Source: Promethearchaeia archaeon (lineage in GTDB: Archaea; Asgardarchaeota; Lokiarchaeia; Sigyniarchaeales; SOKP01). Taken from it: a stretch of 64,000 bases of DNA. Below the pieces are notes generated by a model. It made no database searches and was not told the origin of the DNA. It saw nothing but the letters and a program-made list of their open reading frames with translations. The stretch lies in contig JAHQWH010000224.1 in assembly GCA_029856105.1 (NCBI GenBank), positions 14,463 to 78,462 on the forward strand, written 5' to 3'. Both the position numbers and the translations under genes were made by a program. Below, piece by piece: positions 1-64,000 of the stretch (the first letter of the stretch is position 1; every line of letters starts with the position of its first letter).

Positions 1-282
1 GTTCCTTGTACTGGCCGTATTGATACTGAATTCATTGTTAAATCTCTTGAAATGGGGTTTGATGGAGTTATGATTATTGGTTGCAGAAAGGATTCTTGTA
101 GATATATTGACGGGATTGAAAAATTAAAAAAAAGAGTTAGGCTTTTAAAAAAGGTTCTAGGACCAAAGTTAAGCAGACGGATAATAGTGATGAGTTTAAA
201 CGGAGTAGAAGGACAGGTATTTGCTGAAATCTCTAATAAATTCTATAATTTATTAAAGGAGGAGATTAAAAGTGAGGCTTAA
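1..282 (+). CDS. mvhD: F420-non-reducing hydrogenase iron-sulfur subunit D (5'-partial, begins before the window)
   Basis: Frame 1 is open from base 1: VPCTGRIDTEFIVKSLEMGFDGVMIIGCRKDSCRY, the MvhD C-x-GR...G-x-DGV...GC...C-x-Y pattern. Confidence 0.88.
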   Translation, partial: VPCTGRIDTEFIVKSLEMGFDGVMIIGCRKDSCRYIDGIEKLKKRVRLLKKVLGPKLSRRIIVMSLNGVEGQVFAEISNKFYNLLKEEIKSEA

Positions 283-1036
283 ATTTTTAATTACATCTTT
301 AACGTCTTGTACTGGATGTATATCAGCATTGATATCACTAGATATATTTCCACAATTTCTTGAAAGAACGAAAATCGAATATTTTCCATTTATATCTGAC
401 AATTTAGAGATTAATGAATGCGATATAGCGCTAGTGGAGGGGGCTGTGTCCGAAAAGAATCAAATCGAATATCTACAAGAAATACGAAAAAATGCAAAAA
501 AACTATATGCATTAGGTACATGCTCAGCGTTTGGGGGGATTCTTAGTCTCTCAAATAAAAAAGAATCGTATCCTATTTCAAAGTTTGTGGAAGTTGATGG
601 TATTATACCTGGATGTCCCCCTCCATCCATACTTTTAGGAAATTGTTTATTGAGGTTAGTTGAGAACAAAAAAATCCAGCTAAGCTTTAAAAATATGTGT
701 TCTACTTGTCCTTTAAACAACCACGCAAAATTAGATTTACCATTAACAATAGAAAAGTTTGTTCCAAGAAACGATGAAATTCGTTTTCCGGAAGAAAATT
801 TATCGTGTTTTTTGAACGATGGGATTTTATGTTTAGGTCCTATTACTCGAGATGGCTGCGATCATCTCTGTATAAAACAAGGTTTACCCTGTGAAGGATG
901 TTTAGGGCCTGTTTCAAAGGGGTTTACGTCGAATTTAATCAATTTCTTAAGTCTTTTTAACCTTTCTAAAGATTTAAGAAAATACAAGGGGATATACCAT
1001 AGGTTCTCAAAACCACATGTAGGAGGGAAGGATTGA
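272..1036 (+). CDS. mvhG: Group 3 NiFe hydrogenase small subunit (MvhG-like)
   Basis: SCTGC, VEGAV, GTCSAFGGI and PGCPP motifs; C-terminal CLGPITRDGC...CEGC; GTG start overlapping mvhD. Confidence 0.88.
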   Translation: MRLKFLITSLTSCTGCISALISLDIFPQFLERTKIEYFPFISDNLEINECDIALVEGAVSEKNQIEYLQEIRKNAKKLYALGTCSAFGGILSLSNKKESYPISKFVEVDGIIPGCPPPSILLGNCLLRLVENKKIQLSFKNMCSTCPLNNHAKLDLPLTIEKFVPRNDEIRFPEENLSCFLNDGILCLGPITRDGCDHLCIKQGLPCEGCLGPVSKGFTSNLINFLSLFNLSKDLRKYKGIYHRFSKPHVGGKD

Positions 1037-2337
1037 TGGATAAAGTTGTAGAAGCATGCACAAGGGTTGAAGGTAGTGGAAACTTAAACATTTATTTAAA
1101 AAACGATGAAATTTATCGAACTGAATTGAACTTTTCAGTATTTAGAGGATTTGAAAATATTTTAATAGGCAAAAAGCTATTAGATATTCCAAAAATAGTA
1201 TCTAGAATTTGTGGACTGTGCTCCGCATCTCAAACAATTGCAAGTTGCAAAGCAATAGAGAATATATACGGAATAGAACCATCAAACCAATCAATTTTGC
1301 TTAGAAGGGTTTTATTATCTGGAGAATTAATACAATCGCACATTATGCATTATTTTTTCCAATCCTTTCCAGATTTATTAAAAATATTTAAAATTAATAC
1401 TATAATTAACGAACCTTATAATTTAATTAATTACAATCCTCATTTAACGACAAATGTATTTAATTTAATAAAAATTGGCTCAGAAATAAATAAGTTAATA
1501 GGAGGGAGGGTGTTACATCCAATTACTCCGATTCCTGGAGGATTAATATATAATCCGAATCGAAAGAGTTTTATTTCTATGGAGAAATATCTTCAAAAGG
1601 GAATTTACTACATAGAAACTATAATTGAAAATTTTATAGATTTATTTTCTGCTTTTGATCCTCCTACAGAATTTAATCTTTCTAATCCTATATATTTCGG
1701 CTTAAAAAACAATATGGGTTTTGATAGGTATGAAGGAAACCTTAGAATTGAACAAAATGAAACAACTTACAACGATTTTCAAGCGAAAAATTATTCAAAA
1801 TATTTTGATAAAGACCCTAATCTTTATGGGATTACGTTTAAGTCAAATTCGAAAAATGAAATTTTAACAGGACCAATTGCGCGCTATAAGTTAACTCAAA
1901 ATTATGGAATAGATAAAATATACGAATACTTAAGCAATTTTGGAAAAAAATGGCAAAGCAATTTATTATTTATAAACTTTTTACAATTAATTGAAAGTTA
2001 TTACGAAATTCAAAAAAGTGTTGAAATATTAAATACTACTTCACTAAAAAGTAAAACAAAACTTAAACAACTAAACTCAATAAAAAAATCAAATGGAATA
2101 GGGGTTATCGAAGCACCAAGAGGTATACTAATGCATCATTATCATTTAAATAAAGCTAAATCCGTTGATCAAGTAAAACTTTTCATTGCAACCGAAATAA
2201 ATATGCCTATTCTTAACAAAATGATCACTGAATATGCTAAAAAGCTATATGAAAAAGAAGATATCGATTCTGTTAAAGAAAAAGTTCAAATAATGATAAG
2301 AGCATTTGATCCTTGCATATCGTGCGCTTCTCACTAA
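1033..2337 (+). CDS. mvhA: Group 3 NiFe hydrogenase large subunit (MvhA-like)
   Basis: TRVEG, RGFE, L1 motif RICGLC, EAPRG, L2 motif DPCISCASH at the very C-terminus. Confidence 0.88.
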   Translation: MMDKVVEACTRVEGSGNLNIYLKNDEIYRTELNFSVFRGFENILIGKKLLDIPKIVSRICGLCSASQTIASCKAIENIYGIEPSNQSILLRRVLLSGELIQSHIMHYFFQSFPDLLKIFKINTIINEPYNLINYNPHLTTNVFNLIKIGSEINKLIGGRVLHPITPIPGGLIYNPNRKSFISMEKYLQKGIYYIETIIENFIDLFSAFDPPTEFNLSNPIYFGLKNNMGFDRYEGNLRIEQNETTYNDFQAKNYSKYFDKDPNLYGITFKSNSKNEILTGPIARYKLTQNYGIDKIYEYLSNFGKKWQSNLLFINFLQLIESYYEIQKSVEILNTTSLKSKTKLKQLNSIKKSNGIGVIEAPRGILMHHYHLNKAKSVDQVKLFIATEINMPILNKMITEYAKKLYEKEDIDSVKEKVQIMIRAFDPCISCASH

Positions 2338-2395
2338 CATTAAAAATCATAAATATTAAGCATAATTGATTTAATGAAGAAGAGGATGGTTAAAA

Positions 2396-3436
2396 TTGAA
2401 AGAAAATCTCTTAAATAACGCCAATACAGATTGTCCATTTAAGGAATTATGTGAGACTCTTTTGTTTTATTTTGATGAGACTATAGGCCATGTCCCACTT
2501 CTTATTTGTCCAGAAAATGCGTTAGATGATGATTCGGGAAAAATGCATCTTATAAGATACCATCCAATTTGGTTTTTAGAGCTCAAAGATAAAACTACAA
2601 TTAACCGAATCGATTTAGAATACTGTAATAATATGTATTTTGCGAAGAAATTTATTGTTGAATCTAAAAGGGTTAAAAGAAGAGCAGGGTCTTTTCAAAA
2701 AATGGATGAAATAGTTGTGTTGATACTTGTGTTGCCAACAGATTTAGATGTTTTTGGGGGAGAATTAATAAATTTATTAACGAAAAAAATAATCGATGAA
2801 TTTGAAAATACGCTTTATCACGTAATAGAATCAGAAATTGCGAAACTGGAAGTTATTAAAACAGAAAAATTAATTAATATAATAAAAAAAGGAGATCAGA
2901 TAAAAGAAGAAATAAAAGCAATAATTAACCTTACTTGTGAGGAACATTTTTCATCGGTAATTAAACAAACTGATGCGACCTCTTTCAAATTGCAAAAAGC
3001 AATTTCTTATTTAACATTTAAAGGAATCGATATTGACCACATTGTTATAGACGCTCAAAATGAATCGTTTTCTAAAATTCGATTATTCGATTACGATAGA
3101 GTTGTTCAACAAAAATTAGGAATAAAAGATCAATTTAAAATAACAAACATAAATATTATTAACAATTTTCAGGAAATAGAAGTTTTAGTAAAGAATAAAA
3201 GTAAAAAGGAATTCAACGATCTCATCGTCCGAATTACTTACATTAAAGAATTTTTTGAAAAAGAGGTATTAAACGAAAAAGTTGAAAAATGCCTTCCTGA
3301 AGAAGAATTATTGTTTATAACGCCCGTAATTAAAGAAACAAACAATTATTTGTTTTCTATTATTGAAGAACATTCTAATAGAACAATTTTTTCTAAAAAA
3401 ATTGATTTAGAATCAGTTAAAAGTCGTCCCTACTAA
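2396..3436 (+). CDS. Hypothetical protein with a putative N-terminal longin/uDENN (NPRL2/FLCN-like) domain and a C-terminal Ig-like beta domain
   Basis: 346-aa ORF; LLFYFDETIGHVPLLICPE resembles the first strands of NPRL2/uDENN longins; domain call is an inference. Confidence 0.55.
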   Translation: MKENLLNNANTDCPFKELCETLLFYFDETIGHVPLLICPENALDDDSGKMHLIRYHPIWFLELKDKTTINRIDLEYCNNMYFAKKFIVESKRVKRRAGSFQKMDEIVVLILVLPTDLDVFGGELINLLTKKIIDEFENTLYHVIESEIAKLEVIKTEKLINIIKKGDQIKEEIKAIINLTCEEHFSSVIKQTDATSFKLQKAISYLTFKGIDIDHIVIDAQNESFSKIRLFDYDRVVQQKLGIKDQFKITNINIINNFQEIEVLVKNKSKKEFNDLIVRITYIKEFFEKEVLNEKVEKCLPEEELLFITPVIKETNNYLFSIIEEHSNRTIFSKKIDLESVKSRPY

Positions 3437-4370
3437 GGAATTTTTTTAAATTTTGGTAATCTTCGCCATTTAAAACGTTCATTACCGTATCAAAAGTTCC
3501 AATTGTTTTCTCTTTTGTAACAACCATCAGTACCGATCCATTGCTAACTTCCTTCACTAGAATATAGTTATGTTCGCTCTCATATATAACAGTTGATAAT
3601 TCTAAAGGAGAAATCGAAGAATTTGAAAGTTCCATGATCTTTGAAAAAATTTGATAAATATTAGAGTCTAAGCTACCAATCTCGAATTTGATAAATTGGA
3701 GATTTGGACTTTCAAATTTTCCTATTGTGGAAGCTATTAATAAACCATCTGGTTGGTTAAATAAAAGAAATTCTGAAAGCGTATTGATCTTCAATTGGTC
3801 TAATAAATGGCGTATTTTCCCAAGCCTTTGTAAAGCTAATGTGTTCTCTTGAATTTTATAATCGAGTATTTCGATCAATCGATGTTGAGCACTTCCCTCT
3901 TTTACTGATACAGGTGTAAAAGCAATTTTGCTTTTTAAATCATCTGTAAGATCTTTAATTAACAGTTTATAAATGTCATCTTCTTTTGATTCTTGAAGAT
4001 CAATTTTATTTAATAAGACATATACCTTTCCCACTTCAGGACTAAATTCAAAAAGGTATTTCAAGAATTTACCAAAAGTATCTTTCAGTTTTGGTTCTTC
4101 TGCTGCCGAATCAACCATGAAAACTGCAGCTGTTACATCAGAAAATACAAGCTCTCGCTTTTTTTCTGAGAAATATCTTTCCATATAAAGTTCCTGACCC
4201 CCTAAATCCCAGATGGAAAGTTCCATTATTCCTCTAAATATAAAATTTTCCCTTGAGACTCCTTTTGTAGGTTTCAGATTAAGCACTTTCATGAAATTAT
4301 AACCTAAACAAGTAGTCCGCATTAATGACGTTTTACCCGCACCACCAGGGCCAAATAGGAGTATTTTTAT
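3417..4370 (-). CDS. Rag/Gtr-like small GTPase with C-terminal roadblock domain; start extended to ATA at 4370
   Basis: P-loop GPGGAGKTS lies upstream of the first ATG (4322); WDLGGQELYM (G3), NKID (G4); roadblock-like C-terminus LLFNQPDGLLIAST...ILVKEV...VLMVVT. Confidence 0.85.
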   Translation of the reverse strand: MKILLFGPGGAGKTSLMRTTCLGYNFMKVLNLKPTKGVSRENFIFRGIMELSIWDLGGQELYMERYFSEKKRELVFSDVTAAVFMVDSAAEEPKLKDTFGKFLKYLFEFSPEVGKVYVLLNKIDLQESKEDDIYKLLIKDLTDDLKSKIAFTPVSVKEGSAQHRLIEILDYKIQENTLALQRLGKIRHLLDQLKINTLSEFLLFNQPDGLLIASTIGKFESPNLQFIKFEIGSLDSNIYQIFSKIMELSNSSISPLELSTVIYESEHNYILVKEVSNGSVLMVVTKEKTIGTFDTVMNVLNGEDYQNLKKFLSRDDF

Positions 4371-4600
4371 TTTATTTCACCGGTAAACTTTTACTGATTA
4401 AAATAAAGCGACAATTGATTTAATATTAAATATATTTAATCGTCTAATATATTTTTTATAAATTAATGATTATTTAATTTTTTCTAATTATTATACGATT
4501 TATTAGATTTTAATTGCATGGATGATTCAATTAAATATAATTTTTAATTAATTTAAATAATAATATATTTAGAACTAACAATAATAGGAATTGAAAGATT

Positions 4601-5128
4601 TTGAATTTAGAAGATTACATAAGGAATGTCCCAGATTTTCCAATAAAAGGAATTCAGTTTAAAGATGTCACAACTTTGTGTAAGGTTCATGCTTCTTTTA
4701 AAGAGTCATGTGACAGACTAATAAATCATTTTAAAGACAAAGGAATCAAGAAGGTTTGTGCTGTCGAAGCTAGAGGCTATGTGTGGGGCGGCGTTTTAGC
4801 GTATAAATTGGATGCTGGATTCGTTTTGATACGAAAACCAGGAAAGTTACCTGCTGAGACGATTAAAGAGACCTATGAACTTGAATATGGTACTGATACT
4901 ATTGAAATGCATAGGGATGCCATAGAAAAAGGAGAAAAAGTGTTATTATTTGATGATTTGTTAGCAACTGGAGGAACTGCAAAAGCAGCTTGCAATCTAA
5001 TAGAAAAGGCAGGTGGAAGCGTAGCTGGGATTGCATTTGTTATTGAGCTTACCGGTAGTTTACATGGTCGAGACAAATTAGAAGGTTATGATATAATCAG
5101 TCTAATGAAGATAGTAGTTGATGAATAG
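4601..5128 (+). CDS. apt: Adenine phosphoribosyltransferase
   Basis: PDFPIKGIQFKD, EARG, RKPGKLP, LEYG and DDLLATGGT motifs. Confidence 0.96.
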   Translation: MNLEDYIRNVPDFPIKGIQFKDVTTLCKVHASFKESCDRLINHFKDKGIKKVCAVEARGYVWGGVLAYKLDAGFVLIRKPGKLPAETIKETYELEYGTDTIEMHRDAIEKGEKVLLFDDLLATGGTAKAACNLIEKAGGSVAGIAFVIELTGSLHGRDKLEGYDIISLMKIVVDE

Positions 5129-5251
5129 TAAACGGAATAAACACATTCACCCATTTTTTTCCCATAATAATATCCTTATTTTTTAGGCTGAAAATTTAAA
5201 TAATTCTCTGTACTTTATACTCACAGTATTAAAATAAACACATTATAAGGT

Positions 5252-6346
5252 GTGGATTTGATTCAAGAACTGAAAAAAACGCCATTCTATAATATTCACG
5301 TGAATTTAGGGGCGAGAATGGTCGACTTTGCTGGTTTTAGTATGCCAGTACAGTACGAAAGCATTATTAAAGAACACGAAGCGGTACGCAATAAAGCTGG
5401 TGTGTTTGATGTGTCCCATATGGGGGAATTCCTGTTAGAAGGGAAAGATGTAAAATCTTTTCTCCAATATGTAATGATTAACGATTTAAAACTACTAGAA
5501 CCCACAAAAGGACAATATTCATGTATGTGTTACGAAAATGGGACTGTTGTTGACGATCTTGTTTATTACGAGGAAGAACCTGAGCGATTTAGAATGATCG
5601 TTAACGCTAGCAATGTCGAAAAAGATTTTCAATGGTTAATCGAGCATATTGAAGGTAGGGATGTTAAAATCACTAATTTATCCTTAGAACGATGTCGTTT
5701 AGCGTTTCAAGGTCCAAAATCCGACGAATATCTCCAACCGCTAGTGGATGTCGATTTATCTTCGATAAATAGGTTTTATTTTGCTCACACTACGTTAAAC
5801 GGGGCTCCAATATTTATAGCTAGAACCGGGTATACAGGTGAGCGAGGATTTGAAATTTCATTTGATAACAAATATGCTGAGAAAGTATGGAATGATCTAA
5901 CTAAAGCTGGAGCCTCACCAGCAGGGTTAGGGGCGCGAGATTCGTTGAGATTAGAAGCAACTTACTCATTATATGGTCACGAAATTAGCGATTCAATTAC
6001 ACCTATTGAAGCAGGTCTTTTTTGGCTCGTTAAACCTAAAGAGGGTATCGATTATATTGGAAAAGAAACTTTATTAAAACAAAAATCCGAAGGAACAGAT
6101 CGAATTATTGTTGGGTTGAATTTACTTGATAGGGGAATTATTAGAGAGCATTATAAAATCTTTAAAAATGGCAATGAAATTGGATTCGTGACTTCAGGAG
6201 GATTTTCACCTACACTTAAGAAAACAATTGGTTTAGGACTTGTTGAGAAACAATATAGCGAAGTAGGAACGGAATTTGAAATTGAAATTCGCAATAAGTT
6301 CTTGAGAGGAAAAATAGTTGCTACACCGTTTTATAGAAATGTGTAA
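5252..6346 (+). CDS. gcvT: Glycine cleavage system aminomethyltransferase T
   Basis: FDVSHMGE, RTGYTGERGFE, GLGARDSLRLEA. Confidence 0.96.
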   Translation: MDLIQELKKTPFYNIHVNLGARMVDFAGFSMPVQYESIIKEHEAVRNKAGVFDVSHMGEFLLEGKDVKSFLQYVMINDLKLLEPTKGQYSCMCYENGTVVDDLVYYEEEPERFRMIVNASNVEKDFQWLIEHIEGRDVKITNLSLERCRLAFQGPKSDEYLQPLVDVDLSSINRFYFAHTTLNGAPIFIARTGYTGERGFEISFDNKYAEKVWNDLTKAGASPAGLGARDSLRLEATYSLYGHEISDSITPIEAGLFWLVKPKEGIDYIGKETLLKQKSEGTDRIIVGLNLLDRGIIREHYKIFKNGNEIGFVTSGGFSPTLKKTIGLGLVEKQYSEVGTEFEIEIRNKFLRGKIVATPFYRNV

Positions 6347-6374
6347 TTATCTTACAAAAAAAAAGTGAAAAATT

Positions 6375-6770
6375 ATGGAATACGAATTTCCTGACGATAT
6401 AAAATATATGAAGACACATGAATGGGCGCGAATTGAAGGCGATATGGCTACAATAGGCATTACCGATTATGCTCAGCATCAATTAGGTGATATAGTTTAT
6501 GTTGAATTACCCGAAATAGGAAGAACGCTAGAAAAAGATAGCAATGCTGGTGAAATTGAATCCGTTAAGGCAGTTGGAGAAATTTTAATGCCATTATCCG
6601 GAGAGATCGCTGAGATTAATGCTATTATAATAGAAAGCCCCGAATCAATTAATTCTTCTCCCTATGGGACTGGTTGGATGATGAAGATAAAGGTTTCAAA
6701 TAGTAGCGAAATTAACGAACTTTTATCCGTTGAAGATTACAAAAAAATAGTAGAAGAAGAGAAAAAATAA
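6375..6770 (+). CDS. gcvH: Glycine cleavage system H protein
   Basis: HEW, GITDYAQHQLGDIVYVELP, lipoyl-Lys motif IESVKA. Confidence 0.97.
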   Translation: MEYEFPDDIKYMKTHEWARIEGDMATIGITDYAQHQLGDIVYVELPEIGRTLEKDSNAGEIESVKAVGEILMPLSGEIAEINAIIIESPESINSSPYGTGWMMKIKVSNSSEINELLSVEDYKKIVEEEKK

Positions 6771-6828
6771 ACTTTTTTTCCAATTTTTAATTTTATTTCT
6801 TAAATTCTTGAAGTATGAGTTGGTTAAT

Positions 6829-8172
6829 TTGGATTTTGTTCCTCATGACGATAAAACTATTACTGAAATGCTTAAAGTTATTGGCATTAATAATTTAGAA
6901 GAATTATTTCAAGATATTCCTAAAGATTTAATTATTAACAGTTTAAATTTACCTTTAGGCTTATCCGAACCAGATGTTCTGAAAAACTTAAAAGAACTTT
7001 CTCAAAAGAATAAAGTTTATTCTAATTCCTTTTTGGGAGCAGGTTATTATTTTCACTACATCCCTTCTTTAGTTGATTTTGTAATAAGTCGTACAGAGTT
7101 CTATACTTCATACACACCCTATCAAGCAGAAGCTAGTCAAGGTTATTTACAAGCGATCTATGAATATCAAAGCGTAATTTCTCGACTCACCCAGATGGAT
7201 GTTGCTAATGCGAGTATGTACGATGGATCTACTGCGCTTGCAGAAGCGGCTATTATGGCAACTATAATAACAAGGAAAAACAGTCTATTATTATTGGAAG
7301 GTATTCATCCCGAATATTCTGAAGTTGTTAAGACTTATTGTTGGGGACAAGGAATCAATCTTAGAATTATCGCTGAAAATAAATTAAAAGACGAATTAAA
7401 CGAAGATATTGCAGCTGTTTTATTTCAAAGTCCAAATTTTTTCGGAGATATTGAAGATGTGTCTATGTTAGCAAAACGAGTGAAAGAAAAAGCTCCTAAT
7501 TGCTTATTGATACAATGTATGACCGACCCCACATGTTTAGGTGTTCTGAAACCACCAGGGGAAACAGATGTAGATATTTTTGTAGCAGAAGGGCAGTCTT
7601 TTGGAATTAGTCCCTCATTTGGTGGACCGGGATTAGGGATTTTTGCAGCAAAGAAAAAATATTTGAGAAAAATGCCAGGTAGATTAGTTGGCAAAACAAA
7701 AGAAATTGACGGAGAACGCGAGGGTTTTTTATTAACGCTACAAGCCCGTGAACAACATATACGAAGAGAAAAAGCGAGTTCAAATATATGCACAAACCAA
7801 GCATTATGTTCGTTATCTGCCTTAATTTATATTATATCTTTAGGAAAAACAGGATTGCGCGAAATCGCAAGCCAAAACTTTCAAAAAGCTAATTATGTTA
7901 AAATCAAACTAACAGAAATTCCTGGTTATGAAATTTTAAACAAAAAACCAACTTATAACGAATTTATTGTAAAGTGTCCAGATGTTGATGCTCTTACTCA
8001 TGAATGCAAGCAATTAAACTTACTTCCTCCTCTATGTCTCTCAAAATATTTTCCAAATTTGAAGAACATAGTTTTAGTGTGTGTAACAGAAATGAATTCT
8101 CGTGAATCAATTGAAAAGTTTATCAATGCTGCTAAAAATGCTCTACATAACAAAAAGGAGGGAAAAAAATAA
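6829..8172 (+). CDS. gcvPA: Glycine dehydrogenase subunit 1 (likely TTG start at 6829; ORF open from 6808)
   Basis: YTSYTPYQAEASQG, NASMYDG, REQHIRREKASSNICTNQ. Confidence 0.95.
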   Translation: MDFVPHDDKTITEMLKVIGINNLEELFQDIPKDLIINSLNLPLGLSEPDVLKNLKELSQKNKVYSNSFLGAGYYFHYIPSLVDFVISRTEFYTSYTPYQAEASQGYLQAIYEYQSVISRLTQMDVANASMYDGSTALAEAAIMATIITRKNSLLLLEGIHPEYSEVVKTYCWGQGINLRIIAENKLKDELNEDIAAVLFQSPNFFGDIEDVSMLAKRVKEKAPNCLLIQCMTDPTCLGVLKPPGETDVDIFVAEGQSFGISPSFGGPGLGIFAAKKKYLRKMPGRLVGKTKEIDGEREGFLLTLQAREQHIRREKASSNICTNQALCSLSALIYIISLGKTGLREIASQNFQKANYVKIKLTEIPGYEILNKKPTYNEFIVKCPDVDALTHECKQLNLLPPLCLSKYFPNLKNIVLVCVTEMNSRESIEKFINAAKNALHNKKEGKK

Positions 8173-9608
8173 TGGATATTAATGATTCTTTGATTTTTGA
8201 AAAAGGGGTTGACCGAGCCCAAAAGAATTTCATTCCAAAAATGGATGTTAAGACAGAAAAACTTGAGGACATCCTTCCCAAAAATCTCTTAAGAGATGTG
8301 CTTCCAATTCCAGATGTTCCTGAGGTGGAGATCGTTCGCCATTATGTTAAATTAAGCACGATAAACTACGGTGTAGATTCAGGAATTTATCCGTTAGGCT
8401 CTTGTACCATGAAATATAACCCAAAAATTAACGAGATAGTAGTACGATTAAATGAATTTTCGCAAATACATCCACTTCAGGACGAAAGTGAAGGTTCACT
8501 TGAATTACTATACAATATTTCAATAATGTTAAGTGAAATTACTGGTATGGACGGATTTACCTTACAACCTGCAGCTGGAGCGCATGGAGAATTAGTTGGT
8601 ATGTTAATAATAAAAAAATATTTCGAGACTAAAGGGATTATCAAAGATAAAATTATAGTTCCAGATTCGGCTCACGGCACTAATCCTGCGTCGGCGAAAA
8701 TGGCTGGATTTTCAATTATTGAATTACAATCAAACGAATACGGTGAAGTTTCGCTGGACCATCTTGAATTTGCAATGCAACAAGGCGATGTAGCAGGAAT
8801 TATGCTAACAAATCCTAACACGTTAGGTGTTTTTGATAGACAAATTAAAGATATAACTAAAATCGTCCATAAGCATGGTGGGTTATGTTATTACGACGGA
8901 GCAAATCTGAATCCTATGTTAGGGATCTGTCGCCCAAGAGATATGGGTTTTGATATAGTTCATTTGAACTTACATAAAACTTTTTCAACACCTCACGGTG
9001 GTGGGGGCCCTGGCTCTGGTCCTGTTGGCGTTATAAACGAACTCATCTCATTTTTACCAAAACCCTATATAATCTCGACTGATGATAGCATTGTTTGCGA
9101 ACAGAACAACGATAAATCAATAGGGCGAATTAAAGCTTTTTGGGGTAATTTTGGGGTAATCTTAAGAGCATATACTTATATACTATCTTTAGGAGCAGAT
9201 GGTTTAAAACGGGTTGGTCAGATAGCCGTTTTAAACGCTAACTACCTAAAATGTTTGCTACAAAAGAAATACGAGCTTCCATATAACCGCAGGTGTCAAC
9301 ACGAATTTGTTTTGTCTGATAAAAATTTACCAAACGATATTACAACTGAAGATGTTGCTAAAAGAATTCTTGATTATGGTTATTATTCTCCAACTATTTA
9401 CTTTCCCTTAATTGTAAATGGAGCAATAATGATTGAACCGACAGAAACAGAATCAAAATATTCCTTAGATAAATTCGCTGAAGCGATGTTAAAGATTTAC
9501 GATGAAGCGTTAAATAAACCAGAACTTTTGAAATCTGCACCACATAACACCCCAATTGGGCGATTAGACGCGGTGATCGCTGCAAGAAAACCAATCTTGC
9601 ACGATTAA
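8172..9608 (+). CDS. gcvPB: Glycine dehydrogenase subunit 2
   Basis: PLGSCTMKYNP, SAHGTNPAS, PLP-Lys motif HLNLHKTFSTPHGGGGPG. Confidence 0.96.
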   Translation: MDINDSLIFEKGVDRAQKNFIPKMDVKTEKLEDILPKNLLRDVLPIPDVPEVEIVRHYVKLSTINYGVDSGIYPLGSCTMKYNPKINEIVVRLNEFSQIHPLQDESEGSLELLYNISIMLSEITGMDGFTLQPAAGAHGELVGMLIIKKYFETKGIIKDKIIVPDSAHGTNPASAKMAGFSIIELQSNEYGEVSLDHLEFAMQQGDVAGIMLTNPNTLGVFDRQIKDITKIVHKHGGLCYYDGANLNPMLGICRPRDMGFDIVHLNLHKTFSTPHGGGGPGSGPVGVINELISFLPKPYIISTDDSIVCEQNNDKSIGRIKAFWGNFGVILRAYTYILSLGADGLKRVGQIAVLNANYLKCLLQKKYELPYNRRCQHEFVLSDKNLPNDITTEDVAKRILDYGYYSPTIYFPLIVNGAIMIEPTETESKYSLDKFAEAMLKIYDEALNKPELLKSAPHNTPIGRLDAVIAARKPILHD

Positions 9609-9680
9609 TTTTTATAATCAAACCAAAAACAAGTAGAAGTAGAAATTAAAAAAAAATTACAAATATAATTAAGTTATTTT

Positions 9681-10559
9681 TTAAAGAATTGCCCCAGCTA
9701 AAGTATGTTTACAAGCACAATCTCTTTCAGTGTCTATTTTTGGAATAGTTAATTCCAACATTTTTTTAAGATTGTCAGCATTTTTCTCCATCGTCTCTAA
9801 AATCTCATCGATACTTACTGCGAGTTTTTTTACTGGACCTCCACATATTGCACACTTATCTTGAATCTCAACAACTCCGCAATTTGAACATTCTCCCGCC
9901 CATACATCTAAGTCAGTAACCATTGCAATACAACAATAGCATAACTCTTTTTCAGCTGCAAGAACTACTTCTGGATATGTTGTCATTCCAATGACGTCTC
10001 CACCCCATTGTCTGAACATTTTCGATTCAGCTCTTGTTGAAAATCGAGGACCCTCGATACAAACATAGGTACCACCATTTTGTATTTCTAACCCATCAAT
10101 AGATTTTCCAGTTTCGTAAAATAAATTATTTAAATAAGAACAATAAGGGTCTGCTTGGCTAATGTGACATACTTGCCCGCCTTCATAAAAAGTGTCCAGT
10201 CTTTTTTTTGTTCTATCAATGTATTGATCTACCATTACAAATTTGCTCTTATCATGCTCCTTTTTTAGAGACCCAACTGCTGAAGGTGAAATTATAACTT
10301 TTACTCCCAATTCTTTTAAAGCCCAGAGATTAGCTCTAGAATTTACTTTGTGCGGAGGTATTGTATGTCCAGCTCCATGACGAGCTAAAAACGCTACTTT
10401 CTTTCCTTTAAATTCACCAACTTTAACAAAATCAGATGTATTTCCATATGGAGTATATAGCTTTATTTCCTCAATGTTATCTAGTTCAACATCTGAACCC
10501 GTTCCACCAATAATTGCTATTGAAGCGGATTTCGACTTTAAATCCTGTTTTGATTGCAT
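9681..10559 (-). CDS. mtnP: S-methyl-5'-thioadenosine phosphorylase, with an inserted CxxC-x9-CxxC segment
   Basis: IIGGTG, LARHG, EGPRFSTRAES, GMT..PE, VTDLD; ATG at 10559 (TTG at 10571 also possible). Confidence 0.93.
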   Translation of the reverse strand: MQSKQDLKSKSASIAIIGGTGSDVELDNIEEIKLYTPYGNTSDFVKVGEFKGKKVAFLARHGAGHTIPPHKVNSRANLWALKELGVKVIISPSAVGSLKKEHDKSKFVMVDQYIDRTKKRLDTFYEGGQVCHISQADPYCSYLNNLFYETGKSIDGLEIQNGGTYVCIEGPRFSTRAESKMFRQWGGDVIGMTTYPEVVLAAEKELCYCCIAMVTDLDVWAGECSNCGVVEIQDKCAICGGPVKKLAVSIDEILETMEKNADNLKKMLELTIPKIDTERDCACKHTLAGAIL

Positions 10560-10631
10560 AATAAAAACCAATTTTTACTTATAGAAGTATTAGTTATTTT
10601 AAGGAATTATTTTTATTGAATATTTCTAATA

Positions 10632-12638
10632 TTAAAAAAAATTTAGAAAATTTAGCAAATCTTCATATAAAGAAGTATTTTTTTTCATTCCCTTGATGTA
10701 AGGTCGATCTTTTGTATATTGTAAAAGAGCTGGAGACATTTTATTATATTCAAACCTATATCCTTCTTTATGTGTGAAGCCAATACAATGAATGTCGTAG
10801 TTCAAATTTTTATTAATATATGTTAAACACGAGTTTAATAAATTAGCATAACAAAAAAATTGAGGTATTGATTGAAGAATCTCTGATTTATTTTGTTTAT
10901 AATCGAAAATAAGAATACAATTATCTACAATTCCTAAAAAATCAATATGACCTGTTTGAAAAACGAGTTTTTCTTTCCCATTAATAATGTTTTTTCCTAA
11001 AAATTTCCACACCGGAACTTCAACAGCCACGATATAATCAAAACATTGTAAAAATTGACTTTGTATAGGATAATGATATGGAATCTGAGAATACTTTTCT
11101 ATATAAGATTGGTAAATTTTATCTGCATACAAAATGATTTTAGAGGATTTTTGTAATTTTGTTAAAACTTGTTTAGATATAAAATAGTGTTCTATTTCGT
11201 CTACATTCGCTCTAAACTGAGGTGTTCCGATTAGTTTTAAATTAGATGCACGAAGGTCAGGATCAATAAAAGCTTCGAAAGGATAATTAAAATTTTTAAT
11301 GCTTATTAAAAAAGATTTTATAACCTCTGCAATCTCTCCATTATCATGCAAATTTTCGAATCTATAATTAAAACTAATGGATTTAGCGGTTTTAACTAAC
11401 GATGGTTTTACATATAAATGATGTTTTTCTAATATATGTAGAATCTCATAATAATCATAATCACGAATCTCTGTGGTTTCACAAAGAATTATAGTTGAAA
11501 AGCGTTCATGTGTAAACATGTAAAATATTGTTTTTATATACTTATTAATGAGACTTTTTTGTGTTTCAGATAATTTATCAAGATCCAAAACAGGCATGAC
11601 TTCAATAATAATAGAATCTACGGTATAATTGTCTAATACCATTCTATTTAGCTCTTTTGCGATAATGAGGATTATGGAAGATTTAAAATCACTCCATTGG
11701 TTAGTTGGAATGCCTGTTAAACCTAATTTATTTTTAATATTTTTAAAAATTCCTATGGAAACATCATACTCTTCAGCAAGAGCTAAAGCTGACATATAAG
11801 GATTTGTCAGCATAAGAAAACGTGCTCTAATATAGGTTTCAGCAAGAATTCTCTGTGTTTTGGATAAATTGTCAAGATCCAAAATAGGCGTGACTTCAAT
11901 AACAATAGAATCTACGGTAAAATCGTCTAATTTTAAGGAAGTTAACTTAATTTCAATATCTTGAATGATAGCATCTCTAATAGGGGGAAAATCTTTAGTT
12001 CTAATACCTGTTAAATCCAAAGTATTCTTTATGATTTTGAAATTGTCTATAGAAATATTATATTCTTCAGCAAGAGCTAAAGCTGATATATTAGGATTTG
12101 CCAGCATAAGAAAACATGCTCTAATATAGGTTTCAGCAAGAATTCTCTGTGTTTTGGATAAATTGTCAAGATCTAAAATAGGCGTGACTTCAATAACAAT
12201 AGAATCTACGGTAAAATCGTCTAAATTCAAGATTGTTAAATTATTTTCGATGTCCAGAATAATAGCATCTCTAATAAGGGGAAATTCTTCAGAAGGTATT
12301 CCCGTTAAATTTAAAGCGCTTCTAACCTTTTTAAAAACCGATCTGGGAATATTATATTTTTCAACTAGACCTCTAACAGACGTACTGCTTTCTGTAATTA
12401 AATAAAATGTCGCTTGAATGTATGTAATAACATACTCTCTTTGGGTTTTAGACAATCTATTCAGATTTAAATCTGACAAGACTTTTTTAATTATACTATT
12501 GCTCGTAAAAATTTTCAAATCTAAATTATTCATTTTATTGTATAGATCACGAATAACATCGTCCCTAAAAATTGTCCATTCTGTATTTGATATAAATACA
12601 TTTTTATCATTATTTTTTAACATATTGAAACTACCCAT
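10632..12638 (-). CDS. Tandem HTH-like repeat protein with C-terminal PD-(D/E)XK (RecB/Cas4-like) nuclease domain
   Basis: Four 98-aa repeats followed by VAVEVPVW...TGHIDFL...IFDYK...QFFCY (RecB-family E..D..D-x-K..QxxxY). Confidence 0.8.
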   Translation of the reverse strand: MGSFNMLKNNDKNVFISNTEWTIFRDDVIRDLYNKMNNLDLKIFTSNSIIKKVLSDLNLNRLSKTQREYVITYIQATFYLITESSTSVRGLVEKYNIPRSVFKKVRSALNLTGIPSEEFPLIRDAIILDIENNLTILNLDDFTVDSIVIEVTPILDLDNLSKTQRILAETYIRACFLMLANPNISALALAEEYNISIDNFKIIKNTLDLTGIRTKDFPPIRDAIIQDIEIKLTSLKLDDFTVDSIVIEVTPILDLDNLSKTQRILAETYIRARFLMLTNPYMSALALAEEYDVSIGIFKNIKNKLGLTGIPTNQWSDFKSSIILIIAKELNRMVLDNYTVDSIIIEVMPVLDLDKLSETQKSLINKYIKTIFYMFTHERFSTIILCETTEIRDYDYYEILHILEKHHLYVKPSLVKTAKSISFNYRFENLHDNGEIAEVIKSFLISIKNFNYPFEAFIDPDLRASNLKLIGTPQFRANVDEIEHYFISKQVLTKLQKSSKIILYADKIYQSYIEKYSQIPYHYPIQSQFLQCFDYIVAVEVPVWKFLGKNIINGKEKLVFQTGHIDFLGIVDNCILIFDYKQNKSEILQSIPQFFCYANLLNSCLTYINKNLNYDIHCIGFTHKEGYRFEYNKMSPALLQYTKDRPYIKGMKKNTSLYEDLLNFLNFF
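11412..12587 (-). repeat. Four intragenic 294-bp (98-aa) tandem repeats
   Basis: ggc(g/a)tgacttcaataa recurs at 11593, 11887 and 12181 (exact 294-bp period); repeats 2 and 3 are near-identical over about 170 bp. Confidence 0.93.
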
Positions 12639-12829
12639 TTTATTAATTTTTTTTCGAATCGAATTTTAAAAATTTATAGCAAAATTTTGAGGGATTTCTC
12701 ACTTAATAGTTAGAACCAAACTTAATTAAATCATATAGAGTTAAGATTTATCTTGAAAGAAATTATAAAAAGTAATATTAGGGATCAGAATTAAATTTAA
12801 TTCCTTATTATTTTTCTCCAAAATATAAA

Positions 12830-14287
12830 TTACATATAAAATCTATACTGTTTAGGTAAATTTTGAATTTTTCTTGCTCTTGCTTCTGCTAAAATTATTC
12901 CAACTCTATGAGATACTTTTAATGTGATTGGAAATTTACTACAAAATTCAGCATTATTCCAGTCCAATTTAGAAAAAGCCATAATTTCAGTTAATAATTG
13001 TTCATAAGTCGAATCACAGTCATGCAATTTGACGTAAAGGGGCGTAGGTACTTGGGAGCCAGGGTATGTGTTTAAAGCTGGGATAAAACCAGAAGTATAA
13101 AGAAAATGTTCATTGTTCGAAACTGATATTACCGTTCCTCTTACAACAGGATACTGATCATCAGTATAGAATCTAACACCTTTTCTTAATATACAAATAA
13201 AATTCTTATCTGAAATAGTTTTTGCACCTTCATTAAATCCCTTTAATTCTTCTTTATTAAATTCAGTGGATTTATGTATCACTATTCTCTGAGGTTCTTG
13301 CCCCATGTGGTTCTTATACTCATTCACGATTTCCATCATCAATGCAGAAGCATGATCTTCATCGAGATGAGGATTTCGATCTTGATTATAATCCCATGGA
13401 AATGGTTGTCCACGTAAAACATAACTCTGTCCTGTATGTAAAAATATCTGTGCCATACTTACACCCATCTCTCCCCCTTGTTCAATATTATCTGGATAAA
13501 ACCCTACTCCTGCATAACATGTTCCTGGGTATAAATCAATTACTTTCCAAGGGATTCCTGTAGCTTTATAATAGAGCCCGACTGAAAAATTCCAAGCAAC
13601 CATCGATGGATCTTGCGTTTCGCCTTCTTCTTGAGTCCAAGTTCTTTCGGTGACTAATTGAGTTGGTTTTTGGTATTTTAAACCAATGGTTTTGATTATA
13701 TTATGAAAGTCTAGATCTCCACCACTCATTTGAGCAGCTAGAATGGATTTATCGCTGAAAGTTCTTTTAGCAAATTTCACAATATGTGTTTTCATACGTT
13801 GTTTTTGAAAATGACCTAATTCCTCATTCATTACTGCTAGTAGTATGATATGAGGAGGTGGTTCTCTAACAATCATAGCATCCATTTTTTTTTCAAAAAG
13901 ATTAATGTATTCTTGTCCTTTTTCAACTCGGGAAAGTTTTTGAAGACAAGCATCAAATTCTTTTTTAGTAATAATATCTTCCCAAGTTTTTGATAGAGAA
14001 ATTTTACAATTAATTTTTGAAATTTGAGAAAGACCAGGAAAAAGGGTTAAATAATCCTTATCTTTATCAATTGGATAAATCTTATTTGAGAGATTGTAAA
14101 GAAAAGGTTTAATTCCATTGATAGAATTAACAGTTCCAATAAGTCCCACTCGGATGGGTAAGTATTCTGCTTCTTTATTAATATCTGGTCCACAAGGGCC
14201 GTATTTTATTAGTCCAATACATGGATTAACATCTCTACGCCCCCTCGAAAATATTAATTCTGGTTCACTGATTCTCCATACTCTCAT
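12830..14287 (-). CDS. ago: Short prokaryotic Argonaute (MID-PIWI, catalytically inactive)
   Basis: N-terminal EPELIF...GLIKYGP; MID DFHNIIK...PTQLV...WNFSVGLYYKATGIPW; PIWI CYAGVGFY, VIHKST, PVVRGT, SKLDWN, PITL, C-terminal RFYM; DEDX aspartates are replaced. Confidence 0.93.
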   Translation of the reverse strand: MRVWRISEPELIFSRGRRDVNPCIGLIKYGPCGPDINKEAEYLPIRVGLIGTVNSINGIKPFLYNLSNKIYPIDKDKDYLTLFPGLSQISKINCKISLSKTWEDIITKKEFDACLQKLSRVEKGQEYINLFEKKMDAMIVREPPPHIILLAVMNEELGHFQKQRMKTHIVKFAKRTFSDKSILAAQMSGGDLDFHNIIKTIGLKYQKPTQLVTERTWTQEEGETQDPSMVAWNFSVGLYYKATGIPWKVIDLYPGTCYAGVGFYPDNIEQGGEMGVSMAQIFLHTGQSYVLRGQPFPWDYNQDRNPHLDEDHASALMMEIVNEYKNHMGQEPQRIVIHKSTEFNKEELKGFNEGAKTISDKNFICILRKGVRFYTDDQYPVVRGTVISVSNNEHFLYTSGFIPALNTYPGSQVPTPLYVKLHDCDSTYEQLLTEIMAFSKLDWNNAEFCSKFPITLKVSHRVGIILAEARARKIQNLPKQYRFYM

Positions 14288-15693
14288 CCTGATACCTTCT
14301 TATGTATTTTAAGTAAATAATTTTCTTGTAATTCATATTTTTCAACTTCCTTTTTAATAGTTGGTCGATAATTCAACTCAAAGAGTAATGGTTTCCCCAT
14401 GCGTATTAATTCTAAATGCTCTTGAACCCTTTTGGGGTTATATTGTATAGTTTTAAAATACTCTGACAAAGGTTTTATAAATAAATACCAATACCAGAAG
14501 GTGAAAAATCGGGATTGACCTCTATTAAAATTACTTTTAGAACTTCTCATTTCTTCATGATGTTTCTTAATTTCCTCAGATGAGCAAAAATTATAACCGT
14601 TAGTGGTGAAAATCCATGTAGGAATTAATGATAAATATATTCGATTCTCAAGATAAATTGGTTTTATCTTTACAGCAAGATGCTGGAAATTAAAGACATC
14701 TCCCGTGGTTTTTGAGGTGTAAGCTTTTAGACATGTTAAACCTTTAGAACCAGATACCCATCTCTCTCTAATTCTGTCCCAATCTTTTTTACTTGTATCT
14801 TTTTTTGGGAAAACTCGCGGTCTAAATTTATAGTAAACAGTTTTGGATTTTAGGATATAACTTAGATGCTTTTTTCTTAAAAAACATAATTCCTTGATCC
14901 ACTTATTTATTAACTCAAATATGTAGCGCCGAGTAGATTCTTTAGATAACCAGTCATGAAGATCTACTAATTTGAGAGTATCAAAATCAATTATATCTCC
15001 AAGCTGTTCTAATTTTTCTACCTTACTAATTGTAATAAATTTTTCTTCCTTTAGAATAAAGGGTGGTAAAATCACTTTTTTCTTTTTAGCTTCCTCAAAT
15101 ATATTATAATAAGTTCTAAATTCCGTATCAGCTATGCAAAATAATTCTTTAGGGATTTGAACGGGAATTAGATTAGCAAATAAATAACCTAATTGCTTAA
15201 CAGGCTCAGTTTCAATTCCTTCTATCCGATTTAGCTCTAACTCATATCGGTTTTTATTAACTACCTTATATCTTTTTTCTCTCAATTTTTTTAGAATTTC
15301 TGGAGAGTATTTATCCCGTGTAAGATCCGAGTGTGTATGAACTTGGTCATGATGATTTAAGCATAGTAAAATAAGATTATCAAACTCATTATTTTGTGAT
15401 ACTTCATAGGGATCTATGTGATGGATTATGACAGGTAATTTGTTTCCAAATTTACATAAAACACATTCAAATTCGCTTTTATTCAATAGTTTGTAGAAAT
15501 CCTTGTTTGGAATTCGTTTTCTCTTTATTTTTTCTTTCCATTCTTTGACCTTGTTCTCTGAAAAGATTTTTAGTAATTCTTTAATAGAAGTTGTTCTTAT
15601 TTTGGTTAAATTATAATCTCGATTAAGAATCTCCTCAGCATGCTCTTGAGAAATCCCATATTGCATTAATTTAGCTTTTCTTTTTAGAATCAA
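14284..15693 (-). CDS. HNH-APAZ effector partner of short pAgo (SPARHA-like)
   Basis: HNH: CVLC...IIHHIDP...NEFDNLILLCLNHHDQVH; APAZ-like: FANLIPV, QHLAVKIK...IYLSLIPTWIFTTNG...N...FWYWYL; ATGA overlap with ago. Confidence 0.88.
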   Translation of the reverse strand: MILKRKAKLMQYGISQEHAEEILNRDYNLTKIRTTSIKELLKIFSENKVKEWKEKIKRKRIPNKDFYKLLNKSEFECVLCKFGNKLPVIIHHIDPYEVSQNNEFDNLILLCLNHHDQVHTHSDLTRDKYSPEILKKLREKRYKVVNKNRYELELNRIEGIETEPVKQLGYLFANLIPVQIPKELFCIADTEFRTYYNIFEEAKKKKVILPPFILKEEKFITISKVEKLEQLGDIIDFDTLKLVDLHDWLSKESTRRYIFELINKWIKELCFLRKKHLSYILKSKTVYYKFRPRVFPKKDTSKKDWDRIRERWVSGSKGLTCLKAYTSKTTGDVFNFQHLAVKIKPIYLENRIYLSLIPTWIFTTNGYNFCSSEEIKKHHEEMRSSKSNFNRGQSRFFTFWYWYLFIKPLSEYFKTIQYNPKRVQEHLELIRMGKPLLFELNYRPTIKKEVEKYELQENYLLKIHKKVSG

Positions 15694-15885
15694 TTTTTAC
15701 AACCCTTAATAGCTTATTTTGATGTCCTTATCTTTAACAAAAAAGTAAGAACTTCAAAGTCTAATTATTAAAGGTTTATTTAAAAATTAGTGGAGTTTAA
15801 AAAATTAGAAATTTCTTGTTTTTAGATTTATATATATACTTTATAATAGTATTTTTTTAACCTAAGTAATTTAATATTAATTTTT

Positions 15886-18879
15886 TTATTTAAACTTATT
15901 AAACATTATTTTTGGGAGTTTTTCAAAAATTACCTCAATATCATCAAACCAGTAATTTAAATATTCATTAATACGTGATTTCAATTTTGTAGTATCATCA
16001 GTTCTTAGTAATAATTTGAAATATACTTCATATCCTTTATATGTAAACTTCCTTTCAACATTTTTGATTTCAAATAAGTTTTTAAAACCTATTACTTTAT
16101 CTGTCCAAGCTAAGTGTTCAGTACCTTTAGGATCAATAAATAATATGGTATAATAATTATCTTTTTTCAACCAAAAAATGAAATCTGGAAAAAAATTCCT
16201 TTTTTTATTAGAATCATAGTATGGAATAAAAATTCTATCTATACTTTCATCTATTTTACTAAAAAACCACCAATCAAATTCTTTAAATTTATTATCTTCT
16301 TCTGCTAAATACTCTTCTAAAGCATTGACAAATTTAACTTCGCTTTCTACTTTAATAATATGTTTGATAAAATCGATATCTTTATCCATTGTCTTTAAGA
16401 TAGGGTTATAATAATGGTTCTTGTTACTAACTAAATTAAACTTCTTTCTATTTATCGTGAATTCTTCCAAATCATGAAATCGTCTTACTTTCTCTTCATA
16501 TTCTTCCCTTGAAATTTTTCCATATAAATCGTCTAACTCTTTCTTTTTCAAATTCAAATCTTTTGCAAGCTCAAGTATAGCTTCAAAATCTTCGAAATAT
16601 TCCGCTTTAACACAAATCTTTTTATAATGTCCTATTTCTTCGGTTAATTCTTTTAACTCTATGTCTTTAATTAATGTAAGATCAAAAAAATTGAATAAAT
16701 TTTGTATTTGAATATTCATATTAATATAATTATCAATATTTAGAGAGAAATTTCTTTTATTCACTATGAATTCTCTTACTTTTTTTATTTTTTCAGGAGA
16801 TGTATTAAAATTCATAAGAATTATCCTATCATCCTCTATATAATTGAAATAACGAATTATTTCTTCATAATTTTTTATAGCAATTTTGTATTTAGGGATA
16901 TTCTTATTTCGTAGAACTGGTTCATCGGAATAAATGGGCTTTGGGATGAGAAGAGGGATATCTTTTATCGAGGGGTTCTTCTTAAAAGAGGAGAGAATAA
17001 GGTCTATACTTTTTTTTCTTAAATCATCCAATTGTTGGAGGATAGTTGTAATTACTTCCCTGTTCGTAGCATATATAAAAAGCGTTTCTAAGGGTATTAT
17101 GTTTTTCTTTAGTTTATTGTAATTTTTTTCGGATAATTCTTCATTTGGGATAATTCCCGCGTTAAATAAATGGTTTAATCGTTTTCTTCTATTTTTAATG
17201 GGTTCAATACGTACTCCACGTCCAACTGATTGAAGAATGAATTTTTTTGAATCTTTTTTCAGTCCAATATTAATAAAATTAATTATATTTGGTCTATTAG
17301 AGTCCCATCCTTCATAAAATGATTGCGCGCCTATTAAAATATTAGTACTTGAGTATTCCTTGTTTAATTCTTCAAAAAATGTATCTTCCTCGAACTTCTC
17401 TTGAATATCATAACCATATAATTCAGATTTAATCCACTTTGAGATATCTCCGATCTTAAGAAGTGCGAAGGGTTTATTGCTTGTTTTCAATTTAAAAGCT
17501 AATTCTTGTTTATTTGAAATCCTTCTGATTATCTCAATATCTCCAAGACTATTTGAATTATAGACGGATCTTAAAATATCTTTTTGTGTAATATTTCTGA
17601 AGTCAGCCACCTCATATTCAAATTTTGCTTTCGGCTCAAATGTATACTTGAGATCTTCGTTGAGATCTTTTATAAGACCATCCAAGGCAGATTTAAATAA
17701 ACCTTTTTTTATTTGTTTTTTACCAATTTTATGTAGGACTCTAAAAAAAAGTTTTAAATCAGCATTGTTAGTATTTACCGTTTTTCCTAAAACTAAATAC
17801 AAGGGTTTATGGTATAAGTTTTTTTGAATCTTTAAAACTTCTTGATATTTTTTTTTTGTATAGGTGAGCAGAATAAGAGATTTCAAAATATTTTCTACTT
17901 TTTCAATATCATTAAAGTCTTCTTTTTCTCTAAAACCTGCAATATCTTCGTGAAGAACTTTAAGATGCTTCCCAAATCCATTATTAGTAAATGTTGCTAG
18001 ATTATATTCATAAACACAAGTTAAAATATCTCTAATATCAATAAAGGTCGCTGAAAAATTAAACAGAAAACCATTTCTTGAGATTAAAGAAAAGATATAT
18101 TGCCGTTTCGATTCTTCTTTATCTCCTTTATGTGCTTCATCTAAAAAAACATAACATTCTCCATTATAAAAATAATTTCTAAAATCTATAATCCTTTCTT
18201 TTTGAATATCGCTTAGATTATCTGAACGGTAATAATATACAATTATATCTCCTTCTCTTAACAGGTGCCTTTGTTTCTTTATTTCGGGTAATTCTCTTAA
18301 GTCCTTTAATATAATATTGGAGTAATTATTATATTTATTAAATTCTTCCACCAAAACTTTAAATTGATTTATTAGGTTATCTTTATGCGTTAAAAATAAT
18401 ATATCAATATCTGGAATTTCTCCTCGGTCAATTAGAATTTTTAGGATATCAATCATTTTTACTATTATCAGAGATTTTCCACTTCCTGTAGCCATCCAAA
18501 AGCTCATTCGATTTATAAACTCCTTATAGCTTAATTTATCTTCTACATCTGGATAGACCTCACCGAGAATTAGCTTTATATCTTCCCTAATTTTCTGAAA
18601 ATCAATATCGATATCAGTATCTAAACCATTTTCTTCATAAGCTTGAATTATTTTTAATTTTCTCGCATCATTTATATTTAAATGCTCATCTTTAGTAAAA
18701 TCAGTCAGATTTTGATAATATTTCCATAAAGCTTTAATAGCGTTCTTAACAGCATTTCGTTGATAAGGAAATAATATTTTATCCTTTGAAAAATTTAAAA
18801 AATTAAAATTTCTCCAATTCTCTTCCAAGAGGTCGAAGTTTATATCATCTATTATGTGCTGAAGTAGAATTTCAGTTAT
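15886..18879 (-). CDS. res: Type III restriction enzyme Res subunit (SF2 helicase + PD-(D/E)XK); start extended to ATA at 18879
   Basis: MATGSGKS, LDEAH, FSATF, EGWD, QSVGRGVR, FFPDFIFW...FIDPKG. Confidence 0.92.
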   Translation of the reverse strand: MTEILLQHIIDDINFDLLEENWRNFNFLNFSKDKILFPYQRNAVKNAIKALWKYYQNLTDFTKDEHLNINDARKLKIIQAYEENGLDTDIDIDFQKIREDIKLILGEVYPDVEDKLSYKEFINRMSFWMATGSGKSLIIVKMIDILKILIDRGEIPDIDILFLTHKDNLINQFKVLVEEFNKYNNYSNIILKDLRELPEIKKQRHLLREGDIIVYYYRSDNLSDIQKERIIDFRNYFYNGECYVFLDEAHKGDKEESKRQYIFSLISRNGFLFNFSATFIDIRDILTCVYEYNLATFTNNGFGKHLKVLHEDIAGFREKEDFNDIEKVENILKSLILLTYTKKKYQEVLKIQKNLYHKPLYLVLGKTVNTNNADLKLFFRVLHKIGKKQIKKGLFKSALDGLIKDLNEDLKYTFEPKAKFEYEVADFRNITQKDILRSVYNSNSLGDIEIIRRISNKQELAFKLKTSNKPFALLKIGDISKWIKSELYGYDIQEKFEEDTFFEELNKEYSSTNILIGAQSFYEGWDSNRPNIINFINIGLKKDSKKFILQSVGRGVRIEPIKNRRKRLNHLFNAGIIPNEELSEKNYNKLKKNIIPLETLFIYATNREVITTILQQLDDLRKKSIDLILSSFKKNPSIKDIPLLIPKPIYSDEPVLRNKNIPKYKIAIKNYEEIIRYFNYIEDDRIILMNFNTSPEKIKKVREFIVNKRNFSLNIDNYINMNIQIQNLFNFFDLTLIKDIELKELTEEIGHYKKICVKAEYFEDFEAILELAKDLNLKKKELDDLYGKISREEYEEKVRRFHDLEEFTINRKKFNLVSNKNHYYNPILKTMDKDIDFIKHIIKVESEVKFVNALEEYLAEEDNKFKEFDWWFFSKIDESIDRIFIPYYDSNKKRNFFPDFIFWLKKDNYYTILFIDPKGTEHLAWTDKVIGFKNLFEIKNVERKFTYKGYEVYFKLLLRTDDTTKLKSRINEYLNYWFDDIEVIFEKLPKIMFNKFK

Positions 18880-18882
18880 TTA

Positions 18883-21420
18883 TTACCACCATATTAAGTC
18901 CTTTATTATCTTAAAATCTAAATCATCAAGATTAATAGTTTCGTCATTTTCAAATACTATTAAATTTTCTTCTATCTTTTTAATATTTTTTCCAAATAGA
19001 TTAGAAAGAGATTCGTGTACATCAACTTTATCGTATAATTTGGTAAAATCAACATTGACCGAATTTTTCTCATAATCTATTTCTAAAGCGTCAATCAATT
19101 TAGGGTCTTTCAAAAATATATAATTATTGTAAGGATCCTTTTGAGAAATCTCAAAAAACTCAGTATCTTTATATTTAGCTTTCTTTAAGATATCTTCATA
19201 TTGTTCAAGTTCATAATACTTAAAAAATCCTCCACCTTGCCAATTAACCATTTTTGTAATTCCAACTTTTTTTATATTTTTAGTAGCTCTTTCTCTACCA
19301 GCTAAAACTCTCTTCATTCTCGGTAAGACAACCTTATTATAATGTTCTCCCATTTCAATACCTATCCACTTTCTTTTTAATTTTTGAGCAACTGCACATG
19401 TAGTACCTGAGCCGAGAAAGAAGTCTAAAACGATATCATTAACGTTACTCGTAGACAATATTATTCGGGCTAACAATTTTTCAGTTTTTTGTGTATTAAA
19501 TCCCTGATTTTCATTTCGATTTATTGCAGAATGTCTGAAACTTTGTATATCAGTCCACACATTTCCAATTACATCAAAGAAGTATATCTCATCCCAGTCT
19601 TGGTCTATTTTTAATTTTTTAAAAAGAGATCTTTTAGTAAACATACCATTTTCCCAATATGGCATATACAAATCATTAAATATCGTTTTAATTTTTCCCT
19701 TTTCTTTAATCTTTGTGGTTGTAGCAATCAAATTAGGACTAAATGGTTGAAATAGGCCATCTGAAAAATAGTTAATATAAGAATCCTCGATTAAATAGCT
19801 TTTAAGTAATTCTAAACATTGATTTGTAAATTTGGGTTTATTCTGACCTTTTAATCCTATGAGATATCTGTCTTTAATTTTTACAATCTTATTAAAGGTG
19901 AATTGATCACTTTTTGAGTAGTGTAGAATAATTTCCGATTGTTCCACGAACTTCTTTGGTATTATTTCATGCTTTTTATTGAAACCGAGAAAAGTGCAGA
20001 TATCAGCTCTAAAATTACCTTCTTGAAATATCGAATTTAAAAGGAATTTACCTAAATAATTAGCATTATCATCTAAATGCATAAAAATACTTCCTTTTGA
20101 GTTTAATAAATCTTTAGCCAGATCTAAACGATTCTCCATAAATGTAAGCCATGTAGAGTCTTGGAATTTGTCAATATAATCAAAATCTTGACCAGTGTTA
20201 AAAGGGGGATCAATATATATGGTTTGGATTTTATCTCTAAATTTGTTCAAAATTGTTCGAAGACCTTGATAATTTTCGCTCTTAATAAGCCACCCATCTA
20301 AATTATTATGTAAATTATCAAATACATTTAATATATCATATTTTATATCTGGAAAGTACTTGGTATCTATTGGAAGATATTTATAATTTAAATTAAGTTT
20401 CAGTCCTTCTAAATCTCTAACATAAATTTCTTTTTTATCAAATTCTTCATCAAGTATACCAAGGTCTCTCCATTCTTTTATTTGCTGATCCAAATTTGAA
20501 TGATTAAATATTTTTTTTATGATTTCAAAATCTATATCAGCAATCTTGTTAAGGGTTATGACATAATCAGAATTCTTAACAAATCTTGGTTTATTCCAGA
20601 TTTTTACTAATTCGTTTTCAAATTGACTAATAAAATCAATAATCTTATATGAAAAATCTCTTAAAATTTGAAGTTCACTAATGCGATTTTCCGTCCATTT
20701 ACTCTCACCTTTGAAAATATATTCATAAATCCAGAGATTGAATTGTTCTTTTAGAAATTCTTTTACATTCTTATTAATAAAAAAATCTATTTCACTTTGT
20801 TTATTAAAGACTTTAAATGCTTTAAGTACCAATTGTCTTGAAATATTTATACTATTTTCTTTTATATTTTTTAGAATTCCTGTTAGTTTTGCCTCACTCG
20901 GTTGAGCATTTATTACTTTAAAACTCAAATCATTATTTTCTCCTCTTTTCTTAAATTCAAAATATAATTGTTTGTTTTTATTATATTTATTCTTATCAAG
21001 AGAGTCCATGTTAAAACTGAATCGAAAATCCTCTAATTCAAAATGTAAATTTTCAAAAACCCTCTCAGTCTTAACATAATAGAGCATATGAGTCTTCCAA
21101 AAAAGAAATATATCTTTATTATCAGTATATACTCTCTCATAAATATTTTGATGTAGAGGAGTATATTGAAAATATATCGAGCCAATTTCCGAAAAGTATC
21201 TTTTGAAAAAGGTGTATAACTTATCGAAAAACTCTTCTCTAAAATCTGAATATTCTTCTAATTTCTTGTTAATATCTTGTTTGAGTATCTTAAAAATTTT
21301 CTTAAAATACAAGGATTTAATTCTTATTAAATTTATATAACCTGATTTAATTTCATCCTCAATTTCAACTCCTATAAATATTTTTTCTAATGTTTCATAA
21401 AATAATTCTTCCTTTGTTAT
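18883..21420 (-). CDS. mod: Type III R-M Mod subunit (N6-adenine methyltransferase, beta class); start extended to ATA at 21420
   Basis: IYIDPPF precedes LDFFLGSGTT; LFWKTHMLYYVK; in-frame N-terminal TKEELFYETLEKIFIG...GYINLIRIKS upstream of the annotated TTG. Confidence 0.92.
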   Translation of the reverse strand: MTKEELFYETLEKIFIGVEIEDEIKSGYINLIRIKSLYFKKIFKILKQDINKKLEEYSDFREEFFDKLYTFFKRYFSEIGSIYFQYTPLHQNIYERVYTDNKDIFLFWKTHMLYYVKTERVFENLHFELEDFRFSFNMDSLDKNKYNKNKQLYFEFKKRGENNDLSFKVINAQPSEAKLTGILKNIKENSINISRQLVLKAFKVFNKQSEIDFFINKNVKEFLKEQFNLWIYEYIFKGESKWTENRISELQILRDFSYKIIDFISQFENELVKIWNKPRFVKNSDYVITLNKIADIDFEIIKKIFNHSNLDQQIKEWRDLGILDEEFDKKEIYVRDLEGLKLNLNYKYLPIDTKYFPDIKYDILNVFDNLHNNLDGWLIKSENYQGLRTILNKFRDKIQTIYIDPPFNTGQDFDYIDKFQDSTWLTFMENRLDLAKDLLNSKGSIFMHLDDNANYLGKFLLNSIFQEGNFRADICTFLGFNKKHEIIPKKFVEQSEIILHYSKSDQFTFNKIVKIKDRYLIGLKGQNKPKFTNQCLELLKSYLIEDSYINYFSDGLFQPFSPNLIATTTKIKEKGKIKTIFNDLYMPYWENGMFTKRSLFKKLKIDQDWDEIYFFDVIGNVWTDIQSFRHSAINRNENQGFNTQKTEKLLARIILSTSNVNDIVLDFFLGSGTTCAVAQKLKRKWIGIEMGEHYNKVVLPRMKRVLAGRERATKNIKKVGITKMVNWQGGGFFKYYELEQYEDILKKAKYKDTEFFEISQKDPYNNYIFLKDPKLIDALEIDYEKNSVNVDFTKLYDKVDVHESLSNLFGKNIKKIEENLIVFENDETINLDDLDFKIIKDLIWW

Positions 21421-21477
21421 AGTTCCTCACCTTTAATGTACAAGTCTTAATTTTTAGAGAATATGAGAATATTTTTC

Positions 21478-22473
21478 TTAGATTTCTTTAAATATATTCA
21501 AACAGGGTGTTTGAATTCCTTGAAATTTATTTTTCCAATGATATACAACTCTTAGTATCTTTTTACCATTGGATTGAATAATACAATTAGTTTGATCATC
21601 CGCAAAAGCTATTTTTACATCGCTCTTAATTATCCCTTGAATCTCTTTTCCCAAATCATCTTTAGAAACGATGATTTTACCTTGTATTTCGTTAGTATAA
21701 TAAACATAGTATATGTTAAGAATTTTAAAAATATCATTATATTTCAAGTTCAAAATATGGTTTAGTTGTTCTCGGGTGTGATATCCGATATACATTGCTA
21801 TTATAAATTTTTTTATATACTCGGGATCTTGTTCAATGTCCTTCAGATAATTTAAATAATCAATTTTGTCTTGTCTAGCGAATTTAATTATTGTACAAAT
21901 TATTGATGCTACTTGACTTATACTTGGTGTATTTATGTAATTACAAACAACACTCGCAATATATTTTTTTCCTGTTTTTTCAATGAACTTCTTTTTGAGA
22001 AAAGCCCCTTTTTTTTTAATCTGATTATTTATAGAGCCACTGCCTAGATTACTCGGATACTCTTTATATTCGTTCAATAAATCTAAAACTCGTTTAGGAA
22101 AGTTATAGTTGTCTCTATATTCACTCCAGGACATTATATCTTCTTTTTTAAATAAATTAGATGTTGTTAAAGCCTCTTGGCTAATATTAGCCAATGTGCC
22201 TTTTCCTTTTTTCGATTCACTCATCTTTAATTCAATATATATCCAATCATCAGTTAATATTTTAATATCTCCAATTTCTCCTGCCCCATATGTATTTCCA
22301 ATATGTTCTGCTTGTTTAATATCTCCGAAATCTCTTATTATTGCTTTCTCCGTTTCTAATGAATGTTTAATCCATTTATTCTTTTTTTGTTTAGCAGATA
22401 TAATTTTTTTGTTTAATAAATCAACCACTATCCTTTCTGCGTCTTCAATGTCTTGTCTTTCGTGTTGGCCCAA
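21478..22473 (-). CDS. Putative type II restriction endonuclease (PD-(D/E)XK)
   Basis: IGDIKIL...IYIELKMS catalytic-type motif; located between a wHTH regulator and R-M genes, divergent from a gamma-class MTase. Confidence 0.72.
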   Translation of the reverse strand: MGQHERQDIEDAERIVVDLLNKKIISAKQKKNKWIKHSLETEKAIIRDFGDIKQAEHIGNTYGAGEIGDIKILTDDWIYIELKMSESKKGKGTLANISQEALTTSNLFKKEDIMSWSEYRDNYNFPKRVLDLLNEYKEYPSNLGSGSINNQIKKKGAFLKKKFIEKTGKKYIASVVCNYINTPSISQVASIICTIIKFARQDKIDYLNYLKDIEQDPEYIKKFIIAMYIGYHTREQLNHILNLKYNDIFKILNIYYVYYTNEIQGKIIVSKDDLGKEIQGIIKSDVKIAFADDQTNCIIQSNGKKILRVVYHWKNKFQGIQTPCLNIFKEI

Positions 22474-22525
22474 ATTTATTACCTTAAGAAATAATACTTT
22501 AAGTCTATTTTAAAAAGACATTAAA

Positions 22526-22561
22526 GGTAATGTCCAAATACTTACCAGATTATTACCAGAA
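22526..22561. promoter_or_regulatory. Operator-like TTACCAGA direct repeats (11-bp period) with an inverted GGTAA, upstream of the REase
   Basis: TTACCAGA at 22542 and 22553; GGTAA at 22526. Confidence 0.55.
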
Positions 22562-22566
22562 AAGAG

Positions 22567-22824
22567 TTATAGTTCAGATTTTATTTTCTCAGAAATTTTT
22601 TTTCCTAATTCAGTTAAAGTATAAATCTTTCCTTTTTTTGATGTTTCATTCAGACATTCTACAACATTTTTGCTTTTTAACTCTGATAAAGCACGACTTA
22701 TATGAGATAATTGAATTTTTAATTCTTTAGCTAATGTACTGGGTAAATAATTCTTATATTTTAGTTTTTCAACAATTAATCTTCGATAATTACTTGCCAT
22801 TATATATCCAATATCATCCCACAT
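22567..22824 (-). CDS. Winged-helix (ArsR/MarR-like) regulator, putative R-M controller
   Basis: PSTLAKELKIQLSHISRALSELKSKNVVECL...KGKIYTLTELG; ATG at 22824. Confidence 0.85.
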   Translation of the reverse strand: MWDDIGYIMASNYRRLIVEKLKYKNYLPSTLAKELKIQLSHISRALSELKSKNVVECLNETSKKGKIYTLTELGKKISEKIKSEL

Positions 22825-22864
22825 TATTATCAATTAGAAAATTTGAAATAAAGATAATAAATTA

Positions 22865-22904
22865 TATTACCATAATATTACCAAATTATTACCAATACCA
22901 GATT
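22865..22904. promoter_or_regulatory. Operator-like TATTACCA tandem repeats (11-bp period) in the divergent regulator/MTase promoter
   Basis: TTACCA at 22867, 22878 and 22889, plus TACCAGATT at 22896. Confidence 0.6.
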
Positions 22905-22948
22905 AATAAAAAAATATAAGTTTAAATTGAAAACACTAGAGGAATAAT

Positions 22949-24499
22949 ATGCTAGAACCGAAAGAAAATGAACTCAATAAAGAAAAAGATTTAGGATTAG
23001 TTACGACTCCCCTTAAAACTGCTGAATATATCATTTCGAAGCTACTACCCTTAGAGAATAAAAGAATCTTAGACCCTTGCGTCGGCCCCGGTATTTTTAT
23101 TAAGAAACTCCTTGAAGCGGGTGTACGAGAATCTCAAATTCAAGCATTTGATATTAATTCTGATTATAGAAATCAAATAGAAGCTATGGGTGTTAATTTT
23201 AAAAAACAAGATTACTTATTATCCCTCTCGGCTTTTAACTATAATGAGTTTGATATAATAATTGGAAACCCTCCATACTTGAATAAGGCTAGTCAATATG
23301 TGAGAAAAAATAAATCTAAATTACAAAAGATATATGGTAAGATAAATGCACATGAAACATATTCCATGTTTATTGTTAGTAGTATTAGGAGATTAAAAAA
23401 TCGAGGAAAACTGGGTTTTATCACTAGTGATTCTTTTTTAACACTTAATACCCATACAAAATTAAGGAGATTTATTTTAAGTACATGTAAAATTATGGAA
23501 ATTCTGTTACCTCCTAAAAATTTATTTGATGATCAAAATGTTAGCACGAGTCCTGTAATCATTATTTTAGAGAAATGTTCAGGTAAAGAAAATAAGAAAG
23601 AGAGATTTAATAACATAGTAAGAGCAATTCCTCGAATAACAAATGAGGAAGAATACTTAAATCCCCTGAAAATATTTGAATTTAAACAAGAAAGATATCA
23701 CCAATTACCTTTTCAAATATTTTTTACTAATATTGAAGAAGAAATAATTGATTTGTTTGCCAATTCCTCTCGATTGGAAAATTACATAAAAGGTGATATA
23801 GGTATGCATACTCGCAACAATTTGGAACATATTGCAGCTATTGAAGGTACAGAATTAGCTGAAATTTTTAAAAAACGAAATAAAAGTATCAAGGATCAAA
23901 ATAAGCAATATACTATAATAACTGAAGAGGAATTAAGCTCTAATAGGTGGAAACCGTATATGAAGCGTGGAGGTGGTGACCAATACTATAGACCAATAAT
24001 GGAAGCTGTTGATTGGAGAGAGGAATCTGTAAAAAAATACATAATACCAAAAAATATTGAATTCCAAAAAGAAGGAATCGTATTCAGTGGTGTTAGTTCA
24101 CGATTAGCCGTAAGATATATGCCAGAGGGGTGTTATTGGGACTCTAATAAAGCAATTGGCTTCTATATTATAGATCAAAATATCTCCATAGAGTATGCAT
24201 TAGGAGTTCTTAATTCTTCACTATATAACTACCTAATGAAGGGTATTTTAAATAATACAAACTCTATTCAAATAACTGGAATCAAGGCATTACCATTTAT
24301 CCCCCCCGATAATGGTATTAAAGAAAAAATTGAAAATTTGGTTAGAATAATTATTAATAATAAAAAAAAAGATTGTAATTATGATTATACTGAGGAACAA
24401 AAAGAAATTGATAATATTATTTTTGAATTCTACACAAAACGGTTTAATTTCAAGGAAAACTTGAAAAAGAAATTAAATAAATACTATTCTATCTATTAA
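22949..24499 (+). CDS. Type II N6-adenine DNA methyltransferase (gamma class, TaqI/Eco57I-like); on the + strand despite the ORF-track label
   Basis: ATG CTA GAA CCG reads on + at 22949 and TAA at 24497-24499; ILDPCVGPGIF (motif I) precedes IIGNPPY (motif IV); C-terminal LGVLNSSL...LPF. Confidence 0.92.
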   Translation: MLEPKENELNKEKDLGLVTTPLKTAEYIISKLLPLENKRILDPCVGPGIFIKKLLEAGVRESQIQAFDINSDYRNQIEAMGVNFKKQDYLLSLSAFNYNEFDIIIGNPPYLNKASQYVRKNKSKLQKIYGKINAHETYSMFIVSSIRRLKNRGKLGFITSDSFLTLNTHTKLRRFILSTCKIMEILLPPKNLFDDQNVSTSPVIIILEKCSGKENKKERFNNIVRAIPRITNEEEYLNPLKIFEFKQERYHQLPFQIFFTNIEEEIIDLFANSSRLENYIKGDIGMHTRNNLEHIAAIEGTELAEIFKKRNKSIKDQNKQYTIITEEELSSNRWKPYMKRGGGDQYYRPIMEAVDWREESVKKYIIPKNIEFQKEGIVFSGVSSRLAVRYMPEGCYWDSNKAIGFYIIDQNISIEYALGVLNSSLYNYLMKGILNNTNSIQITGIKALPFIPPDNGIKEKIENLVRIIINNKKKDCNYDYTEEQKEIDNIIFEFYTKRFNFKENLKKKLNKYYSIY

Positions 24500-24845
24500 A
24501 ATAACATTTATGATATCTCAATGCTATTAATTTTAATAAATCATAAGGGATAAAAAATTTTAGACCCTTTCTGGTTTTTGAATGAGTTTTTCCCGGTTTA
24601 GAATAAAATCTTACGGATATTAGAGGATATGTTAACAATTAAGATTTAGCTTCTTTAGATAAATATTTAGAAAGAAAGGAGAAAGAAAAGGAAAAAGAGG
24701 AGAGAAACAAGAAAAAACCCTTACTTTTTGAAATTGCTGGTAAGGATAGAGATGATTGGTTACAGGAACGCTAAAACCACAATATTTGATTCTTAACTCA
24801 TAAATTACTAAAAGGTCGTTCTTATTCTGTGGTAACTATATTCCC

Positions 24846-25031
24846 CTATTTTTCTAAAGGTTTAATATATAAAATAGCTCCACAGGTGGGACACTCCTTT
24901 TCTATATCACCAATATCAAATTTAACCATATTATATTTATGGTCTTTGGGATTTCCTTGTATGTTAGAGCAACTAGGACATACAAATGCCCATCCATTTA
25001 ATTTGAATTCTCCAATATAAATTTTTTTCAT
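24846..25031 (-). CDS. Small Zn-ribbon protein
   Basis: CPSC...CPTC; ATG 10 nt after the stop of the upstream HEPN gene. Confidence 0.65.
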   Translation of the reverse strand: MKKIYIGEFKLNGWAFVCPSCSNIQGNPKDHKYNMVKFDIGDIEKECPTCGAILYIKPLEK

Positions 25032-25041
25032 AATTTTTTTC

Positions 25042-26019
25042 TTAATATTTTTTTGTAATTTGGATATTCTTATCTATTTTTATAAGTTTAGTTATTAATG
25101 GACTTGGAAAACCAGAGCCTTTACATATTTCAAATCCATTATTATTTGAAATTGCAACACATATCGTAGAATAATCTGATACTTTTTCAAGTTTTATTCT
25201 CTCTAAATCTGTTACCTCAAGACTATGCATTTGTTCCTCAAATTTTAACGCTTGTGCTATTTTTTCTACAAAAAAGTTAAATTCTCGAAATGCTAGTTTA
25301 AAAAAATCATAAGCATCTCTATTATTGTATTTATAATTTTGTGGTTGAGCTTTTGGATTATCTGGTAAAATAATTAATAATTTTTCTTTAGGGTAAATTT
25401 GTAAATAAGAATGAATAACTAAATTGAAAATATGTTGTTCAATATTTCTATACTTTCGAATCAATTCACCGTTACTTTTCCAATATTCTTTTACAATTCC
25501 TTGTATCTCATGTGAAAATCTTGATAAAAGATTTTTATTATCTACAAAAGAATAAAATGAATTTAGAGCCTTTTTGAATTTTTTTTTATACTTTTTATAA
25601 TGTTGTTCAGTTTCGTTTTCTTTGATATCTCGTGGCTTAAGAGAGATATTACCGGCTTTGGCGATTATAGGCATTATTCGGTCTTGAAGTATATACATCG
25701 TATTCAAAAAAGGCATAAGCAATGATAAATATTCATCTACTATAGATGATTGAAAAACAAAATGCTTACATTTTAAACTGAGCTTTGATTTCATTTCTCT
25801 AAATTGAATAATACTTGCATCATTAAGCATTTCCATTTGTTCAAGTATTCTATAGTCATTTTTTGCGAAAAACATAATTTCAGTAGCTAAATGAAAATAA
25901 TTCATATAGTCTTTATTAACATCTTCTTCTATTGATTTATTTTCTGATTTTTTAAGAAACTGATACCTTAAACCATTAAACTTCAGAAAATATTTTTTCT
26001 TATTAAAAATTAGACTCAT
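25042..26019 (-). CDS. Putative HEPN-domain (Cthe_2314-like) RNase
   Basis: Helical protein with R-x4-H motif (YRNIEQH) preceded by LNTMYILQDRI; likely ATG at 26019, 5 nt after the upstream stop. Confidence 0.6.
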   Translation of the reverse strand: MSLIFNKKKYFLKFNGLRYQFLKKSENKSIEEDVNKDYMNYFHLATEIMFFAKNDYRILEQMEMLNDASIIQFREMKSKLSLKCKHFVFQSSIVDEYLSLLMPFLNTMYILQDRIMPIIAKAGNISLKPRDIKENETEQHYKKYKKKFKKALNSFYSFVDNKNLLSRFSHEIQGIVKEYWKSNGELIRKYRNIEQHIFNLVIHSYLQIYPKEKLLIILPDNPKAQPQNYKYNNRDAYDFFKLAFREFNFFVEKIAQALKFEEQMHSLEVTDLERIKLEKVSDYSTICVAISNNNGFEICKGSGFPSPLITKLIKIDKNIQITKKY

Positions 26020-26024
26020 TTTAC

Positions 26025-26663
26025 TTAAAAGTGAAAATCTTTTTTTCCAAGTATTAGATAACCTTTTACTCCAATTAATAACCATATTATAGGAAAACTT
26101 ATCATAAATATTAGAAATATAAGACCCATCTTAGTTAGTAATAAGTAAGCCCCTATATATCCTCCAGTACCTATCAGACCATAATATACAACCCACACAT
26201 TCCTTACTAAAAATGCTTTCCAAAAGTTAGTATTTTCCTCTTTCTTATCTTTATATTTTGGTTTTTTACTTGTACTAATTCGACCAAGTAAATCAAATAC
26301 ATAAAAATTTTTAAAGGAATCAGTGTTGAATTGTTGTTTTAATCCCTTACCTTTATAATTATCCGTACTATTAATAAAATCTTGAATATCTTGCATCCGT
26401 GTAATCCAAACTCTTTGATATAACTTGAAAAATGTGTCAAGCATCCAAAAAATCAGACTAATAGAAGTGCTATAAATAATGATAATAGTCCCTTGAATAT
26501 TTAATTGAAATCCTAAGATAATAAAAGCTGACCATAGCGTTATACACCATCCTTTAATCTTAAAAGAAAGATTGTCGTAATCCTTAATCCTCTCTTGAAC
26601 CATCACTGCTTCTTTCATTAAAAGTTCTTTCTGATACTCAATAAAACTCATAATTTTAATCAT
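26025..26663 (-). CDS. Multi-pass membrane protein with NLSFKIKGW...FWMLD motif (defence-associated TM effector-like)
   Basis: Two N-terminal and two C-terminal hydrophobic helices; conserved-looking SFKIKGWCITLW and FWMLDTFF segments. Confidence 0.65.
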   Translation of the reverse strand: MIKIMSFIEYQKELLMKEAVMVQERIKDYDNLSFKIKGWCITLWSAFIILGFQLNIQGTIIIIYSTSISLIFWMLDTFFKLYQRVWITRMQDIQDFINSTDNYKGKGLKQQFNTDSFKNFYVFDLLGRISTSKKPKYKDKKEENTNFWKAFLVRNVWVVYYGLIGTGGYIGAYLLLTKMGLIFLIFMISFPIIWLLIGVKGYLILGKKDFHF

Positions 26664-26713
26664 TTTCTTTATTATTAATAATTTTAGACATAAATGACTT
26701 TTAAAAGAGAGTA

Positions 26714-27345
26714 TTAAAGGTTTGTTAATTCAGTTTGACAAGAGATTTTCTTTTGCTCTCTCAATCTATTTTTATTTCCTAAGCTACATATTATTGTGGC
26801 AAATCGTCAACTTTTCATATAATTTTTTCTTTTTGGCTCTAATTCTCCAAAACTATTGGAATCTTGTAACTCGTTGTAGCTTTTATACTCTAACAGAAAA
26901 TTATTTCTAACAGGATTAGCCTCAATTGAGAAGGCGTGAATATCATGAACATGCTTTTTATTGTATTTTCTAATAAATTCTTTAAAATCATCCCAAAATG
27001 AATCTTTCTTTAAACATCTGCCAAGTGTTCTCTGTGAAGGGTTAATATCAGGCTCTAATAAATTCAGATCCAATATTACATCTTCCAATCTTGCTCCATT
27101 TGGATATATTGCCTTTATCTCGTGTTCTGGTATGCATTTCCCTTGTTTATCTCTGCGAGAATAATCAATATAACGAATAAAATATTTCAATCCATAATCG
27201 GCTAAGGATTCCCCCGTATTGCCCTTACTCAGTTTTAACGCTCCCAATCGTTCTGGATACTCCTTTTCTATATCACAGCCAAAATCCTCTGCCAACTCAA
27301 ACTGCGAGTAGTTGCGGGCTATAGTATTTTTATCAAATTCTTCTC
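26714..27345 (-). pseudogene. Degraded PD-(D/E)XK nuclease-like gene (5' truncated, internal TGA at 26807)
   Basis: GNTGESLADYGL helix and HDIHAF...FLLEYKSY; frame stays open about 30 codons past the TGA; no credible start. Confidence 0.45.
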
Positions 27346-27524
27346 TGTTAAAGAGAATCTTAGAAAAAATAGAAAAACTATGGGAAAATTCCCCAAATTT
27401 AAGATTTGAACAATTTATACAGAATATTTTTGGATCTTCATTGACAGAGGAGGCATGCAATGGTTTAACGGAACTGGGTTTATTAGAAAAAAGAACAGAA
27501 AACGAAAAAAGTAAAGAAAATTAA
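27346..27524 (+). pseudogene. Fragment of a small phage-type YihD/DUF1040-like protein
   Basis: LKRILEKIEKLWENSPNLRFEQFIQNIF resembles the RI..IL..I...W...PDLRF.Q small-protein family; N-terminus missing. Confidence 0.4.
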
Positions 27525-27660
27525 ATTTTTCATATTTTAATCCTTTTTTCTATGTTTGAATAATACTAAATAAAAAACTTGATATTTTTGGATTGTTTTA
27601 ACTAAGTAAAAAGTTTTTTGATATTTTATAGTATAATAAGTTATCTAAATTAAAACAACA

Positions 27661-28968
27661 ATGCCACAAATAAAATTTCTTGGAGGATGTAGAGAAGTAG
27701 GGAGGTCAGCAGTTCTAATTGAGTCAAATAATGGGGCGCAATGTATGTTAGATTATGGCATTAGATTCAAGGGCGAAGAAAGATTACCTTTAGATGGAGA
27801 TTTTAGCAATCTTAAAGCTATTGCGTTGTCTCACTGCCATGTAGATCATTCTGGAGGTTTACCTTTTTTATTTAAGAACAAAGACATTCCCCTCTTTACC
27901 AACCCTCTAACGCTTAGGATGTCAGAGATTTTGATAAAAGATACGATTAAAATCTCCAATTATCCTCACCCGTTCGGGTATAGAGAGTTACAAAGAACAA
28001 TTAAAAACGCATCTTTTCTTAGCAACGAAGTACGTCAGAAGATAGACGATAATTTCTATATTACATTTTACGACGCAGGACACATTCCCGGTAGTGTATC
28101 TATATTAGTAGAAGTTGATAAAAAGAGAATTCTTTACACGGGAGATATCAACACTCAAGAATCGAACTTAGTTTCTCCAGCCGAACCTCTCAAATTGCCT
28201 GAAATTGATGTATTAATTACGGAATCCACATATGCTTTAAAAGAACATCCTATAAGAGCGGAACTTGAAAAAAAATTTATTGATGATACTCTAAATATTA
28301 TCGAAAATGGTGGAAAAGTTCTCGTTCCTGCTTTTGGGGTTGCTCGGTCACAAGAAATCTTGTTAGTTTTGCAAAAATACAATTTTAAAAGTGAAATATT
28401 TCTTGATGGATTAGCAAGAAAAGTTTCGACAGAGTACGCTCAATTTCCTAATTCTTTTAGAAATTTTGCTGAATATAAGTCTGCTTTAAAAAAAGCTCAA
28501 TTAATAACATCAAGAGAAAAACGAAAGAATGTCAAAAAGAGATCAGATGGTTTAATCATATCTCCATCAGGGATGTTAAAGGGAGGTGCAGCTCTTGAAT
28601 ATATCAGCTCAATCTTAACTGACCCAAGCTCAGCAGTTTTTCTTGTGGGATATCAAGTCGAAGGAACTCCGGGAAGAAAATTAATTGACGAAAAAATTTT
28701 CGAGTTTAAAGAAAAAACCAGTAGGAATTATCGTACAAAAGATATTTCTATCAAAGCAAACTGTAATGTAGATTATTATGATTTTTCTAGCCACGCGGAC
28801 AAATTTCATTTACACAAATATATCGAAGATATAAAGTTTCAAAACGATTCTAAATTTATTTTTTGTGTACATGGAGATGCAAAATCAACAACTTCATTTG
28901 CTTACGATTTGTCAGACAAAGGTTTTAATTCAGTTGCTCCTGAAATTGGTGAAACTTATAAGATATAG
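27661..28968 (+). CDS. Beta-CASP metallo-beta-lactamase ribonuclease (aCPSF2-like)
   Basis: LGGCREVGRS, SHCHVDHSG, AGHIPGS, YTGD, ESTY, FSSHAD, VHGD. Confidence 0.93.
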   Translation: MPQIKFLGGCREVGRSAVLIESNNGAQCMLDYGIRFKGEERLPLDGDFSNLKAIALSHCHVDHSGGLPFLFKNKDIPLFTNPLTLRMSEILIKDTIKISNYPHPFGYRELQRTIKNASFLSNEVRQKIDDNFYITFYDAGHIPGSVSILVEVDKKRILYTGDINTQESNLVSPAEPLKLPEIDVLITESTYALKEHPIRAELEKKFIDDTLNIIENGGKVLVPAFGVARSQEILLVLQKYNFKSEIFLDGLARKVSTEYAQFPNSFRNFAEYKSALKKAQLITSREKRKNVKKRSDGLIISPSGMLKGGAALEYISSILTDPSSAVFLVGYQVEGTPGRKLIDEKIFEFKEKTSRNYRTKDISIKANCNVDYYDFSSHADKFHLHKYIEDIKFQNDSKFIFCVHGDAKSTTSFAYDLSDKGFNSVAPEIGETYKI

Positions 28969-28996
28969 AAGAACATATATTAGAAGAACAATCTCG

Positions 28997-30511
28997 TTAT
29001 TCTTGTAATTGCTTTTTAATTATTTTATTACAGTTTTCTAAAAAATCATCAATTTTATCAACTGGGACTCTTGTACCTGCAGCTGGCGGATGACCTCCCC
29101 CTAATTCGTCTAAATTTGAAAGGTCTAGTGCTTCTCTTATCGCCTCTGAAAGGTTTACTCCCTTTTTCACAATACTTTCGTGTGCTCTACTCGATATTTT
29201 ATATACACCATCCTCTTTTCTCTTTGCACACCCAAAAATAGGTTTTGATTTATCTATTAAATCACTTTTGCTAAAAATTAACATAGAAGCAATTGTACCG
29301 ATAATAGTTTCTGATATGACATCTTCTCCAAAAAAAAATTGTATGTGCTCTTTGAGTTGAATTTTATTTTCATCACGTATCCATGATAATGCTTGGCCTA
29401 AAGATCTCTTATACTCTATTAACTGCTCTCTTGCTTTCTTATAAGCGATTCTTCTATCCCCCATTGCAATAGCGATTCCTAACGATCCATTATGACTTCT
29501 CCCACATGAATTTAAAAGATAAGAAAATTCTTTTAGATCGTGTAATTCAGAACCAACTAATTCATTTTTTAATATGTACCTATTAATAATAAGATTATTT
29601 ATAATTTCAGAAGGTTCAACATCGAGTTTAAGAGATATATATCTAATTATGCCCGAAGTAACTTTCTGTTTTTCTTCTTTGTTAAAATCGTTTAAAGTTC
29701 TTATATTACCATCTGAATTTTCCATCAAAATTCCTAAAGTTTGTAAAAATTTTAACATTTTACTCGTATTTCCAGTTAATCCCGGTAGATTAATATCGGT
29801 GGAGTAAGCTATTGCTTCATTTATAGGTTTAATAGGAGAAAAATTTAAGTCATTTACCATTTCTACTAAATCTGCATTGGTGGCATGTTCTAAAATAATA
29901 GAATTTAACCCAGTAAAAGAATTACTAGGCCCTCGATTTTGAATATCACCCGTTGCCCCTATAAGTGCTATTGGAGACAAATCTAAATTATTCTCATTTA
30001 ACGCTTTAGCAAAGAAGTAACAAATTCCTGCTCCTGAAATTTCTTTACTACCATCAATTTCATAAAAATAAGGATTGATATGCCAAGGTTTCGAATTTTT
30101 GTAAATTTCTTTAATTTTATCGTCATTCTTATCTGAAATATCTTGGGGGATATGGTGATCTAATATAATATAGGGAGTATTTTTATTATCATTTTTCAAT
30201 TTATCATCGAGTTCTAAATATTGTCCACTTCCAAAATCAGAAAAAATCAACAAATTATTATAGTCCTGAACCTTTTCTACAATTTTTATAATTTCCTCTC
30301 TTTCTAATTGTCTTAACACAGAGATCTGAAAGGGAATACGCTCTCTATATAGAGCCTTCCCAATTATTGCCCCAGATGTTAATCCATCTGCATCTAAATG
30401 AGTATATATCTGAACAGCAGCCTCAGATTCTTTTAAATGATCTTGAAACCATTTGATTGTTTCTGTTAGATCAGAGGTTAATAGTTTAAGTTTTGTATGT
30501 ATTTTATTCAT
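28997..30511 (-). CDS. DHH/DHHA1 phosphoesterase (archaeal RecJ/GAN/Cdc45 family)
   Basis: HLDADG, SDFGSG, LDHH, SGAG, GATGD, GGGHPPAAG. Confidence 0.92.
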   Translation of the reverse strand: MNKIHTKLKLLTSDLTETIKWFQDHLKESEAAVQIYTHLDADGLTSGAIIGKALYRERIPFQISVLRQLEREEIIKIVEKVQDYNNLLIFSDFGSGQYLELDDKLKNDNKNTPYIILDHHIPQDISDKNDDKIKEIYKNSKPWHINPYFYEIDGSKEISGAGICYFFAKALNENNLDLSPIALIGATGDIQNRGPSNSFTGLNSIILEHATNADLVEMVNDLNFSPIKPINEAIAYSTDINLPGLTGNTSKMLKFLQTLGILMENSDGNIRTLNDFNKEEKQKVTSGIIRYISLKLDVEPSEIINNLIINRYILKNELVGSELHDLKEFSYLLNSCGRSHNGSLGIAIAMGDRRIAYKKAREQLIEYKRSLGQALSWIRDENKIQLKEHIQFFFGEDVISETIIGTIASMLIFSKSDLIDKSKPIFGCAKRKEDGVYKISSRAHESIVKKGVNLSEAIREALDLSNLDELGGGHPPAAGTRVPVDKIDDFLENCNKIIKKQLQE

Positions 30512-30606
30512 TTTTTTATAAAATTTTAATATAAACTTAGTTTAATATATTAAAATAAGAATTTAATATTAAATACTCAATTAAAAAAAAATATTAAGTG
30601 AAAAAT

Positions 30607-31605
30607 ATGACACACCATGTCAAAATTAATGAGTTAACTTTAAAGCTTGTTGAAAAAATAATTGAAAATAAAGAATTTTATAAAGCCGAAATACAAAAAT
30701 TTGATAATGGCGCTACAGTCTTAGATATGACAAATGCATCGTGGAACGGGGGAAAATTAGTTGGTGAAATTTGTATGGGCGGATTAGGAACAGTTGATTT
30801 TACTTCCTATAACTTAGATGGCCATTATATACCGAGCGTTAATGTTTATACTTCCGAACCAATAATATCTTGTATGGCATCTCAACTAGCGGGATGGAAC
30901 GTAAAATTGAAAAAAGAAGTAGAAAAAGAAGGTGTAGTAAAAAAAAAGACAATTTTTCAATCATTAGGTTCAGGACCTGCTAGAGCTAAAAGTAAAGTTG
31001 AAAAGCTATTTGAAGAAATTAAATACGCTGATGATTCGGACTGTGCTGTGATTGTTTTTGAAACCGCAAAGTTGCCTAACGAAGAAGTGATGGCAATAGT
31101 AGCAGAAAAATGTGGAGTAGATACAAGTAAAACTTATGCCGTTTGCGCACCTACTGCTTGTTTAACGGGGTCTATCCAAGTTGCTGCTAGAATCGTAGAA
31201 ACGGGCATACATAAACTCCATGAAATTCATTTTCCTTTAGATGTGCTCAAAGACGGTTTTGGAACGGCTACAATAGCCCCTATTGCTAAAGACGATCTTG
31301 GAGCTATGGGGCGAACTAATGATTCAATTAGTGCAGCTGGTATGACTTACTATACAATTGATGTCGAAAAGGACAAACAAGATGAGATTTTTGATCTGCT
31401 TAAAAAAGCTCCAGCCAATACATCGTCTAGTTATGGAAGACCATTTTTAGAAACATTTAAAGCAGCAAATTATGATTTCTATGCGATTGATCCAGGATTA
31501 TTCGCTCCGGCTATTTATACAATTACAAATATTCAAACAGGAAAGAGTATTACAGTTGGTGAAATTAACCATAATTTATTAAAAGAGTCCTATAAGTTAA
31601 GTTAA
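30607..31605 (+). CDS. mch: Methenyltetrahydromethanopterin cyclohydrolase
   Basis: EICMGGLG, SQLAGW, GSGPARA, GSIQVAARIVETGIHK, MGRTND, DFYAIDPGLFAPA. Confidence 0.95.
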   Translation: MTHHVKINELTLKLVEKIIENKEFYKAEIQKFDNGATVLDMTNASWNGGKLVGEICMGGLGTVDFTSYNLDGHYIPSVNVYTSEPIISCMASQLAGWNVKLKKEVEKEGVVKKKTIFQSLGSGPARAKSKVEKLFEEIKYADDSDCAVIVFETAKLPNEEVMAIVAEKCGVDTSKTYAVCAPTACLTGSIQVAARIVETGIHKLHEIHFPLDVLKDGFGTATIAPIAKDDLGAMGRTNDSISAAGMTYYTIDVEKDKQDEIFDLLKKAPANTSSSYGRPFLETFKAANYDFYAIDPGLFAPAIYTITNIQTGKSITVGEINHNLLKESYKLS

Positions 31606-31667
31606 AATTAACTTTATCAATATTACTCTAATTTTTTTTTATTTATATTAAATAACGGTTCAAAAAT

Positions 31668-32849
31668 CTAAAAATTAGTTAATTCGCCTTGATATTTTAA
31701 TATTTCTGCATCGGATATATCTTTATCAACTTTAATTTGTTTATGGATTCCTAAATAAGCACAAGCTATTTTAGCTGCTGCAGCAATTTCAGCTTTTTTT
31801 AAGGTTAGAGAATATTCGTCAACAGGTTGTGCTTGATTGATATAGTATGATTTTCGATAATTTTTCTCACCTTGTACTGATTCATCTAAAAATGGGTCGT
31901 ATTGAATTTTTTTTTCTTGTAATTCTGTAGCTCTTTCAGATTTCATCTTGTATAATAAAGAAGCCATTTTATCTGCCACATTGAAGGGTAATTGATTTTT
32001 TCCTATTATTCTAATGATGTTGTTTATGTCAAAATAATTTAATGTGTCATACTTTGCTCTTATAAAGCATTTAAGGTTTTCAGAATTTTTTTGACACTCA
32101 ATCTCAGTCCAATCGTGAATTGCCAATCTTCTTCGGAAAAAGATCAATTCCCAATCGATTCCTAACTCTTTTAAAAATTTAAATAATTTGTCGTCATTCG
32201 GTTTTCTCGATTCTATAATAATAAATAATTGTAGACCGTAGTATTTATGTTCTTCTTGTAGGAAGTATCCTCGCTGTTGCATTGACGCAAGGATTTTAAC
32301 CTTTATAGAGTAAATATTATCAGAAACATCCCTTTTTTCACAGTTTAAGTAAATTACATTTCCTTCTTCGGTAATATATTCACTATCAAGAAAGCCTAAA
32401 ATGCTATCATCGTTTTCTTCAATAAAATCCTTCAATCCACTGAGAGTTGGTTTTACATCATACTTTGTTAAATCATTTTCTCTGATTGTAACGTAATCAG
32501 TATTACTTCCTCCAATTGCTAATTTAATAGATTTTAATTTTAACTCTTTTTCCTCTCCAAACACATTTTTAAAAGCATCAATTAAAGGAAAAATTTCATT
32601 CTCTAAAATATTTAGATTAGCCATTGAACTTTCAAAAGGTTGCGGTGACTCAAGCAATTTGTTTAATACTGGCGCTTCTGAAGCATCGACTTCAATTTCA
32701 TAATCTTTTGCTAAGTTCTTTCGAATAATACAAAAAGACCTTCTTTTTTTATTGTATATGGAAAGAGAAGTACAATTGTCTATTACCGCTCGAAATTGTT
32801 CGTTGTACATATCATCAAAACTTTTCGATTTGAGCTTTCTTTTTCTCAT
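31668..32849 (-). CDS. Hypothetical protein
   Basis: About 393-aa ORF with protein-like composition; no motif recognised. Confidence 0.75.
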   Translation of the reverse strand: MRKRKLKSKSFDDMYNEQFRAVIDNCTSLSIYNKKRRSFCIIRKNLAKDYEIEVDASEAPVLNKLLESPQPFESSMANLNILENEIFPLIDAFKNVFGEEKELKLKSIKLAIGGSNTDYVTIRENDLTKYDVKPTLSGLKDFIEENDDSILGFLDSEYITEEGNVIYLNCEKRDVSDNIYSIKVKILASMQQRGYFLQEEHKYYGLQLFIIIESRKPNDDKLFKFLKELGIDWELIFFRRRLAIHDWTEIECQKNSENLKCFIRAKYDTLNYFDINNIIRIIGKNQLPFNVADKMASLLYKMKSERATELQEKKIQYDPFLDESVQGEKNYRKSYYINQAQPVDEYSLTLKKAEIAAAAKIACAYLGIHKQIKVDKDISDAEILKYQGELTNF

Positions 32850-33122
32850 GAATTTTACCAAAAAATATTCTATTGTTAAATTAATAAAAAAACAATTTTA
32901 TAATTTTATGTATGAAAAGATATAATTGTCTTTTATTAATATTACTCAATTAATAATCTTTTGATAACTTTTTGTTAAAAAATAACATAGATAGTTAGTT
33001 TACTATTACATTATCCGGTATTTAGAAATTTGTGGGATCCTAATCTCTTAATTAAACAAAAATCAAGCAAAAGTTCTAAAAGCAGAGTAACAGAAGTAAA
33101 TTCATTGAACTTAAATAAAAAT

Positions 33123-33302
33123 CTAATCTAATTCGTCCTCTAAGAAGTATTTACTTCCCTTTTTCTTATATATTATTGTTGAGCCAAAAGTATTTCGCAT
33201 AGTATATTTGTCTCCTTCAACTTCTATTAATTCAATAGAATAAGACAACGCTCTATCTTTTAGTATTTCGTCGACAATTCTTTTTTCTTCAGCAGGGTCC
33301 AT
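33123..33302 (-). CDS. Small hypothetical protein (59 aa, not in the ORF track)
   Basis: ATG...TAG frame MDPAEEKRIVDEILKDRALSYSIELIEVEGDKYTMRNTFGSTIIYKKKGSKYFLEDELD fills the gap co-directionally. Confidence 0.7.
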   Translation of the reverse strand: MDPAEEKRIVDEILKDRALSYSIELIEVEGDKYTMRNTFGSTIIYKKKGSKYFLEDELD

Positions 33303-33374
33303 AATATAGAAATATAATGCGGTTAAAAAAAAATTTTCTGTTTTCTTAAAATTATTTATTTAAATAAAAATTAC

Positions 33375-33857
33375 TTACAAGGACTCTTTTCCAGTCATCT
33401 CAATTATATTTAATCTCATTATACATATGTTATCATATGCTTGTTCATTTTTAAGGAATCTTTTTTTTACTTTACCTGGATCTTCTTCTAAGTGATTTAG
33501 AATGATGTTAAATCCATATTTTTTTTCTTCCAAATCCTCTACAGTTGCCATTTTACCCCAGAATACGATAGAACGGTACTTATGAGAACAATCGTTCATT
33601 ACATATCCTAGATCATCCACTATTGTGCCACACACGTTCGAATTTTCCCTTAAAAACTCAACCTTTAACCCTTCTTTAGCACTATGAAAGAATAAAGAAT
33701 TCTGTTTTAAGTCAAAACCATAACTTAAGGTTACGATATAAGGTTCGTTAGCTCTACACATTGAAATCGTCGCAAACTTTCCGTTTTTCAATATTTCAAT
33801 TATTGTATTTTTATCCGTTACTTCCCTTTCTTTTTTTTTCATATGATATTTCGGCAT
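33375..33857 (-). CDS. Pyridoxamine 5'-phosphate oxidase-like / NimA-family flavin-binding protein
   Basis: PYIVTLSYG...LFFHSAKEGLK...YRSIVFWG. Confidence 0.88.
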   Translation of the reverse strand: MPKYHMKKKEREVTDKNTIIEILKNGKFATISMCRANEPYIVTLSYGFDLKQNSLFFHSAKEGLKVEFLRENSNVCGTIVDDLGYVMNDCSHKYRSIVFWGKMATVEDLEEKKYGFNIILNHLEEDPGKVKKRFLKNEQAYDNICIMRLNIIEMTGKESL

Positions 33858-34119
33858 ACATTTTTCTCACACTAAGATTTAAATCATTATATCCAAATAA
33901 GGATGCTTAAAAATTATGTAATAGTAGTAATTCCTCTGGATATTACTTTATTATTTAAAAAAATTATCTCAATCAAAAATTATACTGTATAAAACTAACG
34001 GTTTCAACGGTTTTATTAAGAAATCGTGAAAAATTTAATAAAAACTTATGTTTAAAATATAAATAAACTTCTAGATAAACATACAACAGAATTAAAATAT
34101 TTGTTTGTGGATAATAACC

Positions 34120-35367
34120 ATGGCTAAACAGGTACTTGATATTGGCTTTTTCAGCACAATGTACAGTCAGATTAATGGTACTGCTCATGCTGTTCGATTT
34201 TTATCCGAAGCAATCGCAAAACTTGGTCATAATGTTCATGTTTTTGCACCTCGAGTTCAAAATGGGTACAAAAAGCCGAAAACTTTACATTTTCACGAAA
34301 TTGGGGGTGTAATGATTGCACCTAAAACGGGTTTTGTTCTAAGTGCCCCCATACATAAAATTTTTTTCTGTCAACACGATTATCTCGATATTTCCCACAT
34401 CCATACGCATGCTGTTGTAGGATCCATGGCAATAAATTGGTCCAATTATTTAGGGATTCCAATGGTAGGAACTCATAATAGTCCTATGCAGTATTACACG
34501 GCTCAATATGTTCCGATCATTGGTAACCTCTTGACAAAAGGCGACCTTATTTGGAGATACGAACGCCATATAGTAGATAAATACGATTTTGTTCATGTCG
34601 CTACAAAATCCAAAAAAGATTTGTTAAGAGATTACAGATTTAAAGAACCAATAGTTTGCATGACGAATGGTATTCACGATTCATATTTTACAAATTTGAA
34701 AGAAAATGGGATTCGTGAAAAATATAATTTAGAAGGTAAAAAGGTCCTTTTATATGCATCAAGGCTATCACCAGAAAAACACCCCATAGATATTATTAAA
34801 ATATTTAAAGAAGTTCATAAAGCAATTCCTAACGCTCACCTATTATTAGTTGGAAGCGATGGTCCATCAACTGACCACGTAAAAAGAATAATTAATAAGA
34901 AACAATATCGAGATTTCGTTTCGTATGCTGGTAGAATACCCTTTCCAGATTTATTAAAATTATATGATACAGCAGATCTAACTTGCTTGTGGTCGTGGAT
35001 TGAAGCTGAAGGGCTCGTCTTACTCGAAGCGATGGCTCAGGGAACACCCTGTGTTGGAGCTAATGCTTGTGGAATTAGTAATATAATTCGACATGGCAAA
35101 ACGGGATATTTGGCAAATAATCTCGATCAATTTAAAGATTATGTTATAAAGTTATTAAAAGATGACGATCTTAGGGCTGAATTTGGAAAAAATGCTCAAA
35201 AAGTAGCTCAAGATTATAGAGTAAGCAAAATCGCAAAAACATGGATTAAGTTATACAATTTCACAATTAACGAACTCTATCCTTTACGATACAATAGAAA
35301 AGATAGGAAAACTCGTGTGGAGTTAGTAAAAGAATTTATCCTACACTTACCAAATGCAACCTTTTAG
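34120..35367 (+). CDS. GT4 family glycosyltransferase (1,2-diacylglycerol glucosyltransferase-like)
   Basis: QINGTA, SRLSPEKH, EAEGLVLLEAMAQGTP. Confidence 0.9.
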   Translation: MAKQVLDIGFFSTMYSQINGTAHAVRFLSEAIAKLGHNVHVFAPRVQNGYKKPKTLHFHEIGGVMIAPKTGFVLSAPIHKIFFCQHDYLDISHIHTHAVVGSMAINWSNYLGIPMVGTHNSPMQYYTAQYVPIIGNLLTKGDLIWRYERHIVDKYDFVHVATKSKKDLLRDYRFKEPIVCMTNGIHDSYFTNLKENGIREKYNLEGKKVLLYASRLSPEKHPIDIIKIFKEVHKAIPNAHLLLVGSDGPSTDHVKRIINKKQYRDFVSYAGRIPFPDLLKLYDTADLTCLWSWIEAEGLVLLEAMAQGTPCVGANACGISNIIRHGKTGYLANNLDQFKDYVIKLLKDDDLRAEFGKNAQKVAQDYRVSKIAKTWIKLYNFTINELYPLRYNRKDRKTRVELVKEFILHLPNATF

Positions 35368-36065
35368 ATGTTATCTCTCTCTCTAACTTTTTTAAGTTTT
35401 GATTTACATTTCTCACATAGATAAATAGATTTACTATCAATTTCTTTAATATTTTTAGAGAAGTGCATAACACAATAATCGTTAATACAATGGCCACAAT
35501 CTAATATTAAATGTCCTATTTCATGAATTACTTCTTTAAAGATCCTCCTTTCCATCTTTTCCAATTTAAGATCCTCAAGATTAAACAAATCTATCAGGTT
35601 ATGAGTAGACACTATAGCACTCATGTATTTAATATGTGCCTCTCCAAATAAAAACAATAACTTTTCATTACTACTAGAATAGATTGGTAAATTTGTCAAT
35701 CCTAAACCAATATCTAATTTATATTCAAATTTTTTATCAACAATAATTTCATAAAATTTATTAGTTGGTTGGAGGAGGACCTTTTCTGAAGATTTATTTA
35801 ATAAATTATGTTCCTCCTTTACCCTTAATTCAAATATTTCAGGGCGTATATTTACATTTTTTATAAACTGAATGCCATAAAAAAAAGAATCGAACGTTTG
35901 TTCCAAATGAAATCTCAACTTGTTTAACATAGAAGTTGACACATTACCAATAAAGATAATTCCCAAATGACAAGGAAATATAATTTGTCTATTAGTAGAT
36001 TGATTTATTGGTAATACTAGAGTGTGCTTATTTAAAAAATCTTTACCATTTTGAAATTTTGACAT
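35364..36065 (-). CDS. Archaemetzincin (peptidase M54)
   Basis: FLFGEA, KEVIHEIGHLILDCGHCINDYCVMHFS...LCEKC. Confidence 0.88.
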   Translation of the reverse strand: MSKFQNGKDFLNKHTLVLPINQSTNRQIIFPCHLGIIFIGNVSTSMLNKLRFHLEQTFDSFFYGIQFIKNVNIRPEIFELRVKEEHNLLNKSSEKVLLQPTNKFYEIIVDKKFEYKLDIGLGLTNLPIYSSSNEKLLFLFGEAHIKYMSAIVSTHNLIDLFNLEDLKLEKMERRIFKEVIHEIGHLILDCGHCINDYCVMHFSKNIKEIDSKSIYLCEKCKSKLKKVRERDNI

Positions 36066-36184
36066 AATAAAATTATTTTAACAAACGGATATACTCTTTT
36101 TTTATTCATAATTATTATCTATTTAAGTTATTAATAATTTTATAAATTTAAATAATTATTATAAAAATCTTTCTTAATATCGTA

Positions 36185-37252
36185 ATGTCGGACAATCCTA
36201 AAACAATAAATCATCAAGACGATGACCAAAAAGACGCTCAAATAAATTTGAAAATCAACGGGGAGCAAAAAGAAGTAATAGAAAAGGATTTTGTATCTCA
36301 CTTTATACCAACATACAGAATTAAATCTTTGTTATATCCCTTACCTATAATAATAGTTATTGTTTTTGCTGCTTTTTTAGCCTATCTCACATTTTTTGTT
36401 GCGGGTATTCAGATTGAAGAAAGCTACTTCCCTGAAGACGAGTTTGGCGCCTTGGCCGTCGTATTAAATGGAGCTATTTTCACTATAGTAGCAGTAGTTT
36501 CAGCGTTTGTTATCGTCTTTTTTATAAAAAAATTTGGAATAGGCGTTTTAAAATACATTTTTGGACTGAGTTTTGCTTTTATAAGTTTCTTTATGACTCT
36601 AATGTTTTCAGAGGTAATTATTTATTTAATCTTTGTTCAATTTCCCGAAACTACTTTTGTTTTGAAACTTTATTTTCTATTTATTAACGCCTACTTGCCA
36701 ATAATGACGGCGTTTTTAGTCTTTCTACTACTTTACAAATACTTTACTTCAAAATCAATTAATACAAAAAACTTAATCATTTTATACGTCAGCTTATTAA
36801 TTAGTGCTTCGATGAGTATTATTTTGCCCTTTTGGAGCACCTTAGCTATATTAATTGGCATCTCTCTTTGGGATATCTTTGGTGTTCTTTATAAACATGG
36901 GCCAATTAAAGCTATGATAGATATAACTTCCCAAAATGACGATGAAATTAGCTTAACAAAAGCAGAAACAAAAGAAAAAATTAAGAGCGGTGAGATGATC
37001 TATGATACCTCCAAATTAGAGATTGGAATCGGAGATTTGGCTTTTTACAGTTTACTTACTTCAAGCGTCCTCCTTTATACAAACAATGTAATAATTATGA
37101 TTTTAACCACAGTTGCAATTCTGATCGGAACAGGAATTACAATATCGGGATTAAAAAGAAATAAAATTTTGCCTGGGCTACCCATTTCTATTTTCTTAGG
37201 CATAAGTACTTTTTTCCTGTCTCAGTTTGTAATAAATATCTTTTTTATATGA
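36185..37252 (+). CDS. Presenilin-family intramembrane aspartyl protease (A22)
   Basis: Multi-TM; SLWDIFGVL..HGPIK, IGIGDLAFYS (GxGD), LPGLPISI (PAL-like). Confidence 0.9.
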   Translation: MSDNPKTINHQDDDQKDAQINLKINGEQKEVIEKDFVSHFIPTYRIKSLLYPLPIIIVIVFAAFLAYLTFFVAGIQIEESYFPEDEFGALAVVLNGAIFTIVAVVSAFVIVFFIKKFGIGVLKYIFGLSFAFISFFMTLMFSEVIIYLIFVQFPETTFVLKLYFLFINAYLPIMTAFLVFLLLYKYFTSKSINTKNLIILYVSLLISASMSIILPFWSTLAILIGISLWDIFGVLYKHGPIKAMIDITSQNDDEISLTKAETKEKIKSGEMIYDTSKLEIGIGDLAFYSLLTSSVLLYTNNVIIMILTTVAILIGTGITISGLKRNKILPGLPISIFLGISTFFLSQFVINIFFI

Positions 37253-37329
37253 TTTTCGATTTCTTATGTAATGTATTGATAAATAAGGTTCTTAATGTTA
37301 ATTAAAAATTCTAAAAGTTGAAGGAAATA

Positions 37330-38520
37330 ATGGTTGATTTAAGTCTTATTAAAATATTTACGGTTGTTGGTGCGGGAACCATGGGGCGAGAAATAGCCCA
37401 AGTTGCTTTACTGTCAGATATGTTTGACAAAGTCATTTTGAACGACATTAACGAATATTCTCTAAATAACGCGAAAAAATATATTAAACTTGGTATAGAA
37501 AAAATTGAATCTAAAGGAAAGCTAGGCCAGGGATTAACCACGCTTTCTCTAATTAAAAAACTAATTATTGATAAAAATCTAATTAATTCTATTAGAGAAG
37601 CAGATTTTATCGTAGAAGCGATACCCGAAGTAATGGAATTAAAGCAAGATTTATTCAGAGAACTAGGGCAACACGCGCCAAAACATGCGGTGTTAGCAAC
37701 AAATACCTCAACGATGAGCATTTCTAAAATCGCCGAAGCGTCAGGCAGACCAGAACAAGTAATTGGAATGCATTTTTTTACGCCTATTCCGTTACTCCGA
37801 TTAATTGAATTAATTAAAGGAGAAAAAACATCTCAAGAAGCGTTTAACTTGGGAGTAGCAATTGGTCAAAAGCTACCAGCGCTCAAAGGCAAAAGATATA
37901 TCGCAAAAATAGAAAAGGAAAGTCCAGGCTTTATTGTAAACCGCTTAACCATTGCGACAACTCTCCTTTTTAACTGGATTTTAGATATGGCTACGGAAAA
38001 AGGAATACCTTACGAAAAATTTGACAATGATTTTGTATCTTCCCCTGAATTAGGACCCTTAGCTAAATGGGATTACTTAGGTTTAGATGTTATTTGCGAC
38101 GTTATGAATTATTTTGCGAAAATGATATCACCAGAATTCGCCCCCGGCAAAACGCTCACAAATCTTCTGAAAGCGGGAAATTTGGGGAGAAAATCGGGAA
38201 AAGGCATTTATGAGTGGTTTGAAGGAAAGCCAAAAATTAGCTTTCATGAAAAAGCAGGATTATTTAATCTAGAACACTATTTCGCAATTCAATTAAACGA
38301 AGGTTGTAGATTATTAGGGGAAAAGATTGTTTCTGGATATAAAGTAATTGACGACACTATGTTAGCTGGGATGGACATGCCCGGACCTTTTGGAGCTGGA
38401 AAAAAGAATTACGAAAAATGGTCTCAAATGTTAGATGATCTTTCAGAATTTACTGGAATAACCTATTTTAAACCTTGCAACTTAATGAAATCTGGAAATT
38501 TTCTAAAAATGCGAAAATAA
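37330..38520 (+). CDS. 3-hydroxyacyl-CoA dehydrogenase
   Basis: VVGAGTMGREIA, EAIPE...LK, ATNTST, GMHFF, PGFIVNR. Confidence 0.92.
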   Translation: MVDLSLIKIFTVVGAGTMGREIAQVALLSDMFDKVILNDINEYSLNNAKKYIKLGIEKIESKGKLGQGLTTLSLIKKLIIDKNLINSIREADFIVEAIPEVMELKQDLFRELGQHAPKHAVLATNTSTMSISKIAEASGRPEQVIGMHFFTPIPLLRLIELIKGEKTSQEAFNLGVAIGQKLPALKGKRYIAKIEKESPGFIVNRLTIATTLLFNWILDMATEKGIPYEKFDNDFVSSPELGPLAKWDYLGLDVICDVMNYFAKMISPEFAPGKTLTNLLKAGNLGRKSGKGIYEWFEGKPKISFHEKAGLFNLEHYFAIQLNEGCRLLGEKIVSGYKVIDDTMLAGMDMPGPFGAGKKNYEKWSQMLDDLSEFTGITYFKPCNLMKSGNFLKMRK

Positions 38521-38639
38521 TTTGTTATAAAGCTATAATTAAGATATCAAAATTTTTAGAAAATACTTTTTCAAGAATAAATATTAATTTATAACATATA
38601 TTAATCTAAATTATCGATACAATTATTTCTTCATGAAAA

Positions 38640-38924
38640 ATGAATGAAAAAGATTCAGCTCCTAAAACGGGTTTCCATAAAATTATTGATTTTTTTAACA
38701 ATAATCTTGAAAGGAATCATCCAATTGCAATCGCTGAAGTAGTTGAGAAAACCGGATTTTCGTGGAGCTTCGTGAAAAAAACACTTGCTAAAATAAAAGA
38801 AGAATACGATGGATTTCATTTTGAAAAATCAGGAAGCACATGGATTATGTGGAAAGATCGAAATCATATAATAAAGAAATTGGACGAAACCTGTTCTCGA
38901 TTTTTAAAAGATGATGAAAAGTAA
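38640..38924 (+). CDS. Small winged-helix DNA-binding protein
   Basis: AIAEVVEKTGFSWSFVKKTL HTH-like segment followed by a beta wing. Confidence 0.7.
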   Translation: MNEKDSAPKTGFHKIIDFFNNNLERNHPIAIAEVVEKTGFSWSFVKKTLAKIKEEYDGFHFEKSGSTWIMWKDRNHIIKKLDETCSRFLKDDEK

Positions 38925-39035
38925 TGCTAAATGGCTTGATCGATTCTTCATCTCTTACACTTTCTAACCTTTTAACCTGAGATGTATAAAATACAGCAAT
39001 CCGGGCAAATATTTTATTCTGTAAATTGCTAGAGC

Positions 39036-39413
39036 TTACATAATTATGCTATTTACCGAATCTGGAGGATTAGGCGAAAAAAAAGACTGGATAAATTCAA
39101 TGTCGAGTTCGTTAAATACTGTGGTGCTCTTACATGAAGCAATTAAGATCCCATAGTGTTTTAACGGTTGTATTAATATTGCCCCATCAGAACAATCAAT
39201 TAGTATTCGTTTTAGATTGCCCGCTATTATTTCACCAACAAATTGCCTTCCTATCCACCTTAGAGCAGCACATATCGCGGCGATAAGTGTACGATCGGTG
39301 TTTTTATCTACAAAAGAAGCAATTGGTAAGCCTTCGTTACCCACAACTATGATTGCGCTAATTCCTATATTTTTCTTACACAAATTTTCTAGATATTCTT
39401 CTAGATTGGACAT
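39036..39413 (-). CDS. Roadblock/LC7 domain protein
   Basis: ISAIIVVGNEGLPIAS...IAAICAAL...LKRILIDCSDGAILI. Confidence 0.88.
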   Translation of the reverse strand: MSNLEEYLENLCKKNIGISAIIVVGNEGLPIASFVDKNTDRTLIAAICAALRWIGRQFVGEIIAGNLKRILIDCSDGAILIQPLKHYGILIASCKSTTVFNELDIEFIQSFFSPNPPDSVNSIIM

Positions 39414-39720
39414 TATAAATAAGCCCTCTGTTTTCGGCTAAAAATAATTTTAACAAGAAAATATTAGTAATCCCAAATATATATGTGTTTGCTTAGGGTG
39501 TAAAATAAAAATGTCGGAAATTTGTTTTAAGAGCAATTCAAACCTAACTCTCACCCTACCTCCTATACAAAGTAAGATTGATTTATTTTCAAAAAAAGTG
39601 CTATTAAATTGCTATAAAATGTATTTTTAATTATATGTTCTAATAATAAGTTTTCTTAAAAAACCAACATTATCAATTTTTAAACCTTAATTTAAACGGT
39701 CTTGGCCTTAGATAATAGAG

Positions 39721-39738
39721 AGTGTGAATATTCACACT
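39721..39738. promoter_or_regulatory. Perfect 18-bp palindrome AGTGTGAATATTCACACT, candidate transcription-factor site
   Basis: Read directly from the sequence; about 76 bp upstream of the FrhB-family ATG at 39815. Confidence 0.6.
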
Positions 39739-39814
39739 AGCTTTATATTTTATGTTCCATTTTATAAAACAAATTTTTATCTATAAAAATATACATATTA
39801 AAGTGTCTAATTTA

Positions 39815-40753
39815 ATGAAGATTGAAAAATCAAGTCAAGAACTTGAAAATGAAGTAATTTATGCCGGTTTATGCATTCATTGCGGAAGTTGTAACGCGTT
39901 TTGCCCACATATGGATTTTAACGAAGAAACTGGACAAGCTTATGTCGTTGACGAATGTGCTGAGACTGTTGGTTTGTGCTATAATGCATGCCCACGAAGT
40001 TTCCTTCCTGTTTCCGAAATTGAAAGAAAAATGTTCGGTCAAAATCGCGTTGACTTAGCTGTTGGAGTATATAAAGATATAATTCAGGTTAAATCCAAAA
40101 ATAAAGATGAGCTTTTGTATAATTTAGTTTCAGCCGCATTTGACTCTGGAATTGTTAAACACTTTGTTTTGAGTAAACCTAAAAGCAAAAAACCACCCGT
40201 TGCTTTTCCTGTAGTTGTTGATAGCGCAAAGGATGCTAAACAATACATCCCTACCAACCCCAATCAAAACGCTGGGCCCTTAATCACGGGAATTGGAAGA
40301 GCTTATTTGGATAGAAAGAGAGATATAGGTATTATAGCGAATCCATGTCATCTTCAAGGTCTTGCAAAAATTTTAACGAGCGATTTTAACACGGGTGCTG
40401 AGCGTACTTCCCTAAAGATAGCCTTTGCCTGTTCTTCTGGTGGAATGGCGGGTTGTAAATATTGTACTGATTACTCTGGCGAGTTTTCTGATATTTCTTA
40501 TAGTCCATGGGGCGCACCTAAAGGTTCTGGAGAATCGTTTTTGATTGTGAGAACTGATGTAGGTCAAAAAGTCGTAGATCACGCAATAAAGATGAAATTA
40601 ATCGAAATTACAAATAAAGAGCCCGATCTTAGCGAAATGAAAAAGTTCATAGATAAGAAGAGAAAGAAAAACTTCTTAAATTTGTTAGGTAGAGATTTAA
40701 TTACTGCCAAATACTTGCATTTAAACATTGACGAATTCAAAGATATTCTCTAA
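39815..40753 (+). CDS. Coenzyme F420 hydrogenase/dehydrogenase beta-subunit (FrhB/FdhB) family protein with N-terminal ferredoxin
   Basis: CIHCGSCNAFCP...C...GLCYNACPR; IIANPCHLQG; GCKYCTDYSGEFSDIS. Confidence 0.88.
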   Translation: MKIEKSSQELENEVIYAGLCIHCGSCNAFCPHMDFNEETGQAYVVDECAETVGLCYNACPRSFLPVSEIERKMFGQNRVDLAVGVYKDIIQVKSKNKDELLYNLVSAAFDSGIVKHFVLSKPKSKKPPVAFPVVVDSAKDAKQYIPTNPNQNAGPLITGIGRAYLDRKRDIGIIANPCHLQGLAKILTSDFNTGAERTSLKIAFACSSGGMAGCKYCTDYSGEFSDISYSPWGAPKGSGESFLIVRTDVGQKVVDHAIKMKLIEITNKEPDLSEMKKFIDKKRKKNFLNLLGRDLITAKYLHLNIDEFKDIL

Positions 40754-40770
40754 TAAAATTTTTGAAGTAG

Positions 40771-41313
40771 TTAACCCAAACCCATTTTTTTTTGTATTTC
40801 TTTTATCAACATTTCAAATATAATTTTATTATTTTCGCCCGATTTTGAGCTAGTTTCAAAAAGTTGAGGGATATCATGTTCTTTCCGAAACTCCTCAGCT
40901 TCTTCCCGCTTAACAGTTCGTCTAGTGTCAGCTAGATCAACTTTCTCTCCAATTAGTATAAACACGGGGTCTAAAGAATTGTCTTGAACAATATCGTACC
41001 ATTCTTGAAGGTTCTGGAAACTCGTATATCTAGTAATATCGTAACATAGCAGGCAACCGTGAGCGCCTCTTGCATAATTTGGTAAAAAAAATCTGAACCT
41101 TTTTTCGCCAGCGAAGTCCCAGATTTGAAGTTTTACTACCAGATTTTCAAATTCCATTTGATAAGTGGCTAAATCCGTTCCAATAGTGATTTTCATTGGA
41201 GTAAAATGCCCAGTAATCAGTCTCTGTATCATGGTGCTTTTACCGGTCCCCCCATCTCCTACAACGACTACCTTAAAAAGATATTTGCGTTTTTGCTCGG
41301 TTGGTTGAGACAT
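40771..41313 (-). CDS. Rab-like small GTPase
   Basis: YLFKVVVVGDGGTGKS, TIG, KLQIWDFAGE, YARGAHG, ETSSK; no C-terminal prenylation Cys. Confidence 0.92.
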   Translation of the reverse strand: MSQPTEQKRKYLFKVVVVGDGGTGKSTMIQRLITGHFTPMKITIGTDLATYQMEFENLVVKLQIWDFAGEKRFRFFLPNYARGAHGCLLCYDITRYTSFQNLQEWYDIVQDNSLDPVFILIGEKVDLADTRRTVKREEAEEFRKEHDIPQLFETSSKSGENNKIIFEMLIKEIQKKMGLG

Positions 41314-41386
41314 AATATACAATTATTTGAAATTCAAGTAATTAATATATGGATAAGATTTTAATAAATTAAAATAATCCTATAAT

Positions 41387-42286
41387 TTATTCTCTAGCTA
41401 AATCTCGATTAAATTTTTTATTTATTTTAGTAAGATTTTCGATCATGTTTTTACGATCTTCTTCGGGTAATTCTTTCATTAACTCTTCTAAATTAGCGTG
41501 ATTTATGTTGTTCAAATCTTTGTAGATGAAGATAAGTAAAAAACTTGCTATTAAAGGAGCAATTATAACAATTAAAAACGAAATGATAGATATATTTAAT
41601 GGCAGTGAACCCTCAATTCCAGTGCCCGGTAGATAATACGAAAGTCTTGAAAAAGTGCTATCTATAAATAAAGTAAAACTTATATTTAAGATGTTTAGGA
41701 ATATGAATGTACTTAAGTTAACAATGCTTACAATTTTAAAACTCTTCAATTTTAGATGTGAGATCACTTTATCTAAATCGCTTTTAAGTAAAGTATTGTT
41801 TTGAGCTTGCGTACTGAGTTTATTATTTTTTAACCGAATTACTATTTTGGAATACTTCCATACATCAGTTAGAATCCAATAAAACCCGAATGTGTAGAGA
41901 AAGTTAAAAATTACGTTAAAAAATACATCATAGTATTGAATTAGCTGTGGATGATAATAAGATTCTGCTCCTATCCAAAATAATAAAATTAATTGGAGTA
42001 TTGCCGCGAAAAACAATCGATTAGCGTGCTTTTTTTCCAATCCAATGGGATTATAAATAATTTGGGTGCTATTAGACATGGTTCTCCATTTATTTGTATT
42101 AATTATTCTGAAAAATACAGAATACGCAAATGTAATAGTTGGAAATAGCAGTAGAAATAAATTTACCCAAGATTGAGTGAGGATAAATAAATACAAAATA
42201 ATAAAAATTATTATGTCTCTGAGTAAAGTCTCATTGAGTAATTCTCTTAGAAGTAAATAATTTTCATCAGAATTATTTTCAATCAT
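41387..42286 (-). CDS. Hypothetical multi-pass membrane protein
   Basis: About six hydrophobic segments. Confidence 0.75.
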   Translation of the reverse strand: MIENNSDENYLLLRELLNETLLRDIIIFIILYLFILTQSWVNLFLLLFPTITFAYSVFFRIINTNKWRTMSNSTQIIYNPIGLEKKHANRLFFAAILQLILLFWIGAESYYHPQLIQYYDVFFNVIFNFLYTFGFYWILTDVWKYSKIVIRLKNNKLSTQAQNNTLLKSDLDKVISHLKLKSFKIVSIVNLSTFIFLNILNISFTLFIDSTFSRLSYYLPGTGIEGSLPLNISIISFLIVIIAPLIASFLLIFIYKDLNNINHANLEELMKELPEEDRKNMIENLTKINKKFNRDLARE

Positions 42287-42377
42287 TTTTTAATAATAAA
42301 TAATAAAAAACATATATACTCTATGATATTATTAGTTCTAAATTATAGGTTAACAATACTAACCTAAAAATCCTTCG

Positions 42378-44357
42378 GTGAACAAAATAAATTATCTTGA
42401 TTTCTTTCCATATGACCAATTTAGACGCGACCAAGAAGATATCATCAAAAAAGTTGAACAGGCTTCAATTGAAAAGAAAATTACTTTACTTGCAGCTCCA
42501 AATGGTACAGGTAAGACAATAATTGCTTTAAGTGCCTTACTACCTCTAGCAATACGAAATAATCTAAAAATCATCTATATGTGTCGTACCCATTCTCAGA
42601 ATACAAGGATTATTAAAGAGCTAACGAAGATTTCAATCTTTCTAAAAAAGAAAGCCCCCCAAATCCAAATAAGCGGACTATCCATTAGGGGAAGAAACGA
42701 AATGTGCCTTAACGAAACTTTATTATCGTTAAAACTTAAACCAAAAGAATCGATGTCCGTATGTGGAGACTTAAGAAAAAATAAAAATTGTAGATATTAT
42801 CTAAATTTAATCAAAAAAAGAAATGAATACGATAACCCTATCGATATTGCTCCCGATTTATTAAGTAAACCGGTTGATGCCGAAGAATTAATTAACTTAT
42901 GTAAAGATCAAAAATTATGTCCTTATTTTTTGAGCAAATTCCTTCTAAAAGAAATGAGATTGATCGCATGCAATTACCAGTGGATTTTCAATCCTTTTAT
43001 ACGCGAAAATTTTTTACAATTTATAGATGAAGAGCTTAATAATTGCATTTTAGTGCTTGATGAATGTCATAATGTAATTGATATGGCAACAGAAATTAAT
43101 TCCGATAGAATAACGCCGTACTCACTAAGAATATGTCTAAAGGATTTAGAGATTTTCAGGTCACCAAGTATTATGCAGAGGTTTGTAAAAGTCCTATTAA
43201 GCCATTTAGAAAAGAAGAAAAAGAGTTTAAGTGTGTCAGAAATAGAAATTAAAGCAGAAAATTTCCTGCTTCAAGTTTATTCAAAGTTAGGGCTTTCAAA
43301 CTTAAACGATTTTAAGAATCTCGTTAGGGATATACACAATTTCAGTGTTTCAATTCACGACGAAAAGGCTGCAAACGGTGATGTTTCAAGAGATTTCATA
43401 GGGCCTTTAGCAGAGTTCTGGCTAAAATGGATAAGAAGCTATTTACTGGATAATTACTTCTTTTGTTATAATCTTAAAAGGGTAAGAGAGCGACCGATAA
43501 TTTCAATAGAAATTGTTGCGTTAGACCCAAGAGATATTGTTATTCCCATCTTAAAAGAGTGTTATACTAGTGTGCATCTTTCTGGGACCGTAAATCCTTA
43601 TGTTTATAATAATTTAATGGGTTTGAGAGAAAGTGGAAAAAGTTATAAGGGAATCGTTGCGAGTTCACCATTTCAAAAGGAAAACATTAAAGCATTAATT
43701 ACAGAAGGTGTAGACACGCGTAGAGGGAGTCGAACAGGCCCAATGTTTAAAAAGATTCTCTCTAAAATTGATGAAGTAATTTATAGCACTCCTGCTAATA
43801 TAGGCATCTTTTGTGCTTCATATAAAGTTCTAAACGCATTAGTTACGAACGGTATTGAATCTATAGCTAATAAGAATAAAAAACAATTATTTATCGAGGA
43901 ACCAGGACTTTCTGCTTCAGAAAATGCCTTCTTGGTAAACGATTTTAAATCAATGGCATCACCTTCTCGTAATGGAGCTGTTTTATTGGGCGTGTGTGGA
44001 GGAAGAAATTCAGAAGGAGAAGATTATCCGGGAGATTATATGAATTCAGTAATTATCGCTGGATTTCCGTATCATTTACCCGCCCCCCGAGTTAATGCAA
44101 AAATAGAATATTACGATAAGGTTTTTGATAAACAAGGATGGAATTTCGCATACCTATATCCTGCCGTTCAAAGGGCAAACCAAGCTTCTGGGCGTCCTAT
44201 ACGAAAAATAAAAGATAAAGGCGCAATAATATTTATGGATTTCCGTTTTAAACAAAAGCACAAATGGATTTCTGAATGGATAAGAAAAGAACTTGAAGTT
44301 GTGCCAGATAAGGAAGGTGTTTTAACAAAAAATTTATATCATTTTTGGCACAGTTAA
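42378..44357 (+). CDS. xpd: XPD/Rad3-family Fe-S DNA helicase
   Basis: APNGTGKT, RTHSQ, Fe-S Cys (MC..C..C..CPY), LDECHN, SGT, SEGEDY, QASGRPIR. Confidence 0.92.
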   Translation: MNKINYLDFFPYDQFRRDQEDIIKKVEQASIEKKITLLAAPNGTGKTIIALSALLPLAIRNNLKIIYMCRTHSQNTRIIKELTKISIFLKKKAPQIQISGLSIRGRNEMCLNETLLSLKLKPKESMSVCGDLRKNKNCRYYLNLIKKRNEYDNPIDIAPDLLSKPVDAEELINLCKDQKLCPYFLSKFLLKEMRLIACNYQWIFNPFIRENFLQFIDEELNNCILVLDECHNVIDMATEINSDRITPYSLRICLKDLEIFRSPSIMQRFVKVLLSHLEKKKKSLSVSEIEIKAENFLLQVYSKLGLSNLNDFKNLVRDIHNFSVSIHDEKAANGDVSRDFIGPLAEFWLKWIRSYLLDNYFFCYNLKRVRERPIISIEIVALDPRDIVIPILKECYTSVHLSGTVNPYVYNNLMGLRESGKSYKGIVASSPFQKENIKALITEGVDTRRGSRTGPMFKKILSKIDEVIYSTPANIGIFCASYKVLNALVTNGIESIANKNKKQLFIEEPGLSASENAFLVNDFKSMASPSRNGAVLLGVCGGRNSEGEDYPGDYMNSVIIAGFPYHLPAPRVNAKIEYYDKVFDKQGWNFAYLYPAVQRANQASGRPIRKIKDKGAIIFMDFRFKQKHKWISEWIRKELEVVPDKEGVLTKNLYHFWHS

Positions 44358-44408
44358 AATATTTGAAAGAATCAATTATTTTTCATCAATTCAAGAAGTT
44401 CAACACAT

Positions 44409-46202
44409 TTATTGTAAATTAAAGTACAGATTCGCTAATTTTTTAGAAACAATGCTCCATGTAAAATTCGTCTTAACCCTTTTGTAGCAATTCTCCTTAA
44501 TTTTCAGAAAATAATATGGATCTAATAAAACATGTGATTTAATGATTTCGTCTGGTATCTGGTTAATGATATTTAGAATATCAATATCATAGATTGTTTT
44601 ATTTTCAGAATTCTTCATAAGTTGCGCAACTTCTGACGCTTTAAAGAGGGATATTAAAGCATTTGCAAATTGTTGGTGGTTGTCTTTTTCTATTAGAATA
44701 CCAGTACCTATTTCGGGAAAAGTTTTTACATCAATAATAGTTTCTTGCAAGCCTCCAACTTTACTTGCAATGATGGGCATTTTAGATGCCATAGCTTCTA
44801 ATGCCATAATACCAAATGGTTCCCATCGAGATAAAGCACAATAAACATCGGCAGATATATGTGCCAGATAAAAAATATCGGAAGCTACTCCGAAAATTAT
44901 GCGTATGTTTTCAGGATATTGTTTAACATAGTGAGCATATGTTTTAATTTCATTTAAGCTATAATCAGTTGGTAATATGAGAAAAAGGAATTTAGCATTA
45001 GGAACTGCCTTTAAGACCTCTGGAATTGCTTCAAAAATAATTTCAAAACCTTTTTGAGGAGAAACCCTTCCTGTCGTAAGAACTAACGGGCCTGATTCTG
45101 AAAAGGCTTTAATATTACCGTTTTTAATAAAGGGATTTCCGTTTGATATTTCGTTTATTGTATCCAAAACGGATTTAGAATTAATTAATGGGCTTTGGCT
45201 GAGATTACCTATTTTATACTCTAAAAGGAACTTTTTCATATTGATATTTGTAACCTCAGTTTCTTCTGAGAGATTTAGGAATTCGCGAATTTCTTTTCCA
45301 TGAATTGCTACTACTCTTTTATAAATCTCATAATAATCCCAATCGCATCCATCCCAAACAAAATCAGCCTTGAACTCTATTAATTTTTTGCCACAATTTG
45401 GAATAATATCTGATATTAAATATGATTGACTTACTGTAGTAACCACATCTGATATAATAGCCCCAATCTTTTCAACTGTGGGTACTGTAGACTCAAGACC
45501 CGATCCGTTAAATTCCTTAGATAGTCTAAATATTTCTTTCAAATTTAACATTTTAAACCCTTCATTCAACAAGACTCTAATAGGCGTTTCGTCTATTCCA
45601 CTTGCTCTATAAAAGTCGTATTCGAACCTCGGCCAAGTTAATAAGTGTATAGTTAATATTGAAGCAACTTTTAAACTATTTTTTGCTAAGATCTGTTTCA
45701 TTCCAATGTAAGGCAAAACAACGTGGTAATCGTGCATATGAACGACTTCAGGCAATTTATTCCTGTTATTTTCTAAAAAGAATTCTACTAAACATTGAAT
45801 CCCAATGCTAAAAAGAGATATTTTACCATTTATTGTTTCTGGATTATAAACCGTCTTATCATCCAAATACTTTGATGTGAAAGAATTTTCTCCAGAAACT
45901 AAAACGATGTTCACATTTTCCATTTTAAATTTGTAAAATGTAATATAATAGCTAGCTTCCTGCTCTTTTATTCCGATAAAAGAAGGATTAATTTGACCAA
46001 CACAACTGAATGGTAATTTTTCCAATTTATATTTGTTTTTGAGATTTTCAAGTTGCCCATGGGACGGCATAAATACAGTTATATCGAACTGTTCAACTAA
46101 ATGTTTTGCTTGGTTTGCAGGTACCTCCCCAAGTCCTCCTACTTTAGCTACACCAGCGTACTCAAATGAAAAAATCCATACTTTTTTCTTATTTTCTATC
46201 AA
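44409..46202 (-). CDS. glgA: Glycogen synthase (GT5)
   Basis: KVGGLGEV, HMHDYH, GR...QKG, SRWEPFGIMALEAMA, VGGLQETI. Confidence 0.9.
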   Translation of the reverse strand: MIENKKKVWIFSFEYAGVAKVGGLGEVPANQAKHLVEQFDITVFMPSHGQLENLKNKYKLEKLPFSCVGQINPSFIGIKEQEASYYITFYKFKMENVNIVLVSGENSFTSKYLDDKTVYNPETINGKISLFSIGIQCLVEFFLENNRNKLPEVVHMHDYHVVLPYIGMKQILAKNSLKVASILTIHLLTWPRFEYDFYRASGIDETPIRVLLNEGFKMLNLKEIFRLSKEFNGSGLESTVPTVEKIGAIISDVVTTVSQSYLISDIIPNCGKKLIEFKADFVWDGCDWDYYEIYKRVVAIHGKEIREFLNLSEETEVTNINMKKFLLEYKIGNLSQSPLINSKSVLDTINEISNGNPFIKNGNIKAFSESGPLVLTTGRVSPQKGFEIIFEAIPEVLKAVPNAKFLFLILPTDYSLNEIKTYAHYVKQYPENIRIIFGVASDIFYLAHISADVYCALSRWEPFGIMALEAMASKMPIIASKVGGLQETIIDVKTFPEIGTGILIEKDNHQQFANALISLFKASEVAQLMKNSENKTIYDIDILNIINQIPDEIIKSHVLLDPYYFLKIKENCYKRVKTNFTWSIVSKKLANLYFNLQ

Positions 46203-46365
46203 ATTAGCTTATTTTTTAAAGAACTTAATTTTCTGGAAAAAAGCTCAAGACTTATTTAATTATTAATATTTATTTAAAGACTTAAAATATTACTTTTATT
46301 AAAGTTTAATTAAATTTACCTATTGTTTGGGGCTATCTCGGTAAAAATAAAATATTTTTATTAAT

Positions 46366-48015
46366 TTATTTATCGCTTTTATGTTTTAAAATTTGACCGT
46401 TTAAAGCTCCAGTATGGATGCCCTTTTTAACGGCTATTTTACCATTTACGATAACATAGTCAATTCCTTCAGGAAATTGGCGCCCATTTTTGTATGTAGA
46501 TTTATCTTCTATTTTTTCAAAATCAAATATTACTATATCAGCTTTTTTATTTTCTTTAATTTCGCCGCGATCACTTAATCCCAATATGGTCGCCGGTAAA
46601 GAAGTCATCTTCTTAATTGCTTTTTCTAAAGATACTATGTTTTTTTCCCTTACATATTTAGATAAGATTTTAGGAAATGTCCCGTACGATCGCGGGTGAG
46701 TATTTGCGTCTTTAACCAAAAAACCGTCAGAACCTACGCATACAAAATCTTGTTTAAAAAGGGAATAAATGCTTTTTGCTTCGCTCATCATTCTCATAGA
46801 AACCATTATTCCCCCTTCTTCATCTCTTACAAAATCTAATAAACCATCAATAAATTTTCTTTTCGGATATAAAATTTCGATAGCGCGCCCTAAAAATTCT
46901 CCCTCTATTTTATGATTATGCGTTACACTAATTATTCTCACTGATTTTTCAAAAAACCTTAAGAGAAATTGTCGTAAAATAATTTTAGGGATAATTCCTA
47001 TTGCTTTAGGAGCGCTTGACAAAAAATTAGCTGATATTAAAGTAAATATTTCATTAATAATTTTTTTTCTTTTTTCTAAATCAGTGAGATTTTCTTTAAA
47101 ATTATCGTAGACCCAAGGCTGAAGTAGGACATAGGATAGACTTGTAGAACTTTCTTCGTAAGGATATAAATCGGCATGGATTTTTAACCCCTGTTCTCTA
47201 GCTTCTTTCACTAAATTTATCATGTCTGAAGTTAATTTCCAAGCAAAGCTACTTCCAGCTTTCCAATGAGAAATTTGTGCTTGAACATTTGCTTCTCTGG
47301 CAATTTTTATTAATTCAGTCATACCTATTTTGATTACATCTCCTCCTTCGTTTCTCATATGCGAATCGTAAATACCCTTATATTGAGCTACAACTTTGCA
47401 TAATTCAATTATTTCTTCTGTAGATGTTATAGAGCCTGGAGGGTAAATTAAACCCGTAGTTAAACCAAACGCTCCAGCTTTCATCCCTTCTTCTACGCTT
47501 TTTTTCATCCCTTCGATTTCCCTTTCGTTTGCAGGTCGCCTTTCAGAACCCAAAACTAAAAACCTAACGTTTCCATGCGGGATAAAAAAAGCAAGATTAA
47601 TAGAAACCCCTTTTTTAACGATCGCATCCATATATTCTTGAATTGTATCATATAATATATCAGAGGACCCAAAAATGTTTTTAACGAAATTACGGTAATA
47701 TTCTCTTACTTTTTCGTTAGCGGGAGCAAGGCCTATTCCGCACATCCCAACTACGAGAGTCGTTACACCCTGCATTATGGACGCTTCTGCTTTATTTATC
47801 TCCAGAATTGAAAGGTCTCCGTGATGATGCATGTCAATAAAACCGGGGGCAACAATTTTATTTGAAGCGTCAATTATTTCTGTTCCAGCTGCATCAATGT
47901 TCTGTTTGATTTGAACAACCTTATCCCCTTCAATTAAAATATCCGATATAAAGCCTTGTGAACCGGTACCATCAAAAATCAGTCCATTTTTAATTAATAA
48001 TCCCACTAATATCAA
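46366..48015 (-). CDS. N-acyl-D-amino-acid deacylase family amidohydrolase
   Basis: PGFIDMHHHGD, QGVTT..GMCG, HMRNEG, SHWK, GSDG...HPRSYGTFP. Confidence 0.92.
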   Translation of the reverse strand: MILVGLLIKNGLIFDGTGSQGFISDILIEGDKVVQIKQNIDAAGTEIIDASNKIVAPGFIDMHHHGDLSILEINKAEASIMQGVTTLVVGMCGIGLAPANEKVREYYRNFVKNIFGSSDILYDTIQEYMDAIVKKGVSINLAFFIPHGNVRFLVLGSERRPANEREIEGMKKSVEEGMKAGAFGLTTGLIYPPGSITSTEEIIELCKVVAQYKGIYDSHMRNEGGDVIKIGMTELIKIAREANVQAQISHWKAGSSFAWKLTSDMINLVKEAREQGLKIHADLYPYEESSTSLSYVLLQPWVYDNFKENLTDLEKRKKIINEIFTLISANFLSSAPKAIGIIPKIILRQFLLRFFEKSVRIISVTHNHKIEGEFLGRAIEILYPKRKFIDGLLDFVRDEEGGIMVSMRMMSEAKSIYSLFKQDFVCVGSDGFLVKDANTHPRSYGTFPKILSKYVREKNIVSLEKAIKKMTSLPATILGLSDRGEIKENKKADIVIFDFEKIEDKSTYKNGRQFPEGIDYVIVNGKIAVKKGIHTGALNGQILKHKSDK

Positions 48016-48158
48016 CCATAATTAATTTTCGAGTTCTTCTTATTTGATAAAATTAACAATTTCATTTTAACTATAATTATTAAATTAAATAATTAAAATT
48101 TTTATTGAGTTATTCTTATAGAATTAAATAAATAAACGAAAATTTAGAAAAAGAAATT

Positions 48159-49361
48159 ATGTGCGATACATTAGTAGCATTAGGAAATTCAACTAAAGAT
48201 GGAAATGTAGTTTTTGGAAAAAATAGCGATAGACAACAATCTGAAGCTCAATTAATAACATACGCTCCACGAAAAAAATACTCTCTTGGAGAGGAAGTAA
48301 AATGTACTCATATTGTAATTCCCCAAGTGCCAGAAACAGCATCGATAATTTTAAGTCAACCATATTGGATGTGGGGAGCTGAAATGGGTACTAATGAGTA
48401 TGGAGTTGTTATTGGTAATGAAGCGGTTGCTTCAAAAGAACCTTTAAATGAAAACGGACTTCTTGGAATGGATCTTATAAGATTAGGACTTGAACGGGGA
48501 AAAACAGCAAAAGCAGCATTAGAAATAATTATAGAACTACTTGAGAAGTATGGACAAGGAGGAGCTCACACATTAAAAGGGAGTAATAATAGTAATTCCA
48601 TGATTATAGCGGATGAAAAAGAAGCTTATGTGTTAGAGGCAGTTGGAGATTGGTGGATTGTTGAGATTGTTAAAAATTATCGATCAATTTCTAATCACAT
48701 CTCAATTAGAGGTAAAGGAGATATTAGAAAAAAGGGTATAATAACACATGCTATTGAAAAAGGGTATTGTAAGGATGATAATGATTTTGATTTTAAAATG
48801 AACTTTTCTCGAGTTTCTTTACCAGATAAATGGCCACTTACATCTAGAGATGGATGTTCATTGAATCAATTGTCTACAAATAAGGGTAAAATTACGCCAG
48901 CCCTAATGATGGAATTCTTAAGAGAACATGAAGTTGGTATTTGTATGCATGGTCGTGCTGATCGATCAGTAGGGTCTCAAGTTTCCCATTTAAGAAAAGG
49001 AAAGAAATCAATACATTGGTTTACTGGGAATACGATCCCGTGCTTAGGTATATTTAAACCCTACACTTTCCCTTATGAAGGAAAAAAATTTACTAAGCCA
49101 GGACCTTATTCTGAAATTAATCCTGATTGGTTTTGGACTCGTCATGATAAATTCGTGGAAAAAATTGCTCGAAGGCCAAAAAATGATAATTCTGAAAGAA
49201 ATATATACTATGGAAAAATAAGAACCGTAGAAAACGAAATATTGAGACGTACGGAGGAGATTATTAATACAAAAAACGATATCTCAGAAAACGAATTTAA
49301 TAAGTTGATAAGAGAAGTTAATAATTATGCGTGGGATAAATCAGAAGAACTGGTTAGTTGA
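48159..49361 (+). CDS. Peptidase C69/secernin family Ntn hydrolase (copy 1)
   Basis: MCDTLVA, FGKNSDR, WMWGAEMGTNEYGV, LLGMDLIRLGLER. Confidence 0.92.
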   Translation: MCDTLVALGNSTKDGNVVFGKNSDRQQSEAQLITYAPRKKYSLGEEVKCTHIVIPQVPETASIILSQPYWMWGAEMGTNEYGVVIGNEAVASKEPLNENGLLGMDLIRLGLERGKTAKAALEIIIELLEKYGQGGAHTLKGSNNSNSMIIADEKEAYVLEAVGDWWIVEIVKNYRSISNHISIRGKGDIRKKGIITHAIEKGYCKDDNDFDFKMNFSRVSLPDKWPLTSRDGCSLNQLSTNKGKITPALMMEFLREHEVGICMHGRADRSVGSQVSHLRKGKKSIHWFTGNTIPCLGIFKPYTFPYEGKKFTKPGPYSEINPDWFWTRHDKFVEKIARRPKNDNSERNIYYGKIRTVENEILRRTEEIINTKNDISENEFNKLIREVNNYAWDKSEELVS

Positions 49362-50528
49362 ATGTGTGATACTCTCGTTGCTTTAGGAAATTCAACTGAA
49401 GACAGACATGTTATTTTTGGTAAGAATTCGGATCGTCCATTTAATGAAGTGCAATTAATAACTCATTCTCCAAGAACGAAACATGAAAAAGGAGATTCAT
49501 TGAAATGCACTTATTTAGATATACCTCAGGTTTCTGAAACCAATGCAATTTTATTGAGCCAACCATTTTGGATGTGGGGAGCAGAGATGGGTTCTAATGA
49601 ATATGGTGTTGCAATTGGAAATGAAGCAGTATATACGCATGAACCTCTGAGAAGAATTGGGTTATTAGGTATGGATCTATTAAGACTCGGTCTTGAACGT
49701 GGTAAATCAGCAAAAGAAGCTCTAGAAATTATTATTGATCTAATAGAAAAATATGGACAAGGTGGTGGATGTGCGTATGATGATCCAAGTTGGATGTACC
49801 ATAATTCATTTATAATTGCAGATTCTAAAAAAGCATATGTCTTAGAGACTGCTGATAATTGGTGGATTGTAGAAAAAGTCAAAAATGTGCGTTCAATTTC
49901 AAATACTATTACTATTAGAGGAAAGGGAGATCGTAGAAAGGAAGGAATAATACAATATTCTATTGAAAAAGGGTATTGTAAAAATGAAAACGAGTTCGAT
50001 TTTGCTGTAACATTTTCAGGATCCCCGATTTCTACTATACCTTCACCTTATTCAAGAGGAGGAAAATCTTCTCTTTTACTAAGTGAGAATGTAGGTAAAA
50101 TTACACCAAAGTTAATGATGGAATTCTTGAGAGAACATCAAGCAGGGATTTGCATGCATGGAGGTTTTGAATCAGTAGGCTCTCAAGTTTCCCATTTGAG
50201 AAATGGAAAAAAATCTATTCACTGGTTTACAGGAACAACACTTCCATGTGTGAGCATTTATAAACCCTATGCTTTTCCTATTGAAGGCCAAAAGGTTTAT
50301 GTCCCTGGACCATATCAAATGGTCGATTCTGATTGGTTTTGGTTAAAGCATGCAAGATCTAAACCTGTAAATAGAAAAATTGACCTTAGAAACATTGAGA
50401 ATTCAATAATCTCAAGAGTAGATGATATTATAAATCAAGAAGACACAATTAATGATGAAAACTTCATAGAAAAAATAAAAATGCTAAATTTAGAAGCATG
50501 GAATAAATCCTATGAGATGATTAATTAA
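49362..50528 (+). CDS. Peptidase C69/secernin family Ntn hydrolase (copy 2)
   Basis: Same motifs as copy 1; ATG directly follows the TGA of copy 1. Confidence 0.92.
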   Translation: MCDTLVALGNSTEDRHVIFGKNSDRPFNEVQLITHSPRTKHEKGDSLKCTYLDIPQVSETNAILLSQPFWMWGAEMGSNEYGVAIGNEAVYTHEPLRRIGLLGMDLLRLGLERGKSAKEALEIIIDLIEKYGQGGGCAYDDPSWMYHNSFIIADSKKAYVLETADNWWIVEKVKNVRSISNTITIRGKGDRRKEGIIQYSIEKGYCKNENEFDFAVTFSGSPISTIPSPYSRGGKSSLLLSENVGKITPKLMMEFLREHQAGICMHGGFESVGSQVSHLRNGKKSIHWFTGTTLPCVSIYKPYAFPIEGQKVYVPGPYQMVDSDWFWLKHARSKPVNRKIDLRNIENSIISRVDDIINQEDTINDENFIEKIKMLNLEAWNKSYEMIN

Positions 50529-50538
50529 ATCTTAATGT

Positions 50539-51948
50539 TTATTTAATTTCATTACTAATTTTTGTTAAAAGTCTAAGCATTTCATTTTTTACAAAGTAAC
50601 CACCGAGAGGGCTAAAACTTGGCACTGGCTCATAACCTCCTTCTTCAGCATACTCGTGTAGAGGAAATAGGTACCCTATCCAATCTTGAGCATTTTGAAA
50701 AATAAAATTGTTATCTTTTCCCGTTAAAGACGCTTTAATTAAACTTTCTCCTATTTCTTCGAACAATTCTCCTGGAATTGTCATTAAACTAAATTCTTTT
50801 TCCTTAGATTTTGATTTTGCCCTAACCTTAATGTATTGAATAACAGTTTTGCATCTGAATTTACCTTTCTTTTTATCAAAGATAAAAATTGGAAAATTAG
50901 AATTTAACATTGTATATCGAGCAATGTTTAGCAAGAATAACTTCTTAATTGCGTAAATTAATTTGTTTGTAAACCATTGTTTAGAAAAATATTTGTGATC
51001 TTTCATTGGAATCCAAAACTCGTGAGTATATATTTGGAATTCGATGGCGCTAAAATAATCTTCATCAGAAATAGAATTAGCTAATTTCAACGCTTCTTCA
51101 GCAATAGTATATCCAATTCTTTCTGTATGATGATAAGTACCTAGTTGATCGTATATTGGCGTTTTATCTAATTCGAATTGTTCGTACTCCGTCCCACATG
51201 TTGTTATAGGGTTTAAATCACCTGAAGCGCCATTAAAGTATATTGCTTTTACTTTATTATTTGTTAATTCGTTAATTTTCTGAATTATACGACCCGGATA
51301 ATCGGCAGATAATTTATTATTTTTGTATGATAATGTAGTAGGGTGGCACGAATAGTTAATAATAAAGCCTAATAATTCATTTTCTTCTAGACTTTTAAAT
51401 GTAATTACTCCTAAATGAGGAAGAGTCTTCCTAGAGGGGTGTCTTCTGTTGATTACGATGTCGGGATTAAAATGTACCTTTTTCCACGCAATTTTGCAAG
51501 ACTTTAAATCAATAAATAATCCTTCGACCATTTTTAGTATTTTATTAGTGAACCATACGATATATTTATCATTCCTATTCGCACCAAACATAATACCTCT
51601 CATTACATTTAGAGCTCCTCCAGGCCAATAAAACTCGCCCGTTAAATCAAAAGCAGCGTGAGTATGGGTGGCATGCACTAAAATTTGTTCAAATTTTAAC
51701 GAAGGATATTTCTTAATTATTTTATTTCTAATGTATTTTGTTATAGATAAAGGAACTTTTAACAAATCTAAAGATATTAGAAGCAAAAAATCTTTATTAG
51801 AAGCTACTGAATTGCTTTCTATTAAAACGCTATGAACATAAATGTCATCTAACTTACCTAAACAAGGGTTTTTGCGAGTATACCCTGCCAAAGGTTTATT
51901 TACATATTCTTTGGGGGTAATACTCAACTTACTAAAAGCGACTTTCAT
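50539..51948 (-). CDS. Neutral/alkaline ceramidase N-terminal-domain family hydrolase
   Basis: PLAGY, HATHTHAA, NYSCHPT, SADYPG, NGASGD, PGELF, GGYE. Confidence 0.82.
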   Translation of the reverse strand: MKVAFSKLSITPKEYVNKPLAGYTRKNPCLGKLDDIYVHSVLIESNSVASNKDFLLLISLDLLKVPLSITKYIRNKIIKKYPSLKFEQILVHATHTHAAFDLTGEFYWPGGALNVMRGIMFGANRNDKYIVWFTNKILKMVEGLFIDLKSCKIAWKKVHFNPDIVINRRHPSRKTLPHLGVITFKSLEENELLGFIINYSCHPTTLSYKNNKLSADYPGRIIQKINELTNNKVKAIYFNGASGDLNPITTCGTEYEQFELDKTPIYDQLGTYHHTERIGYTIAEEALKLANSISDEDYFSAIEFQIYTHEFWIPMKDHKYFSKQWFTNKLIYAIKKLFLLNIARYTMLNSNFPIFIFDKKKGKFRCKTVIQYIKVRAKSKSKEKEFSLMTIPGELFEEIGESLIKASLTGKDNNFIFQNAQDWIGYLFPLHEYAEEGGYEPVPSFSPLGGYFVKNEMLRLLTKISNEIK

Positions 51949-52094
51949 TGGATAATATTAAAAGTATTTTACTCAAAAAGTTTTCTTTTTTAAAAGTTAG
52001 GTTAGAAGAACCACTTTTACGAAAAATTTTTATCTTTTTCATTATTTTTTCTAATAATTCATTAATTTAAAGAGTTAATAAATGGTTTTTTATT

Positions 52095-52388
52095 ATGGCT
52101 TTGAGTAAATTAGACGTATTAGGTATGGAAGGCAAAATTTCCAATTATAAGCAAGGGCGTCATACAATACACCTTAAACATTGTATAATCGTGTTTCCAA
52201 ATATTAAGACAAGAAAAGAGGCTAATAAACTATGTGGGAGAACTGTAGTTTGGGTAAGTTCTACAGGAAAAGAATTAAAAGGTATCATTACACGCGCACA
52301 TGGCAACAGTGGAGCGGTTAGAGCCCACTTCAAAAAAGCCGGGGTTCCTGGACAAGCTCTGGGGACTAAAATTAAAATAATTAAATAG
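52095..52388 (+). CDS. rpl35ae: 50S ribosomal protein L35Ae
   Basis: GIITRAHGNSGAVRAHF...PGQALG. Confidence 0.95.
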   Translation: MALSKLDVLGMEGKISNYKQGRHTIHLKHCIIVFPNIKTRKEANKLCGRTVVWVSSTGKELKGIITRAHGNSGAVRAHFKKAGVPGQALGTKIKIIK

Positions 52389-52552
52389 CTATTTTTCAAT
52401 CGATTATTATTTTTCTTCCTAGTTATATCTGAATATTACTCATGATACTAGAATAATATAGCTTTTTTTATGTTTTGGAATTTCTTATTCTTCTGATAAA
52501 GCGATCAATAATAGTTTTTTTTAATTAAATTAGGTCGGGTTTAAAATTAAAT

Positions 52553-54667
52553 ATGTCGGAGCAACACTTCCAAATATGTCATTTTTGCCAGCGAAACGTG
52601 AAGATAGCATATTATTGTGAAAACTGTGGCGTTAGTTGTTGTTCTGATTGCCTTCACGAAGAAAAAATCGATTCTTATGTTTGTCAAGATTGCAATTCAA
52701 AAAATATTGCTCTCTCAGGATCAAGTAAGCAAAAGATTTGTAACGATTGTGGAAAAGAGAATATAATCAAAACGAACCAACTTTTAAAATCTTGTCCCAA
52801 GTGTCATTCTCATCAAGTTATAAATATCTACGAAAAGAAGGAAGATTTAGAAAAACAATTTTTAGAATTAATTAAAGACGCACGCTCCTTTATTGATCCA
52901 TTTAGGGACATAGTAAATTCCCTTTACATGATAAGACAGAAAGTATTAGATGCAAGAGCGCCTCCTATAAGGTGTTATCATTATCCAAAAATGGAATCTG
53001 ACCTCTTAGCGCTCTTTAAATTATTTATATACGCAAAAGAAACACTTCTTGAAAAAATACATAATTTTATCCAACATTTATCAATAAATAAAGAATATTT
53101 TTTTAATATTTACACTCAACAGAATTCTAATATAAGGATTATAGAAGACATTCTAGAAAATTTAAATAGAAGCTATAATTCTATAACTGATTTTATTCAG
53201 AGTAATGTAAAAACAATAAATACTAGCATAGATAACATATTAAAGAATCTTATTTTCATAGACAAAATCACATTTTATTTCAAAAACTATATTAAATTTC
53301 TTAATTTAGCAGATGATGAAAAACCTGTTTATGCGATATATGCAAAATTAGCTAATGGTCTTAACACACAAGATAAATACAAAAAGGATAAAGGTATTCT
53401 ATTTATTACTAATTTTGACTTATCGTTTGTTCATGAATATGGAAGATTAAAGAGAAAGCAAAAAGGTATCTTTAAAGCACCGGTTAAAGATTTAACTAGC
53501 GTTAAAATAAAAGGAAAGCTGTTTAAAAGACTTTATATAGAATTTCCTTATGGTAGATATGAATTCACACTTCCTACAAACTCAATTTCGCGAGTATTAG
53601 ATTATATTCTATTAGCCAGAAGTTTTGATGAAACTATTGTGTATGATAAAGTGGCAGCGAAAAAACTTAACGATATAGATGTCGATTTGAGCGATTTGAC
53701 CAATTATATTGAGGAGACAATAAATTCTTTCTTTAGTATAAAATGCCAATATAATAATGTTAATTCGAATAATGTTTTCGTTAATAATCACAATGCTAAT
53801 TCATTATTAAATCAAAATCTAAGGAATTTACCAAATCCAAATTCACTCCAAGCTCCATATAATCAAAATCAGCCCACCTACCCAAATAATTTTAGTTATC
53901 CATTTAATATTCATCAAAATTATAAAAATATACCAGGAAATCCATCGCTTTATCAAAAAAATGAAGGATTTTCTAATCATGGATTCGGCCAAATTCCAAC
54001 TCCTGAAGATTTAAACCATTTCGGCAACACAAGAAGGCACTACATACCGCCAAATTACAACCAAAATGAATTCTTCTTGCAAAATTTATATGAGTCCGGT
54101 AGGATACAGAATTACGATCCTATAAGCTCTAACAGCGGATATAAAAACAATTTTTCTGATGTTGAAGAGAAAAATTTCCTAATGAGAAAATTAGAACAAT
54201 CGCAAAGATACGGCGCCCCTTCTTCTAATCCATTATATAGAAATAATTTTGATGAGCGATCGTACGAACCTACCTACAATCGATTGAATGAAAGATTTAG
54301 ACAAATGCCACAATATAACGAATATTCAAGGAATCATCTTTCCGAATTGTTTAATAATGACAATATGTCAAATCAACCGAATGATCTCCCAAGACCTAAT
54401 TCAAAAAAAATGAATAAAACGAGACGTAAAAAAATGTTTGAATTGGAAAAAGAAAAATATAGTCTCGAAGAAACATTAAAAACACTAGAATCAAAATTTG
54501 AATCTGGAAATATTTCTGAAATTGATTTCTTTAAAAATTTTAAGAACTTACAAAAGGATTTCTACACGATTGATAAAAAAATTGAAACGATCGACGAAGA
54601 GATGCAAGAAGAAGATTTTTTAAGAAGAAATGCTAAAAATTTCGATAGAAAAAAATATTTTACCTAA
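52553..54667 (+). CDS. Multidomain ESCRT-I-like protein: B-box/Zn fingers, coiled coil, PH-like domain, N/Q/P/Y-rich linker, C-terminal steadiness box
   Basis: N-terminal CxxC clusters; KGILFITNFDLSF (PH/GRAM-like); EKYSLEETLKTLESKFESGNISEIDFFKNFKNLQKDFY resembles the Vps23/TSG101 steadiness box. Confidence 0.7.
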   Translation: MSEQHFQICHFCQRNVKIAYYCENCGVSCCSDCLHEEKIDSYVCQDCNSKNIALSGSSKQKICNDCGKENIIKTNQLLKSCPKCHSHQVINIYEKKEDLEKQFLELIKDARSFIDPFRDIVNSLYMIRQKVLDARAPPIRCYHYPKMESDLLALFKLFIYAKETLLEKIHNFIQHLSINKEYFFNIYTQQNSNIRIIEDILENLNRSYNSITDFIQSNVKTINTSIDNILKNLIFIDKITFYFKNYIKFLNLADDEKPVYAIYAKLANGLNTQDKYKKDKGILFITNFDLSFVHEYGRLKRKQKGIFKAPVKDLTSVKIKGKLFKRLYIEFPYGRYEFTLPTNSISRVLDYILLARSFDETIVYDKVAAKKLNDIDVDLSDLTNYIEETINSFFSIKCQYNNVNSNNVFVNNHNANSLLNQNLRNLPNPNSLQAPYNQNQPTYPNNFSYPFNIHQNYKNIPGNPSLYQKNEGFSNHGFGQIPTPEDLNHFGNTRRHYIPPNYNQNEFFLQNLYESGRIQNYDPISSNSGYKNNFSDVEEKNFLMRKLEQSQRYGAPSSNPLYRNNFDERSYEPTYNRLNERFRQMPQYNEYSRNHLSELFNNDNMSNQPNDLPRPNSKKMNKTRRKKMFELEKEKYSLEETLKTLESKFESGNISEIDFFKNFKNLQKDFYTIDKKIETIDEEMQEEDFLRRNAKNFDRKKYFT

Positions 54668-54709
54668 GAATTCCAATAATAATCAAAATTGAGAATAAGA
54701 TAATAAAAA

Positions 54710-55360
54710 TTAACTTTCTAATTCTTTCCTAAGTTTGCTGATCTCGTCTTCTAATTTTGCTTTCGTTTTTATTTCAGTCTCTTCTTCCATCTCGTCAAAC
54801 TCACTCAGATATTGTAGGTCATCGGCAGGCACTTCTGGCATCTGACCACCTTGTTCTAAAAGCATTTCAGTTTCTAGTTGGTCTAATTCATCAGTTACAT
54901 CGATTGCTAAATCTATTTCGGGATCTCCGGCAAGAATATCGGCAGACTCCTCTATTTCAGCGACATAAGCCTCAGAATCCTCAGCTATCTCTGCAATCTT
55001 CACGGGGGATGCATCCGTGGCAATTACTTTTAATTCGTCCCTAATTCCACCCATTAAATCGCCCGTCGTTGATATCATTTGACCCTCAAGAATCGCTTCT
55101 AGCTGGCGTTCTATTCTAGCTCGAATGTTGTTCGCCCGATCTACCTTCATCTGATATTGTTTGTGTTGAATCAAATAATTCTTAGCTCTAGTTCTTTCTC
55201 CTCTCTTTATTGCAATTTTGGCGTTTTTTCTAGCAATCTCTGCTCTTTTATTGAAAGTTTTATTTGACAACGCTATTTTTCTAATATGTGATTTAGCTTT
55301 AATAATTAATTCATCTTTTTCTTTAGCTTTCCGGGGAAAAAGTTTTTTTTTTAATGCCAT
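54710..55360 (-). CDS. ESCRT-III Snf7-family protein (Vps20/32/60-like)
   Basis: Basic helical hairpin (AKIAIKRGERTRAKNYL...IERQLEAI), acidic C-terminal half, MPEVP and terminal EDEISKLRKEL MIM-like motifs. Confidence 0.87.
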   Translation of the reverse strand: MALKKKLFPRKAKEKDELIIKAKSHIRKIALSNKTFNKRAEIARKNAKIAIKRGERTRAKNYLIQHKQYQMKVDRANNIRARIERQLEAILEGQMISTTGDLMGGIRDELKVIATDASPVKIAEIAEDSEAYVAEIEESADILAGDPEIDLAIDVTDELDQLETEMLLEQGGQMPEVPADDLQYLSEFDEMEEETEIKTKAKLEDEISKLRKELES

Positions 55361-55499
55361 TACTTCTATTCACTCCTTTTAGAGTAATTTTATTAGTATC
55401 TCTTTTATTATTAATATGATATTATTAACTTAAAAATTTGATAGAATTTAATATAGTAAAATGATACATATCAATAAATCTTTTAGAGTCCAATAATAA

Positions 55500-56603
55500 A
55501 TGAAAAAAATAATTTTAAATTTCGAAAAAAAAACCGACAATTTTAAAGATTTGGTACAAGAAGCTTTTAACATGAATTTCCTTAATTTCTTGCTCTCTGA
55601 AGAAACTTATTCCGAATTAGAAGAGATTGAACGAATTAATACTTTTACCAAAAATATTGAAATTCCCGCTAAGAATCTAATTTTTGACAATCTAGAACAA
55701 CTAAAAAAAGAAAATAGGTTAGGGGTAAATTGTGGTTTTTTTATAGAATTAAAATTAAAAAACGATGAAAAAGCCGTAATAGACCTTTCCAAAACCAAAG
55801 AAGTTGATTTTATAATAGTATCAGCAAAAGATTGGAAAGTAATACCTTTTGAAAACCTTATAGCCGCAATGCATAATAACGATACGGATCTAATTGCTTT
55901 GGTTGAAGATATTGAAGAAGCTGAATTAATGTTAAAAACATTGGAAACAGGGGTCGACGGAATCCTTATTACTCCAAAAAATGTCAATGATATCGTTCAA
56001 TTAAAATCACTGATTCAGCCTGGGATTAAAATTGATTTAACTAAAGCAAAAATAACTAAAATACAAAATATACCTGAGAGCGAGAGAGTTTGCGTAGATA
56101 GTACTTCTTTATTACAACCCGGTGAGGGATTTCTCGTTGGTTCAACGGCACGTGGTTTTGTACTTATACATTCTGAAACATTTGAAACAACTTTTGTGAA
56201 TTCTAGACCATTTCGTGTCAACGCAGGAGATGTATCAGCGTATATCTTAGTTCCTAACGACGATCATGAAAAGATCTATCAAACAAACTACTTAAGCGAA
56301 TTAAAAGGTGGTAAGAGAGTCTTAGCTGTAAATTATAAAGGAGAAACTCGAAGTGTTTCTATTGGACGCGTAAAAATAGAGATTCGGCCAATGTTGAGAT
56401 TTGAATTGGAAGTTTCTGAAGGTAACAAAAAAATACCTCTGAGTTGTATATGTCAAAATGCCGAAACAATTCGTTTAGTGGCTCCAGATGGTAAAGCTAA
56501 ATCTGTTGTTGCTATTGAAATTGGTGACGAGGTTTTAGTACACATTGGACCAGGAGCGACTCATTTTGGAACTGCAATAAAAGAATCAATTTTGGAGAAA
56601 TAA
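55500..56603 (+). CDS. aroB': 3-dehydroquinate synthase II (archaeal type)
   Basis: DWKVIPFENLIA, LETGVDG, RVCVD, RPFRVNAG, YLSELK, QNAETIRL, HFG. Confidence 0.92.
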   Translation: MKKIILNFEKKTDNFKDLVQEAFNMNFLNFLLSEETYSELEEIERINTFTKNIEIPAKNLIFDNLEQLKKENRLGVNCGFFIELKLKNDEKAVIDLSKTKEVDFIIVSAKDWKVIPFENLIAAMHNNDTDLIALVEDIEEAELMLKTLETGVDGILITPKNVNDIVQLKSLIQPGIKIDLTKAKITKIQNIPESERVCVDSTSLLQPGEGFLVGSTARGFVLIHSETFETTFVNSRPFRVNAGDVSAYILVPNDDHEKIYQTNYLSELKGGKRVLAVNYKGETRSVSIGRVKIEIRPMLRFELEVSEGNKKIPLSCICQNAETIRLVAPDGKAKSVVAIEIGDEVLVHIGPGATHFGTAIKESILEK

Positions 56604-56664
56604 TCTTTTAATTAAATAAATTTATAATATCCTAATAAAATAAAACAAAAACCTTTTGATAAAT

Positions 56665-57936
56665 ATGACAATTTATTGGGCGCCAATGCTTCATGCTTAC
56701 CAACCTCCATACCAAGATGTTGGCGTTTTGCGAAAAATTAATAAAGAGTGTTATAAACCTCTATTTTCTATGTTAGAAGAGCACGAAAATATCAAAATCA
56801 GTCTAAACATAAATAGTAATCTTATTGAAATGTTCCATGAATTTGATTTAGAAGATACACTGGAGTTATTAAAAAATTTAGTTTCTGATAATAAAATTGA
56901 AATTCTTGGAACCGCAAAATTTCATCCTATTCTTCCCTTAATACCCGAAAAAGAAGCTCAAAACCAAATTCGATTAAATGAGGAGATTAATAGGTTGGAA
57001 TTTCAAAAATGGGAGAGAAAGGGCTTTTTTCCGCCCGAAATGTCTATTAACTCTAAAGTTGCCAAATTCATTCAACAGTTAGGCTATAAATGGGTAATAA
57101 TGAGCGGAATTGCTTGTCCAATTAAATGGCCCTATGATTACATATATTGTTCTCCAAATGGATTACAGCTTTTTTTTAGAGACGATGTTTTAAGCAATAA
57201 AATTTCGTTCAATCATATTAATGCAAAAGAATTCGTCAAAGATTTAAATGATATTTTTAAAGACAAAAAAGGCCCTAAGGATAAAGACAAATATGTTATC
57301 ACTGCGATGGATTCTGAGACATTTGGTCATCATATAAAGAAATATGAAAGAACCTTTTTGAGTAAAGTTTTTGAACTTATTAACTCTAAGAAAGAAATTA
57401 AGATCGTGTTTATATCCGATTTAGATAGATATTTTCCGATTCATAAAGAAAAAATAATTCCACGAGATTCAAGTTGGAGCACTACTCAAGAGGATATAAA
57501 GGCACACACCCCGTTCCCATTGTGGGATCATCCTGATAATAGCATCCATAAATTGTATTGGAAGATAATGAGAAGCTTAAATAATTTAATGACTTTGTTA
57601 GAAAACCTAGATTTAACTCAAGATTGGGAAGTAGAAAATTATTATAATACAGCTAGATGGTTTTATGATAAAGGAATTTGTTCGGATAGTATGTGGTGGG
57701 CTAATCCTACTCGAGGGACATGGAGTCCTAACTTGATTTATAAAGGAATTGAGACTCTTATGAGTTCTGCTCTTAATGCTCAACTAGCATTAGTTCACGC
57801 TAATGAATCTGATTTAGGAGAAGGATATTTTGATTCGATATCATTTTATCATAATCTATTACTTATGGAAATTTACTCAATAACTAAAATAAAAATAAAA
57901 GAGCAAATAAGATTGAAACCAATGGATTTGAGTTAA
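56665..57936 (+). CDS. Glycoside hydrolase family 57 protein
   Basis: HAYQP, HPILPL, FFPPEM, AMDSETFGHH, SSWS. Confidence 0.9.
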   Translation: MTIYWAPMLHAYQPPYQDVGVLRKINKECYKPLFSMLEEHENIKISLNINSNLIEMFHEFDLEDTLELLKNLVSDNKIEILGTAKFHPILPLIPEKEAQNQIRLNEEINRLEFQKWERKGFFPPEMSINSKVAKFIQQLGYKWVIMSGIACPIKWPYDYIYCSPNGLQLFFRDDVLSNKISFNHINAKEFVKDLNDIFKDKKGPKDKDKYVITAMDSETFGHHIKKYERTFLSKVFELINSKKEIKIVFISDLDRYFPIHKEKIIPRDSSWSTTQEDIKAHTPFPLWDHPDNSIHKLYWKIMRSLNNLMTLLENLDLTQDWEVENYYNTARWFYDKGICSDSMWWANPTRGTWSPNLIYKGIETLMSSALNAQLALVHANESDLGEGYFDSISFYHNLLLMEIYSITKIKIKEQIRLKPMDLS

Positions 57937-58084
57937 AGACTTTAGAATAACTAACTCCTATAATTTCCCCGTTTGTTTACCATATTACTTTGATTGTTTC
58001 AAATAACAATAAACTATATAATTTTTAATTTATATAATAAACTAAGTGCGCTTTGGTAGAAAATACCCTAATTTTTTGAGTATA

Positions 58085-59197
58085 ATGTCAAAAGAAAATA
58101 AAAAACAGCAAATAGTAAAACATTGCGTGTACTGTGGGACTCGAATTGAAGAAAACAAAATCTATTGTCCTAAATGTGGAAAACTCGTCGTAAAAATCGA
58201 GCCAAGCAAAGAAAAAAGGCGTCTTCAGAAAATAGAGGCAAAACCACCTCAAAAAAAAATTGTTTCAAGAAAATGTTCTAGTTGTGGTTCAATAGTAAAC
58301 TCGTCTGTATTAGAACAATGCCCTATATGTAATACTAAGCTAGAAAAGATACCAAAACTTCAAAAAGCAAAATCAAGTGAAACCCATCTTAATAAAACGG
58401 GTTATGTCTTTACAAATAAAAAGTTAGTGCCAGAACAAAGATTTACAATAAAAAAAGATACTTGGAATTTTAGAGAGGGTATTAGCGTTTTTGGTAACTC
58501 CATTATGATATATGTTGTTATTCGATTGTTAATTACTATGTTATTAACTTTGCAATTAGATTCCTCTGATCCAATTGATTTAAATATTACAACAATACTA
58601 TTAAGTCAAATTCCTGACGTTATATTCGGGTTATATCCCTTGTGGTACATTTATTCAAAAAAACATAATTTTCAAAAATTAAGGTTAAATTTTAAAGCAA
58701 GGCCATTTTTAATTGCGCTATTAACTGGCGTAATCGGCAGTATAGGATTAATCATTATTGATAATTTCTCTTCGTTATTAATACAATTTATGTACGATTC
58801 CGGAATAAATTTTTTTGATATTTTTTCTTATTTAGCTAATCAATCTTTGGTAATCCATAACGCAGATTTAATATGGGTGATCTTACTTATGGTTATTTTA
58901 TCTTTATCTGCAATTTCTACAGAATTAGTATTTAGAGGAGTGTTACATAATACTCTAAAAGAACGTTTTGCTAACGATTTACTAGGGAGGTCTTCAGTAG
59001 TTTTTATAATCGCGCTAATATATTCAGTTCTTTTTCTATTATTTACTTTACCAATAGGAATATATTTCTTTTTAGTAAATTTAATGTTTTTTATATTTTT
59101 AGGTATACTGTATGAAGTTAATAAAAATATTCTCACCACGATTATTGCCAGCATCATCTACAACATTTTTTATATTATCTTGATCGTGTATTTTTAA
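58085..59197 (+). CDS. Double Zn-ribbon + CPBP/Rce1-like membrane protein (catalytic residues degenerate)
   Basis: CVYC/CPKC/CSSC/CPIC; ISTELVFRGVL in place of EExxxR; His motifs absent. Confidence 0.75.
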   Translation: MSKENKKQQIVKHCVYCGTRIEENKIYCPKCGKLVVKIEPSKEKRRLQKIEAKPPQKKIVSRKCSSCGSIVNSSVLEQCPICNTKLEKIPKLQKAKSSETHLNKTGYVFTNKKLVPEQRFTIKKDTWNFREGISVFGNSIMIYVVIRLLITMLLTLQLDSSDPIDLNITTILLSQIPDVIFGLYPLWYIYSKKHNFQKLRLNFKARPFLIALLTGVIGSIGLIIIDNFSSLLIQFMYDSGINFFDIFSYLANQSLVIHNADLIWVILLMVILSLSAISTELVFRGVLHNTLKERFANDLLGRSSVVFIIALIYSVLFLLFTLPIGIYFFLVNLMFFIFLGILYEVNKNILTTIIASIIYNIFYIILIVYF

Positions 59198-59329
59198 TTT
59201 TTAGATCGCTTTTCACTATCCTTTAATATAAAATTTTATAAAAAGAAAAATCACATATCTCTAGTGGAATTATTAGTAACTATTATTCTTTTAAATACGA
59301 CAAGATCGATCTAATACAACTTGGAGAAA

Positions 59330-60052
59330 ATGAGATTGGGTAAAAAATTTTACACAAATAAAGGAAGCAAGGATAATGTTATTATTTCCATAGCGGGGGT
59401 TCACGGAATCGGGAAGACGACCATCTTTAATCTTTTAAAAAAAAGTTTGGGAGACAATAACAAATTTAAATTTTTTCCAGAAAGATACATAAAAATCCCT
59501 CCCTTTCCATTTGGTTCTTGCGACAAACAAATTGGTTTCCGCAGCGAAATTCACTTTCTCCAACAATTAATTAAGAGAAATAAAAATATTACGAATTTTG
59601 ATAACCAATATAATGGCAGAGTTATTATTTTAGATCGAACACCTATTTGTGTATTAATATATTCAAAAAGCTTGTACCTTAAGGAAAGGGATTATAACCT
59701 TATCCTTGATATGTATAAATCCGTTAAATGGAAAGAAGATTACATCTTATATCTTACAGCTGAACCCAATACGGTATTAAAAAGGATAATTCAAAGAGGC
59801 TCAATTGATAAAATCAGAAAAGAGTGGAATGAAAGCGACAAAGAGTATTTGTTAAAAATTCTTTCCTATTACAATCAATTTCTATTATCCAAAACTCAAG
59901 CAAAAAAAATATTCATAATCGATACAGATAAATTGACGACAGAAGAGGTTGTAGAAGAAATAAAAAAAAAAATAACCAATTTATCTGGTTACTCGTTCAA
60001 TAAACATGTTATCTCTCCCTCTACGCAAAAGAATTTAAATAATTTTATGTAG
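59330..60052 (+). CDS. Deoxynucleoside/thymidylate kinase family protein
   Basis: IAGVHGIGKTT P-loop, ILDRT, YLTAEP...KRIIQRG lid. Confidence 0.85.
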   Translation: MRLGKKFYTNKGSKDNVIISIAGVHGIGKTTIFNLLKKSLGDNNKFKFFPERYIKIPPFPFGSCDKQIGFRSEIHFLQQLIKRNKNITNFDNQYNGRVIILDRTPICVLIYSKSLYLKERDYNLILDMYKSVKWKEDYILYLTAEPNTVLKRIIQRGSIDKIRKEWNESDKEYLLKILSYYNQFLLSKTQAKKIFIIDTDKLTTEEVVEEIKKKITNLSGYSFNKHVISPSTQKNLNNFM

Positions 60053-60159
60053 ACAATTATAATAAAATATATTAATCTAGATTTTATGATATAAATTAAG
60101 AGAATATAATAATTATTGAATTTTAATTAACTCTAATCAAAAAAACAGTTTGATTTAAA

Positions 60160-61140
60160 ATGTCGTCCCTTGTGCAAGGTATTCGCGAAAATATGATGAA
60201 AATTTTAAAGCTCGAGGAAGAAAAAACCGATTTAGAGAATTTAGCTGTTTTATCTAGAGTTGGTATGAAAATAGCTTCTTCTACGTCTTATGAACTTGAT
60301 GCAGACGCAACTTCCGCCTCGAGTACCGCATTGATAGATTTGGGATTGAGGTTAAGTGAAGCAACAGCTCATGGTGCTTTAACAGAAATTATTCTTCATA
60401 ATACATCTGGGTATAGTATTATTTTAGCAATTAACGACGAATATCTTGTATTTGGTGGTTTAAAAAATGTATACCGAATAGGTTATTACCTTGGTTATTT
60501 ACGTGAATTAGCACTAAAGTTGAATATATTAATCTCAGGAGAAGAAATAACTGAAATGACTCTTTCTTTAGAGGAATCCGAAAGAGCTAAACTAAGAGAA
60601 GAGCAAGAAAAAGAGGAAGTAGTTGAAATACTAAAACCTAGTGTCGAAGAAGATAAGGCAGCATTAAACGGCTTATTAGGGTTTTTAGACGATTGGGAGA
60701 AAGACGGAATCGATACCGGGGACATCGAAGCTACAAACGAAAATAACATTGTTTCAATCCCATCATCTCTTGGCTTAGAATATGAAAGGCAATTAGAACA
60801 CGAAGCCGAGGGTATGGAAACTCGTGCGCCGATCTCTCCAACAACTCAAAGCATTGAACCACAATTTAAAGTTTATGACGATGAAATTGCCCCAGTACCC
60901 CTTGAAGATTATACTCCGATGGAAATAGAAGAGGATCCCAGTTATCAAGAGCCTCAAATCGTACAGGAACAGCCTTTACAGGAGGGGTTGCTTTCACTCG
61001 AAGATCTTCCTCCACCCGATTTTAATACTGAATTTGTAGAAGGTGCTTCAGAGTATGAAACTGAATTTGTGTTAGATAAAGAGTCAGCAACCTTTGAAAA
61101 TGTTTTAAAAGACCTCGGATGGGACGAAGAAGAAGATTAA
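60160..61140 (+). CDS. Roadblock-domain protein with long acidic C-terminal tail
   Basis: LAVLSRVGMKIASS...SASSTALIDLGLRLSEAT.HGALTEIILHN..GYSIILAI; E/D-rich tail. Confidence 0.8.
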   Translation: MSSLVQGIRENMMKILKLEEEKTDLENLAVLSRVGMKIASSTSYELDADATSASSTALIDLGLRLSEATAHGALTEIILHNTSGYSIILAINDEYLVFGGLKNVYRIGYYLGYLRELALKLNILISGEEITEMTLSLEESERAKLREEQEKEEVVEILKPSVEEDKAALNGLLGFLDDWEKDGIDTGDIEATNENNIVSIPSSLGLEYERQLEHEAEGMETRAPISPTTQSIEPQFKVYDDEIAPVPLEDYTPMEIEEDPSYQEPQIVQEQPLQEGLLSLEDLPPPDFNTEFVEGASEYETEFVLDKESATFENVLKDLGWDEEED

Positions 61141-61303
61141 TTAATTTGAAAATCTATTCATGTATCAAAAGAATCCCACTTTTTCTTAATAATGATTTTT
61201 CTTCAGTAAAATTGATAATAAAGATTAAATACATTATTATCTAATCTATAAATATTATAAATTTAATAATAAAAGCAAATTAAGAAATAACATGTGAATC
61301 GTT

Positions 61304-62650
61304 ATGAGCGATACAGAATTAGAAAGAACTGAAACTACAAAGGGAAAGAGAATTTTATTCGGATTTCCAAGGTTAGGTACGTCATTAGTATTAGGAATCG
61401 AAGGATTTGCTCTATTTACCCTCTATTACCTAGGATATGGTTTGGATTCCGTTTTAGTAGGGTTTGCTTTAGCAATGGGTTATTTAAGTATTGCTGCAGG
61501 ACAATTTTTATTAGGCTGGATTAGTGACGCTAAATATACTAAACTGGGGAGAAGAAAGCCATACTTGGTAATATTTGGCCCTTTATTGGGGATCTCATTT
61601 ATATTTCTGTTGTTACCAGCATTAGTTTTGCCAGATATGACCGATAAAAATAGTTTATTTATATGGTTATTAATTTGGGATGTAATTTTTAGATTTAGCT
61701 ATGCTGTAACAACGCCTTATCAAGCTTGGATGGCAGAAGTGTTTCCTACTTCTGAGCGCCCAAAAGTGTCTCAAACCCAAAACACCTTTAATTTTATAGG
61801 AAATGGGTTAATGGCACTCATCACCTTACTTGTTTTAACAGGTGTATTTGAAAAGGTAGCAGCTAATCCTAATGTTATTCCTCTTGAATTTCTATTGATC
61901 GTACTCATATTTGGCCTTATTTCTTCAATACTTTTTATTCTAATTGTATTTAAAATGCCAACAGAACCAGATCATAAAATAGAATCTAGTCTATGGGAAA
62001 ACTTAAAAACTACAGTTAAAAATAAAAATTTTATGATAATTGTTCTCATGCAAGGAATTTCAGGCTTTGGATGGTCAATAATAAGTACAGTGATGTTGAC
62101 TTATACTGAAGACGTTTTAGCATTAGGGACCACAGAATATCTCATTGTCGCAGTTATATTTCTTCTAAGTATCTTTGTATTTTTATACTTATGGAGAAAA
62201 CAGATAGAGAGAATAGGGAAAAAGAAAACACTTTTATATATCTTTTTAATTGCAGTAGTTTTTCTACCAATAACATTACTAGGTTTAGTTGGAGCAATTC
62301 CCAATTTAATACTTGGAGTATTCTTTATAACAGGAATTGGATTAATTTTAGGTGGGTGGTACCTATTTCCATATATTATGTATGCAGACATTGCCGAAGA
62401 TGACGAAAAATCTACTGGTGAATTAAAAGCAGGTGTTTATGTAGGTTTTCCGAGTATAATACTTAACTTATTCCAAGCAATTGGTGTTTTCTTGCTTGGC
62501 CTGATGTTAGGATTGCCAGAAGTTACAGTAGGAACCTCAACTTTTTCAATAGGCTTGGTCATTTGGGGTCCAATATGTTCTCTCATCTTACTGGTTTCTT
62601 ATTTCTACACAAGAAAATTTGTCGAACTAGATTTCGAATGGGAAAAATAA
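61304..62650 (+). CDS. MFS transporter, GPH (MelB-like) family
   Basis: GWISD...GRRKPY, PYQAWMAE, ADIAEDDEK.TGE.KAGVY; about 12 TM segments. Confidence 0.9.
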   Translation: MSDTELERTETTKGKRILFGFPRLGTSLVLGIEGFALFTLYYLGYGLDSVLVGFALAMGYLSIAAGQFLLGWISDAKYTKLGRRKPYLVIFGPLLGISFIFLLLPALVLPDMTDKNSLFIWLLIWDVIFRFSYAVTTPYQAWMAEVFPTSERPKVSQTQNTFNFIGNGLMALITLLVLTGVFEKVAANPNVIPLEFLLIVLIFGLISSILFILIVFKMPTEPDHKIESSLWENLKTTVKNKNFMIIVLMQGISGFGWSIISTVMLTYTEDVLALGTTEYLIVAVIFLLSIFVFLYLWRKQIERIGKKKTLLYIFLIAVVFLPITLLGLVGAIPNLILGVFFITGIGLILGGWYLFPYIMYADIAEDDEKSTGELKAGVYVGFPSIILNLFQAIGVFLLGLMLGLPEVTVGTSTFSIGLVIWGPICSLILLVSYFYTRKFVELDFEWEK

Positions 62651-62657
62651 AAATCAA

Positions 62658-62670
62658 TTTTTTTTTTTTT
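62658..62670 (+). terminator. Oligo-T archaeal terminator candidate
   Basis: 13-T run 7 nt after the MFS stop codon. Confidence 0.5.
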
Positions 62671-62724
62671 ATAAACTTAAAGATCATTAAAAACAAAAGT
62701 AATACCTAATTATTTTACTAGAGT

Positions 62725-64000
62725 ATGGATATTTTTGACAAAGTTTTAGAGATTTACCAAGAATATTACATTTGTCCACATTGTTTAGGTAGAATGTTCT
62801 CCTTGTTAGGGACTGATACAACCAATTACGATAGAGGTATATCTCTATTACTGGCAATTACTATGGAAAATCACAGAGCATATTTAGCCCGAGACGGAGA
62901 CCACGAAAGTGCTATCGTTAAGTTAAGAACGCTAGCAGAAAAAGCATTCTATACGCCCGCTCAAAGTGTTTTGAAGAAAGAAGGTTTTGAATATAACAAG
63001 GTTAGTTTACTTGAAAAATGTTATTTGTGTGAAGATCTTTTTGCCCATATCCATAAATATGCCAAAAAAGCAGAAGAAAAACTCCAAAATATTGAGTTCA
63101 AAAACCTTCTTGTAGGAACCGCCGTTAACTCTCAAATTGTCAACAGAGAAGATAACTTTAAAGCTCAATTCTCTTTACTGGATTCTGAGTCGTTTAAAAG
63201 TCATTTTAACCGAGAAGTTGGAAAATATCTATCAATAATTATTAGAAAACCCGTAGAATTTGCCAAGCCTGACATAACGGTTGTCTACTCGTTAAAACTT
63301 GACTCGTTTGAAATAAATTTGCTCATAAGATCAATTTTTATCTATGGACGATATAATAAGTTTCTTAGAGGGATTCCACAAACTCATTGGGACTGTAGGA
63401 CATGTAGAGGAAAAGGGTGTGAAGAGTGCAATTTTACTGGAAAGCAATATAAAACTAGTGTAGAAGAAATTATTAGTCCAGAGTTCGTTAAAGAAGCAAG
63501 AGCAGAAGGCTCAAAATTCCACGGAGCAGGAAGAGAAGACATTGATGTGAGGATGTTAGGGAAAGGTAGACCTTTCGTTTTAGAACTAATAAAACCCAAA
63601 ATCAGGTTTTTAGAGCTAGAGAGAATACAAAAAAAAATTAACAAAAGAAACAAAAGAAAAGTTGGAATTAACGAGTTAATGTATAGTAATAAAGAACAAG
63701 TTAAAGCTCTAAAGTTAGACGCTGAAAACACCAGAAAGATTTATAGGGCTTTGACTTACTCTAATGAGAAAGTAACAAAAGATAATTTTGGAAATTTATT
63801 AAAAAAGTTAAAAGATACGCTTGAAAACAAAAAAATACATCAAAGGACACCTGTTAGAGTGTCTCATCGTCGTGCCGATAAAATTAGAAATAAAAAAATC
63901 TATCTATTGGAAGGAAAATTCATTAAACCGGGCATATTTGAATTTCTTATCGAAACTCAGGGAGGAACTTACATTAAAGAACTCATAAGCGGCGACAATG
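62725..64000 (+). CDS. pus10: tRNA pseudouridine(54/55) synthase Pus10 (3'-partial; missing from the ORF track)
   Basis: MDIFDKVLEIY..YYICPHCLGR; GRYNKFLRGIPQTHW; FHGAGREDIDVRMLGKGRPFVLE; QRTPVRVSHRRAD; GGTYIKELISGD. Confidence 0.95.
   Translation, partial: MDIFDKVLEIYQEYYICPHCLGRMFSLLGTDTTNYDRGISLLLAITMENHRAYLARDGDHESAIVKLRTLAEKAFYTPAQSVLKKEGFEYNKVSLLEKCYLCEDLFAHIHKYAKKAEEKLQNIEFKNLLVGTAVNSQIVNREDNFKAQFSLLDSESFKSHFNREVGKYLSIIIRKPVEFAKPDITVVYSLKLDSFEINLLIRSIFIYGRYNKFLRGIPQTHWDCRTCRGKGCEECNFTGKQYKTSVEEIISPEFVKEARAEGSKFHGAGREDIDVRMLGKGRPFVLELIKPKIRFLELERIQKKINKRNKRKVGINELMYSNKEQVKALKLDAENTRKIYRALTYSNEKVTKDNFGNLLKKLKDTLENKKIHQRTPVRVSHRRADKIRNKKIYLLEGKFIKPGIFEFLIETQGGTYIKELISGDN

Follow-up and report, generated by a model that had tools for sequence, protein, structure and literature searches.

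An open reading frame of 668 residues, P0001, lies immediately downstream of a short Argonaute (pAgo) gene in a 64,000-nt stretch of DNA from a Promethearchaeia archaeon (GCA_029856105.1, JAHQWH010000224.1, positions 14,463-78,462 of the forward strand; hereafter the window, to which all coordinates refer). The locus raises the question of whether this ORF belongs to the Argonaute system and what its repeats are for. P0001 is a real archaeal gene in which four 98-residue helical repeats are joined to a RecB/Cas4-like nuclease domain. Taken as a whole, it is probably an autonomous accessory nuclease and not a component of the Argonaute system. Its features are listed in Table 1. Since the orthologues begin at the residue equivalent to M6, the true start of P0001 may be M6, with its ATG at 12623.

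Table 1. Features of the P0001 locus, in window coordinates.
Feature	Coordinates	Strand	Description
Whole ORF, P0001	10632..12638	-	668 aa; stop codon 10632-10634
Repeat unit 1	12291..12584	-	aa 19-116; basic, pI 9.8; putative recognition helix PRSVFKKVRSAL
Repeat unit 2	11997..12290	-	aa 117-214; acidic, pI 4.1; putative recognition helix SIDNFKIIKNTL
Repeat unit 3	11703..11996	-	aa 215-312; putative recognition helix SIGIFKNIKNKL; closest to unit 2
Repeat unit 4	11409..11702	-	aa 313-410; most divergent unit; acidic terminal helix RDYDYYEILHIL
C-terminal module	10635..11408	-	aa 411-668, ~258 aa; helical subdomain and predicted PD-(D/E)XK core
Putative catalytic motif region	10848..11021	-	E540 ... 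D566 ... D579-Y-K581 ... Q593xxxY597
Intergenic region upstream of P0001	12639..12829	-	191 bp; borders the pAgo gene
SPARHA-type two-gene cassette (neighbour, outside the feature)	12830..15693	-	
Short pAgo gene	12830-14287	-	same strand as P0001, 191 bp away
HNH-APAZ gene	14284-15693	-	second gene of the SPARHA-type cassette

The initial annotation had described an exact 294-bp repeat period, near-identical second and third repeats, and a putative recognition helix that differs in every unit. All three observations were confirmed. Tandem Repeats Finder returned a 294-bp period (score 913) across 11753-12289, and a separate repeat search placed four copies at a spacing of exactly 294 bp. Units 2 and 3 share 80% amino acid and 87% nucleotide identity, including one tract in which 108 of 109 nucleotides are identical, and all other pairs of units share 27-40% amino acid identity. 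The four terminal helices (aa 98-109, 196-207, 294-305 and 392-403) differ in sequence from unit to unit, and those of units 1 and 3 are rich in Lys/Arg. Units 2-4 have pI values of 4.1-5.2 and net charges of -9, -3 and -5, respectively. All five P0001 orthologues (80-100% identity), which come from independent ENA, JGI, NCBI and Logan assemblies, carry four units of the same length; this rules out an assembly artefact, and it leaves the proposal that specificity changes through repeat expansion without support.

Comparison of these orthologues revealed that the two parts of the repeat evolve differently. Within a single protein, the scaffolds of units 2 and 3 are 0.85-0.94 identical in P0001 and in its orthologue P0007, and 0.64-0.74 identical in the remaining three orthologues; the mean scaffold identity between orthologues, 0.74, is below the within-protein values of P0001 and P0007. 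In the last third of units 2 and 3 the pattern is reversed, with identities of 0.56-0.69 within a protein versus 0.86-0.87 between orthologues. Units 2 and 3 have a homogenised scaffold, and the terminal helices are unit-specific and kept between orthologues. Gene conversion would homogenise the first two thirds of the two units. The repeat units have a dN/dS ratio of 0.29-0.90, compared with 0.25-0.30 in the C-terminal module and 0.06-0.18 in the neighbouring genes.

With regard to the C-terminal module, every RecB/Cas4-type motif previously reported is present: VEVPVW (E540), GHIDF (D566), DYK (D579/K581) and QFFCY (Q593/Y597). E540, D566 and D579-x-K581 follow the PD-(D/E)XK motif order (acidic ... 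D ... (D/E)xK), and Q593 and Y597 correspond to the QhxxY motif after the (D/E)xK strand. Across 48 homologues, E540, G563, K581, Q593 and Y597 are invariant, and H564, D566 and W544 are nearly so (D566 in at least 90%). P0001 itself matches no model or sequence in Pfam, NCBIfam, PADLOC or the PDB sequences, and yields only short, meaningless stretches in PHROGs, so that the nuclease assignment rests on its homologues and motifs. Among the homologues, matches to Pfam PDDEXK_1 (PF12705) are weak (38 of 48 at E<=1, best 7e-6) and matches to Cas_Cas4 (PF01930) were found in 11 of 48 at E<=1; all of them cover the motif region. One of ten individually checked members exceeded the curated PDDEXK_1 cut-off of 22 bits, with 24.9 bits, and the rest scored 17-21 bits. 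A PDB sequence search with the 48-sequence C-terminal profile returned nothing, and aa 412-668 have a pLDDT below 35 in the full-length AlphaFold model, which was built from a shallow 5-sequence alignment; the alpha-beta-beta-beta-alpha-beta core typical of the superfamily is putative in this module.

Judged by its motifs, the module is a divergent PD-(D/E)XK domain of the RecB/Cas4 type, and P0001 is predicted to be an active nuclease, most likely one that would cleave DNA with a divalent metal. It shares with RecB/Cas4-like nucleases the order of motifs (acidic residue, GxxD, (D/E)xK, QxxxY), and the weak HMM matches of its family members fall exactly on this region. In contrast, P0001 stays under every HMM threshold, and its family has a helical subdomain of its own (aa 411-530, with conserved P453, F457, S465, G471 and H522) as well as tandem-repeat fusions. 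The hallmark of Cas4 and ACE proteins is four conserved cysteines that bind a 4Fe-4S cluster (PMC12094033). These cysteines of the 'iron staple', one N-terminal and three C-terminal, are absent from the module: C618 is the only cysteine that is nearly invariant in the family, and C532, C574, C596 and C604 of P0001 are not conserved.

A HMMER search run exhaustively over 1.84 billion representatives returned 69 proteins in all, and the matches run through aa ~400-665, except for one 46-aa fragment from the N-terminus of P0001 itself. Within the phylum, 143 of 301 genomes carry the module, and four families have it in almost every genome; it is usually a single stand-alone ORF of ~245 aa in conserved synteny. 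It defines a lineage-restricted and previously undescribed archaeal family, in which the stand-alone version is a syntenic core gene. Long paralogues occur sporadically and have N-terminal tandem repeats whose periods span 61-163 aa; three proteins have about 3, 5 or 6 copies of one of these, an 85-aa repeat. When eight repeat types were compared with hhalign, none were related, barring two that overlap in the same proteins. The repeat-unit HMM of P0001 showed no similarity to the N-termini of any family member, and neither this comparison nor the HMMER search found homologues of the unit beyond the orthologue cluster. The architecture, which the initial annotation did not recognise, is thus a recurring theme of repeat array plus nuclease module within this family, built with unrelated repeat types. 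The sporadic paralogues would have originated as extra copies in which the module was fused to N-terminal arrays of unrelated sequence. We also considered that P0001 had replaced the stand-alone module in this genome, and rejected this because the syntenic neighbour gene is likewise not found; the region is probably unassembled (the genome is 92% complete).

What the repeats of P0001 do is less readily apparent. A canonical HTH spans 20 residues, with a small residue at position 5, N/D at the turn and hydrophobic residues at positions 4, 8, 10, 15 and 18; read from the sequence, the final two helices of units 1-3 agree with this pattern. A two-unit AlphaFold model (pLDDT 72.8) shows five helices in each unit, and the full-length model is poor (pLDDT 47.6). 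All Foldseek and VIA-align matches of the two-unit model were sub-threshold and within the noise of helical proteins; the weak structural matches for helices 3-5 are mostly HTH domains. The description of the units as HTH-bearing holds for the sequence pattern and is not accompanied by a fold match above noise. As the HTH-like helices differ between units and are conserved between orthologues, we infer that the array is a targeting module. In that case, units 1-3 would each make one distinct contact, most likely with DNA, and unit 4, which is acidic and degenerate, could act as an adaptor to the nuclease. Binding of DNA by the repeats is a prediction.

In the initial annotation, P0001 was regarded as a repeat-programmed DNA-binding nuclease that follows a TALE-like logic. 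The fusion of a predicted PD-(D/E)XK module to four helical units stands; TALE-like reading does not find support, given the acidity of units 2-4, which is unusual for DNA-binding arrays, and expansion is unsupported because the number of units is four in every orthologue. TALE nucleases are an engineering concept with units of ~34 aa, and homing endonucleases with repeated HTH/NUMOD modules are a further type of modular nuclease. P0001 resembles them in combining a catalytic domain with an array that has unit-specific residues in a defined helix, and copy number varies for one repeat type in its wider family. It differs from TALEs in the length of its units (98 aa), of which there are only four, in a number fixed among orthologues, in the acidity of three of these four units, and in that its DNA binding is putative.

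Possibly, although we consider it rather unlikely, the array does not read DNA but serves as a scaffold for protein binding or regulation, or mimics DNA. Its acidic units 2-4 would then bind a partner protein or auto-inhibit the nuclease module, which is basic (pI 8.7), and the HTH-like pattern would merely be a packing motif of a helical repeat. The opposite charges of the two parts would fit such a role, but the terminal helices of units 1 and 3, with their Lys/Arg residues, do not. Similarly, the two-unit-model searches gave no significant fold match to DNA-binding families, yet HTH domains predominate among the weak matches for helices 3-5, and the last two helices of units 1-3 conform to the canonical 20-residue pattern. 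The repeat dN/dS, which reaches 0.9 and is typical of interfaces in conflict, and the restriction of the repeat unit to the orthologue cluster would also be expected of a scaffold. The targeting module remains our preferred reading of the array.

The gene is indeed co-directional with ago across a gap of 191 bp, as previously stated, and the two genes upstream fit the SPARHA system (PADLOC pAgo class I, E 6e-128, for one; HNH plus APAZ-type for the other). From this arrangement the initial annotation suggested that P0001 may be a third component of the pAgo locus. On this reading it might help to generate guides or to process targets, in analogy to the Argonaute-associated Cas4-family enzymes (ACE1/ACE2) of long-A pAgos or to three-gene short-pAgo systems such as SiAgo/Aga1/Aga2. 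Precedents exist in Cas4-family nucleases co-encoded with pAgos (PMC12094033) and in a three-protein archaeal short-pAgo system (PMC11788926). ACE1 and ACE2, of the APACE systems, are bacterial Fe-S proteins of ~280-310 aa with a conserved association with long-A pAgos, and some ACEs are encoded together with long-B or short pAgos (PMC12094033). As in those systems, a PD-(D/E)XK nuclease gene lies beside a pAgo gene; P0001, however, adjoins a short pAgo with HNH-APAZ, its co-encoding with pAgo is not conserved, and the four-cysteine cluster that defines ACEs is missing. Characterised SPARHA (short pAgo and HNH-APAZ) is a two-protein system that suffices on its own both in vitro and in vivo (PMC12738770).

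The genomic distribution of P0001 argues against a third component, which we regard as highly improbable. Intact orthologues occur without pAgo in at least three other contexts. In loci L001-L003, the 187-bp upstream region alone is kept, followed by a TPR protein; in L036, yet another gene lies upstream; and in L004, the island is gone except for a 446-bp pAgo remnant, with the repeat-nuclease gene intact. Conversely, the repeat-nuclease is outside the cassette in its closest relatives: the nearest pAgo orthologues, with 85% and 59% identity, have unrelated neighbours downstream, either a 256-aa gene or an OLD-type ATPase-TOPRIM gene. The 256-aa gene that follows the closest orthologue was considered as a stand-alone family member and rejected (probability 0.5%). 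A short pAgo was found in two of the 17 genomes with long family members, in both cases on another contig, so that none of the 17 has the two on one contig. The association of homologues with ago, a check proposed in the initial annotation, is thus not conserved in either direction. Adjacency to the pAgo cassette is found in two lineages, namely this genome and the ancestor of L004, as its remnant indicates, and a functional interplay of P0001 with the cassette may therefore exist at the level of strains.

About 187 bp of the upstream region accompany the gene in loci without pAgo, independently of the cassette. For this reason, 12639-12829 is likely the site of the gene's own promoter. P0001 occupies the PNP/MTAP-proximal edge of a variable hotspot that exchanges its cargo, which includes the SPARHA cassette; in genomes G002 and G008, PNP directly adjoins the beta-CASP gene, which also speaks for independence from pAgo. 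For an autonomous nuclease in this position, a defence-like or selfish role would be plausible.

The least probable reading, in which the units are TFIIB/cyclin-box-like repeats and a transcription-factor-B-like core guides the nuclease to promoter-like DNA, draws on the five helices within each ~98-aa unit and on the TFIIB, TFB and Brf core domains that rank first in both Foldseek searches (probability <=0.6), but these matches have E-values of 0.17-3.5, a TM of about 0.25 and an rmsd of 13-15 A, and an hhalign comparison with this genome's own six TFB paralogues gave a probability of 0.4%.

Returning to P0001 as an accessory nuclease with a targeting array, we can tentatively extend this reading to the family, which, apparently in Asgard archaea, might have repeatedly captured unrelated arrays and so given rise to natural sequence-programmable nucleases, either defence-related or homing-like; this broader proposal is speculative. 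Equally doubtful is its more detailed form for the four-unit array, in which the terminal HTH-like helices would read distinct DNA elements and be kept by selection, with the scaffold subject to gene conversion.

These results remove a tempting but unsupported idea, that of an Asgard short-Argonaute system with a third, TALE-like nuclease component. They offer a testable replacement: an undescribed, lineage-restricted branch of PD-(D/E)XK proteins, whose core form is near-universal in several related archaeal families and whose accessory paralogues would arise when the module is joined to tandem-repeat arrays of various kinds. Should these arrays not read DNA, P0001 would be an ordinary accessory nuclease within a variable region. 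If they do read DNA, the family would provide natural modular nucleases with sequence specificity, and would illustrate how a repeat is split into scaffold and specificity parts by gene conversion and selection.

This analysis indicated that P0001 is probably an autonomous accessory nuclease, in which a metal-dependent PD-(D/E)XK module of predicted activity would be directed by a helical array of four 98-aa units. Searches of Pfam, NCBIfam and PADLOC with P0001 gave no match, and those of PHROGs none of any meaning; at the sequence level, neither P0001 nor a 48-sequence C-terminal profile matched anything in the PDB. Just 69 proteins were found among 1.84 billion representatives in an exhaustive HMMER search, all matching through residues ~400-665 except one 46-aa fragment of P0001's own N-terminus. 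The motifs of the RecB family follow the order acidic residue, GxxD, (D/E)xK and QxxxY. The conserved residues of the module keep to this order; E540, G563, K581, Q593 and Y597 are invariant in the 48-module alignment, and H564, D566, W544 and C618 nearly so. Weak matches to Pfam PDDEXK_1 (38 of 48 members) and Cas_Cas4 (11 of 48) covered the motif region every time, and the PDDEXK_1 cut-off was exceeded by one of ten members scanned singly. Cas4-family and ACE proteins are defined by four cysteines (PMC12094033), which are not conserved in the 48-sequence alignment. On these grounds, the module was filed as a putative member of the RecB/Cas4-like branch of the PD-(D/E)XK superfamily, outside the Cas4 family. 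The sole model covering it, the full-length AlphaFold model, is poor. Set against known systems, P0001 is a predicted RecB/Cas4-like nuclease that has no Fe-S staple, belongs to a lineage-restricted family and is fused to an orphan repeat.

With regard to the family, the module profile matched in 143 of the 301 genomes of the phylum, including 65/68, 7/7, 64/76 and 3/3 genomes of four families and almost none elsewhere. The commonest form, a single ORF of ~245 aa, is the nuclease module standing alone and is nearly universal in these four families; at the genus level, its gene lies in a syntenic order of ribosomal protein L15e, nuclease, 90-aa membrane protein and 338-aa protein. Long forms (430-1200 aa) are sporadic extra paralogues whose N-termini are built of tandem repeats, the periods being about 61, 71, 75, 85, 92, 105, 127 and 163 aa. 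Profile comparisons revealed no relationship among these repeat types or to the 98-aa unit. The joining of a repeat array to the nuclease module is thus a design that recurs, with the 98-aa unit as its orphan version. The 85-aa repeat, with a conserved pattern of roughly AP(T/S)L..L...GY..F..A.....I.YS.....GL, occurs in about 5, 3 and 6 copies at the N-termini of the related metagenomic proteins P0012, P0013 and P0015. P0001 was the only family member found in the source genome; as the gene that neighbours the stand-alone form in the syntenic order was not found either, the 92% completeness of the assembly is the best explanation for the absence of this form.

Coordinates of the features discussed (window numbering unless a locus is named)
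Feature	Location	Strand	Remarks
P0001 ORF	10632-12638	minus	668 aa
P0001 units 1-4	aa 19-116, 117-214, 215-312, 313-410		protein register
294-bp period	11753-12289		Tandem Repeats Finder, score 913
PNP/MTAP-family gene	9681-10571	minus	
Variable hotspot	10572-27660; L025, L026, L027		interval PNP/MTAP to beta-CASP
Genes upstream of SPARHA	15886-21312		980-aa and 809-aa proteins
L004 junction	L004:1-1108 (GCA_965195155.1 contig)		window 27983-27559 + 13275-12624
Closest SPARHA cassettes	L038:4097-7728, L039, L040:1497-6508		
Stand-alone nuclease gene	L010:1345-2070; equivalents in L009, L011-L016		syntenic within genus

The exact 294-bp period described in the initial annotation was recovered by Tandem Repeats Finder and by a second repeat search, which placed four copies exactly 294 bp apart in the P0001 gene, and the motifs it quoted were all found in the protein. 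Between units 2 and 3, identity amounts to 80% in amino acids and 87% in nucleotides, and the two share a near-identical tract (108/109 nt); every other pair shows 27-40% amino acid identity. All five orthologues (80-100% identity), which come from independent assemblies, have four units of unchanged length, so the repeat is neither due to chance nor the assembly artefact that the initial annotation had considered.

The most informative result on the repeats is the evolutionary comparison of the unit parts. Over the first 66 residues, the identity of units 2 and 3 within a protein is 0.85 and 0.94 in P0001 and its orthologue P0007 and 0.64-0.74 in the other three orthologues, with a mean of 0.74 between orthologues; this part has therefore undergone concerted evolution in at least two lineages. 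Over the last 32 residues, identity is 0.56-0.69 between units 2 and 3 of the same protein and 0.86-0.87 between orthologues. Being distinct between units and conserved across orthologues, the terminal helices therefore carry a unit-specific function, for which DNA would be the likeliest, putative ligand. dN/dS values were 0.29-0.90 for individual units, 0.25-0.30 for the nuclease module and 0.06-0.18 for three neighbouring housekeeping genes.

AlphaFold models exhibit five helices per unit (pLDDT 47.6 full-length, 72.8 for two units), of which helices 3-5 superpose weakly on the HTH domains of TrpR, DnaA domain IV, FapR and sigma region 4. The classical HTH pattern spans 20 residues, with a small residue at 5, N/D at the turn and hydrophobic residues at 4, 8, 10, 15 and 18; read directly from the sequence, units 1-3 agree with it in their last two helices, and unit 4 of P0001 is degenerate and acidic. 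The low pI of units 2-4 (4.1-5.2) speaks against a DNA-reading array, the sole basic unit being unit 1 (pI 9.8). The array could instead be an acidic scaffold that binds protein or is auto-inhibitory, which we consider unlikely.

The initial annotation had also proposed P0001 as a third component of the Argonaute locus. The 191-bp co-directional gap is real: upstream on the same strand lie a short pAgo gene (PADLOC pAgo class I, E 6e-128) and a gene for an HNH-APAZ protein, which make up a SPARHA-type pair. Of the upstream intergenic region, the 85% orthologue (L001-L003) retains only ~187 bp (93% identity), beyond which a 1388-aa TPR protein is encoded; the 80% orthologue (L036) has another, different upstream gene. 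In the 90% orthologue (L004), the beta-CASP flank meets a 446-bp 3' pAgo remnant (98.5% nucleotide identity) across an 8-nt filler, and the P0001 orthologue is intact; this is a ~14.3-kb island deletion, in which HNH-APAZ, most of pAgo and the remainder of the island were lost. No pAgo was present in the contexts of four other long members, and a short pAgo occurs in only 2 of the 17 genomes that have long members, there on other contigs. The HNH-APAZ/pAgo cassettes whose pAgo is 85% and 59% identical are followed by a 256-aa protein and an OLD-type ATPase-TOPRIM protein, respectively. Taken together, the orthologue, cassette and family-wide contexts show the adjacency to be genuine in two lineages and yet not conserved. 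As characterised SPARHA systems moreover work as two proteins (PMC12738770), a role of P0001 as SPARHA partner is very improbable.

A different co-directional gene lies 25-51 bp after each of the closest SPARHA cassettes, encoding a 256-aa protein without family match or a 689-aa OLD-type AAA_15 + TOPRIM protein. The 256-aa gene behind the closest pAgo relative is unrelated to the nuclease family (hhalign probability 0.5%). These variable third genes may merit separate study.

The P0001 gene acts as a self-contained unit that has an upstream region of its own and lies at a cargo-exchange hotspot. In the source genome this interval is occupied by about 17 kb of defence genes. The site is empty in two genomes of the genus, where the PNP/MTAP gene directly abuts the beta-CASP gene; in the closest species it carries unrelated cargo (dehydrogenases and an AsnC-type regulator), and in L001 the 1388-aa TPR protein. 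Upstream of SPARHA, two genes resemble a type III-like restriction-modification pair: one encodes a ResIII/DEAD helicase-like protein of 980 aa, the other a protein of 809 aa that is annotated N6_N4_Mtase on the identical contig L037. A Cys-rich stretch (CSNCG ... CAICG) lies close to the C-terminus of the PNP/MTAP-family protein, which has weak zinc-ribbon-like Pfam matches (PHF5, E 0.008). Arf/Rag-like GTPase genes lie nearby; these and the six TFB paralogues described below agree with the Asgard origin given in the initial annotation.

That the units are TFIIB-like repeats is the least probable reading: TFIIB, TFB and Brf cores ranked top in both Foldseek searches, yet E was 0.17-3.5 and TM about 0.25, and hhalign against the six TFBs of the source genome was negative. 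These TFIIB-repeat paralogues lie on contigs C34, C226, C115, C74, C227 and C215.

The interest of P0001 as a probable autonomous nuclease is moderate, and comes chiefly from the family-wide repeated fusion of its module to different repeat arrays.
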